In this document: in pieces, positions 1-34,600 of the stretch
Numbering within the stretch: the stretch's first letter is position 1
Layout: each line of letters begins with the position of its first letter
Virus record (IMG/VR): IMGVR_UViG_3300027128_000012
Coordinates: 1 to 34,600 of that record
Origin: a virus
Lineage: Duplodnaviria > Caudoviricetes
DNA length: 34,600 nucleotides
Strand: one strand, 5' to 3'
The notes under the pieces: generated by a model
The model's input: the letters and a program-made list of their open reading frames with translations, nothing else
Databases searched by the model: none
Told to the model about the DNA's origin: nothing
Translations under genes and position numbers: made by a program

Positions 1-696
1 AGAAGATAGTGTAGCTGTCACCACCTGAGATAAAACTTCGTTTTTTAATTCAGTATATGCATCTTCATCAAATTGTTTAGCCTCTTCTAATTTTCCATGT
101 ATATTATCATAAATTTCTTTTATACCATCTAATTTTTTCTTTATTGCTTGTATCCTTTCATTTTCAGGTAAACTTTGAAGATAGTCGCTCAATTCATCAA
201 TGTTGAAAAAGTCAATTATTTCATTTATTTTTTTCTGTGCACTTTCAAAACGCTGGTTATGTTTTCCAGCGTCCATAACCGAACCAAAAAGTTTATACAT
301 TGGATTGTTTTTATAAGAGTTTTCATCATCAGGATTATCACTACACTCCTTAACAATATCTTGTGCTGCCTTCGCCAACTCAATTAAACCAACTAAGTTT
401 TTTTCACCATCTAAAACAACCCCAGACAATTGATCAATATGGCTCTTAAAATTATCAATTGTATTCATTGCAGTGTTTATTTTAGCAGGAATGGCGGCGA
501 TATCACTCGCAAATTGTGAAGGGTTTGAAATATTAAGTTTAGTAGCAATGTTTTCAGCTTTAGTTGTCAACTCATTTACATCTAAAGATTGTGCTTGTTG
601 TTTAAAAATATTAGCTTTTTCTGCAACAGGATTTATAAAACCTTGCCCACTTTTTATTATTTTTGAAACATCTTTGTACGCTGATGCTATTATCAT
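1..696 (-). CDS. Hypothetical alpha-helical protein, partial (runs off window start)
   Basis: ATG at 696 preceded by AAGGGA; open frame MIIASAYKDVSKIIKSGQGFINPVAEK... to position 1; missing from the ORF track because it has no stop in the window. Confidence 0.8.
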   Translation of the reverse strand, partial: MIIASAYKDVSKIIKSGQGFINPVAEKANIFKQQAQSLDVNELTTKAENIATKLNISNPSQFASDIAAIPAKINTAMNTIDNFKSHIDQLSGVVLDGEKNLVGLIELAKAAQDIVKECSDNPDDENSYKNNPMYKLFGSVMDAGKHNQRFESAQKKINEIIDFFNIDELSDYLQSLPENERIQAIKKKLDGIKEIYDNIHGKLEEAKQFDEDAYTELKNEVLSQVVTATLSS

Positions 697-708
697 ATAT
701 TCCCTTTA

Positions 709-1293
709 TTATGTTTTATAAAACCAATAATCAACTGCGCTAACACAATCATGATTATGGTTATCTTGTATGTATTGGAGCATTGTGAGAACTTTTTTCT
801 CAACATTGAAAAACTTCTCGTCAATAACAGTAATGACATTATTTTTCTTGTCTTCGTAAAAACCAAGACGAAATAGTGTCCACATAAGACTTAGCATTGC
901 ACAAGTTATTTTAAAATTTGGTGAAATTTCTGCAATAGTAATACGACAGTCGCCTAATGCGAGTTCAAGCTTTTCTTTCTTCCCACGATTATATTTTGTA
1001 ATCACTAAATCTTTTTCATTAAAAAGAGACAATGTGCGAAGGTAATATTCTTTCATGTCTCCTTCATAAAAAATATGAACAGGCATGTTAAGCGCAATCT
1101 CGTAATGAGATTTAAGATGGTTTATATCCAAATTAAAAACAGTGGAATTGTAATTGTCGATGAACAATGCACAAAAGGTATTCTTCAAACCTTTAAGTTT
1201 AGAAACAACATCACCAAGATAGGACAAATTGAGTTGATTGTTATGCTCGTCGGCGTAGAAATGGCCAACTTCTATGAAATTTATGTTTTGCAT
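709..1293 (-). CDS. Hypothetical protein, possibly HUP/nucleotidyltransferase-like fold
   Basis: 194-aa ORF downstream of a sigma70-like promoter; EVGHFY near the N-terminus loosely resembles a HIGH-type motif (weak). Confidence 0.6.
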   Translation of the reverse strand: MQNINFIEVGHFYADEHNNQLNLSYLGDVVSKLKGLKNTFCALFIDNYNSTVFNLDINHLKSHYEIALNMPVHIFYEGDMKEYYLRTLSLFNEKDLVITKYNRGKKEKLELALGDCRITIAEISPNFKITCAMLSLMWTLFRLGFYEDKKNNVITVIDEKFFNVEKKVLTMLQYIQDNHNHDCVSAVDYWFYKT

Positions 1294-1319
1294 GGTGCTT
1301 CACCAATATGTTTTCATCC

Positions 1320-1348
1320 ATTATACAATAAAAAAAGGGGTTTTGCAA
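1320..1348 (-). promoter_or_regulatory. sigma70-like promoter overlapping a terminator
   Basis: TTGCAA-17 nt-TATAAT on minus strand. Confidence 0.6.
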
Positions 1349-1357
1349 CCCCTTTTT
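1330..1357. terminator. Rho-independent terminator (bidirectional type)
   Basis: AAAAAAAGGGGTT-TTGC-AACCCCTTTTT directly after the stop of the 853-aa gene. Confidence 0.8.
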
Positions 1358-3917
1358 AAACACTTACCTTTTCCGGTAATTTTATCTTACTGGTTGTGTG
1401 GTGCAGTGGCTCGGTATTTGATATTAGCTTGAAATCATCAGGTGAGTTCTTTTCTATAGAACGTTCCTTGGACAACGAGATACCATAACCATCTTTGTCA
1501 ACTAAGTTTCCTTCTTTATCACCATAGACAGTTTCTTTTGTTTCTGGCAATGTTATTTCAGAACCTTTGTATTTTCCTGTTTCATCATAGTGGTGTATGA
1601 ATGTACCATGCGATGAAACAGACTTAATAGAAGAACCACCTTTTACTGGCTCAATCGAAACCATACGACCAGACATAGGAGTATCGTGAACCGATAACGT
1701 TTTGCCTATGACATGCTCTTTAGACTTCTTAAAAACCTTACCAAAAGCGGGAACATTTTCTTTATCGCTATAATACGAACTATCATGCCCAACGAAACCA
1801 AATCCTTCCTTTGTCAAAACAGAAGGACTGCCATCATCGGCTTTTGTTATATTTCCGTCTTTATCTAAGTGTGCGATAGCGTGGATATTATTCTTTTTCT
1901 TATATCCATCAACACCACCGCTATATTCAGTCTGGATCATTTTTCCACCACCATTGTTGTGGATTATTTTACCATTGTCAGAAGAACTATCATATTCATG
2001 GTGTAAAATGTCGCCTTTAGAAGTATGGGCCATGTCATATTGACCATGATACATACGCATCATTTTCAAACGTGTAACATTTCCTGTTTCATCCTTTTCT
2101 TCTTCAAAATGGGCGGGGCCATGTTCATTGTGTAAATTACCTTGCTCATCGAAATGCTTTTCAACATTTTTATTATCGGTATGCATCACATAATCACCGG
2201 AATTGGCGTGAGGTGCTTTTATAATAGAACCAGTATGGTCACGATAAATTGTATTCTTTATTTCATGTTCTTCTGGTGAAGTTTTGTGGGTATGAGACTC
2301 ATATTCATGCTCTATAGTATTTCCATCACCCAAACTAGTTTTCACAACACCTTTGCCATTTGACCAATTATGCGAAACTATATCACCTTTATTAATATGA
2401 TCATACTTTGCTTCAAAGTGATCAGTTGGTTTACCATTTTCATCATATTCGGTTTTCATTTCACGGAACACATGTCCATGATGTGCCCATGATTTTGTTT
2501 CATATCCCTTTGTTCCATTTTGATTCAATGAAAGCGAATAACGGGATGGTTCATCATTGTCGGTATGTGCTTCGCCATAAACACTTTTAACTACACCCAT
2601 GCCATGATGATTAACATACATAGAAGACATTCCGGATAAAATACCATTATGCTCATAACCAAACTTGTGGTATTCATGTGATACTTCCGTAACGTTACCA
2701 TGTTCATCATAAGATGTATCTTCAATAGATGGTGTTTTACCATCTTTAGGTGAATGAAGTAGCCCATAATTGTAAAAACGTTTCGAAGTGTTTTTTAATT
2801 TTCCGGTTTCATCATGTGTTTCTTTGATATAAGCAGGGCCAGACTCGTTATGAAGCTCCCCGCCCTGATGCCACATTTTGTGAACTGTGTTGCCCTCATG
2901 AATTATCAAAGAAGGTAAACCATCATTACTATGAAGCTCTCCACTGATATTATGAGTGTGTTTTGTTATCTTGGAAATTTTTGGCTCTATACCATATTGC
3001 GAAAACACATCATTATGTTTATCTTTATTTTTGACATGACTTTCAATAACTGAATCTTTATCATCATCGTTATAAAGATCGGGTGATTTTCTATATTTCA
3101 TGCCGGGTTCAGATGGAAACTCCTTTTTAGAAAAATCACTAACCGTTTTAGAAAAGTCACCGGATGCATTACCATATACTTTATTTTCTGGACGCCATAT
3201 ATCATGCCCGTCTGTATTTGTATGACGCTTTAGTAATATACGTGCAAGAGGTGCCTTGGCAGTATTGTCGCCTTCATGTGTTAGATACGCTGCCAAAGTT
3301 TGATGAGAAAGATCAGATTGAATATATGAGTGGTGTTCGCCACCAGCTTTCAATGCAGGGTTTTTAGATGAACCGTGTGGTAGTCTCATACAAGAAGTTT
3401 CCCATGATCTACCGCTAGTCATTCCACCAATATCATGTGGATGCCTTGAAACAACTATTTGTAATCCATTTCCCTTTCTATTGTTATTGCGGGAAGGATC
3501 ATTTTGAAATATATTGGAAAGTGATTTTGTTTGATTTATACCACCACGAACAACATCGGCAGTTTTTTCATTCCCTCCGGTTTCAGCTAATATAGAACCT
3601 ATGGATTTGAACTCCGCTTTTACATGTCCTTTTTTGGTCTGTAACCTACGAGTTGCAATACCTTTATCATAATCATGAATAGTCCAACCACCATTTTCGT
3701 GCAAGTGCTTTGCTATATCAGGATTAAAATGTACCTCATGACCTGTTAATGGTATAACAAGTCTTGGACTTTTTTCATCATTAGTATAACGGTGGAATAA
3801 GCCATCATGATGCGATGGATCGACATCCTCGCCTTGTTCCTTATTAGTTTTAACCCAATTGTCAACCAATTTTTTTTGTTTTTCTGTTAATTCTTCATTT
3901 ATTATTTTTTGAGACAT
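1356..3917 (-). CDS. Large His-rich protein with W-x-x-SCM N-terminal domain and repeated G-x-LH-x-x-x-GP motifs; probable virion-packaged late protein
   Basis: 853 aa; SRHPHDIGGMTSGRSWETSCM; repeats GELHSNDGLPS, GELHNESGPAY, GLLHSPKDG, GNLHNEHGPAH; N-terminus MSQKIINE. Confidence 0.75.
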   Translation of the reverse strand: MSQKIINEELTEKQKKLVDNWVKTNKEQGEDVDPSHHDGLFHRYTNDEKSPRLVIPLTGHEVHFNPDIAKHLHENGGWTIHDYDKGIATRRLQTKKGHVKAEFKSIGSILAETGGNEKTADVVRGGINQTKSLSNIFQNDPSRNNNRKGNGLQIVVSRHPHDIGGMTSGRSWETSCMRLPHGSSKNPALKAGGEHHSYIQSDLSHQTLAAYLTHEGDNTAKAPLARILLKRHTNTDGHDIWRPENKVYGNASGDFSKTVSDFSKKEFPSEPGMKYRKSPDLYNDDDKDSVIESHVKNKDKHNDVFSQYGIEPKISKITKHTHNISGELHSNDGLPSLIIHEGNTVHKMWHQGGELHNESGPAYIKETHDETGKLKNTSKRFYNYGLLHSPKDGKTPSIEDTSYDEHGNVTEVSHEYHKFGYEHNGILSGMSSMYVNHHGMGVVKSVYGEAHTDNDEPSRYSLSLNQNGTKGYETKSWAHHGHVFREMKTEYDENGKPTDHFEAKYDHINKGDIVSHNWSNGKGVVKTSLGDGNTIEHEYESHTHKTSPEEHEIKNTIYRDHTGSIIKAPHANSGDYVMHTDNKNVEKHFDEQGNLHNEHGPAHFEEEKDETGNVTRLKMMRMYHGQYDMAHTSKGDILHHEYDSSSDNGKIIHNNGGGKMIQTEYSGGVDGYKKKNNIHAIAHLDKDGNITKADDGSPSVLTKEGFGFVGHDSSYYSDKENVPAFGKVFKKSKEHVIGKTLSVHDTPMSGRMVSIEPVKGGSSIKSVSSHGTFIHHYDETGKYKGSEITLPETKETVYGDKEGNLVDKDGYGISLSKERSIEKNSPDDFKLISNTEPLHHTTSKIKLPEKVSV

Positions 3918-3929
3918 TTTATCACCACA

Positions 3930-4103
3930 TCATTCCTTTTCACTTGTGCTATTGAGTAATTGTCCATTAAGATATTCAACAGGCTTATTGTAACCTGCTG
4001 ATGTCAATAACTCAATACCCAAACGATACAAATCTTCCTTTTTAACCAACTTTTTCTTTGGTTCTATATTAGATTCGATCAATTTTAAAATATCATTCAT
4101 CAT
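3930..4103 (-). CDS. Small hypothetical late protein
   Basis: MMNDILKLIESNI...; GGGGG SD before ATG 4103; overlaps the stop of the upstream small ORF. Confidence 0.65.
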   Translation of the reverse strand: MMNDILKLIESNIEPKKKLVKKEDLYRLGIELLTSAGYNKPVEYLNGQLLNSTSEKE

Positions 4104-4251
4104 TATCCCCCTTGGACAACTTTTCGTGATATTTTGCACATTCTAAATGTTGCGGATCATGTGACTCAGCATATTCCTTTTTATATGCTGTGGCTGCGGC
4201 CTTATGATAATCTCTTTTTTCTTGAAGGAAACTTTCTTTATTCTCAGACAT
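4093..4251 (-). CDS. Small 52-aa hypothetical late protein (not in ORF track)
   Basis: GAGGT SD, MSENKESFLQEKRDYHKAAATAYKKEYAESHDPQHLECAKYHEKLSKGDNDE*; TAAATA motif just upstream. Confidence 0.7.
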   Translation of the reverse strand: MSENKESFLQEKRDYHKAAATAYKKEYAESHDPQHLECAKYHEKLSKGDNDE

Positions 4252-4272
4252 ACCAAACCTCATTGTTTGGTA

Positions 4273-4278
4273 TATTTA
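4273..4278 (-). promoter_or_regulatory. T4-type late promoter core TAAATA
   Basis: GATAAATA 22 nt upstream of the 52-aa/57-aa/853-aa run. Confidence 0.5.
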
Positions 4279-4285
4279 TCAACAC

Positions 4286-5665
4286 TCAACCATACATCAA
4301 TTCATTAAACAACATGATTTTGTCATGTGGTATTTTGGCACGGGTTGCCAAATTTACTTGAGGATACTTGTACATCAAACGATTATGCTTTGTGCGCAAC
4401 CCTCCATTTTTTGCGAAAGGTACAAAGTCACGCACATCAATAATGTCATAAACCTTCTTATTGATTCCCTTTTGTTGCAGATAAAAAAGATTCATGAAAA
4501 ATCCTTCTGCAACAACTCCTGTATTTCTAAAAATAAGATTCCTAACATAGTTGAATGAATGACCAGAAGAAATGTCATCATCAACAATCAAAACATTTGC
4601 ATTCTTCGGCAGTTGTTTGAGGAATTGTATAAACTCATCCTCATTTTCAACAAGGAATCCACACGGACTTTTTTGATAAGTATTTTTCTTGAACAGACGG
4701 GAACAACGAATGTTGAAATCACCTTGGAAATACTTATCCATGCTAATAACATAACTGTTCATATTAGCAACATGCTGACGGCACATTTCCACCTGTTCCT
4801 TTGCATCAATCACCGTTATATCAAGTTTTCCTTCAAACACGAAATCCAATGCCCCTACAAGCCTTTCTGTGACGTTTTCAAACCCACCAAGCCCTGAATC
4901 ATCCCTTACCATATAGGTTCCGGAAATATCAGGGTTAGAAAGGCTAGACATAACCTTATCACGAATTAGAGTAGACGACAAATACGAATATGGACTATTT
5001 TTGACAACAAAAATGTTATCATTGCTCATACCATGTTGTTGCAAACGTGAATCAACGGTGATATCGACACTATCACGGGAAACAATGAAGGTGTCATGTT
5101 CAGTCTGCTTAATTGCCAATGCAAACATTTGATTGTCCGCCCCGACGACAAATGATTGTTTTACATTTGGTGCGAAATGGCTCAAACGCATCATAAGATA
5201 AGGAAAGTTCAATTCTGCTGGCATGTAGAGAGCAGGATGTTCATCAATAATGATATCAGTTTCATTATTGTCTTCCAGAAACTTTTTCATATATTGAATG
5301 CGTGACATTGCCGAAAACTTACATGTGCCTCCACGCTTCACGTCAACATATGAATCATGTGCTGGAAAGAGAACACACAAAGGATTATACCCTCTGTCAA
5401 TATAAAAAGAACGTGCTAGGCGAATAGCATCTAAATGACCAGCATGCATAGGCGAGAAACAACCTGCCATCGAAATGATAATATCAGGAGACTTTTCAAC
5501 AATCGCATCCACAATAACATCATTGAAGGGAGAATCCGGATCGCAAAGCATTTCCATCAATTGATGTTTAGATTGGTATTCATCTTCAAAGTAACCAGCA
5601 TCAACACAATCCTGATAGGAAAATCCATTTGCAATCATCATGTCATAGTACATTGTAGGAACCAT
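4286..5665 (-). CDS. Cytidylyltransferase-like (HIGH) domain fused to a type I phosphoribosyltransferase-like domain
   Basis: GCFSPMHAGH (HxGH), VVGAD, LSSTLIR (NadD-like) and VLIVDDDISSGHSF (PRPP-binding loop). Confidence 0.8.
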   Translation of the reverse strand: MVPTMYYDMMIANGFSYQDCVDAGYFEDEYQSKHQLMEMLCDPDSPFNDVIVDAIVEKSPDIIISMAGCFSPMHAGHLDAIRLARSFYIDRGYNPLCVLFPAHDSYVDVKRGGTCKFSAMSRIQYMKKFLEDNNETDIIIDEHPALYMPAELNFPYLMMRLSHFAPNVKQSFVVGADNQMFALAIKQTEHDTFIVSRDSVDITVDSRLQQHGMSNDNIFVVKNSPYSYLSSTLIRDKVMSSLSNPDISGTYMVRDDSGLGGFENVTERLVGALDFVFEGKLDITVIDAKEQVEMCRQHVANMNSYVISMDKYFQGDFNIRCSRLFKKNTYQKSPCGFLVENEDEFIQFLKQLPKNANVLIVDDDISSGHSFNYVRNLIFRNTGVVAEGFFMNLFYLQQKGINKKVYDIIDVRDFVPFAKNGGLRTKHNRLMYKYPQVNLATRAKIPHDKIMLFNELMYG

Positions 5666-5695
5666 TGGTTAATTTCCTCCCATTATACTGATTGT

Positions 5696-5701
5696 TAAAT
5701 A
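5696..5701 (+). promoter_or_regulatory. T4-type late promoter core TAAATA
   Basis: TTAAATA upstream of plus-strand gene 5735. Confidence 0.45.
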
Positions 5702-5734
5702 TACTGTAAAGTAAACTTATGTAAAGGCAATCAA

Positions 5735-6055
5735 ATGGCACTAACCATCAAAGAAAAAAACCATGTGACAATACACATAGAACCAACAACAGATGCAGTT
5801 TTATCAAGTGAGTTTGAATTGGTTTCTGAACGTAATTACACAATAATATGCAGCCCTCTCCAAAGTGGTGAGCGCATTGGTATATTAGTATATGACTACG
5901 CAACACAACAATTTAATCAAATGTATATTGGAGGTTTTGAAGTATACATGACACAATATCACCATGTACTTACCTTCCAAAATGTAAGCTGTGTTATACA
6001 GATAGACAAAAGCGAAACTGCTTTGCCTGTTGGAGTAAGTATCGCATCACGTTAA
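5735..6055 (+). CDS. Hypothetical beta-rich protein
   Basis: 106-aa ORF with AAGG SD. Confidence 0.7.
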   Translation: MALTIKEKNHVTIHIEPTTDAVLSSEFELVSERNYTIICSPLQSGERIGILVYDYATQQFNQMYIGGFEVYMTQYHHVLTFQNVSCVIQIDKSETALPVGVSIASR

Positions 6056-6081
6056 ATAGATAAAATTATTTGGAGTTTGAA

Positions 6082-6792
6082 ATGGGTAAATTTTTACAAC
6101 ACATGGAAGATTATTATCTTGTGCCTATGAACGAAGGATTCAATCCTATTGAAAGCATTCGTAACTTTGCAAACCAAGACATTTTCATGGGTTCACCAAC
6201 GCATGAAATGCGTAAAAAAGGTGTTTTTGTCTATAAAGTCGATAATGCTAATATTGCTAAAAACAGAATCCATAAGAACTTCGAACCAACTCATACCTTT
6301 GTTATTCATGGTTCTCATTATATTGTTGGGAAAGAATTAGGAAAAGAAGGAACTCAAATATATCGTGCCAATGGTAATAAAACACACACGCATGTTGATG
6401 GGTTTAAAATGTTACATGAGCATCCTGAATTGACAGAGACTCATATTGGAAGAAAGATTTATGCGGAGAATAAAGAGGCTTTTAAAAAAATGCCTATAAC
6501 AGCATCAAAATCACAACTACAACATATTATGGACTTAGACCCTTCTAAAAGAACAGGAAATGTCCAAAACTCAACTATGCAGTGGATAGCATCACGTCAT
6601 TATAATTCAGATAAAAGTGTATTGGATTCAGCTATTAATGCGCAACATCAAATACACCCAATAACTGTGAAACGCTTAATGACTATGCATGGCGTCAACC
6701 GTGACCAAGCAACTAAAATAAAAAATATGCCACATCTTATGGCAAATCCCCATATAGCTGCTACAGTCACGAATCGTTTGGCTCAGCCATAA
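6082..6792 (+). CDS. His-rich hypothetical protein, probable head-packaged protein
   Basis: GGAG SD before ATG 6082; MGKFLQHMEDYYLVPMNE N-terminus; TAAATA at 6053-6058. Confidence 0.7.
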   Translation: MGKFLQHMEDYYLVPMNEGFNPIESIRNFANQDIFMGSPTHEMRKKGVFVYKVDNANIAKNRIHKNFEPTHTFVIHGSHYIVGKELGKEGTQIYRANGNKTHTHVDGFKMLHEHPELTETHIGRKIYAENKEAFKKMPITASKSQLQHIMDLDPSKRTGNVQNSTMQWIASRHYNSDKSVLDSAINAQHQIHPITVKRLMTMHGVNRDQATKIKNMPHLMANPHIAATVTNRLAQP

Positions 6793-6794
6793 CA

Positions 6795-7097
6795 TCAATA
6801 GACTTGATTGGGTTTCACTGACAGCCTAATCAAGTCTAATTCCTCTACCGCTGAAATATCAAAAAAATCAACATCATTCAACGTTGCACTTGGAACAAAA
6901 ATATCCTTTGGATATTTTTCATTAACTTCTTTCACAATGTCAATTAGAAGTTGAACATTATCAGAAGAATACATTACGATATTCGTCCCCCTGACCTTTG
7001 CCTCCCAGCACAAATCATCATCAAATGCACCATATGAAAGGTCAATAGTAAAATTTGTATTTGTCATGATTTCCTCAGATATATTTTTTAACTTCAC
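6795..7097 (-). CDS. Hypothetical protein
   Basis: 100-aa ORF; likely start at MTNTNF after GAGG. Confidence 0.65.
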   Translation of the reverse strand: MKLKNISEEIMTNTNFTIDLSYGAFDDDLCWEAKVRGTNIVMYSSDNVQLLIDIVKEVNEKYPKDIFVPSATLNDVDFFDISAVEELDLIRLSVKPNQVY

Positions 7098-7332
7098 TAA
7101 AACACTTGTATTTTTCTGAATTGGTCAATAAACCATATTCATCAATTTGATACTCCAATGCACTTGGAAGAACCTTACTACAAGTCAAATTATAAACAAC
7201 GCCATTTTTCAATTTGACATATATTCCATAATAAGCAGAAGTTAATATACCAATTTCTTCGATACCGTCGATATTATTGATATTATTAAAATCCGCATCA
7301 ACACTGTTTTTTATAACTACCGAAGTATTCAT
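7075..7332 (-). CDS. Hypothetical protein
   Basis: MNTSVVIK... after AAGGG SD and a consensus promoter. Confidence 0.65.
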   Translation of the reverse strand: MNTSVVIKNSVDADFNNINNIDGIEEIGILTSAYYGIYVKLKNGVVYNLTCSKVLPSALEYQIDEYGLLTNSEKYKCFSEVKKYI

Positions 7333-7359
7333 GATTTTGCCCTTGAATGCTAGTTGACT

Positions 7360-7388
7360 ATTATACACTTTTTGACACCTTTTGTCAA
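7360..7388 (-). promoter_or_regulatory. Consensus sigma70 (early) promoter
   Basis: TTGACA-17 nt-TATAAT. Confidence 0.85.
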
Positions 7389-7580
7389 TCTTCTACATCA
7401 ACAATGTCTCCTAATACAGCCACCATATACCAATCAGGAACAGTTTTCGAAGTATTTCTCGCATTAAACTTTTCAATGCGTTCTTTGGCTAGTGCATCAG
7501 AAGTAAAATATTCAACTGAATCTATTTTACTTCCGCCAACCCCTTTCGTATTCCATAAACAAAACTTGACGCTTGAACAT
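7385..7580 (-). pseudogene. Frameshifted small phage gene (or single-base sequencing insertion)
   Basis: GAGGT SD, MFKRQVLFMEYERGW then one extra base at 7535 then GSKIDSVEYF...VPDWYMVAVLGDIVDVED*; total length 3n+1. Confidence 0.65.
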
Positions 7581-7583
7581 AAA

Positions 7584-7964
7584 TCACCTCGGCTCTGAAA
7601 TTGTTATTTGAATTACCACATGATAGTCTTTGAAATAACGATGGTAATTCGCATAAATGTATGCATCATCAAGAGATTGCATGAACTTTAAAGATGGTCG
7701 CCCATAATTAACGAAATACCCTCGCTCAGTGTAATTTTCAACAATAATGTCGAAAATTTCAAGAATTTCTTGGATTAATTCCTCGTTTTCCTTGAATGTG
7801 GTTACAAATGACTGTGACCCATGAATGGTCGAGGTAAGAACACACGAACCATTTTCAGTCAATGAAACATCATACAACGCAGCCTTTCTGCATTTTCCTG
7901 CAAAACGGTCACGAAGTATTTGATACACATCACGTATGGATTTGGTTGAAGTCATAGCAATCAC
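7584..7964 (-). CDS. Hypothetical protein
   Basis: 126-aa ORF after promoter 7981-8009. Confidence 0.7.
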   Translation of the reverse strand: MIAMTSTKSIRDVYQILRDRFAGKCRKAALYDVSLTENGSCVLTSTIHGSQSFVTTFKENEELIQEILEIFDIIVENYTERGYFVNYGRPSLKFMQSLDDAYIYANYHRYFKDYHVVIQITISEPR

Positions 7965-7980
7965 CTATCTGTGTTTCATC

Positions 7981-8009
7981 ATCATAGCATATGTCCACGA
8001 TTTTTTCAA
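7981..8009 (-). promoter_or_regulatory. sigma70-like promoter
   Basis: TTGAAA-17 nt-TATGAT with extended -10 TG. Confidence 0.55.
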
Positions 8010-8021
8010 GGAATAGAAATG

Positions 8022-8049
8022 AAAAAACCAGCATTTCTGCTGGTTTTTT
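8022..8049. terminator. Rho-independent terminator after gp32
   Basis: AAAAAACCAGCA-TTTC-TGCTGGTTTTTT. Confidence 0.85.
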
Positions 8050-8081
8050 GTAATGACTGATCTTCCTTATTTCAGGTGAAA

Positions 8082-9044
8082 TTATTCAATTTCACGCAAA
8101 AATGCTAAGTCTTCATCATCAGGTTCAGATGTTTGTACGGGTGCGGCCTGACGTACCTGAGTGCGCACAGGGGGAGCATCGTCTTCTTCATCTTCCACTG
8201 AACTATTGCGAGATACAGTGGTTCCTAATGCGGTTGCAATACCAGAACCCACTTGTGGGCCTAACACTTCAACAAGACGCTTTTGCAAGGATTCATAAGT
8301 CTTGAATTCCTTTTCATCATAGAATGGTTGCAATGGGTGACATTGGTTCCAAATCTTTTCCATTTCCTTTTCCTTTCCACCGGCCAACGGAGATTTAGCC
8401 TTGAAAGAAGATTTTTCGTAGTTAGGAACAGTTACGGTTTGACCCTTACTATTCTTCATAGTACGACCATTGATACGGATAACAAAATCAGCGCCGTTAT
8501 CAATGTCAAATGCGTTCATAGGTTCAACAACTTCATCACCTTCGAACTCTGGTGCCTTTGGATATGCAGCATCCTCGATCATCTTGTGAATCTGAGGGCC
8601 GTATTCATAAATCATGACCTTGCCTTCAAGTTCTGGGTGCGCCGGGTCTTTTATAACCAAAACGTTCGCAAAATATGTGGTCTTACGCTTACGAGAACGG
8701 GCATTATCCTTATCAGATTCAACACCAGAGTCCCAGCAACGCTTATTCAACTCACCACATGGATCGGGCTTACCAATAGTAGAAAGAGAATTTTCAATAT
8801 ACCACTTTCCAGTTGGGCCTTGGAATGCGTGAGAGTATACTCTAACATATGGATATTCATCAATTTCGGAAGGTGCAGCAGGCAAGAAACGAATAATAGC
8901 AGTACCACTACCCTTTTCTTTGTCGAATGTAGGCTTCCAAATGCGCTCATCGACCGCACGAGAACCGCCTTTTTCTGGCTTGTCAGACGCTTTCATCTTT
9001 TCAAGCATGTTTTTTGAACTAGAACGTAATGCATTTAATGACAT
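8082..9044 (-). CDS. gp32: T4-like single-stranded DNA-binding protein
   Basis: DERIWKP, AIIRFLP, HAFQGPTGKWYIENS, NVLVIKDP, NYEKSSF, acidic tail; synteny with gp59 and gp33. Confidence 0.97.
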   Translation of the reverse strand: MSLNALRSSSKNMLEKMKASDKPEKGGSRAVDERIWKPTFDKEKGSGTAIIRFLPAAPSEIDEYPYVRVYSHAFQGPTGKWYIENSLSTIGKPDPCGELNKRCWDSGVESDKDNARSRKRKTTYFANVLVIKDPAHPELEGKVMIYEYGPQIHKMIEDAAYPKAPEFEGDEVVEPMNAFDIDNGADFVIRINGRTMKNSKGQTVTVPNYEKSSFKAKSPLAGGKEKEMEKIWNQCHPLQPFYDEKEFKTYESLQKRLVEVLGPQVGSGIATALGTTVSRNSSVEDEEDDAPPVRTQVRQAAPVQTSEPDDEDLAFLREIE

Positions 9045-9107
9045 AATATATTTCCTTATATGAGTTATGTGTTTTTATATGTTTTGAAAAATTAAAACAA
9101 GGGGAAA

Positions 9108-9785
9108 TTAGTTATTTTTCAATTGCAATAATTTTTCCCTAATGTAATCAGTATATTCCTTGTCCATTTCCATACACACAAATGGTCGATATTTTAAATA
9201 CCAATCTTTATATGCTGTCCATGTCAAAGTGTTCAACTTCATACATGTATATTTAGTTAGCGACGTTGAAATATCAACCATTGCTAACGTTTCATAAGAA
9301 ATAATTCCCTTATGAGCCAAATGGTAAATTGGTGGTATTCCTACTCCACCATTTGCATTTGTTGTTTTTAGTATATCTATTGTATACGATTCGTAAAGTT
9401 TTGTCAAGTCTTTTTCTAAAAAATATTTCGGAGAAGACAAAAAAGATTTTAATTTAGAATATGCCTGTTGGACATCTTCCTGATCGGGGGAACTTTCCCA
9501 ACTCCCATTAGGTTTGTTATAAAAGAAATGTGCGCCCAATGCCATTTTTACATTGACATCAGTAGTAAATCTCTTTGCCCATTTGTCAAACAATTTAACT
9601 TCCCATGTTGAAACTGTTTGATATTTGTCCCAATTGTATATTTTCTTCGATGAAAAATTATACTTTTCAAGGCGATAGCTGTCCGTCATATAATGTAAAC
9701 GAACAGATTGATATAACTTCCATGTATCAAAATCATTTATGTATTTTGGATTTTCACAAGGATAAACCAATGACTTTATATTCAT
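9108..9785 (-). CDS. gp59: T4-like helicase loader
   Basis: LYQSVRLHY...EKYN N-terminus, ISYETL and KYRPF C-terminal motifs; lies between gp33 and gp32. Confidence 0.85.
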   Translation of the reverse strand: MNIKSLVYPCENPKYINDFDTWKLYQSVRLHYMTDSYRLEKYNFSSKKIYNWDKYQTVSTWEVKLFDKWAKRFTTDVNVKMALGAHFFYNKPNGSWESSPDQEDVQQAYSKLKSFLSSPKYFLEKDLTKLYESYTIDILKTTNANGGVGIPPIYHLAHKGIISYETLAMVDISTSLTKYTCMKLNTLTWTAYKDWYLKYRPFVCMEMDKEYTDYIREKLLQLKNN

Positions 9786-9788
9786 AAT

Positions 9789-10028
9789 TTAGAATGGTAA
9801 CGTAGCAATATTCTCAGTTTTTATACGCTTTAGATTAACAGATTCGGAACGCAAACGTTCCAATAAAACAGGACTTAGATAAGGAGCAATTTCCGTTTCC
9901 TCCAAATCATATTCTTGACAATACTCAACCACAGCTTCCAGCCATGTATCGCAATGCTTGTAAAGTTCTTCAACCTTATGTTGAAGACTAGACATTATTT
10001 CTTCTTTTGAAAAACCTAATTTAACCAT
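9789..10028 (-). CDS. gp33: T4-like late transcription coactivator
   Basis: WLEAVVEYCQEYDLEETEIAPYLSPVLLERLRSE...LPF; synteny. Confidence 0.9.
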   Translation of the reverse strand: MVKLGFSKEEIMSSLQHKVEELYKHCDTWLEAVVEYCQEYDLEETEIAPYLSPVLLERLRSESVNLKRIKTENIATLPF

Positions 10029-10065
10029 ATCATTTCCTTTGACAGTGTTGATTCCCTAGATGACC

Positions 10066-10094
10066 ATTGTAACAGATTGTTACAATGGTGTCAA
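10066..10094 (-). promoter_or_regulatory. sigma70 promoter of gp33-gp59-gp32 overlapped by a 12-bp inverted repeat
   Basis: TTGACA-17 nt-TACAAT with TG; ACCATTGTAACA-GAT-TGTTACAATGGT at 10063-10089. Confidence 0.8.
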
Positions 10095-10098
10095 TAAT

Positions 10099-10713
10099 TT
10101 ATTTCGACGGTTGGTTTCTGTCTAGTGTGCGAGGGGTCATATCCCAATTATAATTAAACAAATAATTATGTGCATTACCTTTCAATTTAAACTGATTCTT
10201 AGAAACAGTCAATTTTATGAAAGTTCTAAAACCTTCACGTTTTTCAACAGAAACACGATGAATACATGTATTATTCATTTCCAACAATATTTTGTTAGGA
10301 TATGTAGTGATTTTACTCTCGTCAATCATTAACTCCATATCCAAACGTGAAATAACAGGATCATTTGTTATTTCTATTTGTTGGTTGTAAAATTCAGTAG
10401 GGAAATCATCAGACCACACATAATTAATGTCATCCGTGCCAAAACCATCCAAATGCCAACCGGGACGACCACGACTTTCAAATGTGGTAAACATGCTCTT
10501 ACAAGAAACATAAACATAATCAGTCTTAGTAGAATACTGAATAGCACCAACTAGAGGTCTAATAAACTCTAAATGAGATGGTAAACGCAAATCTGTACCG
10601 GGCATAATAATAGGCATGTCCTGAACAAACATCATTTCAGGACATTCTAAATCAAACTCACCAATAACATATGGTGCATTGCCAACTAATATTTTATCCA
10701 TTTTCACCAACAA
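10099..10713 (-). CDS. 2OG-Fe(II) dioxygenase-like protein
   Basis: RPGWHLDG (HxD), distal IHR and RTFIKL motifs. Confidence 0.75.
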   Translation of the reverse strand: MLVKMDKILVGNAPYVIGEFDLECPEMMFVQDMPIIMPGTDLRLPSHLEFIRPLVGAIQYSTKTDYVYVSCKSMFTTFESRGRPGWHLDGFGTDDINYVWSDDFPTEFYNQQIEITNDPVISRLDMELMIDESKITTYPNKILLEMNNTCIHRVSVEKREGFRTFIKLTVSKNQFKLKGNAHNYLFNYNWDMTPRTLDRNQPSK

Positions 10714-10942
10714 TAATTATCTCGGTTTCAAACGGAAGAATACAACCAATTGAAATATTTGCACCAAATACCTGCATCAATTTCCACATTTGCCATTTTG
10801 AATATCCATTTTCGTCTTCTTCCATAGGTATAAATGAATATGGCGGATTACCTTTATACAAAGAAAAATACCATTCAATGTATTGTTGTCTACCATGATC
10901 AGTGAGTTTTACTTTAACAAACTCATTTATATTAAACTTCAT
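10694..10942 (-). CDS. Hypothetical phage protein
   Basis: 82 aa, FNINEFVKVKLTDHG...WQMWKLMQVFG; overlapping operon arrangement. Confidence 0.75.
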   Translation of the reverse strand: MKFNINEFVKVKLTDHGRQQYIEWYFSLYKGNPPYSFIPMEEDENGYSKWQMWKLMQVFGANISIGCILPFETEIIIVGENG

Positions 10943-11346
10943 TATGCCACCATCGCTGCGCCAACAATAAACAATAATGCCAATACTAAAACAACAACTT
11001 CAATCATACCAACAATTGTCATTATAGGATTCATTTTTTCTTTGTTGAAAACATTAATGTCACGGGTTTGGTTTATTTCGGTATGAATATATTCATCGGC
11101 ATCAACCGTTATGGTAGTATTGGTATTATCACCAATAGCAACATTCAACTCATAAACGTACTTTCCGTCACTATTCTTATAATTGGTTTTTTCAATAACA
11201 GTACCTTTAGTTATCAAAAACATATCTTTCATAATAAAATGGTGATAACCAAAATAAAAAGGACATGCAATAAAAATAGCTATGATGAATAGTTTCATCA
11301 AACCAGTAACGTCAAAAGATTTATTATCTTTCTTTAAACTAATCAT
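10942..11346 (-). CDS. Membrane protein (two TM helices)
   Basis: Hydrophobic stretches near the N- and C-termini. Confidence 0.75.
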   Translation of the reverse strand: MISLKKDNKSFDVTGLMKLFIIAIFIACPFYFGYHHFIMKDMFLITKGTVIEKTNYKNSDGKYVYELNVAIGDNTNTTITVDADEYIHTEINQTRDINVFNKEKMNPIMTIVGMIEVVVLVLALLFIVGAAMVA

Positions 11347-11470
11347 GTTTTATAAACTCACAGATTTGGTGAACTGAATACATCCCAATAGAGATTACTG
11401 ATATAGAAATCACCGTAGCAATCTTCATTGGGACATTATCTATCAGGAAGAAAAGTGTTTTATCACTCAT
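11339..11470 (-). CDS. Small 43-aa membrane peptide (not in ORF track)
   Basis: MSDKTLFFLIDNVPMKIATVISISVISIGMYSVHQICEFIKHD* fills the operon gap. Confidence 0.45.
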   Translation of the reverse strand: MSDKTLFFLIDNVPMKIATVISISVISIGMYSVHQICEFIKHD

Positions 11471-11484
11471 AGTAAAGTGAGGTA

Positions 11485-12690
11485 TTAACTACCCCACACC
11501 ATATCCTGTACTTTCATGATCAAATTACTTGCCAATTCAATGTTAGGTCGCTTAGGCAGCTTCGTCTCATGGTAAAGTTTATTACGAATCAGATCGTCTT
11601 GTTCCTCACCGTAAGCAATTAATTGCTCATAAGACCACGAACCACGGCGGATTTCAAGTAATTCCTTTGCATCCGGACGCTTCACCAATACTTCACCATG
11701 CTCAAGGATTTCACGGCCCATACGCAACAAGCGAACCAGATGCATACCATGCTTGAAATCAGTGCCAGTAGCTTGAAAGTCAAGATGTCGCTTACACAAA
11801 TGTAGCAATTCAGAAAGATTCGCTTCATTCATGGTCTTTACCAGTTCGGCCATGTTTTCGCTCCCAACAACATGGTCAACATCATAGCTTTCAGAAACCA
11901 CTTCACGAACAACAGAGGCACGTTCAGCTAGTTCAAGCTCAATCAAACGATAAAGATCAACCTTCTTATCCTTCAATGTCTTCCAAGCCCAATATTGGTT
12001 CCATGTTTCAAGATTTTGCTTGTACTCGGAAATGTTAAACTTGACAATCATCAACGGCAACTTTCGCTCACCATCAGCAGTGGTATGATCGAAGGAATTA
12101 TCAGTCACATTCAGATGAAAACCATCATTGTATGTCTTAGCACCAGCGTCCTTGTACAGACCGTAAATGTTTCCACCATAATGAACCAAACGATAACCAT
12201 CATGGTATTCTTCAAGATCAATCTTGAAAACCTTTTCGTTGGTGTAGTTGACGACCAACGAAACATAGTCAATCTGACGAGGTGGGGTTGTTGGTTGCGG
12301 GTTATTCTGCCACTTGGACTGATTCTTCATTTGCTTTAATTGACTAACTGCATAACCAGAAAAGGTGAATGCAGCCCTCGAAGACATCAAATCACGGCGA
12401 TGTTTGCGAAGCAACTGATAGGCTGGGGAATCCAAGATAACATCATTTTCCTCAATCCACAAGAGTTCGACAATGTTTGGATTACATTCCGTATACAATT
12501 GCATGAACTTCGACAGTTCATAACTAACACTATCCTTTTGATCAGGATGACGGTACTCATTCTGTTTAAAAAATGGAGTGCGGATAAACTTGGGGTCAGC
12601 CACGAAAATGCCACGATAATCTTCATCAGACGTTGGTGTATTTGTGCCATAGCTGATACTACCAGCACGACCCAAGTAGATTTCTTTCAT
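11485..12690 (-). CDS. Pol-beta superfamily nucleotidyltransferase (RlaP/YcgL-like)
   Basis: GSISYGTNTPTSDEDYRGIF, NPNIVELL, FSGYA, KHGMHLVRLL, LLEIRRG. Confidence 0.88.
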   Translation of the reverse strand: MKEIYLGRAGSISYGTNTPTSDEDYRGIFVADPKFIRTPFFKQNEYRHPDQKDSVSYELSKFMQLYTECNPNIVELLWIEENDVILDSPAYQLLRKHRRDLMSSRAAFTFSGYAVSQLKQMKNQSKWQNNPQPTTPPRQIDYVSLVVNYTNEKVFKIDLEEYHDGYRLVHYGGNIYGLYKDAGAKTYNDGFHLNVTDNSFDHTTADGERKLPLMIVKFNISEYKQNLETWNQYWAWKTLKDKKVDLYRLIELELAERASVVREVVSESYDVDHVVGSENMAELVKTMNEANLSELLHLCKRHLDFQATGTDFKHGMHLVRLLRMGREILEHGEVLVKRPDAKELLEIRRGSWSYEQLIAYGEEQDDLIRNKLYHETKLPKRPNIELASNLIMKVQDMVWGS

Positions 12691-12724
12691 GTTAGCCTTC
12701 TATATGTGAAAATTAAGATAGCCT

Positions 12725-12753
12725 ATTCTACAACACTCGCACATCATAGTCAA
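12725..12753 (-). promoter_or_regulatory. sigma70-like promoter
   Basis: TTGACT-17 nt-TAGAAT. Confidence 0.7.
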
Positions 12754-12807
12754 GTACAGTTTCCATTAACAATAAATATCATGTATTTGTTAATGTATGA
12801 GACTAAA

Positions 12808-13221
12808 ATGAACTTTGAAGAATTGTTGATAACCGACATGAAAAAACTTGACGAAAACTTTTTTATCAAAAGAAACAATAATTATCTGGAACTTTCACAC
12901 CAATTAAATGTGCATGCAAAGAAACCATTCATACCGTCATGGGCACATAAAAGGATGCTTGAATTGCGTGATAAAAACACTTTCGACAATACAGTAAAAA
13001 ACTCACCAATAAAAGTAGTTCATCCCTTAATGTCACAAGAAGTTAAAAATGTAGGGGAAAAAAGAGTAGGCTCAACAAGAGATATATCTGTTAATGTTCC
13101 TATCGTAATACATAACACCAGAACAGGAGAAATGCATTTGATTGCAGGTAATCATAAAATAGAATCTTGTAATAAAACCAAAACAAATACACCTGTTATT
13201 GCTATACCACATGAAGAATAA
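12808..13221 (+). CDS. ParB/Sulfiredoxin-like domain protein, probable late/head protein
   Basis: Real start probably MNFEELLI (12808) after TAAATA 12773-12778; PIVIH...LIAGNHK resembles the ParB GxHR motif with R to K. Confidence 0.65.
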   Translation: MNFEELLITDMKKLDENFFIKRNNNYLELSHQLNVHAKKPFIPSWAHKRMLELRDKNTFDNTVKNSPIKVVHPLMSQEVKNVGEKRVGSTRDISVNVPIVIHNTRTGEMHLIAGNHKIESCNKTKTNTPVIAIPHEE

Positions 13222-13245
13222 AAAAAGGGCTTAAAGCCCTTTTTT
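13220..13245. terminator. Bidirectional terminator between convergent genes
   Basis: AAAAAAAGGGCT-TA-AAGCCCTTTTTT. Confidence 0.85.
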
Positions 13246-13747
13246 ACTTTTCACTCAATGGGTGAGAATCCGCCAATTTTCTAACTTCTGGATGGATACT
13301 TTTAGAAGCAGCCCCCAAATGTGATTTATCAATATTTTTATTTTTTAAGGCAGCCTTTTGCACATCTATGTGATTTGAACGTAGAGCGTCATGCAACTGT
13401 TCATGTGTCGCACCACCATGAAGATTGGACATATTCAATGCTAAACTACGTACTTCCGGATGTGGGTCGCCCATAGCAAAATTAATATGCTCTTTATTAA
13501 GATGTGGCGAAGATGTTTGTAAGACAGCCCTGCGAACACTAAGATCGGGATGTGACTGTGATCTTGTGAGTGCCCTTTCATTTGTCATATGTGATTTTAC
13601 CAAAGGTGCTAAATTAATATGATCATATTCATAATTTGATTTTTGGTGATTATCAATTTCTTTATGTATTGCATTATTATGATCTACAACTTCTGCATTT
13701 GACTCAAACAATGCGCCTTCTACCATTCGTCTAAATGATTGCTTCAT
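13244..13747 (-). CDS. His-rich HEAT-like repeat protein (paralog 2)
   Basis: MKQSFRRMVE start after GGAG; repeats HPDLSVRRAVL, DPHPEVRSLAL, NHIDVQKAAL, IHPEVRKLA. Confidence 0.8.
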   Translation of the reverse strand: MKQSFRRMVEGALFESNAEVVDHNNAIHKEIDNHQKSNYEYDHINLAPLVKSHMTNERALTRSQSHPDLSVRRAVLQTSSPHLNKEHINFAMGDPHPEVRSLALNMSNLHGGATHEQLHDALRSNHIDVQKAALKNKNIDKSHLGAASKSIHPEVRKLADSHPLSEK

Positions 13748-13774
13748 TTTTTTCTCCAATTATTCTTTTATAAA

Positions 13775-14461
13775 TTAACTATGCAATGGATGATATGCGT
13801 TTGGCATAGTTCTTGTTTTCAACGCCTCATGGGCAGCATGTTGAACAGCACCATCCGAATGTTTTAACAATCCATGCAATCCATTTTGATGCATTCCGGG
13901 TGCTCTATTAATCGTCTCAATCTTGTGTGCCTGTGATGTTTCAGGGTTATTTATATGACTGATGACATGTTGTGGGGTAGCGGCGTGGTGCATCGCAGCC
14001 ATATGACGTATTTCCGGATGTGAACTTTTCATGGCGGTATCAATATGAGCCTTATTGATATTAGGATGGCTTAAAGCAGCCTTTTGAACTCCAACATCGT
14101 GATCTTGTAATGCTGTATGTAAATGCTCCGATGCTAAATTTCCAACACGTTTTGATGTATGAATTGCCTGTATACGATTTAACGGATGTGAATCTTTAAG
14201 TCCTGCGTGAACATGACTCATATTAAGGTGCGGAGAATCGCTCTGTAAGGCCGATCTACGCACTTCTGGGTCATGATGGACTGACGCACTGTCCAATGCA
14301 CTAGTGCTTGTTAAATGCGATTTTACGAGGTGTGGGAGGTCAATATGATGTGATGTTGCGGGTGAATCAATTGCCTGATGTATATCTTGATTGTGCACAG
14401 TATGAAGATCATGAGTCACACCAAACATACTTTCAACTAAACTTCTAAATGATTGCTTCAT
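13775..14461 (-). CDS. His-rich HEAT-like repeat protein (paralog 1)
   Basis: MKQSFRSLVE; HHDPEVRRSAL, DHDVGVQKAAL, SHPEIRHMA; TAAATA at 14484-14489. Confidence 0.8.
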   Translation of the reverse strand: MKQSFRSLVESMFGVTHDLHTVHNQDIHQAIDSPATSHHIDLPHLVKSHLTSTSALDSASVHHDPEVRRSALQSDSPHLNMSHVHAGLKDSHPLNRIQAIHTSKRVGNLASEHLHTALQDHDVGVQKAALSHPNINKAHIDTAMKSSHPEIRHMAAMHHAATPQHVISHINNPETSQAHKIETINRAPGMHQNGLHGLLKHSDGAVQHAAHEALKTRTMPNAYHPLHS

Positions 14462-14552
14462 TTTTTACTCCAAATTATTTTACTATTTAGAGTAGCAATG
14501 AGAGTTATAATGCAACATTAACACTCTCATTGGGAGCATTAACATCTAAAAA

Positions 14553-15287
14553 TTATTTGCAAGTGCCAAATATTTCATAGAACTTATCAACAGTCCATTT
14601 CTTCATTCCTGACACTTGCCCGTCTCCTATTTCCACCAACCACTCTTTCCCGTGAATATCTTCTATGATATCAATACTAAAAAAATTACTATCAATCTTC
14701 TTAGCAATTTCGCTAACTATTGTTGGCACATTACCATCACATGAAAAAACATTTCCCATAAAACAAAAAAATCTTTTTTCAGAATAGCTGTCTAGCGCAT
14801 GATACTGGCGAAGACATATACGACCGGCACCATCAGTACCTCGATACTTTCGCATCTTTTCAAGTGCTGACCTTAACTCAACTCCACCATTTACAATACC
14901 ACCAGACTTAACATCATCCTTCAAAAGAAAAGAACAATTAATTGAATCTACAAAATTAATAGAATCTTCAACCGTGTCAAAAAAATACGTATTAAAAGTA
15001 TACTCGGCTAAAATATCATACCAGTTGTGCAAATAATGGGTGTTGTTATACTGTTGCGGATTGTTGATAAGTGTCATACCATTATAACGAAGACTTTTAT
15101 AAAAACTATCATATTCAGCAGCGTTCTTCATCCAACCACGGTATACGACATCTGTCACGACAGTATCCCTGCGGGCATACCAACAGGTCAACGTTTTATA
15201 ACCACGATTGTCAGCTTCAATCATTTCATCATGAAACTCAGGGTCTATTGTTTTCTCAAACATCATATTTGGATATAAAAATAACAT
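14553..15287 (-). CDS. ATP-grasp domain protein (R2K/DUF4343-like)
   Basis: VYRGWM, FLLKDDVKS, EKRFF, FFSIDI, WLVEIGDGQVSG. Confidence 0.85.
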   Translation of the reverse strand: MLFLYPNMMFEKTIDPEFHDEMIEADNRGYKTLTCWYARRDTVVTDVVYRGWMKNAAEYDSFYKSLRYNGMTLINNPQQYNNTHYLHNWYDILAEYTFNTYFFDTVEDSINFVDSINCSFLLKDDVKSGGIVNGGVELRSALEKMRKYRGTDGAGRICLRQYHALDSYSEKRFFCFMGNVFSCDGNVPTIVSEIAKKIDSNFFSIDIIEDIHGKEWLVEIGDGQVSGMKKWTVDKFYEIFGTCK

Positions 15288-15299
15288 TTCATCACCTAT

Positions 15300-15324
15300 A
15301 AAAAAAGGGCCGAAGCCCTTTTTT
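15300..15324 (-). terminator. Rho-independent terminator with UUCG loop
   Basis: Minus strand AAAAAAGGGC-TTCG-GCCCTTTTTTT. Confidence 0.9.
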
Positions 15325-15334
15325 ATTTTAACGT

Positions 15335-16357
15335 TTACGCAGCTTCTTTCTTATCCGAGCGGATCGAAGAAGCCACTGCCCACACAATGAAACCAACACC
15401 AATCAAACCAGTCACGATTTCAGAAACTTCATGAGTAATGCTCATGAGCATGATGGTTGCAAGTGCGCCAATTGCATAATGTGCGCCATGTTCAAGGAAC
15501 TTATAAGCTTGCAAGGTTCCCTTATCAACAAGATACGTAGTCATCGAACGGACGAAGAACGCACCAACACACAGACCCAACATAATGATAACAATATCAG
15601 TAGTAATAGCGAAGGCACCAATAACTCCGTCAAAGCTGAACGATGCGTCCAAAACTTCAAGGTACAGGAATCCACCGATACTACCAGTCGAAACAACCTT
15701 TGCTACATTAACATCACTTTCAGTTTCTTCTTCCAACAGATGACCAATAAACTCAACAGCAAGATAAGTAAGGATACCATAAGTACCAGCCATCATCACC
15801 GCCAACTTCTCATGCTCAGGAACAAAACTCGTTACACCTACCAAGATAGCCAACGTTGCAAGAATGGACATCGAATCAACACGACCAAGCTTTGCCATCT
15901 TTTCTTCCAGCCAAGAGTGCCAGTGCAAATCCTTTTCCGGGTCAAACAAGAAGTTGAAAAAAACCAAGAACAAGAAAGAACCACCATAAGCAAGAACTTC
16001 GGCATGGTGAGACAACAGGGCAGCAGAATATTCCTTGGGGCTATTGATTGCCATGTTCCATGCTTCAAGAATAGACATGTCAGATGTTTGTGAAACAATA
16101 ACCAACGGGAACAGCAAGCGCATACCAAAAACAGCAATGAAAATACCAACCGTCAAAAATAGGGTGCGCCAGTAGTGATTCCAATGTTGCAAAATACCAG
16201 CATTGACAACAGCATTGTCAAAGCTCAGAGAAACTTCCAAAACAGCAAGTACGACCGCCACAAAAAGACCTGCGGGGCCAGCATACAGATATGCTGCAAG
16301 GAAACAGAGGGCGGCCAAAATACCGGAGAAACGGAAATGACGCATAAGTTGTAGCAT
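15335..16357 (-). CDS. TerC-family / DUF475 integral membrane protein
   Basis: LEVSLSFDNAVVNA, FGMRLLFP, YLEVLDASFSFDGVIGAFA, LEHGAHYAIG. Confidence 0.93.
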   Translation of the reverse strand: MLQLMRHFRFSGILAALCFLAAYLYAGPAGLFVAVVLAVLEVSLSFDNAVVNAGILQHWNHYWRTLFLTVGIFIAVFGMRLLFPLVIVSQTSDMSILEAWNMAINSPKEYSAALLSHHAEVLAYGGSFLFLVFFNFLFDPEKDLHWHSWLEEKMAKLGRVDSMSILATLAILVGVTSFVPEHEKLAVMMAGTYGILTYLAVEFIGHLLEEETESDVNVAKVVSTGSIGGFLYLEVLDASFSFDGVIGAFAITTDIVIIMLGLCVGAFFVRSMTTYLVDKGTLQAYKFLEHGAHYAIGALATIMLMSITHEVSEIVTGLIGVGFIVWAVASSIRSDKKEAA

Positions 16358-16451
16358 TTAATTTTACCTTTATAGTGAGTTGGTAGGTGTATATTAACAC
16401 ATACACCTATGTTTACAAGACATAATATGTTAAAGTTTGTAACCGTCAGTA

Positions 16452-17633
16452 TTAACGGTTAGTAACCTTCTCGATCAATTGAGACTTCATGTCTTCCATC
16501 TTCTTAACCGCTTCAATTCTGGAAACTTCACCTTCCTGCTTGATCTTCTGAACTTCATCAATTGTTTCGATAAGGTTCTTCTGAACATATTCAAGAGTTT
16601 GAATGTCAACCACAGAACGCTCATTAGCCTTCGCCGTGGCAACACTGTTCATCTTCAACAAATCTGCATTTTTCTTCATGATATCGTTAGTCGTGTCGTC
16701 AATCTTGGTTGCAAGTTCAACTGCATTCTTTTGCTCAATCAATGCAATCGCCAGTACAAATTGCTTCTTCCAAGAGGGAATAGTCAATTCAGTAAGATTC
16801 GTAAACTTGTCGATCAGTGTACGGTTGTTACTCTGAATCATGCGAATCATAGGAGCAGTTTGAATTGCCACCATTTGCATAGTCTTCAAATCATGCACAC
16901 GCTTCTTCAAGCGGTCGATAATCCCTGACAAATCGGAAATATTTTGTGCTTCAATGGGATTGGTAGCGGCAGTTGGCGATGCCTTCATTTCTTCAAGTTG
17001 TTGGTTCAATTCTTCAATCTTGACTTCACCAACCAAAATACTAGTGTCGAGATTTTTGTATTCTTCAACGTTGTAAAGATATACATTTTCAAGATTTTGA
17101 ATAGTGCCATTCAAACGATTCTGTGTGACACTAACCTCAGACAGCAACTTTTCAATTTGCTTGGAAAGGGAATCGTATTGTCCAACAATCTTTTCCTTAC
17201 CAACAATAAACTTGTTGATAAGACCACCAATCAGGGGAATCTTCGATCCACCATTAACAAGACCATTGATATTGACTTGCTTGGCAAGGACGACAACTTC
17301 GGTCATCTTATCACCAATACCATCAACATCGGAACTGCGCACATGCTTTAGCATGTCATCAGAGAAACGCACAATCTTTTCACCTGCATCGGAACCAAGC
17401 TTGGTGATAGCAGTTGTTTCGTAAGGATTGAAATTTGTCACTGCATTGGAAACACGCTGCTGCAACTCATTGACATCCATACCAGAGGCAACAAGACGTT
17501 GCATGTTGGCGTCAAAAACCTTTTGTATAATGGCGGAAGTGCCAACATTCTTATCAGTACCAACCACAACCAAGTTTTGATTGGATACTTGTCCTGTTTG
17601 AGTATATGCGGAAACCGGCTTAAACACTGTCAT
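16452..17633 (-). CDS. telA: Toxic anion resistance protein (TelA family)
   Basis: QTAPMIRMIQSNNRTL, TIPSWKKQ, NERSVVDIQTL; start probably MTVFKP after AGGAG. Confidence 0.88.
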   Translation of the reverse strand: MTVFKPVSAYTQTGQVSNQNLVVVGTDKNVGTSAIIQKVFDANMQRLVASGMDVNELQQRVSNAVTNFNPYETTAITKLGSDAGEKIVRFSDDMLKHVRSSDVDGIGDKMTEVVVLAKQVNINGLVNGGSKIPLIGGLINKFIVGKEKIVGQYDSLSKQIEKLLSEVSVTQNRLNGTIQNLENVYLYNVEEYKNLDTSILVGEVKIEELNQQLEEMKASPTAATNPIEAQNISDLSGIIDRLKKRVHDLKTMQMVAIQTAPMIRMIQSNNRTLIDKFTNLTELTIPSWKKQFVLAIALIEQKNAVELATKIDDTTNDIMKKNADLLKMNSVATAKANERSVVDIQTLEYVQKNLIETIDEVQKIKQEGEVSRIEAVKKMEDMKSQLIEKVTNR

Positions 17634-18699
17634 TTTTAGCTCCTGTAGCATTTGACATTTTTTCGAGAAGTTCTTTTTGAATGTTCAACAAATTGTTATA
17701 TTCATTGTTACCATTCATCTTTGAAGAAAAAACAGAAATCATCTGTTGTTTCCATGTTGGTATAACCAACGTAATAATATCGTTTGTTTGGTCAATCAAC
17801 GTCAAGAAATTGTTTTCTTCAAGACGTAATTGAGACATACGCATCAAAATTGTTTGACGAATCAACATCAGATTATGAACACGGCGCTCAAAACGAGCCA
17901 ACGCATCTTGCAAATCTTGAAGTGTCTGTTTCGCAAAAAACTCTACTGCTGTTGTCTGTGACGCCATTTTACTCTTTTCATCGTCAATACGCAACTGCGC
18001 AGCAACAATTAATACAGAAAGCATACGAAACTGTTTGTCCGTCTCCAACTCCACGGCATCAAACTCTGGAATGTGAGACTTTAGCTTAGCCAATGCATTC
18101 TTGCAATTAGCAACTTCTTTATTGATTTCTGCTTCCAAAATGTTATATTCTTCTCGTGTCGTAATAGAACGTGAGAAAAATGACTTTAAAAAACTTTTAT
18201 TGAAAATTGCATCAATGTCAACACGCTTAATTGACGCCATAATCTTATTCAAAGAAGCACGAATGCCTTCCGAAAAAGATGAGTTGACAATCTTTGCCAA
18301 TTTGTTGATTATTTCCTCAGACGAAACATCAGCACCATATTCGGTAATAAAATGGTGGTCAGTAATCTTGATGTCATCACGCATTAATAAAATTCGTGAC
18401 TTTTCAATTGTTGTTAAATCAAAATCACTAAACCCCAATTTAGCCAAAGATTCCGCAATAGCCTTGTTTTCAGAATCATCCAAAACAGCCTTCACCGAAG
18501 GCTTGAGGATTGGTTTAACCTCACGATTTACGGGTAATGGCGCAGAAGGTTGTATAGGCATAACCGGGGGTACAACCGGCTTTGTACTTTCAAGCTGGCG
18601 CAAGCGATCTTGCAAGGAATTGCCTGCCGGTTTGGGGTCAGCAATAGTTTGAGGTTGTGTTTTTGATACTACACCCCCAAATGTTTTGATTTGACTCAT
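17620..18699 (-). CDS. Divergent TelA-like protein
   Basis: ITEYG, RFERRVHNL, LVIPTWKQQ parallel the adjacent TelA; Pro-rich N-terminus. Confidence 0.7.
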   Translation of the reverse strand: MSQIKTFGGVVSKTQPQTIADPKPAGNSLQDRLRQLESTKPVVPPVMPIQPSAPLPVNREVKPILKPSVKAVLDDSENKAIAESLAKLGFSDFDLTTIEKSRILLMRDDIKITDHHFITEYGADVSSEEIINKLAKIVNSSFSEGIRASLNKIMASIKRVDIDAIFNKSFLKSFFSRSITTREEYNILEAEINKEVANCKNALAKLKSHIPEFDAVELETDKQFRMLSVLIVAAQLRIDDEKSKMASQTTAVEFFAKQTLQDLQDALARFERRVHNLMLIRQTILMRMSQLRLEENNFLTLIDQTNDIITLVIPTWKQQMISVFSSKMNGNNEYNNLLNIQKELLEKMSNATGAKNDSV

Positions 18700-18732
18700 T
18701 GTTTAACTCGTTAGCCATTATTGAATGTTAGT

Positions 18733-18761
18733 ATTGTAACAAACTGAGATATGGATATCAA
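18733..18761 (-). promoter_or_regulatory. sigma70-like promoter of the TelA pair
   Basis: TTGATA-17 nt-TACAAT with TG. Confidence 0.65.
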
Positions 18762-18784
18762 GTGGTTTTACATATTTTAACAAC

Positions 18785-18809
18785 AAAAAAGCCAGCAATG
18801 CTGGCTTTT
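18785..18809 (-). terminator. Rho-independent terminator
   Basis: Plus strand AAAAAAGCCAGCA-A-TGCTGGCTTTT. Confidence 0.8.
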
Positions 18810-18902
18810 GATCGTGTGGGTTTATTCCACTTTACCTTAATAGGCTCTTTAATAATCATTACGTCTTATACTTCTAATAGCGAAGGATCATAATGATAGG
18901 AT

Positions 18903-19313
18903 TTAATCACTCAAACGTTGTTTGATTTTGTATTGGAAAACTTCAAACTGATTAGATATATCACCAATTAATTGAACAGTACCAGAAGATAATCCACCAT
19001 TGTTACTAAGATCATCAATCATGCTGTTTGTTTGAGACAATATTTCATTAACACCTGCAAACTTTTCTTCGTTTGAATCACCAATAGTTATTTGTGAACA
19101 CATGGTTGCCGCTTGAAGATTAATTTGCTGAATGTTTATGTCAATGCCCAACCCCAAACATCTTTCGATAACAGAGTCATAAGAATCTTCTGCGAAAGAA
19201 TAAATCTCAGCGAAAATCTCATGATCAGGAATAAAGGTTTTACCAGTTGTTAGGTTATGGCAAGCACGGCCATATATTCCCAACACATTAAGTATTATTG
19301 CTAATTCGTTCAT
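18903..19313 (-). CDS. Dps/ferritin-like four-helix protein
   Basis: HNLTTGKTFIPDHEIFAEIY...DSVIER matches the Dps H..G..F...H...Y....D...ER pattern; TAAATA at 19343-19348. Confidence 0.75.
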   Translation of the reverse strand: MNELAIILNVLGIYGRACHNLTTGKTFIPDHEIFAEIYSFAEDSYDSVIERCLGLGIDINIQQINLQAATMCSQITIGDSNEEKFAGVNEILSQTNSMIDDLSNNGGLSSGTVQLIGDISNQFEVFQYKIKQRLSD

Positions 19314-19345
19314 TTTATACCCCTAATTATAATAGCTAAGTATAT

Positions 19346-19537
19346 TTAGGGACAATTTGAACTATCATTTGAATTGAGAATTGTCAAACCTCGTTCTTTC
19401 AAATTATTCAAACGCTCTAAAGATTCTTTCTTTAGTCGTTCTTCATTCTTTAAAAAGAAAGCCGCCATTCTTGATATACCAGATACTATAGCTTCTCTTT
19501 CTTTTTTAGCATATCCTTCTGAAACTTTAAAATCCAT
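19346..19537 (-). CDS. Small hypothetical protein
   Basis: MDFKVSEGY... after GAGGT; the longer ORF-track start runs into tRNA-Pro. Confidence 0.55.
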   Translation of the reverse strand: MDFKVSEGYAKKEREAIVSGISRMAAFFLKNEERLKKESLERLNNLKERGLTILNSNDSSNCP

Positions 19538-19553
19538 ATATTCGACCTCAAAT

Positions 19554-19629
19554 TGGTCGGTCTGGCGAGACTCAAACTCACAACCCCTCGCTCCCAAAGC
19601 GAGTGCTCTATCTATTGAGCTACAAACCG
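19554..19629 (-). tRNA. tRNA-Pro(TGG), slightly degenerate
   Basis: CGGTTTG/CAGACCG acceptor, CTCGC-TT TGG GA-GCGAG, CCA; D loop lacks GG and T loop is TTTGAGT. Confidence 0.85.
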
Positions 19630-19684
19630 ATTAGATCAAGCTTGTAATTACAAACCCGGTCTTGGCAAAAGATCAACCATTACG

Positions 19685-19960
19685 TCAATGTGCTTCTTCA
19701 TCATCTTCCCCATAGTCTTTAACATAACCGTATTTACCAATCAATTTGTATGCAACTCGCATCATTTCAATGCAATATTGTTCATGCAATTCAACGGGTT
19801 CATACTTGTTTGCATATAACGTTGCAAATACCTTATCTATAACACTAGGTAAGGCATTATTATATATGGTGCAAACAGGATCGTCTATATCTTTCAATGT
19901 AGGATATGCGATTTTCAGCATATGATTAGCACATACTTTTGTTTCATTCCAACGTGACAT
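19685..19960 (-). CDS. Hypothetical protein
   Basis: MSRWNETK... after AGGTG; the longer start overlaps the tRNA-like element. Confidence 0.65.
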   Translation of the reverse strand: MSRWNETKVCANHMLKIAYPTLKDIDDPVCTIYNNALPSVIDKVFATLYANKYEPVELHEQYCIEMMRVAYKLIGKYGYVKDYGEDDEEAH

Positions 19961-19977
19961 ATTTTCACCTTTTACTT

Positions 19978-20050
19978 TGGCCCCTAAGAGATGCATCGAA
20001 CATCTATACGTTTGCGCAAACGTGTTTTAAGCCAGTTAAACTACTTAGGG
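19978..20050 (-). ncRNA. tRNA-like RNA with shortened palindromic anticodon arm
   Basis: CCCTAAG/CTTAGGG-G-CCA, D arm, T arm AGATG-TTCGATG-CATCT, but only 18 nt between D and T arms. Confidence 0.8.
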
Positions 20051-20057
20051 GTTCAAC

Positions 20058-20192
20058 TGAATGGATTTTTTATCGTTGCTCTACCAATTGAGCTACACCC
20101 CCAATAAAGCTAAACTTCAATTGGCGGGGGTGGATAGGACTCGAACCTACAACACACGGCTTTGGATGCTTTAAAATTGCTGTTACCATTCA
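20058..20192 (-). ncRNA. ACAGCAA-scaffold element 1: circularly permuted tRNA-Trp(CCA)-like
   Basis: TGAATGG-TAACAGCAA ... AT CCA AA GCCGT..T arm..CACCCCC G CCA, 19-nt spacer, GGGGGTG TA GCTC..GAGC A ACG ... CCATTCA. Confidence 0.85.
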
Positions 20193-20196
20193 AACC

Positions 20197-20805
20197 TTAC
20201 TGTGTTGACAAACGCAACACAGTTTTATACAAACCCGGATTGATCTTCAATGCCTCTGGTACGATAACATTGCGACAAAATGACCTTTGATTAGAAGAAT
20301 CATGGTTTGTCGGGTCTTCAATCCAAATCAATTCATGTTTCTTTGCATATGCATAAACTTCACCCTTTGTCAAATGAAGAAAAGGACGACGCAAATTGTT
20401 ACGATGTGATGAAATAAATCTTACATTCCCCTTAATAGAGGACATAAGATATTCTTCGACCTGATCATCTAACGTATGTGCAAGGTAAACATCACAAGCA
20501 TACGCACGATAAATCTTTTGGCGAAAATTGCGCCAGTTATGTTCTACATTACTTTCATACGCAACATCAATATGATGTACGTCGATTTCAATGCCATACT
20601 CTTTAGCAATATCACGAACCAATTGCTCACAATCATCGTCATACGGATTTCCCGGATTATGATTAATGTGAACTACCCGAACGTTATTATAACCAACCAT
20701 AAAATGTAACAAAGCAACAGAATCTACGCCACCAGAACAAGCAACCACACAAGTTTGGTCGGTAAAAGGTTTAATCACTTTGGTACGAATGTTAGCCATT
20801 ATCAC
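20197..20805 (-). CDS. tilS: tRNA(Ile)-lysidine synthetase, catalytic domain only
   Basis: ACSGGVDS PP-loop, VHINH, AHTLDDQVE, RPFL, WIEDPTN; lacks the C-terminal domains of enterobacterial TilS. Confidence 0.9.
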   Translation of the reverse strand: MIMANIRTKVIKPFTDQTCVVACSGGVDSVALLHFMVGYNNVRVVHINHNPGNPYDDDCEQLVRDIAKEYGIEIDVHHIDVAYESNVEHNWRNFRQKIYRAYACDVYLAHTLDDQVEEYLMSSIKGNVRFISSHRNNLRRPFLHLTKGEVYAYAKKHELIWIEDPTNHDSSNQRSFCRNVIVPEALKINPGLYKTVLRLSTQ

Positions 20806-20823
20806 ACCTAAAATAAAAAATTA

Positions 20824-20903
20824 CTGTAGTTAAGTACCTTTATCCAGAGTTAACGTGTGTCTCTGGTTAAGAGTCCCCTCACTAAAGATACATTTAACAA
20901 CAG
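20824..20903 (-). ncRNA. Candidate three-way-junction RNA between tRNA(CAT) and tilS
   Basis: Outer stem CTGTTGTTAAATGTATCTTTA / TAAAGGTACTTAACTACAG enclosing GAG-GGGA-CTC and CCAGAG-11 nt-CTCTGG. Confidence 0.5.
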
Positions 20904-20908
20904 CCTTT

Positions 20909-20985
20909 TGGTGCTTCCGACTGGACTTGAACCAGTGACCTACCGATTATGAGTCGGTTGCTCTAACCACCTGAGCTAAGGAAGC
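20909..20985 (-). tRNA. tRNA(CAT), likely Ile2
   Basis: GCTTCCT..ACCGA CT CAT AA TCGGT..ACCA; body resembles enterobacterial Ile2 and lies directly upstream of tilS. Confidence 0.9.
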
Positions 20986-21005
20986 ATCGTTGTCTTGATG
21001 TGGTC

Positions 21006-21034
21006 ATTATACCGCTTTACAACAACCACGTCAA
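21006..21034 (-). promoter_or_regulatory. sigma70 promoter for tRNA(CAT)-tilS unit
   Basis: TTGACG-17 nt-TATAAT. Confidence 0.8.
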
Positions 21035-21042
21035 GAACTTTT

Positions 21043-21312
21043 TTACTTTACATCATCAGGTGCACAACAATTGAACGCATAGGCAATAGCACCGTTTTCA
21101 TGCTCTTTCAACTTAGCCTTGAACTCTTCCGGAGACATTTCCTTTAAACGTGTTGCAACACGTTCCAATGCATCCTTTTGTATTTGTGTCATCCCAATAT
21201 CATAACGTGTGGGAACATAACCACATTCGATAAAAGTCTGTTCAAGTTCATCATCAGACATGTTATCCAGATTTTCCAGAGCCTCTTCAAGCATAGCCTT
21301 AATGCGTGACAT
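21043..21312 (-). CDS. Hypothetical protein with internal duplication
   Basis: ALENLDNMSDDELEQ / ATRLKEMSPEEFKA. Confidence 0.7.
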   Translation of the reverse strand: MSRIKAMLEEALENLDNMSDDELEQTFIECGYVPTRYDIGMTQIQKDALERVATRLKEMSPEEFKAKLKEHENGAIAYAFNCCAPDDVK

Positions 21313-21313
21313 A

Positions 21314-21910
21314 TCAAACTTCCTCTAAGCCGTATGGTACAAGAATATTTTCCAATTCTACCACCTTACGCTCACCATTGTCAAACATCACTTCAATTAC
21401 ATTTGATGGCATATTGTAATCATAACGATAGCGATTACATACCTTCACATACTCTTGTGATGGTTTATACCATACGGTGTCAACACAGATAGAACTTGCA
21501 TAAAAAGCTTCAAAACCATGTTCATCCCATTCACCATCCAAGTCCACTTGGCTTATAATAGAAAAATCTTCATGTGGTGAACGCAATGACATAAAAAAGT
21601 CATATGTGTTTTTTGCCATTTCCATTGATATGAAATCAAACTCTTCTGCATACTTTCTTCCACGTTGAAATGAAACCCCAATAAGAGTACCATCCAAAAA
21701 GTACACTGCGAGGCCAACCATAGTATCAGTACACAGCCAAGGTGTTACCCAATATGCGGTAATATGTTCCTTTATTTTATCATAATAATCATAATGATTA
21801 AAATTAATATTCAATGCTGTTGTAATAGCATCAATATCAATAGATTTTTCATTACGACTTGTTTTCTTGACATTTTGTGCCAGTTCAATGAGTTTCATCA
21901 TTCGTCCCAA
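21314..21910 (-). CDS. Hypothetical phage protein
   Basis: WLCTDTMVGLAVYFLDG motif; operon context. Confidence 0.75.
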   Translation of the reverse strand: MGRMMKLIELAQNVKKTSRNEKSIDIDAITTALNINFNHYDYYDKIKEHITAYWVTPWLCTDTMVGLAVYFLDGTLIGVSFQRGRKYAEEFDFISMEMAKNTYDFFMSLRSPHEDFSIISQVDLDGEWDEHGFEAFYASSICVDTVWYKPSQEYVKVCNRYRYDYNMPSNVIEVMFDNGERKVVELENILVPYGLEEV

Positions 21911-22296
21911 AAAATTTGTTTGAAATTAAGACTTTTTTCATAATTGTCCTTGGTGTTACAGGACATCATAATGTCATAAATTTCTTCATCAGTTCGCTTC
22001 AAAGAAATGCGAATTGGAACCTGCGACCACTTGTTGAAACACTTCTTAAAATCAACAGCCAAAAAGCCCAAACAGTTAATATAATTGTAATCGCTAGTTC
22101 CAGTCAAAGCACATAAACCCTTATGGTTTTCAATCCACAATAAAACTACAGGATGGTCAATACCTTCTACCTTTTGGATTTCAGTGGTTAATTCACATTT
22201 GCATTTCTTTTTAATTAGAAAATTATATAGTGATTCAACACGCAAGTTATCTTCGGCAAGTTTATGTAGAATCTGGGTTTTACTCAGTTTAGACAT
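21898..22296 (-). CDS. Hypothetical protein
   Basis: 132-aa ORF overlapping its neighbours. Confidence 0.7.
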   Translation of the reverse strand: MSKLSKTQILHKLAEDNLRVESLYNFLIKKKCKCELTTEIQKVEGIDHPVVLLWIENHKGLCALTGTSDYNYINCLGFLAVDFKKCFNKWSQVPIRISLKRTDEEIYDIMMSCNTKDNYEKSLNFKQIFWDE

Positions 22297-22789
22297 TTTT
22301 ATTCTCTAACAGGTTTTTCAAGTGATCAATTGGCTTTAAGTCTTGTATAGCCAAATTGTAACAATCCGCCCTCACAACAAAGTTATTAGACGGGTCTATT
22401 TGCCCTTTTTGCATAAACTTCGCTTTTTTAAAGTATGCCTCTTTTGGCATCCATCCCAAAATCCAACAAGTATCCTGACATATGCGGGTAAAGACGTAAG
22501 CATTACACTTTTGTTTCGTATTATATGCCGCTATCGAACACTCATAATGAGGCTTTGGTGGTGATGTACACTCTTTGGTCTTAACGTCAAGTTTAGCACC
22601 ATGCATCATTATATCATAGTCATATGTATTTTCAACACATGCATTAAGATAATTTGCAACAATTTGTTCCCCCATGAACCCAACAAGATTGCCTTCGCCT
22701 TGACGAATAGAGTTGTTCAACCTACCCATTTCATCAGCTTTCTCTTGTGCCCTTTCACGTATATCTTGTGTTATTTTAATTTCTATCAT
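22289..22789 (-). CDS. PD-(D/E)xK nuclease-like phage protein
   Basis: GFMGEQIV, YDYDI, LDVKTK. Confidence 0.65.
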   Translation of the reverse strand: MIEIKITQDIRERAQEKADEMGRLNNSIRQGEGNLVGFMGEQIVANYLNACVENTYDYDIMMHGAKLDVKTKECTSPPKPHYECSIAAYNTKQKCNAYVFTRICQDTCWILGWMPKEAYFKKAKFMQKGQIDPSNNFVVRADCYNLAIQDLKPIDHLKNLLENKNV

Positions 22790-23103
22790 TATTTGCCATT
22801 CAACATCACAATACTTTCATTTATGCGGGTTATCTTTTCAAACAATAAGTTCTTACGGGTAGACACATACCATTCAACTTCTTCTTTTGAGGCGGGCGCA
22901 AAATTATAAGAGAATGTATCAATTATTATGTTAGTAAAATGTATTTTATCCTCACCATCAGTAATCAATGGATCGTATACATTCATTCTAACATTATTGA
23001 AAACGCATGACACAATATACAACTTATTAATTTGTAATGCCTTGTTACCAAAGGTGTCTACGCACCTTACAAGTTGTTCTTCTTGGAACACTGTGGAGTT
23101 CAT
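22789..23103 (-). CDS. Hypothetical protein
   Basis: 104-aa ORF, stop/start overlap. Confidence 0.65.
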   Translation of the reverse strand: MNSTVFQEEQLVRCVDTFGNKALQINKLYIVSCVFNNVRMNVYDPLITDGEDKIHFTNIIIDTFSYNFAPASKEEVEWYVSTRKNLLFEKITRINESIVMLNGK

Positions 23104-23104
23104 A

Positions 23105-23443
23105 TCAAATTTTATCTCGGATTTCTTTTAATACTTCAACCAATTTCTCATCCGCAAAACATTCCCTCATAGATTTCATTTCTTCACCACCAGAATAAAA
23201 TGCAATCATCTTGTCAATTTCAACTAGAAGAGGATTATCAACAACCTTGGCGGATTCTAGACATGTAATCATGGTAGTAACATAATCATATATTGAATCT
23301 GTATCAGCACGACTTTGCAAACTAATAAGACTATGTAAAGCACGTTTCACAAAAATATCATGAAAAACTTGACTACCATTGTCAGAAATCCAACAAAGAT
23401 CAGACTCCGGAATATCAATTTCAATAACAATATGTTTTTTCAT
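23105..23443 (-). CDS. Hypothetical protein
   Basis: Likely start MKKHIVIEI after AAGGTG. Confidence 0.65.
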   Translation of the reverse strand: MKKHIVIEIDIPESDLCWISDNGSQVFHDIFVKRALHSLISLQSRADTDSIYDYVTTMITCLESAKVVDNPLLVEIDKMIAFYSGGEEMKSMRECFADEKLVEVLKEIRDKI

Positions 23444-23444
23444 A

Positions 23445-23642
23445 TCAAGACACCTTAGCGTGTGAGGACAAAGCCTTTTCAGCCATTTTAGCACATGAGA
23501 ATCCACGACTATGACCAAGACCATAACCGAACTCAACAATGCTCTTTAAAGCCTGTTCCAGTTCGGTTATGCGTTTTGATTCGGGTGTAATATTACGCCA
23601 TTTAGATACTGCTTCTACAAACAGTTTATCATCATTGGTCAT
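23445..23642 (-). CDS. Small hypothetical protein
   Basis: 65-aa ORF after promoter 23710-23738. Confidence 0.6.
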   Translation of the reverse strand: MTNDDKLFVEAVSKWRNITPESKRITELEQALKSIVEFGYGLGHSRGFSCAKMAEKALSSHAKVS

Positions 23643-23709
23643 TTTTGATTCTCATGCAAATTTGTTAACTTGAACGAGATATACACATGGTAATCTCTAC
23701 TATGCGTAC

Positions 23710-23738
23710 AGTTTACCATGTTAGGGAGAAGGTGTCAA
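23710..23738 (-). promoter_or_regulatory. sigma70 promoter
   Basis: TTGACA-17 nt-TAAACT with TG. Confidence 0.75.
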
Positions 23739-23742
23739 GGAT

Positions 23743-23889
23743 TTAGCGGGGATATCCTATAGGATGTGATTCAGCCAAGTCACCCATAATATCAGCAGAA
23801 CTTGGATTTTCTTCTTTATTGTCTTCTGGAATTACAAAAACAGTTTCGCCATTCTTTGTTCTTTCCAAATATTCAGATGCAGTGATCAT
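23743..23889 (-). CDS. Small 48-aa hypothetical protein (not in ORF track)
   Basis: GAGGT SD; MITASEYLERTKNGETVFVIPEDNKEENPSSADIMGDLAESHPIGYPR*. Confidence 0.55.
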   Translation of the reverse strand: MITASEYLERTKNGETVFVIPEDNKEENPSSADIMGDLAESHPIGYPR

Positions 23890-23901
23890 TACTTTTACCT
23901 C

Positions 23902-23977
23902 TGGTGCCGCCAGTGGGACTCGAACTCACAACCTACGGATTACGAAACCGTTGCTCTACCACTTGAGCTATAGCGGC
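23902..23977 (-). tRNA. tRNA-Thr(CGT)
   Basis: GCCGCTA/TGGCGGC-ACCA; ACGGT TT CGT AA TCCGT. Confidence 0.93.
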
Positions 23978-23991
23978 ATATGCGTAATTTC

Positions 23992-24324
23992 TTACGCTAA
24001 TGAATCAAGGATTTCTCCCAATTCCGTTTTACAATCAGTATATGCATAATAGTCCTCTGCATACAGTTTTTTCAATTGTTCGACAGAAGCGGACTCCATA
24101 TCAAATTGACCTTCCAAACCATAGCACGAACAATGTGATGCATATACTGTGAATAACTCACCAGATTCAGTATGCTTTAGAAGCACGAAAGACCAGCCCT
24201 CGTAATACCCTATTGCATATGATGCTAGTAATATTTCATAACCATTCAATCTATCCGCAGTGATATTAAACTCTCGCAAAACATCATCTAGCGAATTAAA
24301 ATCGTGTAAAAATATAGTATTCAT
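23992..24324 (-). CDS. Hypothetical phage protein
   Basis: YYEGWSFVL...ASHCSCYGLEGQF; start MNTIFLH after GAGG. Confidence 0.75.
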   Translation of the reverse strand: MNTIFLHDFNSLDDVLREFNITADRLNGYEILLASYAIGYYEGWSFVLLKHTESGELFTVYASHCSCYGLEGQFDMESASVEQLKKLYAEDYYAYTDCKTELGEILDSLA

Positions 24325-24375
24325 GTTAATTTCCTCTGTGGTTGATAAATCAAACACTTACACATTGGAAATCGG

Positions 24376-24474
24376 TGCTACCTGCCTGACTCGAACAGGC
24401 CACCTGCGGGTTATCATTACTGAAACCTTGTCTCAGAAACTAAGCCGCTGCTCTACCAGATGAGCTAAGGTAGC
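24376..24474 (-). tRNA. tRNA with 26-nt insertion in anticodon loop (intron-like or pseudo-tRNA); identity Thr(AGT) or Ile(GAT) unresolved
   Basis: Perfect GCTACCT/AGGTAGC acceptor, D and T arms; 33 nt between anticodon stem strands; ends ACCG. Confidence 0.8.
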
Positions 24475-24584
24475 ATTTCTAGAGTTATCGTACCTAGATC
24501 GGACATCACCCACGGGATATTAAGAGTATGACTCTCTTCTTATCATGCATATCCTGCACTATGCGGTATGATGGCCGCAAGTAT

Positions 24585-24902
24585 TCAATCTTTATATAGT
24601 ACAATAAAATCATCAGTCATGCAACAATACGATGATTTCATTAATGGTTCTTTTGTAACAAAATCCACAAATGTTTCTGTATTATATGGATTATAATAAG
24701 CCTTTTTCAAGAAACCTGCAATTGGCTGGTTTTCTATTATATATCCTTTAACATACGCATGCACATTTTTAGTCTTTGTTAATAATACCTTTTCACGACC
24801 TTTTGCGTTAACAACATATGAAACATTTCTTAAAAACAAAGGTTCATAAGAATGTGCTACCACCAAACCATTTTGGCGTATCGACCAACATTTCTTAGTC
24901 AA
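24585..24902 (-). CDS. Conserved hypothetical phage protein
   Basis: WSIRQ, KNVHAYVKG, YNPY; frame stays open upstream through PVQVYRNL, so the true start is uncertain. Confidence 0.7.
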   Translation of the reverse strand: MTKKCWSIRQNGLVVAHSYEPLFLRNVSYVVNAKGREKVLLTKTKNVHAYVKGYIIENQPIAGFLKKAYYNPYNTETFVDFVTKEPLMKSSYCCMTDDFIVLYKD

Positions 24903-24933
24903 ATTACGATAAACTTGTACTGGTTTAGTTTTA

Positions 24934-25176
24934 TCAAAAGGATAACGTATTCGAATTTTTAATACCTTCTTTGATTTTAGTCATAATGGCATCACCAAAT
25001 ATTTCCATTATATTGATGCCATCAATTTTTGCATCTTGTGCAAGTTCAACATTGAAAGCACCATTAATTACAAAATTTATTACTGGTGTAAATGTTTCGT
25101 TATCAATACTTTTATATAAGTTTACATGAATATTTTCGTTTAGATAATTTTCTAATTTTTGTTTTATATCACTCAT
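24934..25176 (-). CDS. Small hypothetical protein (paralog of next gene)
   Basis: MSDIKQKLENYLNENI...IDNETFTP. Confidence 0.7.
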   Translation of the reverse strand: MSDIKQKLENYLNENIHVNLYKSIDNETFTPVINFVINGAFNVELAQDAKIDGINIMEIFGDAIMTKIKEGIKNSNTLSF

Positions 25177-25191
25177 TTACTATTATCACTT

Positions 25192-25434
25192 TTAATTATT
25201 TAAAGTAGCATTGGACAATTTATCTAAAATTGTCTTCCCAACAATTTCTTTACCATTTGCGGAAATTACAGTTAAATCTTGTAATATTTCAATATTAAGT
25301 TTACATGATATATCAAAATGCAAAGTTGGTATAAAAATATCATCATCAATCTTTCGTTCAACTTTAACTATTTTTATATTTTCATTCAAATACTCTTCGA
25401 TTTGTGCTGTTAATTGTTGTTTTAAATCGCTCAT
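25192..25434 (-). CDS. Small hypothetical protein (paralog of previous gene)
   Basis: MSDLKQQL...EYLNENI...IDDDIFIP. Confidence 0.7.
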   Translation of the reverse strand: MSDLKQQLTAQIEEYLNENIKIVKVERKIDDDIFIPTLHFDISCKLNIEILQDLTVISANGKEIVGKTILDKLSNATLNN

Positions 25435-25442
25435 TTTTATTC

Positions 25443-25871
25443 TCAATCTTTACCTAGTGTATAATCATGTGGTACAATGTCATCACGATTTGGAAAAGAA
25501 TCTTCTTCAATTCGTGGTTCTGTATTACGAATAAATTCAGACAACTTATAGTAAAGCCATTGTGGGAAATAACCATCTTCATCACGATTATATCCAACTT
25601 CAATTGCGGCCTTTACTAGTTCATAACCATTATAAGCATTCAAATATAATGAGTTTTCAAAATCTTCTGGCAAAATGTATAGCTTTTCATTTTGTTCGGC
25701 TGTCATTTTCGGTGTTGTTTCCCACACAAAAGTAGGATCATTGCACTGAATCATACCCCAATCACCAACCTTCATAATATCACCGTCACGGCGGGCACGA
25801 ATTAGATACCAACCCGGCAATACTTCACCAAAATACAAAGGGTTGACCAAACATTGCTCACACATTAGCAT
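25443..25871 (-). CDS. Hypothetical protein
   Basis: 142-aa ORF beginning MCEQC. Confidence 0.7.
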   Translation of the reverse strand: MLMCEQCLVNPLYFGEVLPGWYLIRARRDGDIMKVGDWGMIQCNDPTFVWETTPKMTAEQNEKLYILPEDFENSLYLNAYNGYELVKAAIEVGYNRDEDGYFPQWLYYKLSEFIRNTEPRIEEDSFPNRDDIVPHDYTLGKD

Positions 25872-25901
25872 TCTCTTTATGTAGGATATGTATATTTTAA
25901 A

Positions 25902-25977
25902 TGGTGAGTCCGGTGGGTTACGATCCCACTACCTACTGGTTAAAAGCCAGTTGCTCTGCCGATTGAGCTACGAACCC
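25902..25977 (-). tRNA. tRNA-Lys(TTT)
   Basis: GGGTTCG..ACTGG CT TTT AA CCAGT..ACCA; atypical T loop ATCGTAA. Confidence 0.9.
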
Positions 25978-26001
25978 ATATGCCGTAAAAACGGCAGCAA
26001 C

Positions 26002-26107
26002 AGGAAAAATTGTTCCCTTTACCAAGTTGGGAACATATCAAAAACGTTGCCGAAGCTAGTTTCCGATTGGAGTCGAACCAATAATATTGATTTGCTGTTA
26101 TTTTCCT
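26002..26107 (-). ncRNA. ACAGCAA-scaffold element 2: permuted tRNA elbow with no anticodon arm
   Basis: AGGAAAA-TAACAGCAA ... ATTGG TTCGACT CCAAT, CGGAAAC/GTTTTTG closed by GC-TTCG-GC, GTTCCC-AACTTGGTAAA-GGGAAC ... TTTTCCT. Confidence 0.8.
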
Positions 26108-26116
26108 AAAATCAAC

Positions 26117-26255
26117 TGGATGGAATTTTCTATACGCTGCTCTACCTGATTGAGCTACACCCCCAATGAAACATTACAACAATCGGTGGGGGCGACAGGA
26201 TTTGAACCTGTAACCAACGGCTTATCATGCTAGAAATGGTTGCTGTGACCATCCA
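26117..26255 (-). ncRNA. ACAGCAA-scaffold element 3: circularly permuted tRNA-Ile(GAT)-like
   Basis: TGGATGG-TCACAGCAA ... AT GAT AA GCCGT..ACAGG TTCAAAT CCTGT CGCCCCC ACCG, spacer, GGGGGTG TA GCTC..GAGC A GCG ... CCATCCA. Confidence 0.85.
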
Positions 26256-26278
26256 AAACCTTAAAAATCTTATAACAC

Positions 26279-26394
26279 TGGATAGAGTTTATCTTGTTCT
26301 ACCGATTAAACTATACGCCTTACGACGCAGCCGGACTCGAACCGACACCTTTGGCTTTTACAGAGCTACGATATTTTTTTGCTGTTACTATCCA
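26279..26394 (-). ncRNA. ACAGCAA-scaffold element 4: permuted tRNA-Tyr(GTA)-like with acceptor stem capped by GNRA loop
   Basis: TGGATAG-TAACAGCAA ... GCT CT GTA AA AGC..GTCGG TTCGAGT CCGGC TGCGTC-GTAA-GGCGTA TA GTTT AATCGGTA GAAC ... CTATCCA. Confidence 0.85.
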
Positions 26395-26431
26395 AAACTA
26401 AGTATTACTACCACAACTTACAAAAGTTGTT

Positions 26432-26506
26432 TGGCACTGCGTAGGGGAATCGAACCCCTGTGATCGAGTAGACAGCCCGACATAATAACCTCTATATGAA
26501 CGCAGT
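26432..26506 (-). tRNA. tRNA-Asp(GTC)
   Basis: ACTGCGT/ACGCAGT-GCCA; TCGGG CT GTC TA CTCGA. Confidence 0.9.
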
Positions 26507-26509
26507 ATA

Positions 26510-26713
26510 TCACTTAACACGTTGCATCACAAGTGGTTTATCACCCAAGTAAAACGTGTCACAACTACCATCTTCATAAACCAGATAAATCCCAGCCCAT
26601 GAAGATTTTACATCTTTGATGATTTTTCCATTATGTCTAATTTTGGAATATTTCATCATATTCAACAAACATTCACCACTTTCCCCACTTATGGGTACAT
26701 TCATATTAGTCAT
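26510..26713 (-). CDS. Small hypothetical protein
   Basis: 67-aa ORF between RNA elements. Confidence 0.55.
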   Translation of the reverse strand: MTNMNVPISGESGECLLNMMKYSKIRHNGKIIKDVKSSWAGIYLVYEDGSCDTFYLGDKPLVMQRVK

Positions 26714-26725
26714 GTTTTTCTCAAC

Positions 26726-26781
26726 AGGTTGTATTTTTTCTTTTTTTGAAAATAAAAAATTAAAATTGCTGTCAACAACCT
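26726..26781 (-). ncRNA. ACAGCAA-scaffold element 5: minimal form, loop triplet TTC (Glu-like)
   Basis: AGGTTGT-TGACAGCAA-TTTTAATTTTTTA TT TTC AA AAAAAG..-ACAACCT. Confidence 0.75.
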
Positions 26782-26792
26782 AAAACCTTATG

Positions 26793-27062
26793 CTATTCTT
26801 TTGGCAGACCATTTACAGTCAAATACTCAAGGATAGCATTTGAAAACTTCTCCGAATGATACATCACAAATGAATTGTAATCCTCATTCTCCCAACGCCA
26901 AACACCATTTTCTAGAACAGCCATTCCTTTCATATGTGTGTCTTCTTGTCCATTCTTACGGGTTTCTTCAATTTCAGCACAATCATCACTAAAATATACA
27001 ATTTCCAATCCTTCACCCATTACCTCAAAATAATAGGTTATTACTTTATTATATGCTGTCAT
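26793..27062 (-). CDS. Hypothetical protein
   Basis: 89-aa ORF. Confidence 0.65.
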   Translation of the reverse strand: MTAYNKVITYYFEVMGEGLEIVYFSDDCAEIEETRKNGQEDTHMKGMAVLENGVWRWENEDYNSFVMYHSEKFSNAILEYLTVNGLPKE

Positions 27063-27078
27063 TTTAAGTGCCTTTGTT

Positions 27079-27155
27079 TGGTTGGGTGAGTGGGATTTGA
27101 ACCCACGATTCTCCGGGTAAGAGCCGGGAACTTTAAGCCTCTAAGTTACCACCCA
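27079..27155 (-). tRNA. tRNA-Lys(CTT)
   Basis: TGGGTGG/TCACCCA-ACCA; CCCGG CT CTT AC CCGGA. Confidence 0.88.
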
Positions 27156-27166
27156 ATGATTTTTAC

Positions 27167-27220
27167 AGGTTGTATTTTTCTTTTTTCCAAATAAAAAATT
27201 AAAATTGCTGTTAACAACCT
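27167..27220 (-). ncRNA. ACAGCAA-scaffold element 6: minimal form, loop triplet TGG (Pro-like)
   Basis: AGGTTGT-TAACAGCAA-TTTTAATTTTTTA TT TGG AA AAAAG..-ACAACCT; near-identical to element 5 except for the triplet. Confidence 0.75.
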
Positions 27221-27226
27221 AAAACT

Positions 27227-27466
27227 TTAAGAAAACCAATCAGGCTTTCTAAATCTGTCAGTGAAGACATATTCATCTACTTCTTCACTCATGTCAATGT
27301 CATATGCATCAGGCCAATATGTCATCAACTGTTGCATATCATCAACATAAGCTACAATAACCGAATGACCATATAATGTTCCACCAGTACACCAGTAAGG
27401 GTGCTTAATCGGCCACACTACAGGACGATAATCTTCAACTGGAACATAAAATCGTGCACGATACAT
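27227..27466 (-). CDS. Conserved hypothetical phage protein
   Basis: DYRPVVWPIKHPYWCTG...FTDRFRKPDW. Confidence 0.75.
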   Translation of the reverse strand: MYRARFYVPVEDYRPVVWPIKHPYWCTGGTLYGHSVIVAYVDDMQQLMTYWPDAYDIDMSEEVDEYVFTDRFRKPDWFS

Positions 27467-27559
27467 TTTTATCTCACTGTTTATATTTTGTTGTGAAATT
27501 AAACCATGAGTATATTTTCACAACATTTTCTAAACACACATTTAAGCATGTTTAATTAA

Positions 27560-27766
27560 TCGGTAGGCACGACACTAGCTTGCACCCAATCAGTCCACCA
27601 GCACTAAACTGTGCCTTTCTCTAGCACCCCACCATAAAGGAGGGAATGAGGACTAACGGTTTCTACACATTATCGTATTGTATGGGATTAGCCGCATCCA
27701 CAACGTCTGTGAACTTAGTACGCATAAGTCACAACTTTTAACACCACTACTGGCTTCCAATGGTGT
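27560..27766 (-). ncRNA. Candidate structured non-coding RNA
   Basis: GC-richer stretch with no ORF-track entry and several hairpins, starting at the 3' end of tRNA(CAT). Confidence 0.4.
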
Positions 27767-27843
27767 TGGTATCTCAAGCTGGGTTCGAACCAGCGACCTG
27801 CCGATTATGAGTCGGATGCTCTAACCACCTGAGCTATTGAGAT
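27767..27843 (-). tRNA. tRNA(CAT), Met or Ile2
   Basis: ATCTCAA/TTGAGAT-ACCA; TCCGA CT CAT AA TCGGC. Confidence 0.9.
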
Positions 27844-27851
27844 ATCACGTA

Positions 27852-28172
27852 TCACATGGTCACATATTCAATCGGAATATTGTTTTTCTTGCAATAATCA
27901 ATTTCATATGATACACCAGATGAATCTTCCCATCCGTCAATCATCAAGACAACCATTTTATTACATCTGCTCAACAAAGTCAAGGAATAATTTTCCCAAA
28001 ATGCCGAATCAGAAGGTACAGGATGTCTCATCACCACTTCATGTGCCATCAACGGCGTGACAGGAACATGACCCTGCATCATCAGAGCCGCAAAGTGTTT
28101 GTATACAGAACCCATACGTTTCTCAATTACGGATTTGTCTGGATGTGAATATGGTGCTGATATATAAATCAC
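27852..28172 (-). CDS. DUF1937 / nucleoside deoxyribosyltransferase-like fold protein
   Basis: IYISAPYSHPD, GWEDSSGVSYEI. Confidence 0.8.
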   Translation of the reverse strand: MIYISAPYSHPDKSVIEKRMGSVYKHFAALMMQGHVPVTPLMAHEVVMRHPVPSDSAFWENYSLTLLSRCNKMVVLMIDGWEDSSGVSYEIDYCKKNNIPIEYVTM

Positions 28173-28204
28173 TTTACAACTCTCAATTCGTTTTCGATGG
28201 TGCC

Positions 28205-28232
28205 ATTATATCACATCTACACCATCTGTCAA
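28205..28232 (-). promoter_or_regulatory. sigma70 promoter internal to tRNA region
   Basis: TTGACA-16 nt-TATAAT with TG. Confidence 0.75.
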
Positions 28233-28244
28233 CTAATTTCTAGG

Positions 28245-28317
28245 CACTATGTACGAGAATTGAACTCGTGTCTCCGGCGTGACAGGCCAGTATACTCGAC
28301 CACTGTACTAACATAGT
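28245..28317 (-). tRNA. tRNA-Asp(GTC), no encoded CCA
   Basis: ACTATGT/ACATAGT-G-CCT; CTGGC CT GTC AC GCCGG. Confidence 0.88.
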
Positions 28318-28320
28318 ATT

Positions 28321-28494
28321 GTAGTTAGCTGGTTCCTAACTTTTCACTACTTGTTCTTTACGAACTGGCCGTGAAAGGCGCTACCCAGACCACATCTGGA
28401 TTTAACGAGCGGGGTGGCTTTTGCACACTCGCTTTAAAGTTTTTAGCCAATCTTACGATTGTTTCCATCTAGTGCCTCGTGGCGGCAAACTTTA
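28321..28494 (-). ncRNA. Candidate structured non-coding RNA
   Basis: GC-richer spacer with multiple short helices including CAATC-GTAA-GATTG and CCAGA-TGTGG-TCTGG. Confidence 0.4.
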
Positions 28495-28502
28495 TACTAG
28501 AC

Positions 28503-28575
28503 CTCCCAGAACAGGACTCGAACCTGTGACCCGTTGATTAACAATCAACCGCTCTACCAACTGAGCTATCTGGGA
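28503..28575 (-). tRNA. tRNA-Asn(GTT), no encoded CCA
   Basis: TCCCAGA/TCTGGGA-G; GTTGA TT GTT AA TCAAC. Confidence 0.92.
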
Positions 28576-28581
28576 ATTATA

Positions 28582-28768
28582 TTACCACTTAATTTTTCTA
28601 CCATTTTCCCAACCGGGTTCTAATACAGAATCCTTTGGTACTTTTTTACATTTTTTCATCTCTTTGTTATGAACCCATATAACCGTCATCTAAATCATCG
28701 GTTTTATGTTTTCCTATGTAGATTTTACCATTTTTCAAGTTAGTAATCTTGTATATTGTATAATACAT
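28582..28768 (-). pseudogene. Internally deleted GIY-YIG (Seg-like) homing endonuclease
   Basis: MYYTIYKITNLKNGKIYIGKHKTDDLDDGYMGS* joined out of frame to IWVHNK...PGWENGRKIKW*. Confidence 0.85.
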
Positions 28769-28844
28769 GTAAGTGCCATTATGACTGTTATTCTTACATG
28801 TATATACTTTGTTCGATACCTACCCTAGAATAAGTATCTAAATG

Positions 28845-28927
28845 CTCTCAGAAGTGGGATCGAACCACTGCACCTTACGGTGTCCTCCGGTTAACAGCCG
28901 GGAACATTACCACTCTGTCATCTGAGA
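28845..28927 (-). tRNA. tRNA-Asn(GTT) with long variable arm, no encoded CCA
   Basis: TCTCAGA/TCTGAGA-G; CCGG CT GTT AA CCGG; 16-nt variable region with CACC-GTAA-GGTG. Confidence 0.85.
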
Positions 28928-29028
28928 ATCACAACATCAAATCGAACTCATCCTGCTATATTTTCCGCTGTTCTCCAATAGTTTCCAATAATTGATCAGA
29001 TTATTTTTCACTATCTTCCTTGATGTTA

Positions 29029-29104
29029 TGGTGCTGTTAGAAGGAATCGAACCCTCATTACCGGACTACAAAACCGGCATAATAAGCCTTTATATGATAA
29101 CAGC
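29029..29104 (-). tRNA. tRNA-Thr(TGT)
   Basis: GCTGTTA/TAACAGC-ACCA; CCGGT TT TGT AG TCCGG. Confidence 0.9.
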
Positions 29105-29108
29105 ATAT

Positions 29109-29185
29109 TGGTAGGTCTACTCGGAATTGAACCGAGAACCGCCGAATTATGAGTTCGGTGCTCTAACCACTTGAGCTATAGACCT
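29109..29185 (-). tRNA. tRNA(CAT), likely Ile2
   Basis: AGGTCTA/TAGACCT-ACCA (Ile-like AGG start); CCGAA CT CAT AA TTCGG. Confidence 0.9.
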
Positions 29186-29195
29186 ATCGCAATTT

Positions 29196-29271
29196 TGGTG
29201 CTCGGTGTTGGACTCGAACCAACATCGCTCTCCTTGTAAGGGAGACGTATAACCTCTCTACGCAACCGAGC
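29196..29271 (-). tRNA. tRNA-Val(TAC)
   Basis: GCTCGGT/ACCGAGC-ACCA; TCTCC CT TAC AA GGAGA. Confidence 0.92.
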
Positions 29272-29277
29272 AATAAC

Positions 29278-29337
29278 AGGAAACATTTTACGTTTTTCAT
29301 TAAAAGTGAAATGTATAAATTTTGCTGTTAGTTTCCT
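29278..29337 (-). ncRNA. ACAGCAA-scaffold element 7: isolated Lys(TTT) anticodon stem-loop
   Basis: AGGAAAC-TAACAGCAA ... TTTCA CT TTT AA TGAAA ... GTTTCCT. Confidence 0.85.
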
Positions 29338-29339
29338 TT

Positions 29340-29414
29340 TGGTTGGTCTACTGGGATTCGAACCCAGAAAAACGGATTAAAAGTCCGCTGTGATAACCGT
29401 TTCACTATAGACCA
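29340..29414 (-). tRNA. tRNA-Lys(TTT)
   Basis: TGGTCTA/TAGACCA-ACCA; GCGGA CT TTT AA TCCGT. Confidence 0.9.
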
Positions 29415-29426
29415 ATTGTAACATTT

Positions 29427-29501
29427 TGGCGGGCCTACCAAGATTCGAACTTGGGCCAAAAGTTTAGAAGACTCTTATGCTATCCATTACACCATAAGCC
29501 C
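29427..29501 (-). tRNA. tRNA-Arg(TCT)
   Basis: GGGCTTA/TAGGCCC-GCCA; AGAGT CT TCT AA ACTTT. Confidence 0.92.
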
Positions 29502-29502
29502 G

Positions 29503-29539
29503 AAACAAAAAAGCCTAGTTGTTTAGACTAGGCTTTGTG
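29503..29539 (-). terminator. Attenuator terminator directly in front of the first tRNA
   Basis: CACAAAGCCTAGT-CTAAACA-ACTAGGCTTTTTTGTTT. Confidence 0.85.
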
Positions 29540-29587
29540 TTCGCATCAGCAGTTGGTTTAAAAGTCCCAACCCTCGTCACAAAGCCT
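29530..29587 (-). promoter_or_regulatory. Antiterminator hairpin
   Basis: AGGCTTTGTG (29587-29578, leader codons 39-42) is the exact complement of CACAAAGCCT (29539-29530, terminator 5' arm); inner GGTTGG/CCAACT helix. Confidence 0.8.
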
Positions 29588-29701
29588 TCCACTATTTCTA
29601 TCATTTTTATTTGTAACTATATTTTTGACAATAGTATCCACTGTCACAGTTTTTACTGTGTCCTTCGTGGTTATGTCAGTTACAAAGTTGATAGTGTTCA
29701 T
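29558..29701 (-). CDS. 47-aa leader peptide of tRNA operon (not in ORF track)
   Basis: MNTINFVTDITTKDTVKTVTVDTIVKNIVTNKNDRNSGRLCDEGWDF*; AGGT SD; lies between promoter and terminator. Confidence 0.8.
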   Translation of the reverse strand: MNTINFVTDITTKDTVKTVTVDTIVKNIVTNKNDRNSGRLCDEGWDF

Positions 29702-29747
29702 TTTCTCTTACCTATTAAGCAATTCGTATTAATTGCGGTGTCGTACT

Positions 29748-29776
29748 ATTATATAGTGTTTTTTCGTCAATGTCAA
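29748..29776 (-). promoter_or_regulatory. Consensus sigma70 promoter (proximal) of tRNA operon
   Basis: TTGACA-17 nt-TATAAT with A-tract upstream. Confidence 0.9.
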
Positions 29777-29837
29777 GCACTTTTTCAAACTTTTTTAAGA
29801 TATTTTTCAAAAAGTTCAACTCGTCTTGATGTGATGC

Positions 29838-29866
29838 ATTCTACACATAGTTTTAGCTGTTGTCAA
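29838..29866 (-). promoter_or_regulatory. sigma70 promoter (distal) of tRNA operon
   Basis: TTGACA-17 nt-TAGAAT; shares AAGTGCTTGACA with the proximal promoter. Confidence 0.8.
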
Positions 29867-29910
29867 GCACTTGTTGTAAATATTATATATTTTTTCACAT
29901 GGTAATAAAA

Positions 29911-30633
29911 ATGAAGAGTTACAGTGAGTTCTTAAACGAAAGTTTTAATATATTCAAGAAACATGATAAAATAGTTCCAACTAATAAAGCAGAAGAACAT
30001 CTGGATTTTGACTATAGTCATCACAATGAACATTTAAAACCGTTTGACGAAGAACATTTTCATCAACATGCACCATCTATAAATGGTAATTTACAGAAAA
30101 AAGCATTAGATGCATATAAGCATGATTCATACAACATGAATGGTTCATTATGGGGCGGTAAAAATGCAGTTCATAATGACGACCATCATATTGAACATGT
30201 TTCGGCTTTATTAAAATCAACACCGGCAGCAAAAAAAGACTTTCATGTTTATACTGGCGTCAAAGCTGATAGTGAAAGGCTTAAAGGTGATTTGCATATT
30301 CCGGCATTCACTTCTGCATCTGCGGATCATAGAATAGCTGGTTTGTTTTCATCAGGAAAAACAGTAGAAAAAATGAAAACAGAAAGCGGAAACGAGAAAG
30401 ATGTTAATGTAAGACATGTTATTAAAATACATGTTAAAAAAGGACAACAAGTTGGTGGTTATGTTGGTGATATTGGCCAGCGACAACATGAAAGAGAGTT
30501 TTTAATAAACAAGGGACACACATTACATTTTACAGGAAAAATTGAAGATCATGTTGAACAAGACAGCACATTTGGCGGAACTCCAAAAATAGTAAGAGTA
30601 CACCACGCAACCATAACACCGGATGATGAATAA
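29911..30633 (+). CDS. ADP-ribosyltransferase 1 (VIP2/Alt-Mod-like R-S-E clade)
   Basis: MKSYSEFLNE start; YKHDSYNMNGSL, FHVYTG, AFTSAS, HEREFLI; TAAATA at 29877-29882. Confidence 0.85.
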   Translation: MKSYSEFLNESFNIFKKHDKIVPTNKAEEHLDFDYSHHNEHLKPFDEEHFHQHAPSINGNLQKKALDAYKHDSYNMNGSLWGGKNAVHNDDHHIEHVSALLKSTPAAKKDFHVYTGVKADSERLKGDLHIPAFTSASADHRIAGLFSSGKTVEKMKTESGNEKDVNVRHVIKIHVKKGQQVGGYVGDIGQRQHEREFLINKGHTLHFTGKIEDHVEQDSTFGGTPKIVRVHHATITPDDE

Positions 30634-31310
30634 TGAGTAAATTTAGAGCTTTAATTGAAGGAAAAATAAAACCTGAAAAACATATAAGTTTTTTAGATAT
30701 AAGTGATGACAGAAAACGTGAAGATGATTTAATAGCATCTCATTTACCAAATGTTTCTAATACATCACATAGCAACGCCATCAGATCATATAGTGCTAGT
30801 TCTAAAGGTCTAAACCGTTATCTATGGGAAAACAAACACGATGCAAATCACAAGAATAGTTCATTAGACGACGACGCAAAAACTCTTTCAGATATTCTAA
30901 AAACAGCACCCGCTGCCAAAGAGGATTTCCATGTTTACACTGGAATAAACTCAAAAAGAAATAAAATTGAAAAAGGGGACTTACACATTCCGGCTTTCAC
31001 CTCAACATCAACAAAAGATTTTGTGGCAGGTGACTTTGGAGTAAAATATCACTCTTTAGAAGACCACCCAAACAAGAATGGTGATATACAACCGCATATG
31101 ATTCATCATATATTAAAGATACATGTCAAAAAAGGACAACAGGTTGGTGCGTATATTGCACCCCATAGTAACTATAGCGACGAACATGAGTTCTTAATAA
31201 ATAAAAATCACACGATACATGTTTCCGATGATTATGAAGACCATCCGGGAGAGGGCAATAGAATTTTCAGAATACACCATGCAACAATATCAATGGGGAA
31301 CGATAAATGA
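30633..31310 (+). CDS. ADP-ribosyltransferase 2
   Basis: YSASSKGLNRYL, FHVYTG, AFTSTS, DEHEFLI. Confidence 0.85.
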   Translation: MSKFRALIEGKIKPEKHISFLDISDDRKREDDLIASHLPNVSNTSHSNAIRSYSASSKGLNRYLWENKHDANHKNSSLDDDAKTLSDILKTAPAAKEDFHVYTGINSKRNKIEKGDLHIPAFTSTSTKDFVAGDFGVKYHSLEDHPNKNGDIQPHMIHHILKIHVKKGQQVGAYIAPHSNYSDEHEFLINKNHTIHVSDDYEDHPGEGNRIFRIHHATISMGNDK

Positions 31311-32020
31311 AAACTTTTAAAGAACATTTAAACATGATATATTCTTTAAATGAGCAAGTGGTAAATCCACCTATAAAATTTGATCACAATGACAATGAAG
31401 ACCCTGATAAAGAGCTTTTCTTCATACATCATGCGCCTGAAACAAAAGACAATAATCAAATCGACGCTATTAAAAGTTATTGCGACCACTCAACAAGTAT
31501 GAACAAATCTTTATGGAAGAAAAAGTTTGACTTCATAGAAGATGAAAAAAATGCGTCATTACTAACAGATGCCCTTAAAACAGCACCTGCCGCAAAAGAA
31601 GATTTTCATGTTTATACAGGGGTGAATGCGAATAGGAATGAAATTAAAAAAGGAGATTTACATATTCCAGCCTTTACATCAGCGTCATACTCCCCAATAA
31701 TAGCAGGAAGATTCGTCAGACCTATTGAAAATAGGCACACGGAAGAGTACCATCCGGATGAAGATGGAAATATGGTTAAACATACTGTCCATCATATATT
31801 AAAGATACACGTGAAAAAAGGACAACAGGTTGGTGCGTATATCGCCGATCATTCTTTTGCACCACACGAAAAAGAGTTTTTGATTAATAAAGGGCATACC
31901 ATACATATTAGCGGGGATTATGAAGACCATCATAATCCACCAGAAGAAAATGGGTATAGTAGAACAAGAAGAATATATAGAATACACCATGCAACCATAA
32001 CACCGGATGATGATAAATGA
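31307..32020 (+). CDS. ADP-ribosyltransferase 3
   Basis: MKTFKEHLN; FHVYTG, AFTSAS, HEKEFLI. Confidence 0.85.
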   Translation: MKTFKEHLNMIYSLNEQVVNPPIKFDHNDNEDPDKELFFIHHAPETKDNNQIDAIKSYCDHSTSMNKSLWKKKFDFIEDEKNASLLTDALKTAPAAKEDFHVYTGVNANRNEIKKGDLHIPAFTSASYSPIIAGRFVRPIENRHTEEYHPDEDGNMVKHTVHHILKIHVKKGQQVGAYIADHSFAPHEKEFLINKGHTIHISGDYEDHHNPPEENGYSRTRRIYRIHHATITPDDDK

Positions 32021-32676
32021 ATTTTCTAAACTATTTTATTAATTTATTAGAACAATATAATTTTGACGGTGAAGTAATAGAAAACGAACATCCAGATTCA
32101 TTTTTCAGCGAACATCAACCATCGCATGAAAGCACAAAAGATGATGATAGCCTTTATTATTACACCGAAGACTCCAAAACAATTAATAGAAATTTATGGA
32201 AAGGTGAAAAACATGATATGCATGATAAAATAAGCAACGTTCTAAAATCAGGAAGGCCAGCAAAAAAAGATTTTCATGTATTCACTGGTGTAAACGCTAA
32301 TAAAAATGAATTAAAAGGAAATCTTCACATACCTGCTTTTACTAGCACGTCTACAAGAGTATCAGAAGCTGCTGACTTTACACCTGTGAAGGGTAGCAGA
32401 CATACTACAGAAAAACACGTTAATGATGGTGTTGAAAAAGAATATAACATACACCACATAATAAAAATACATGTGAAAAAAGGACAACAAGTTGGTGCAT
32501 ACATATCAGATTTTTCACAGTTCCCTAAAGAAAGAGAGTTCCTTATTAATAAAGGACACACATTGCACCTTTCTGGTGAACATGAAGACCACCATATGCC
32601 ACCATACAGAGAAGGGCTAAATCCACGAATATATAGAATACACCACGCAACAATAACTATGGATGATGAAAAATGA
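32017..32676 (+). CDS. ADP-ribosyltransferase 4
   Basis: YTEDSKTINRNL, FHVFTG, AFTSTS, KEREFLI. Confidence 0.85.
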   Translation: MNFLNYFINLLEQYNFDGEVIENEHPDSFFSEHQPSHESTKDDDSLYYYTEDSKTINRNLWKGEKHDMHDKISNVLKSGRPAKKDFHVFTGVNANKNELKGNLHIPAFTSTSTRVSEAADFTPVKGSRHTTEKHVNDGVEKEYNIHHIIKIHVKKGQQVGAYISDFSQFPKEREFLINKGHTLHLSGEHEDHHMPPYREGLNPRIYRIHHATITMDDEK

Positions 32677-32843
32677 AAAGCTATAATGATTTCTTAAATG
32701 AAAGCAAGTCTAAAGAAAAGCCAAAAGACGAATATATCGAATTGGGGATTGGAGATAGGGAAAGGGAAGTTAAAGAACCCAAAGAACCGAAAGAAAACAA
32801 AGATGAATATATCGAGTTGGGTATAGGTGACAGAAAACGCTAA
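32673..32843 (+). CDS. 56-aa peptide with duplicated KDEYIELGIGDR motif (not in ORF track)
   Basis: ATGA overlap with ART4; MKSYNDFLNESKSKEKPKDEYIELGIGDREREVKEPKEPKENKDEYIELGIGDRKR*. Confidence 0.8.
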   Translation: MKSYNDFLNESKSKEKPKDEYIELGIGDREREVKEPKEPKENKDEYIELGIGDRKR

Positions 32844-32844
32844 C

Positions 32845-33177
32845 TTAGTTAGCGTCTGTTGTCCAATTTGTTAATTCAAATGTAACATGGAAAAATATTA
32901 CATTATCTTTTGGATCACGTTCACATTTAACAGAAAATCCACCAGAAGAATTAAAACCTTTATTAGTATCACCAAATATAACTGCTTCATATGCTTCTCT
33001 CATAGACTTTCTAACATATTGGCGCATGTCTGGAATAGTAGGAACTCCACTGACAGAAAACCATTGCCAATCTAGAAAATCCATGACTTTTTGGACTTTC
33101 TCAAAATCAAACCAGTCCATGACTTCATCCATTCTTTCTTGAAGATAATCTGTTTGTTCTTGTGTTAATTTTTTCAT
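32845..33177 (-). CDS. Conserved hypothetical phage protein
   Basis: FDFEKVQKVMDFLDWQW...VPTI...SSGGF. Confidence 0.75.
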   Translation of the reverse strand: MKKLTQEQTDYLQERMDEVMDWFDFEKVQKVMDFLDWQWFSVSGVPTIPDMRQYVRKSMREAYEAVIFGDTNKGFNSSGGFSVKCERDPKDNVIFFHVTFELTNWTTDAN

Positions 33178-33195
33178 ATAAACCTCGAACTATAG

Positions 33196-33224
33196 ATTAT
33201 AAAACAACATGAAGTATTTGTCAA
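33196..33224 (-). promoter_or_regulatory. Consensus sigma70 promoter
   Basis: TTGACA-17 nt-TATAAT. Confidence 0.85.
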
Positions 33225-33229
33225 TAATT

Positions 33230-34081
33230 TTATAAAGTACCCACAGGCTTCTTATCGAGAGTTTCCTTTCCAATAAAAGTGCCATAACGACGATCTGGCT
33301 CAACAAATGCTAGTATATGAGTGTCGCCATTAGCCTTGGCTTGCGCTATACGGTGGTTTCCACCATAAACCGTATACTTATCTTCATCTGCATCGTATTT
33401 CACCTCTATAGGCTGTTTAACAGGCTTCCCGTAGTGATATTTTCCATCATCGCTTTCATTATTTGTTGGTGTTGGTTCTAAACCATCTAATTTGTGCATG
33501 GGAACATAACGTTCATATGCAGATGATAAATGACCATCAGCACCACGCTCTAACATACTTTTTTGAGAATACGCATAACTACGAAGTTTCTTTTGTTCTT
33601 CCGCTGATTCCATCAATCCAGTCATTTTTATACTTTCAGGATCAAATGCAATCAAAGAAGTACCCCTACCCTCATGCGTATTAGAATAAGAAACACCATC
33701 ATAACCCTTATCAATCAAACGCTGACGGATTTCTTGATTATATTGTTTACGGTGTTTATATGCCTCATTATGAGTATACTTATCATGCTCATCTTTAGAA
33801 ATCAATTTCTTTTTCAATAATTGATCAGCTATATTATCCGCATGAAAAGAACCAACATCAGTAAGTCTCAATGGATTATAAACCTTTATACGTGCTTTAT
33901 AGATATGGCCTTCACCACTCAATCTATTTTTAAGGACATGTTGTGCTTGATCCTTAGAACCAAAATGTGCGCCCAAATCACCCAATGTTGTGTCAAATTT
34001 ATCAAAATGCTTATTGGTAGCATGATACCAAGTTTTTCCTTCCTGATAATATTCAATCAATAAATCTTTAAAAGTGGCCAT
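33230..34081 (-). CDS. Fusion of ART-PolyVal-like ADP-ribosyltransferase domain and ParB/Srx-like domain
   Basis: WYHAT..FDKF..GAHFG..NPL..GYDGV..AFDPESIK; then PIEV..YTVYGGNHRIAQAK; N-terminus MATFKDLLIE. Confidence 0.75.
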   Translation of the reverse strand: MATFKDLLIEYYQEGKTWYHATNKHFDKFDTTLGDLGAHFGSKDQAQHVLKNRLSGEGHIYKARIKVYNPLRLTDVGSFHADNIADQLLKKKLISKDEHDKYTHNEAYKHRKQYNQEIRQRLIDKGYDGVSYSNTHEGRGTSLIAFDPESIKMTGLMESAEEQKKLRSYAYSQKSMLERGADGHLSSAYERYVPMHKLDGLEPTPTNNESDDGKYHYGKPVKQPIEVKYDADEDKYTVYGGNHRIAQAKANGDTHILAFVEPDRRYGTFIGKETLDKKPVGTL

Positions 34082-34100
34082 ATATCAATCCTTTTTCAAT

Positions 34101-34108
34101 TATTTATA
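34101..34108 (-). promoter_or_regulatory. T4 late promoter TATAAATA
   Basis: Exact T4 late consensus 20 nt upstream of ATG 34081. Confidence 0.75.
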
Positions 34109-34143
34109 TAACCACAATTACGTATTCTCAAAAAGCAATGATG

Positions 34144-34599
34144 TTAACCATTCAGTTCCGCATACATGCGTTTATAATTGTCCTCGTACTTTCTGTTGAA
34201 TCCCATTGTTGATAGCCAATATTCATCCGTTTTATCTTTGTTACTGATGCGTGAAGATAATCTAAGATAGTTTTTGTATATCTCAACTTGGCTTAATCGT
34301 ATCTTCTGAAAATATTCATGACTTATGAATGAACCATGCATGACGCATTCTGTAATAAGCTTCTTCAATATATAACCATGACCATAATGTGAAACAACAA
34401 CTCCACTATCAATCAATGTAGTACACGTTTCTTCAAGTATTTCTAAACGTGTTTTGTTTTCAAGTTCACCAAGTACCAACAAAAGTCTCTGTAAACCAAA
34501 ACCAACATCTATACATGTTCCTAGAGTGTTGACGATATTACCTATCTCAATATTATTCTTATAGAACTCCGTACAGTAACCGCCTATACTACATCCGAC
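34144..34599 (-). CDS. Alanyl-tRNA synthetase-like protein, 3' part (5' end outside window)
   Basis: Frame open from the edge: IGGYCTEFY..IEIGNIV..CIDVGFGLQRL..GHGYILKKLI, resembling AlaRS GPCSEIFY, EIWNLV, IDTGMGLERL, GRGYVLRRII. Confidence 0.75.
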   Translation of the reverse strand, partial: VGCSIGGYCTEFYKNNIEIGNIVNTLGTCIDVGFGLQRLLLVLGELENKTRLEILEETCTTLIDSGVVVSHYGHGYILKKLITECVMHGSFISHEYFQKIRLSQVEIYKNYLRLSSRISNKDKTDEYWLSTMGFNRKYEDNYKRMYAELNG

Positions 34600-34600
34600 C

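Follow-up and report, generated by a model that had tools for sequence, protein, structure and literature searches.

The DNA analysed here (34,600 nucleotides, referred to as the window) represents part of the genome of a T4-like river phage whose tRNA cluster contains seven minus-strand elements built on one plan, and the question arises what these elements are and with which partner they might work. The sequence-only reading of this locus had proposed a modular non-coding RNA family with a covarying stem and interchangeable tRNA-derived cargo. All seven elements are confirmed at the places given there, with the difference that its 3' ends stop at the stem complement and the terminal GT adds two more bases (Table 1). 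The analysis clarifies that the elements belong to an uncatalogued, widespread, Y-RNA-like RNA family (handle RNAs), for which we found no account in the open-access literature and no entry in Rfam 15; as had been supposed, no named Rfam family reaches its gathering score on them.

At each of the seven minus-strand ACAGCAA sites, a Watson-Crick 7-bp stem strand is located two bases upstream and its complement downstream, followed by GT, and none of the five plus-strand ACAGCAA sites closes such a stem. The number of ACAGCAA copies alone is marginal (12 in the window versus 6.1 ± 2.5 in shuffled sequence). If any heptamer is admitted at this place, 110 window positions close a stem of this type, ACAGCAA accounting for seven of them and every other heptamer for at most one. 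RNAfold places the terminal stem in the minimum free energy and centroid structures of all seven copies, with modest z-scores (-1.2 to -2.5). ACAGCAA, invariant in the window copies, is near-invariant across relatives. The T after the stem, also thought to be fixed, is present in only 91 of 201 elements of relatives, for which reason the idea that this base mimics U8 of tRNA was dropped; similarly, the GT tail common to all window copies is not universal, being GG in Felixounaviruses.

Table 1. Handle RNAs and consensus promoters in the window.
Feature	Position	Strand	ACAGCAA motif	Remark
Handle RNA, permuted tRNA-Trp(CCA) cargo	20056..20192	-	20177-20183	
Handle RNA, anticodon-less T arm / acceptor hairpin / D arm cargo	26000..26107	-	26092-26098	
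Handle RNA, permuted tRNA-Ile(GAU) cargo	26115..26255	-	26240-26246	
Handle RNA, permuted tRNA-Tyr(GUA)-like cargo	26277..26394	-	26379-26385	
Short handle RNA, U/A-rich hairpin, tentative Glu(UUC) loop	26724..26781	-	26766-26772	
Short handle RNA, U/A-rich hairpin, tentative Pro(UGG) loop	27165..27220	-	27205-27211	
Short handle RNA, Lys(UUU) anticodon stem-loop	29276..29337	-	29322-29328	perfect 5-bp/7-nt arm
Sigma-70 promoter, perfect consensus	29748..29776	-		heads the tRNA array holding the elements; consensus match only
Second perfect sigma-70 consensus promoter	28205-28232			consensus match only

With respect to the cargo, four of the seven window copies show the order T arm, acceptor, D arm. 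The Trp copy consists of the anticodon loop, the T arm, a 7-bp acceptor with encoded NCCA plus a 19-nt linker, and the D arm, and the Ile copy has a 7-bp acceptor with CCG replacing CCA; in both, the handle is inserted between tRNA positions 29 and 30 and a full 5-bp anticodon stem is split 2+3 around it. In the Tyr copy, the anticodon stem comprises 3 bp and the acceptor is sealed by a short loop, without CCA. The Pro and Glu copies are near-identical and differ mainly in the anticodon triplet, and a canonical tRNA-Lys(UUU) immediately precedes the Lys element. A tRNA origin of the cargo, claimed for every copy, is borne out for Trp, Ile, Lys, the anticodon-less elbow and, with its shorter anticodon stem, Tyr; Pro and Glu, which fail the anticodon-arm test, stay tentative.

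Handle RNAs are encoded in many other phages. In 80 viral loci fetched only for their DUF2828 gene, ACAGCAA closes a stem at 107 of 270 sites on the strand of that gene and at 1 of 123 on the opposite strand, and 52 of the 80 loci possess at least one element; a gp32-selected control of 80 loci contains no element, and none of its 175 sites closes. After clustering of the DUF2828-selected loci by protein identity, elements remain in 29 of 40 clusters at 90% and in 15 of 19 at 80%, while at 70% the set falls to 5 clusters, 2 of them with elements. The median distance between element and gene is 300 nt. Under the strict rule, 28 of the 80 DUF2828 loci, many of them short, have no element. Among pattern-selected loci, 68 of 68 elements are on the strand of the DUF2828 gene, and, seen from the RNA side, DUF2828 is encoded in 31 of 42 element-positive loci versus 9 of 39 others. 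As the DUF2828 gene and the RNAs are both situated in tRNA clusters, part of this linkage may reflect a shared neighbourhood.

The stems covary: the 201 elements use 85 distinct ones, and when stems are exchanged, closure results in only 85 of 3877 trials. The commonest first stem pairs are A-U (155/201) and G-C (149/201), but as elements were chosen for pairing, weight is given solely to the controls by stem swapping and by strand. Of 90 short elements, 32 possess a Y-U-NNN-R-N loop on a 5-bp stem, against 2.6 ± 1.7 after shuffling; the other 58, including the Pro and Glu copies of the window, fail this anticodon-arm test. Anticodons with U34 make up 22 of 31 in handle cargos and 560 of 1239 in canonical tRNAs, a bias that comes from sequences which are related and AT-rich. 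The swapped-stem, strand and cargo controls together support the modular family that had been proposed. In 123 bacterial and archaeal loci under the same pattern selection, 0 of 260 motifs close by the strict rule, and a protein scan of GTDB genomes, of low sensitivity, found nothing. Relaxed 6-7 bp handles with other tails are seen in three loci of the bacterial and archaeal set (L346, L400 and L302) and were left out of the counts.

Is a DUF2828 gene present in the river phage itself? Contig L210 overlaps the window, being 99.87% identical over 10 kb (L127 and L210 represent one and the same phage), and encodes a DUF2828 protein 3.4-4.9 kb beyond the window end (Pfam DUF2828, PF11443, and DUF7788, with no Pfam TROVE match in this protein). 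The gene is on the same strand as the window copies, but more than 8 kb away from them; three relaxed-motif handle copies are located 330-530 nt upstream of it and one more lies farther away. Neither the window nor the sister record (G001) contains DUF2828 fragments, and most of the phage genome is unseen, the 31.7-kb sister record being rated 14% complete. Close kin were not encountered: a gp32 search gave best relatives of only 47-48%, a search with the ADP-ribosyltransferase (ART) protein gave no close relatives, and a BLASTN search of cultured phages with the 26-27 kb cluster gave tRNA matches only. RNA-library contigs about 99% identical to this phage cover the DUF2828 gene in three of three RNA runs examined, as well as several elements, although transcript ends, strand and level cannot be read from such contigs and all runs may stem from a single campaign. 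They list no joints of circles or of spliced elements, and contigs of this kind cannot exclude either. Two irregularities, a joint of 24584 with 26279 and a loss of 13 bases at 20109, are seen in one RNA contig each. The ADP-ribosyltransferase block is nearly devoid of cover in RNA, in contrast to the DNA run, which is a weak hint.

The DUF2828 protein of this phage is predicted to fold as a Ro60-type ring. In its AlphaFold model (pLDDT 84.7), a HEAT-repeat ring is closed by a vWA domain, and a search with the model returns exclusively Ro60/TROVE chains as top matches (E 1.7e-9). Likewise, each of the ten best VIA rows belongs to Ro60/TROVE (Z 12.9-18.6, with alignments of about 400 residues), the best Ro60 match having Z 18.6 and rmsd 4.8 over 397 aligned residues, and the first non-Ro60 row has Z 11.2. 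At the sequence level, identity to solved Ro60s is 11-17%, and the family profile gives weak vWA/TROVE matches only against the PDB (E 0.002-0.06). The DxSxS motif is invariant.

The DUF2828 family is present in 703 cultured phage records, and elements are encoded beside the gene in MsGreen, LP-125 and mio (three each) and in S13 and Bas63 (two each); Aeromonas phage Ah1 possesses the gene, with no element in the 19 kb examined. No canonical TROVE protein is encoded in the five complete genomes of S13, mio, MsGreen, LP-125 and Ah1. Gp130 of Bas63 is a DUF2828 protein 38% identical to that of the river phage (HMM E 3e-152), both proteins heading a tRNA cluster, and both Bas63 handle RNAs, at about 82.24 and 82.78 kb, lie between annotated tRNAs. 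In the PhageMaP preprint, gp130 is described as a Ro60-like counter of the Ppl defence system, and a counter-defence role of a DUF2828 homologue is thereby shown in print (PMC11482910). Among 14 of its data sheets, gp130 is needed only on the Ppl host (-2.9 to -3.7 versus +0.6 to +0.9 with empty vector), and gp130 expressed without handle RNAs rescued T7 on Ppl (PMC11482910). The bas63_0137 ORF overlaps one of the two elements; insertions somewhere within it, with the second element intact, are costless on Ppl (+0.55 to +0.73), and no defect recurs consistently in the other 13 sheets, with single negative replicates on Ec86 and RADAR2 (PMC11482910). Since gp130 works without the RNAs in T7 and these insertions are harmless, its single known activity is independent of the RNAs. 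The preprint authors guessed that Y RNAs might be found among the tRNA genes and suggested annotated tRNAs as candidates; in contrast to the handle RNAs found here, the part of the preprint used identifies no RNA for gp130 (PMC11482910).

Because handle RNAs are linked to a protein of predicted Ro60 fold with an anti-defence relative, they are likely the RNA partners of DUF2828 and may act as tRNA bait. Small RNAs would likely be cut from the tRNA-cluster transcript as discrete products; the 7-bp terminal stem with its unpaired ACAGCAA would be bound by the DUF2828 ring, and each complex would probably display a tRNA elbow and/or an anticodon arm as non-decoding bait for host defence enzymes that recognise tRNAs. 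We lean, by a little, towards this explanation as a whole. Of the roles considered in the sequence-only reading, protein binding and decoy fit the data best, with DUF2828 as candidate partner, and ribozyme and circularisation are unsupported.

The permuted layout is that of YrlA (RF02553), a likeness that had been missed. In both kinds of RNA, the 5' and 3' ends pair into a stem, a tRNA-like domain has the T-acceptor-D order and a closed acceptor, and several RNAs per genome are encoded near a gene for a Ro60 fold (predicted in the phage). YrlA genes are found within about 4 kb of a TROVE-domain Ro60 gene and on its strand; of the phage copies, three lie 0.3-0.5 kb from the DUF2828 gene and those of the window more than 8 kb. 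However, handle cargo scores 28-42 bits with the YrlA model (Trp 33.4, Ile 42 over model positions 23-88, Tyr 27.8), far under the gathering score of 69, the GNCGAA/CGAA motif, located near the 5' end in YrlA, is absent from all seven window elements, with ACAGCAA in its place, the candidate partner is DUF2828/DUF7788 and not Pfam TROVE, and many handle RNAs are 55-75 nt long with an anticodon arm alone. The 22 phages of Chen Table S2 include none of the six cultured DUF2828 phages examined (PMC4201824). Handle RNAs might nevertheless be classical Y RNAs which bind DUF2828 and serve as gates or tethers, regulating the ring or coupling it to host PNPase, their cargo serving stability or docking and not bait, as YrlA/Yrn1 are described to regulate the Ro60 (Rsr) ring or tether it to PNPase (PMC4201824) and as a phiLo Ro60 occurs with Yrl1/2 and PNPase (PMC12135203). 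The RNA-independent action of gp130 on Ppl, an anticodon-like loop retained in actinobacterial YrlAs (supplement alignments) and the 58 short cargos without a clean anticodon arm agree with such a role; it leaves unexplained the 11 copies with different anticodons in one phage, the surplus of perfect anticodon arms and the preference for U34, and we consider it rather unlikely.

In the circularly permuted tRNA genes of algae and archaea, the 3' half is encoded ahead of the 5' half. The phage copies share this order but differ by a conserved handle and by the lack of a fixed junction or bulge-helix-bulge, and most are without CCA or tRNA body. That the long copies mature into working tRNAs, with the handle removed as a splicing or processing signal, the ends ligated and the acceptor loop opened by RNase P followed by CCA addition, seems improbable, even if the Trp and Ile copies rebuild complete anticodon and acceptor stems, the Trp copy encodes NCCA, and RNase P cleaves M. 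smegmatis YrlA, to which CCA is then added. The break point slides from element to element. Among 42 distinct permuted copies of relatives, NCCA is encoded in just 8 and the acceptor is sealed by at most 6 nt in 23; short elements without a tRNA body make up about 90 of the 201, and the permuted Tyr element of S13 duplicates a canonical tRNA-Tyr. Canonical tRNAs for Trp, Tyr and Ile(GAU) are absent from the calls in the window and its 10-kb extension, an argument weakened by the small part of the genome seen.

The handle itself resembles Dictyostelium Class I RNA (RF01414), which had also been overlooked, and the distance of handle RNAs from known kinds is lowered by both likenesses. Class I RNAs have a short end-joining stem, next to it an unpaired motif whose Rfam consensus ends in ACAGCAA, an AG start, a CUGU end, a variable A/U-rich middle and, with 55-65 nt, the size of the short handle copies; the two shortest window copies, aligned to the model, have the stem, the motif and the CUGU end. 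In contrast, the phage handle has 2 nt between stem and ACAGCAA and the consensus 3, scores are 22-25 bits (Glu copy 25, Pro copy 22.3) versus a gathering score of 41.5, and the phage RNAs have tRNA-derived cargo and belong to a tRNA operon with sigma-70-like promoters, where Class I RNAs have a DUSE promoter 60 nt upstream. Class I RNA is described as dictyostelid-restricted, with the RRM protein Rnp1A as reported partner and an unstructured motif (PMC7919456). The latter report argues against the handle being a minimal, protein-free ribozyme or circularisation signal, which juxtaposed ends and seven near-invariant nucleotides might suggest: the elements match no ribozyme family, not even with sub-threshold scores, both the T behind the stem and the terminal GT are variable, and a strong link to one protein family would not be predicted, so that we regard this as very improbable. 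Decayed tRNA-gene duplications or functionless chance repeats, compatible with AT-rich, variable cargo and modest folding z-scores and expected by the sequence-only reading if relatives conserved neither ACAGCAA nor stem pairing, can practically be dismissed, as both are conserved, each of the 85 stems pairs with its own partner, and strand-specific occurrence across unrelated phage groups and the null controls stand against them.

Returning to DUF2828-bound bait, handle RNAs would constitute a second Ro60/Y RNA-like system, in which both protein subfamily and binding motif differ from those of the known one. That this system is independent, a ring with an exchangeable library of anticodon-displaying baits against tRNA-cutting immunity whose handle is the same as that of Class I RNAs, is put forward tentatively. 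For DUF2828, a family in hundreds of cultured phages for which no RNA was previously known, handle RNAs are candidate ligands and their handle a candidate binding motif, and Bas63, which encodes two such RNAs, provides a ready test system on E. coli K-12. The handle common to Dictyostelium Class I RNAs leads to the concrete prediction of a DUF2828-type partner there, and, if the bait role is true, handle RNAs would be a new phage answer to anticodon nucleases.

In the window, the strict closure (ACAGCAA with a perfect 7-bp stem strand two bases upstream, its pairing strand downstream and then GT) occurs at 7/7 minus-strand and 0/5 plus-strand ACAGCAA sites, as the sequence-only reading had proposed for seven minus-strand elements. 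The count of ACAGCAA alone is marginal (12 observed vs. 6.1 expected); over all heptamers the window holds 110 such closures, and no heptamer other than ACAGCAA has more than one. The terminal stem is retained on folding in all seven elements. A pattern scan covering 3 of the 64 parts of IMG/VR gave 126 loci in which 110/586 ACAGCAA motifs close, vs. 17/2429 for twelve permuted control motifs. The 201 distinct elements carry 85 different stems, and a stem borrowed from another element closes in 85/3877 trials, which bears out the covariation claimed from the seven copies. The T said to follow the stem strand is present in only 91/201 elements, and the GT tail, found in 7/7 window elements, is GG in Felixounaviruses, so that the fixed core is narrower than first described: ACAGCAA, separated by a 2-base spacer from a 7-bp stem that G usually follows. 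Bacterial and archaeal loci with the same pattern (n = 123) showed 0/260 strict closures; a few relaxed handles occur in such loci (L346, L400, and L302).

At gathering level, Rfam detects only tRNAs in the window, in line with the earlier view that the elements fit no named family, and the family was found neither in Rfam 15 nor in searches of open-access literature. Below threshold, the YrlA model gives 42, 33.4, and 27.8 bits for three long copies (gathering 69) and the Dictyostelium Class I RNA model 25 and 22.3 bits for the two shortest (gathering 41.5). YrlA is defined by GNCGAA, T-acceptor-D order and proximity to a TROVE gene (Chen 2014, PMC4201824), whereas GNCGAA is absent from 7/7 window elements; ACAGCAA is not present in the searched supplements of that study. 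Class I RNAs, described from dictyostelids only, start with AAG, end in CUGU and combine an 11-base motif with a short terminal stem (Kjellin 2021, PMC7919456), and the accessible part of that paper does not mention phage.

When proteins neighbouring the elements were clustered (loci >4 kb, some of them duplicates, the window scored as a miss), a single dominant family, DUF2828 plus DUF7788 (PHROG 850), was encoded in 31/42 element-positive vs. 9/39 other loci. In the reverse test, which is not circular because 80 loci were chosen by the DUF2828 protein alone, 107/270 same-strand motifs close vs. 1/123 on the opposite strand, and 52/80 loci contain an element; kinship exists among these loci, and element-positive clusters number 29/40 at 90%, 15/19 at 80% and 2/5 at 70% identity. 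In 80 control loci selected by gp32, 0/175 motifs close, but these are not tRNA clusters, and shared neighbourhood is thus only partly controlled as a source of the linkage. The median distance between element and DUF2828 gene is 300 nt (34/51 within 500 nt). The window has no DUF2828 gene; L210, an overlapping contig of this phage (99.87% identical over 10 kb), carries one; by a relaxed rule, three copies lie immediately upstream of it and another at a greater distance, so that this phage has at least 11 copies. A homologue is encoded in 703 cultured phage records, and elements lie near the gene in 5/6 cultured phages examined (three each in MsGreen, LP-125, and mio, two each in S13 and Bas63), Aeromonas phage Ah1 having none in the 19 kb covered. 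Pfam TROVE is found in 0/5 complete genomes searched (S13, mio, MsGreen, LP-125, and Ah1) vs. 2/14 control genomes. For AlphaFold models of the protein of this phage and of a relative, the top structural matches are Ro60/TROVE; for the former, VIA-align gives Z 18.6 with rmsd 4.8 over 397 residues, the first unrelated row having Z 11.2. Some jumbo phages encode ROT/TROVE proteins (Iyer 2021, PMC7824862), and the Ro60 of phage phiLo binds CGAA RNAs and PNPase (PMC12135203).

By its gp32, gp59, and gp33 matches, the window, which takes up its entire IMG/VR record, is a fragment of a T4-like phage, with 16 tRNAs on the minus strand (ARAGORN). The completeness of a sister record of 31.7 kb is rated at 14%, hence most of the genome is unseen. 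Metagenome and metatranscriptome runs containing the window are riverine; among the runs listed, 11/24 are RNA. In 3/3 RNA runs examined, possibly of one campaign, the DUF2828 gene lies within contigs of about 99% identity; RNA-run contigs, which carry no ends, strand or level, also span several elements. Further features are collected in the table. The HDV-like match is placed as a theta ribozyme would be, the TilS-domain protein likely makes a phage tRNA-Ile2, and the stretch without long ORF on L210 is a candidate large ncRNA. Annotated CDS bas63_0137 is probably spurious, as are mio_111 and MsGreen gene 55, which likewise overlap handle RNAs.

Features of the window, of contig L210 and of the Bas63 locus L419
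Feature	Sequence	Position	Strand	Remarks
DUF2828 gene	L210	13472-14977	same as elements	~3.4-4.9 kb beyond window end
RlaP-type nucleotidyltransferase	window	11485-12690		
Abbreviated Ter module	window	15335-18699	-	TerC-like, two TelA genes
tRNA-shaped gene	window	~19969-20043	-	just past Trp element; CCA end, odd anticodon loop; no ARAGORN or Rfam call
Stand-alone TilS N-terminal domain	window	20197-20805	-	116 vs. NCBIfam cut-off 93.6 bits; between tRNA(CAU) 20909-20985 and Trp element
tRNA-Gln call	window	24374-24474	-	~100 nt; enlarged anticodon/variable region
HDV-like ribozyme match	window	28434-28501	-	sub-threshold, 30.1 bits, E 0.02; directly 3' of tRNA-Asn 28502-28576
Four tandem Alt/Mod-like ADP-ribosyltransferase genes and ART-PolyVal gene	window	29860-32676; 33230-34081	+; -	
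Alanyl-tRNA synthetase-like (N-terminal part) protein, 255 aa	L210	9625-10392	-	overlaps window's right end; adjoins four tRNA-Glu genes; Sir2 gene near
Permuted two-piece tmRNA	L210	16925-17268	-	118.9 bits; betaproteobacterial tmRNA match sub-threshold; ACAGCAA just ahead of resume codon, without closing stem
~1.3 kb without long ORF	L210	~17270-18600	-	several T-loop hairpins; partly covered by RNA-library contigs; no Rfam match
Hypothetical CDS bas63_0137	L419	16782-16910 (Bas63 ~82.78-82.91 kb)	opposite to handle RNA	overlaps handle RNA

The tRNA-derived nature of the cargo, suspected from the first, is borne out by permuted T-before-D long copies and by the short elements, 32/90 of which carry a canonical 7-base anticodon loop closed by a 5-bp stem (2.6 +/- 1.7 when shuffled). 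One match is a T loop; among the remaining 31, the anticodon starts with U34 in 22, vs. 560/1239 canonical tRNAs of the same loci (p 0.006, the cases not being independent), and in 14 it duplicates that of a canonical tRNA in its own locus. In this phage, canonical Lys(UUU), Pro(UGG), and Glu(UUC) tRNAs coexist with the mimics. Defence nucleases commonly attack tRNA anticodons that carry U34. In relatives, 4/201 elements have D before T, the handle replacing the acceptor stem.

We propose that the RNAs would be freed from the tRNA operon transcript, held on a DUF2828 ring via stem and ACAGCAA, and would offer host enzymes that recognise tRNAs a bait, in the form of tRNA elbows or anticodon arms. 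Binding of DUF2828 through stem and ACAGCAA is quite probable, judging from genomic linkage and predicted fold; towards the proposal as a whole we lean only slightly. In the PhageMaP preprint, Bas63 g130, labelled DUF2828, is required on Ppl (-2.9 to -3.7 vs. +0.6 to +0.9 for empty vector), and its product is called Ro60-like, with Y RNAs guessed among the tRNAs and none named in the accessible text (PMC11482910). The main results against this proposal come from the same work: gp130 is enough by itself to rescue T7, and Bas63 pays no cost on Ppl for insertions in g137, a gene overlapping one of its elements (PMC11482910). That the RNAs act instead as a gate or tether is possible, if rather unlikely. 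Maturation to working tRNAs, conceivable in principle for the window Trp copy, is improbable: NCCA is encoded in only 8/42 permuted copies and 23 have the acceptor sealed by <=6 bases; the split point varies, and among 28 long T-before-D elements the 5-bp anticodon stem is rebuilt in 11, partially in 3 and not at all in 14; the permuted Tyr element of S13 is redundant with a canonical tRNA-Tyr. A ribozyme function of the handle is very improbable, and an origin of the elements by decay hardly deserves consideration. Display of tRNA surfaces explains the cargo pattern more readily than does maturation to functional tRNAs. Linkage to DUF2828, the predicted Ro60-like fold and the likeness of the handle to Class I RNA all held on testing, and the family works like a Y RNA system, yet by those families' own tests it is neither YrlA nor Class I RNA.

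Follow-up and report, generated by a model that had tools for sequence, protein, structure and literature searches.

The element at 26279..26394 of the window (the whole stretch of DNA analysed, a 34.6-kb contig of a T4-like phage) is a real and ordinary member of a widespread, apparently undescribed family of RNA elements carrying a stem-closed ACAGCAA motif, here called the handle. It lies on the minus strand, from 26394 to 26279 (116 nt), and bears a permuted tRNA-Tyr-like body. The reading that we put forward, and to which we give an even chance, is that of a sealed Tyr mimic on an ACAGCAA handle, bound by a Ro60-fold DUF2828 protein and serving as bait for host tRNA-cutting defences. An RNA of about 116 nt would be excised from a longer tRNA-cluster transcript and kept as a stable RNA. 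Its handle would bind the phage DUF2828 Ro60-fold ring, and the complex would display an unchargeable tRNA-Tyr shape to the host enzymes that cut tRNA. Comparison supports the pairing of the proposed cloverleaf, a break at 28/29 of the tRNA, the linkage to the partner gene and the predicted Ro60 fold. The element is one member, and the interest sits in the family.

Parts of the Tyr element and support for its fold

Genes of the window include gp32, TelA and TerC; the closest relative found for gp32 was at most 48% identical. The sequencing runs containing the window are labelled riverine metagenome. ARAGORN called 16 tRNAs on its minus strand, no tmRNA in the window and no tRNA at 26279..26394. 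Three tRNA-CAU genes are present in the window. Promoter and terminator scans stayed at chance level and gave nothing within 26279..26394, and blastn of the element region against cultured phages matched tRNA parts only. The element is composed as follows.

26279..26394, minus: whole handle RNA with permuted tRNA-Tyr-like body; 73.6 bits with a held-out covariance model, 27.8 bits with Rfam YrlA (below threshold)
26388..26394, minus: outer stem, 5' strand, 7 bp; pair probability 0.54-1.0; all 7 pairs with two-sided changes in relatives
26379..26385, minus: ACAGCAA handle motif, putative protein-binding site; recurs in 7 stem-closed elements of the window
26354..26366, minus: distal anticodon arm GCU-CUGUAAA-AGC, loop CUGUAAA, GUA at 26361-26359
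26347..26353, minus: tRNA positions 42-43 and a 5-nt variable region
26330..26346, minus: T arm
26314..26329, minus: acceptor hairpin UGCGUC-GUAA-GGCGUA, 6 bp with two G-U pairs, GUAA loop at 26323-26320, no CCA
26293..26313, minus: U8-A9, D arm (26311-26296) and positions 26-28
26279..26285, minus: outer stem, 3' strand

One A-rich linker separates ACAGCAA from the anticodon arm and another separates the D arm from the 3' outer stem. An earlier note on this DNA had given the order as anticodon loop, T arm, TGCGTC-GTAA-GGCGTA and D arm, and this order was confirmed, on the minus strand. Its parts and its sealed acceptor stand, but it had overlooked the YrlA-like topology and the Ro60-fold partner.

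Energy folding backed the outer stem, the acceptor (pair probabilities 0.54-0.93) and the T arm (about 0.68), and left the anticodon arm (0.12) and the D arm (0.01) unsupported. The tRNA-like fold came to -22.7 kcal/mol, less stable than the minimum-energy fold at -26.0; the folding energy gave z = -1.73 with 16 of 200 shuffles as stable, and the cloverleaf was not recovered by energy alone. The predicted cloverleaf rests on conservation and comparison, not on energy. With a covariance model made from 25 relatives, picked by hand and including no window sequence, the element scored 73.6 bits (E 7e-14). In the alignment of these 25 members, 97.2% of cells pair and two-sided changes occur at 22 of 28 pairs; the D stem was imposed by the search pattern and so does not vary. 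Rfam matched YrlA (RF02553) at 27.8 bits, below the gathering score of 69, and gave no tmRNA match on 26279..26394. The order pattern, which was derived from these same elements, matched three times in the window and never in 300 shuffles.

Such an order might also arise as the remnant of two tandem tRNA genes, with the 3' half of one before the 5' half of the next, or by chance. Tandem tRNA junctions do imitate it, reaching up to 62 bits with the covariance model, which was therefore not used for family counts. Against a tandem remnant, none of the 64 members having an anticodon arm overlaps an ARAGORN tRNA, and the acceptor strands pair and co-vary at 7 of 7 pairs in the 25-member alignment, which largely refutes it. 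The outer stem and motif enclosing the element, and the absence of matches in the 300 shuffles, count against remnant and chance alike, and we give them almost no credence.

The point at which the handle enters the tRNA was located within the family. The two bases after position 26, in the 3' segment, pair with positions 42-43 of the 5' segment in 43 of 64 members, with 8 different combinations. The same test on 2000 shuffles averaged 9.2 and never exceeded 19, and contiguous bases gave 9 (kinship being uncontrolled). Thus, the handle appears to branch at 28/29 of a nearly complete tRNA. At the junction of the Tyr element only G28-C42 pairs, and we infer its 28/29 break from the family.

The handle family, its acceptor ends and its anticodons

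All seven stem-closed ACAGCAA elements of the window are on its minus strand. Besides the Tyr element, they are the following.

26117..26255, minus: permuted sibling, Ile(GAU)-like arm; the 7-bp acceptor has a long loop and ACCG; 81.0 bits with the covariance model, YrlA 42 bits in Rfam
20058..20192, minus: permuted sibling, Trp(CCA)-like arm read by eye, 7-bp acceptor then GCCA and a long loop; 81.9 bits with the covariance model
29278..29337, minus: short sibling, handle and a hairpin with a Lys(UUU)-like anticodon (loop by eye)
27167..27220, minus: short sibling, A/U-rich hairpin with UGG-centred loop (by eye) and weak stem
26726..26781, minus: short sibling, near copy of 27167-27220, UUC-centred loop (by eye) and weak stem
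26002..26107, minus: degenerate sibling; handle, T-loop and additional hairpins by sequence inspection

The hairpin loop centre (UGG or UUC) is the main difference between 27167-27220 and 26726-26781, as if the anticodon alone had been swapped. Two siblings in the window match Rfam YrlA at 42 and 33.4 bits, below 69. Two intergenic stretches of about 170-200 nt each on the minus strand, 27560-27760 and 28330-28500, have no tRNA or Rfam call and look like further small RNAs.

Pattern scans of viral contigs and of partner-gene loci yielded 483 different stem-closed elements, a part of which are due to chance, given the background of the finder. Permuted, partial and short classes were distinguished, and anticodon-like hairpins are 4-5 times above shuffles. 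Among the non-redundant permuted elements, 96 were parsed, and in 64 of these an anticodon arm stands at tRNA distance from the T arm. An initial, loose pattern scan gave 119 loci, of which 24 were retained by eye; two loci, L271 and L272, are probable false pattern matches inside a tRNA-like gene. Over the handle elements of the window and 17 loci, Rfam returned tRNA and sub-threshold YrlA (at best 49.2 bits among the relatives at the 17 loci) and otherwise weak tmRNA and other matches. Felixounavirus AYO145A carries a permuted element (L339:10422-10547) and a short one (9749-9815), both unannotated, in the tRNA cluster just after its Ro-like gene; at least 80% of the length of the permuted one recurs in 246 records of cultured phages. 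In bacterial contigs of Pseudoflavonifractor and relatives (L203, L205, L206, L208, L211, L212), DUF2828 genes are flanked by handle elements too. The literature searched contained no description of the family; the phage tables of PMC4201824 may be relevant to its novelty.

The same RNA circle also occurs opened at the acceptor, in normal tRNA order, often ending in ACCA and with the handle stem bearing a short loop. This form is seen in L022 (Tyr), L136 (Ile), L553, L650, L566 and the 'pseudo-tRNAs' of KVP40; a normal-order scan yielded 4 true elements among 120 loci. In KVP40 (L340:498-744, 2295-2410), three annotated pseudo-tRNAs are normal-order tRNAs with an inserted handle, about 10-11 kb upstream of the DUF2828 gene. 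In the window, the 101-nt 'tRNA-Gln(CUG)' called by ARAGORN at 24374-24474 (minus) contains an inserted stem capped by a loop, together with a variant of the motif, and may be a normal-order handle member and not a Gln tRNA.

The earlier note had claimed that the element cannot be charged as encoded, and this was borne out. From the T arm to U8 there are only 16 nt, taken up by 6 bp and a 4-nt loop. A 1-72 pair is missing (A and G oppose each other), as are a discriminator, a CCA and a leader. Its further claim that some scaffold elements are mimics rather than precursors also held: in a set of 101 non-redundant permuted members, shaped by the scan pattern used to gather it, at most 19 nt separate the T arm from U8 in 43, and NCCA is encoded in 12. 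Stable tetraloops recur. Among 39 four-base loops, 9 are GNRA and 5 UUCG (14 of 39), about 2 being expected at even base use. Sealed acceptor ends are thus common in the handle family, and a minority may be opened.

A working tRNA-Tyr could nevertheless be made if the element were a permuted precursor, with the handle excised, 28 and 29 ligated, the acceptor loop opened and CCA added. Red-algal permuted tRNAs are processed from such precursors. Every tRNA position save the acceptor end is present, and neither the 16 tRNAs of the window nor the 19 of L663, a contig taken as the same phage (see below), include one for Tyr, Ile(GAU) or Trp, in a genome seen in part. Among the relatives encoding NCCA, L327 has the matching Asp discriminator, and the normal-order, ACCA-ended versions include one for Tyr (L022). 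However, a permuted precursor needs a 7-bp acceptor, a discriminator and a removable spacer, and the 16 nt of the element hold 6 bp and GUAA. The recurrent tetraloops, and short members with no tRNA body at all, also speak against this alternative, which we regard as highly improbable. Available passages of PMC4201824 and 10.1101/312249 report that RNase P cuts the 7-bp acceptor of M. smegmatis YrlA, which gains CCA, and leaves the 6-bp acceptor of Salmonella YrlA uncut. The acceptor of the element resembles the latter, whereas those of the siblings at 26117-26255 and 20058-20192 resemble the former. Recutting of the element's acceptor very probably does not occur.

RNA libraries make up 11 of the 24 runs listed for the window. 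Contigs crossing the GUAA loop unbroken, with at least 31 nt on each side, were obtained from three of the five RNA runs examined (X13, X14, X17); of the other two, one had no contig on the element and one ended 21 nt past the loop. These contigs are assemblies, giving no ends, strand or level, and may include DNA or precursor. Neither a ligated 28/29 joint nor a CCA-ended product appears in the contigs of the five runs, a weak argument against a precursor as contigs drop rare forms. One contig of X14 (depth 5.7) joins 24584 to 26279, the exact predicted 3' end of the element; the joint was seen neither in two other RNA runs nor in the DNA run, and could reflect a chimera formed in the library at a genuine RNA end. 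The stretch 30501-32848 has no contig in three RNA runs and is covered in the DNA run; missing cover proves nothing.

Anticodons of the family look varied and tRNA-like. Among 58 members not selected for Tyr, Thr(UGU) and Lys(UUU), with 7 each, and Ile(GAU), with 6, are the most frequent. GUA occurs once, in the 26279..26394 element itself; Tyr is not a favoured anticodon. Short members have Lys(UUU) in 14 of 56 cases, and A at position 34 is rare in both long (5 of 64) and short (2 of 56) elements. The Tyr loop is found in 13 other elements, several near-identical and most with short variable regions; these were mostly gathered with a pattern requiring that loop.

The DUF2828/DUF7788 gene beside the handle RNAs

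At four Tyr-selected loci, a gene with DUF2828/DUF7788 adjoins the handle RNAs. The association was assayed from both sides. Starting from the protein, same-strand elements were found at 68 of 80 viral DUF2828 loci (4 of them seed contigs), against 13 for the opposite strand and 13 for shuffles, which ignore kinship. Genome loci behaved alike (13 of 16 same-strand, 3 opposite strand, 3 shuffled). With the proteins clustered at 60% identity, elements accompanied 21 of 26 clusters against 6, within about 1 kb in 19 of the 26, and 5 of the 26 had none. Starting from the RNA, 50 loci were chosen (49 of 80 listed, long contigs being favoured, and L044) and 46 analysed. DUF7788 was present in 35 of these 46 contigs and in 19 of 24 near-complete ones, against 2 of 50 controls (43 tRNA-bearing and 7 gp32-bearing; 1 of 18 near-complete), the control contigs being smaller than the RNA-selected ones. 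No handle element was found in the 7-10 kb examined in the two DUF7788-positive controls. Among the 11 RNA-selected contigs without DUF7788, two have TROVE, one has a partial DUF2828 match and eight have neither, L271 and L272 being among the eight. Overall, DUF2828/DUF7788 was matched in 711 of 50,697 phage records.

Within the window itself, none of 44 ORFs scanned is a Ro-like gene. L663, from a 91-kb metagenome contig, is 99.9% identical to the window over 11.4 kb and was taken as the same phage. It carries a DUF2828/DUF7788 gene (L663:4586-6088, 501 aa) on the same strand as the element, 3.4 kb past the window end and 11.6 kb upstream of the element. Two further handles stand 0.4-0.5 kb before this gene. 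Four tRNA-Glu genes are clustered just downstream of it (L663:7153-8992). Around and between the RNA cluster and the Ro-like gene, the window has these genes.

11485-12690 and 20197-20805, minus: RlaP-family nucleotidyltransferase and PP-loop protein (which we take to be TilS-like), flanking the RNA cluster
29860-32676, plus: a tandem array of four ADP-ribosyltransferase-like paralogues, located between the tRNA cluster and the Ro-like gene
33230-34081, minus: one ART-PolyVal gene, between the tRNA cluster and the Ro-like gene

The L663 gene has no match to PF05731 (TROVE), and a sequence profile of three DUF2828 proteins found no solved relative; only fold comparison gave one. The predicted model of the protein (pLDDT 89.5) matched Ro60 in all 12 matches listed down to rank 13, with TM up to 0.66; the top fold match was 9kop (phiLo Ro60), and identity to solved Ro60s was 11-17%. 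The model of a second DUF2828 family member also matches Ro60. The L663 protein is thus predicted to have a Ro60-like fold.

Possible roles of the complex and comparison with known systems

Protein binding at the handle is very probable in our estimate, and a bait role, once binding is granted, is fairly probable. Bait is favoured because a fixed handle is combined with varied anticodons, because some members consist of an anticodon hairpin only, and because a protein probably of this family counters a defence in coliphage Bas63. The available passages of 10.1101/2024.10.10.617714 describe Bas63 gp130 as a Ro60-like protein that counters the Ppl defence and is encoded directly upstream of tRNA genes. 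In Felixounavirus, the DUF2828 gene is likewise directly upstream of tRNA genes, with the permuted element 1 kb downstream, and from this synteny we infer that gp130 is a DUF2828 protein. The same passages also contain the authors' guess that some of the tRNA genes are Y RNAs, and their proposal that Ppl degrades DNA, not tRNA, which counts against the bait reading. The distance of 11.6 kb between the L663 gene and the element, beyond the 4 kb typical of YrlA, is a further point against it.

The main rival to bait is the role of a classical Y RNA, which we consider rather unlikely here. The RNA would serve as a tether between the Ro60-fold protein and either PNPase or RNA-repair enzymes, as in a RYPER-like complex; the tRNA body would recruit partners or stabilise, and the anticodon loop would be a docking surface or a relic. 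The permutation and the closed 6-bp acceptor are the same as in Salmonella YrlA (excerpts of 10.1101/312249), phiLo Ro60 binds two Y-like RNAs and host PNPase (passages of PMC12135203), and jumbo-phage TROVE proteins have been placed with RNA repair (passages of PMC7824862). The RlaP-family nucleotidyltransferase and the PP-loop protein encoded in the window also fit a tether. However, a tether would need neither the many anticodons nor the short members made of an anticodon hairpin only, position 34 avoids A, and YrlA functions without an anticodon loop (10.1101/312249, in part).

The element might instead act on translation, competing for TyrRS, modifying enzymes, ribosomes or uncharged-tRNA sensors and so steering the host to phage protein synthesis. 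The full elbow and the anticodon loop are present, but the acceptor end and A73 are missing. Bacterial tRNA-Tyr has a long variable region and that of the element is short. A ring protein held at 28/29 would probably block entry into the ribosome. In the available part of PMC13148394, a phage 'Ro-like RNA-binding protein' is toxic to M. smegmatis when overexpressed; an effect on translation nevertheless seems improbable to us.

Returning to bait, a wider version of it can be offered only tentatively. Many large phages may carry a modular anti-immunity kit that combines a single Ro60-fold ring with a library of handle RNAs; these would each bear a different anticodon arm or tRNA body, with the circle opened at the handle or at the acceptor, and the Tyr bait would be the one found here. 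If so, the anticodon set of a phage would record the tRNA-cutting defences that it has met. A candidate RNA partner becomes available for DUF2828/DUF7788, and a reading can be offered for unexplained 'pseudo-tRNAs', for example in KVP40. The role of the tRNA-like module of Y RNAs, and the use of non-coding tRNA baits by phages, become testable in coliphage.

The closest known system is YrlA (RF02553), which, in the available passages of PMC4201824 and 10.1101/312249, shares with the element an outer stem with a conserved 5' motif and the order of T arm, closed acceptor hairpin and D arm. Several RNAs per locus and a Ro60-fold gene on the same strand are also common to YrlA and the handle family. 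The motifs differ: YrlA has GNCGAAN0-1G (PMC4201824, in part), found in none of 64 handle members including the Tyr element, which has ACAGCAA. The element displays a 7-nt anticodon loop, CUGUAAA, at tRNA distance from the T arm, whereas the excerpts of 10.1101/312249 describe YrlA as having no anticodon loop. The partner is DUF2828/DUF7788 for the handle family and PF05731 TROVE for YrlA. According to the passages of PMC4201824, YrlA typically lies within 4 kb of a TROVE/Ro60 gene; here the gene on the same strand is more distant, but two sibling handles are within 0.5 kb of it. Unlike YrlA, the handle family also includes normal tRNA order with CCA and anticodon-only hairpins. The same passages give broad features of Y RNAs as a long 5'-3' stem, an internal loop of large size and a length of 80-130 nt; the element has all of these, with 116 nt and a 7-bp outer stem, and L663:4586-6088 would supply the Ro60-fold protein in the same genome. 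Altogether, the element is Y-RNA-like by topology and by the predicted fold of its partner, and outside YrlA by score, motif, anticodon loop and partner family.

The Thermus phage phiLo also combines a phage Ro60 ring with several small RNAs, Yrl1 and Yrl2. These carry the CGAA motif, and the passages available from PMC12135203 do not describe anticodon display. Bas63 gp130 resembles the Felixounavirus DUF2828 protein in standing directly before a tRNA stretch, and the available passages of 10.1101/2024.10.10.617714 name no RNA partner for it.

One sibling element gave a tmRNA_permuted match in Rfam. Red algae and archaea have permuted tRNA genes in which, as in two-piece tmRNA, the 3' half precedes the 5' half, and all of these are processed to free CCA ends; the Tyr element, in contrast, has neither room for a CCA end nor a tag reading frame. 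Phage tRNAs are reportedly set against the PARIS defence. The available passages of PMC13096335 describe phage tRNAs that neutralise the tRNA-cutting defences Septu and retron-Eco7. The likeness lies in a tRNA-shaped phage RNA, among which Tyr and Lys anticodons occur. Those are full tRNAs, whereas the element is unchargeable and could thus act as bait only, not as a replacement.

Follow-up and report, generated by a model that had tools for sequence, protein, structure and literature searches.

The window, which is the whole 34.6-kb contig and the full stretch of DNA analysed here, carries on its minus strand two promoters, a short open reading frame (ORF), a predicted intrinsic terminator, eight tRNA genes and a third promoter, in that order. 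The first two promoters are of the sigma70 type: P1 (29838-29866, -35 at 29866) agrees with the consensus at 11 of 12 bases and P2 (29748-29776, -35 at 29776) at all 12, as the original prediction of two tandem near-consensus promoters had it. Promoter-like sites as such are not above chance in the region (62 found against 55 expected), and perfect ones number only three, two of which are P2 and the next strong promoter (28205-28232, minus strand, 12/12 with an extended -10), which ends the block that would depend on read-through. No T4 late promoter was found on the minus strand from 29900 to 14000. After the promoters, as in known attenuators, comes a short leader ORF (29558-29701, 47 codons, 47 aa) with a Shine-Dalgarno-like AGGT at 29710-29713, 8 nt before its start codon. 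The ORF, originally described as unannotated, matches no Pfam and no PHROG family.

The composition of this ORF is highly biased. Control codons 2-36 (29594-29698) encode Thr, Val, Asn, Ile, Lys, Asp or Arg(AGA) at 34 of 35 positions, and codons 1-36 comprise nine Thr, six Asn, six Val, four each of Ile, Asp and Lys, and single Met, Arg and Phe codons. This agrees with the earlier count, in which 35 of the first 36 codons specified Met or one of the seven amino acids, the Phe being the exception, and a recount likewise found each synonymous codon of Thr, Val, Ile, Lys, Asn and Asp within codons 1-36. Against a proteome frequency of 0.41 for in-set codons (T/V/N/I/K/D and R(AGR)), 34/35 corresponds to a binomial probability of 1e-12, and the best 35-codon window in 39 phage ORFs holds 25. 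Among 200000 base shuffles of the leader the maximum was 29/35, and shuffles preserving base use per codon position reached 34 in 24 of 200000. Two overlapping ORFs were rejected as by-products: a 128-aa antisense ORF (29519-29905), attributable to a leader devoid of the Leu and Ser codons whose complements would stop it, and a 29-aa ORF (29515-29604) preceded by no Shine-Dalgarno-like site.

Between the leader and the tRNA genes lies a predicted intrinsic terminator (29503-29536, minus strand), a 10-bp stem followed by a T tract. From 22000 to 31700 the minus strand has no other terminator-like site than this one, whose stem spans 29536-29510, and its position 1-2 nt before tRNA-Arg is as originally described, the T tract ending at 29503 and the tRNA starting at 29501. 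Codons 39-42 of the leader form the 5' strand of a predicted antiterminator (29578-29587), all ten bases of which pair with the 3' strand at 29539-29530, around an inner 6-bp helix (29551-29572) that holds the stop codon in its loop. The claim that these codons are the exact complement of the terminator 5' arm holds for the pairing, and needs correction as to its extent: only the last seven bases of the 3' strand (29536-29530) belong to the terminator stem, and the remaining three (29539-29537) fall immediately upstream of it. The terminator folds at -12.1 kcal/mol and the antiterminator (29587-29529) at -22.1 kcal/mol, with 0 of 200 shuffles as stable in either case, and when the 200 nt upstream were shuffled by dinucleotide, 11 of 2000 shuffles produced a complement of at least 10 nt to the 5' arm region. 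Mutual exclusion of the two structures was borne out in that folding gives either one or the other, with the reservation that a weak 6-bp hairpin (-4.2 kcal/mol) persists directly before the T tract when the antiterminator has formed, so that in this model the opening may be partial.

A ribosome scan, in which a ribosome was placed at each codon and only the RNA 3' of it was folded, with assumed footprint sizes, predicts a switch. For a 12-nt footprint the terminator probability is at most 0.36 with the ribosome at codons 1-35 (at most 0.03 at codons 26-35), rising to 0.94 or more once codon 36 is reached; across footprints from 18 to 9 nt the switch point lies between codons 33/34 and 36/37. 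A ribosome on the control codons would free the antiterminator and one further on would cover it, and masking the 3' end of the leader switches the fold to the terminator, as anticipated. The predicted flip at codon 35/36 coincides with the end of the biased codon run, so the whole of that run sits where a stall would open the gate. In attenuators of the trp/phe/thr type the untranslated RNA terminates; here no strong 1:2 protector hairpin was found, and untranslated leader RNA started at P1 or P2 has terminator probabilities of only 0.002 and 0.017, predicting read-through.

The eight tRNA genes between the terminator and the 28232 promoter are those originally listed, all on the minus strand: Arg(TCT) at 29427-29501, Lys(TTT) at 29340-29414, Val(TAC) at 29196-29271, a CAT-anticodon tRNA at 29109-29185, Thr(TGT) at 29029-29104, two Asn(GTT) genes at 28844-28927 and 28502-28576, and Asp(GTC) at 28243-28317, the last ahead of the promoter. 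The control codons are rich in the amino acids of these genes. The CAT tRNA is likely Ile2, as judged from the TilS-like lysidine synthetase gene in the window (20197-20805, minus strand; TIGR02432, 116.3 bits against a cut-off of 93.6) and from its E. coli matches, the longest of which are annotated as tRNA-Ile and the short ones as tRNA-Met. Identity of the leader set and the tRNA set, as first proposed, stands at the level of amino acids (34/35), with Phe6 lacking a tRNA in the window; at the level of codons it fails for ATC and ATT, which a CAT (Ile2) tRNA does not read. Past the 28232 promoter lie two further CAT tRNAs, Lys CTT and TTT, Asp, Thr CGT and one uncertain gene, again with the amino acids of the leader set, only Pro (19554) falling outside it. 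As the minus strand shows no terminator-like site from 29500 to 22000, read-through may reach these genes as well, which would explain leader codons such as AAG and ACG.

The tRNA region contains several other elements. Rfam searches of 18000-34600 at E up to 0.1 returned only tRNA, YrlA, HDV-like, tmRNA-fragment and antisense-tRNA matches. The HDV-like match (28434-28501, minus strand, E 0.033, below the family cut-off) begins at the 3' end of the second tRNA-Asn, which lacks CCA, a placement that fits the theta ribozymes (PMC10879173). Between tRNA-Lys and tRNA-Val lies a small RNA (29335-29275, minus strand; 6505-6443 in the related contig L116) that lacks a tRNA body but presents a Lys(UUU) anticodon loop on top of a 5-bp stem, the stem showing one two-sided change in L116; it is a possible nuclease decoy, and elements with the same opening motif occur near 27220, 26790 and 26090. 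A tRNA gene at 24374-24474 (minus strand), with a counterpart at L116:3272-3372, bears a 26-nt hairpin insertion in its anticodon loop and is assigned to Gln, Ile or Met according to the settings used; the bodies of the two genes differ, and both insertions end alike before a GAT triplet. The block of eight tRNA genes itself contains a 37-codon homing endonuclease remnant (28670-28780, minus strand), and the L116 block has full-length HNH-like ORFs.

The phage itself is T4-like, with gp32, gp59 and gp33 homologues at 8082-10028, the gp32 having a top match of 42.6% identity among cultured phages and 40-48% in IMG/VR. The window has 36% G+C and 16 tRNA genes, every one on the minus strand, and its sequence is present in river metagenomes. 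Among cultured phages no close relative was found, the matches being limited to tRNA and promoter length, and neighbour-gene searches of IMG/VR and GTDB gave no useful relatives (L113 is devoid of tRNA genes). Two metagenomic contigs proved informative, 20.8 kb of each being compared: L114, a 91-kb contig of the same phage with 18 differences in 14,741 shared bases and none in the leader, and L116, a relative whose marker protein is 57% identical. Around the locus, tandem ADP-ribosyltransferase-family (Alt-like) genes (29860-32676, plus strand, and 33230-34081, minus strand) separate two tRNA clusters, and a TerC-like membrane protein with two tellurite-resistance-family genes occupies 15335-18699 (minus strand). 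An RlaP-family RNA-repair nucleotidyltransferase at 11485-12690, three YrlA (Y-RNA-like) matches below cut-off (20073-20158, 26132-26219 and 26263-26373) and a DUF2828/DUF7788 protein at L114:18132-19637 suggest, along with TilS, a tRNA repair and modification kit.

In river metatranscriptomes a contig covers the leader in all four runs examined (of 11 listed), and in all four the RNA contigs bridge the terminator into tRNA-Arg, none ending at the terminator. Their upstream ends lie at 29775, 29723, 29787 and 29814, and the segment 29888-30095 is covered in none of the four RNA runs and at least partly in three of four DNA runs. This fits transcription from P1/P2 with read-through, a weak indication, as such contigs show neither ends nor strand nor level and may include DNA. 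Two unannotated spacers within the tRNA block (28898-29029 and 28288-28456, minus strand) also carry contigs of high word depth and may represent further small RNAs.

The original proposal called for related phages with a short ORF of like composition and covarying hairpins, and L116 is a relative that keeps ORF, frame and pairing. It keeps both promoters (P1 at the same place, each at 10/12), the Shine-Dalgarno-like site in otherwise differing flanks, an ORF of 46 codons and the terminator stem without any change. While the upstream segments differ at 15/28, 41/98 and 26/76 columns (34-54%), the control codons differ at 9/105 and the terminator segment at 2/34. The antiterminator 5' strand has a single change, for which the 3' strand compensates (a G-C pair becoming A-U), and the inner helix keeps its pairs with a changed loop; over the two sequences 32 of 32 cells are paired, a figure equalled by 266 of 500 shuffles and not significant alone. 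The predicted fold flips at the equivalent codon. Within the control run every amino-acid change remains inside the leader set, and the codon is unchanged at 28 of 31 identical residues, compared with same-codon fractions of 0.45-0.64 in 11 of 13 other matched ORFs; the two outliers are a very similar ORF (0.80) and the antisense shadow of the leader (0.89). The first tRNA gene in L116 is unrelated and atypical, and it occupies the same place with the TCT anticodon kept. In L116 the Val and CAT tRNAs are separated by a 10/12 promoter-like site, and no tRNA-Asp was found within the 7.4 kb examined; the leader retains Thr, Ile, Asn and Asp codons despite both, and these two features count against a strict coupling of leader and tRNAs.

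Nine homologous leader peptides of 46, 51 or 56 aa were found, as called proteins, so that an intact frame was partly selected for; the relatives from ENA/Logan (P0017-P0024) were compared as peptides only. The ten leader peptides fall into four clusters, are 77-87% identical and show in-frame indels of 1 to 10 residues, upstream of the tail. Their changes stay mostly within the set, the exceptions being one Ala, one Ser and added Phe in three. The antiterminator-encoding tail is invariant and always stands three codons past the last Arg of the control run. Phe6 is invariant too, and with no tRNA-Phe in the window it and the added Phe count against the attenuator reading. In the DNA runs X6, X9, X11 and X12 no variant was found in the leader ORF or the hairpins.

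A second candidate leader-attenuator lies in the same phage about 2.6 kb past the window end (L114:17420-15840, minus strand; L116:20670-20050). Downstream of a perfect promoter, a 25-codon ORF (L114:17304-17227, minus strand) and a terminator (L114:17204-17179, minus strand) precede three GTA (Tyr) genes, three Glu(TTC) genes and a promoter-like site; the Tyr genes are atypical and were detected by relaxed ARAGORN and a motif scan. Tyr and Glu make up 6 of the 12 control codons (binomial 10^-2.9), as against 0 of 34 in the first leader, which bears out, within a single genome, the expectation that leader codons track tRNA content. The second leader is kept in L116, likewise before Tyr and Glu genes, with its first 21 codons identical; over both contigs 11/11 terminator and 13/13 antiterminator pairs are preserved, with one two-sided change in the terminator. 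At equilibrium the finished terminator wins for every ribosome position; it is in a nascent-RNA calculation alone that the antiterminator keeps the 5' arm, with ribosomes up to codon 13. Two opposite codon sets, each matching its own block, are the strongest single argument against chance and against a general sensor. An upstream 40-nt stretch (L114:17361-17320, minus strand) is identical in L116 and matches intergenic DNA, often in tRNA regions, of Yersinia, Acinetobacter, Pseudomonas and Vibrio phages; no leader was found at that stretch in the cultured phages that have it.

A blind pattern built from the antiterminator core, the 5' arm and the 3' arm, with no tRNA or ORF information, retrieved 55 loci from IMG/VR, with 47 distinct matches, 45 of them with at least 200 nt downstream. 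A same-strand tRNA follows within 350 nt in 5 of these 45, compared with 0 of 183 for a terminator-only control pattern (Fisher 2.5e-4; 124 loci from 2 of 64 collection parts, 193 strand matches, of which 184 could be used, less one excluded because it has the antiterminator), the control being one base stricter at each end and counting both strands of the hairpin. Of the five, L140 has an Asn/Gln leader before Gln, Asn and Gln tRNAs, and in L164 Tyr and Leu tRNAs follow a Ser/Leu/Tyr leader, with Ser genes 2.5 kb on that appear at a relaxed threshold only; with two of five blind matches codon-matched, tracking extends to other phages. L137 and L144 have leaders of 18-19 different amino acids before mixed tRNA arrays and are uninformative, and in L130 the leader shows no match (2/16) and a promoter follows the terminator. 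Leader-terminator-tRNA layouts occur in unrelated phages in IMG/VR (L140, L164/L172, L137/L143, L144 and L167), the tRNAs of L167 lying 495 nt downstream with a promoter after the terminator. The true leader-tRNA pairing scored best of 40320 permutations for eight leaders (including L167) and best of 720 for the six blind ones, where the ORFs had been chosen by eye after the tRNAs were seen; under a fixed rule with default tRNA calls it was best of 120, driven by L140 and L164. For L140, L137, L167 and L130 the terminator wins at equilibrium everywhere, and a switch appears only in the nascent-RNA calculation.

A search with the exact antiterminator pattern returned 32 loci, none with a tRNA, and a pattern based on tRNA-Arg gave no locus. 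Among 120 bacterial genome loci, 0 of 117 usable pattern matches had a tRNA downstream, so the sample gives no hint of a chromosomal version; one match is a Phe/Tyr-rich leader before prephenate dehydratase, a classical attenuator, and its retrieval indicates that the pattern picks up such elements. Among ten tRNA regions of cultured phages, nine had no terminator within 120 nt before the tRNA in a strict scan, which also missed the second leader of L116. The tenth, in Stenotrophomonas phage Moby (MN095772.1), has the layout: tRNA-Trp is directly preceded by an annotated terminator, and a 27-codon ORF goes unannotated in the record, the element (record 80483-80626; L424:8547-8690) lying ahead of 16 tRNA genes. 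Moby codons 2-19 specify 14 different amino acids, all among the 15 that the 16 downstream tRNAs represent, a match equalled in 1 of 200000 random draws (with frequencies from this window and a codon window picked post hoc). The region is at least 98.6% identical across 16 records. The predicted switch is weak (0.6-0.8 to 0.9) and no clear Shine-Dalgarno site is seen, which leaves Moby as a weaker candidate and a lead.

The best explanation of the locus is a leader-peptide attenuator acting as a feedback loop on tRNA supply, to which we assign a probability of about 0.82. The attenuator interpretation offered originally is well supported by sequence, since its computable predictions came out in favour: the folding switch, the conservation in L116 and the tracking of tRNAs by codons all agree with it, whereas the predicted read-through of naked RNA departs from the trp and phe models. 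Host RNA polymerase would start at P1 or P2 and, assuming coupled transcription and translation, the leader would be translated while still being transcribed. A ribosome stalled within codons 1-35 by slow decoding of Thr, Val, Asn, Ile, Lys, Asp or Arg would leave the antiterminator free and the terminator unformed, so that the tRNA block is transcribed; a ribosome at codon 36 or later would cover the antiterminator strand and let the terminator form; and RNA that is not translated at all would, from its folding, read through. Once made, the tRNAs would relieve the slow decoding and close the switch, a negative feedback, and the second leader would do likewise for Tyr and Glu tRNAs, the phage in effect monitoring its tRNA supply in blocks.

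As to what trips the switch, we put the loss of working host tRNA, by anticodon nucleases or by tRNA breakdown during infection, at somewhat better than even odds. It is preferred because extra tRNA could not cure a lack of amino acid, because the blocks are not metabolic families, and because the phage carries TilS and the RlaP-family enzyme. No single nuclease named in PMC10264068 is described there as acting on the full set of seven tRNAs, which suggests a broad sensor. A reading that shares this mechanism and differs only in its trigger is that the switch senses amino-acid starvation, mainly in the aspartate family, and tunes tRNA output to nutrition. Classical attenuators do work in this way (PMC3082878). 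The leader's use of all synonymous codons also fits. Asp, Asn, Lys, Thr and Ile belong to one biosynthetic family, a further point in its favour, but Val and Arg lie outside that family, neither Tyr with Glu (the second leader) nor Ser with Leu and Tyr (L164) forms one, a missing amino acid would not be supplied by more tRNA, and the phage also carries the RNA-repair and lysidine enzymes; starvation is for these reasons a plausible but unlikely trigger.

Read-through of untranslated RNA would also be expected of a general sensor of translation failure, opened by any block of initiation or elongation, in which the codon match is a historical leftover. The two blind matches with leaders of 18-19 amino acids and the persistence of the L116 codons, though some of its tRNAs may have their own promoter, point the same way; yet such a sensor has no need of a 34/35 bias and would not yield two leaders of opposite codons each matching its own block, which makes it improbable. 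Still less probable is a small functional protein upstream of a leaky terminator, or a hairpin and U tract that process tRNA-Arg, with constant read-through in either case: the similarity of the leader peptides, the RNA contigs that cross the terminator in every run and the T tract abutting tRNA-Arg are compatible with it, but codons are conserved beyond residues, the peptide tolerates indels of 1 to 10 residues, and the codon-tRNA match, the compensatory change and the second leader are left unexplained. Chance in AT-rich intergenic DNA might be suggested by the low G+C content and by a control run that is 47% A; it is already refuted for composition and conservation, given that same-base shuffles never exceeded 29/35 and that the leader persists in L116 amid diverged upstream flanks.

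Taking the feedback attenuator a step further, there is an even chance that large phages carry a modular tRNA thermostat, in which the leader of each block detects tRNAs destroyed by nucleases and has those replacements transcribed. The window phage would then have at least two modules, unrelated phages others and a cultured Stenotrophomonas phage group one, and leader codons would reveal the tRNAs that hosts target in nature. The reason for tRNA genes in phages is described as an open question between codon compensation and defence evasion (PMC10264068). Compensation of codon bias predicts constant expression; with an attenuator, the tRNAs would be called for only on a failure to decode their codons. 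At 250 nt the element is amenable to a reporter test in E. coli, the Moby group offers a cultured phage with its host, and the element would constitute a compact genetic sensor of tRNA damage.

Among known systems, the T-box riboswitch also reads tRNA charging through a terminator and an antiterminator, and it binds uncharged tRNA directly, without an ORF; Stem I, the specifier loop and the T-box antiterminator had no Rfam match in 18000-34600. The ilvGEDA leader (cited in PMC7815308) is, like thrL, an enterobacterial multivalent attenuator of amino-acid biosynthesis genes, and leaders of the thrL and ilv type sense two or three amino acids. In thrL, a short Thr/Ile leader ORF is followed by an antiterminator and an intrinsic terminator (PMC9291695). 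The phage locus shares with thrL and ilvGEDA the short leader ORF, control codons for several amino acids, the antiterminator and the intrinsic terminator; it differs in that they control biosynthesis genes and the phage element would control tRNAs, sampling seven amino acids over 35 codons. Where leaders of the trp/phe/thr type have biosynthetic enzymes or synthetases downstream, eight tRNA genes stand here instead. In pheL-pheA, segment 2 becomes available for the 2:3 antiterminator when the ribosome pauses on cognate codons (PMC3082878), and the same geometry is predicted for the phage leader; pheL, as described there, has a 1:2 pause/protector hairpin, whereas the phage leader has no strong protector and its naked RNA favours read-through.

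Phe-tRNA synthetase is encoded by pheST. The E. coli pheMST operon provides a case of leader-peptide attenuation of a translation-machinery gene (PMC9291695), and as in the phage a leader peptide governs part of that machinery; pheMST controls the charging enzyme of one amino acid, the phage element tRNA genes themselves. A long tRNA operon switched by stress is known from Anabaena, where the trn operon, normally silent, is turned on under translational stress through TrcR (PMC10272220); that operon is plasmid-borne and governed at initiation by a DNA-binding repressor, with no codon specificity as described, whereas the phage would use a leader and a terminator. The likely purpose is given by work on phage tRNAs as a counter-defence against VapC, PrrC and colicins D and E5 (PMC10264068), namely the replacement of tRNAs destroyed in the host; that study treats tRNA sequence, not expression control, and the stem 'attenuat' is absent from its main text. 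A literature search, mostly without subscription papers, found no description of leader or attenuation control of tRNA genes. Attenuation by a leader peptide is textbook knowledge, and the new part, as read from the sequence, would be its target, tRNA genes in a phage, which would carry the mechanism beyond amino-acid operons, to tRNA genes and into viruses.
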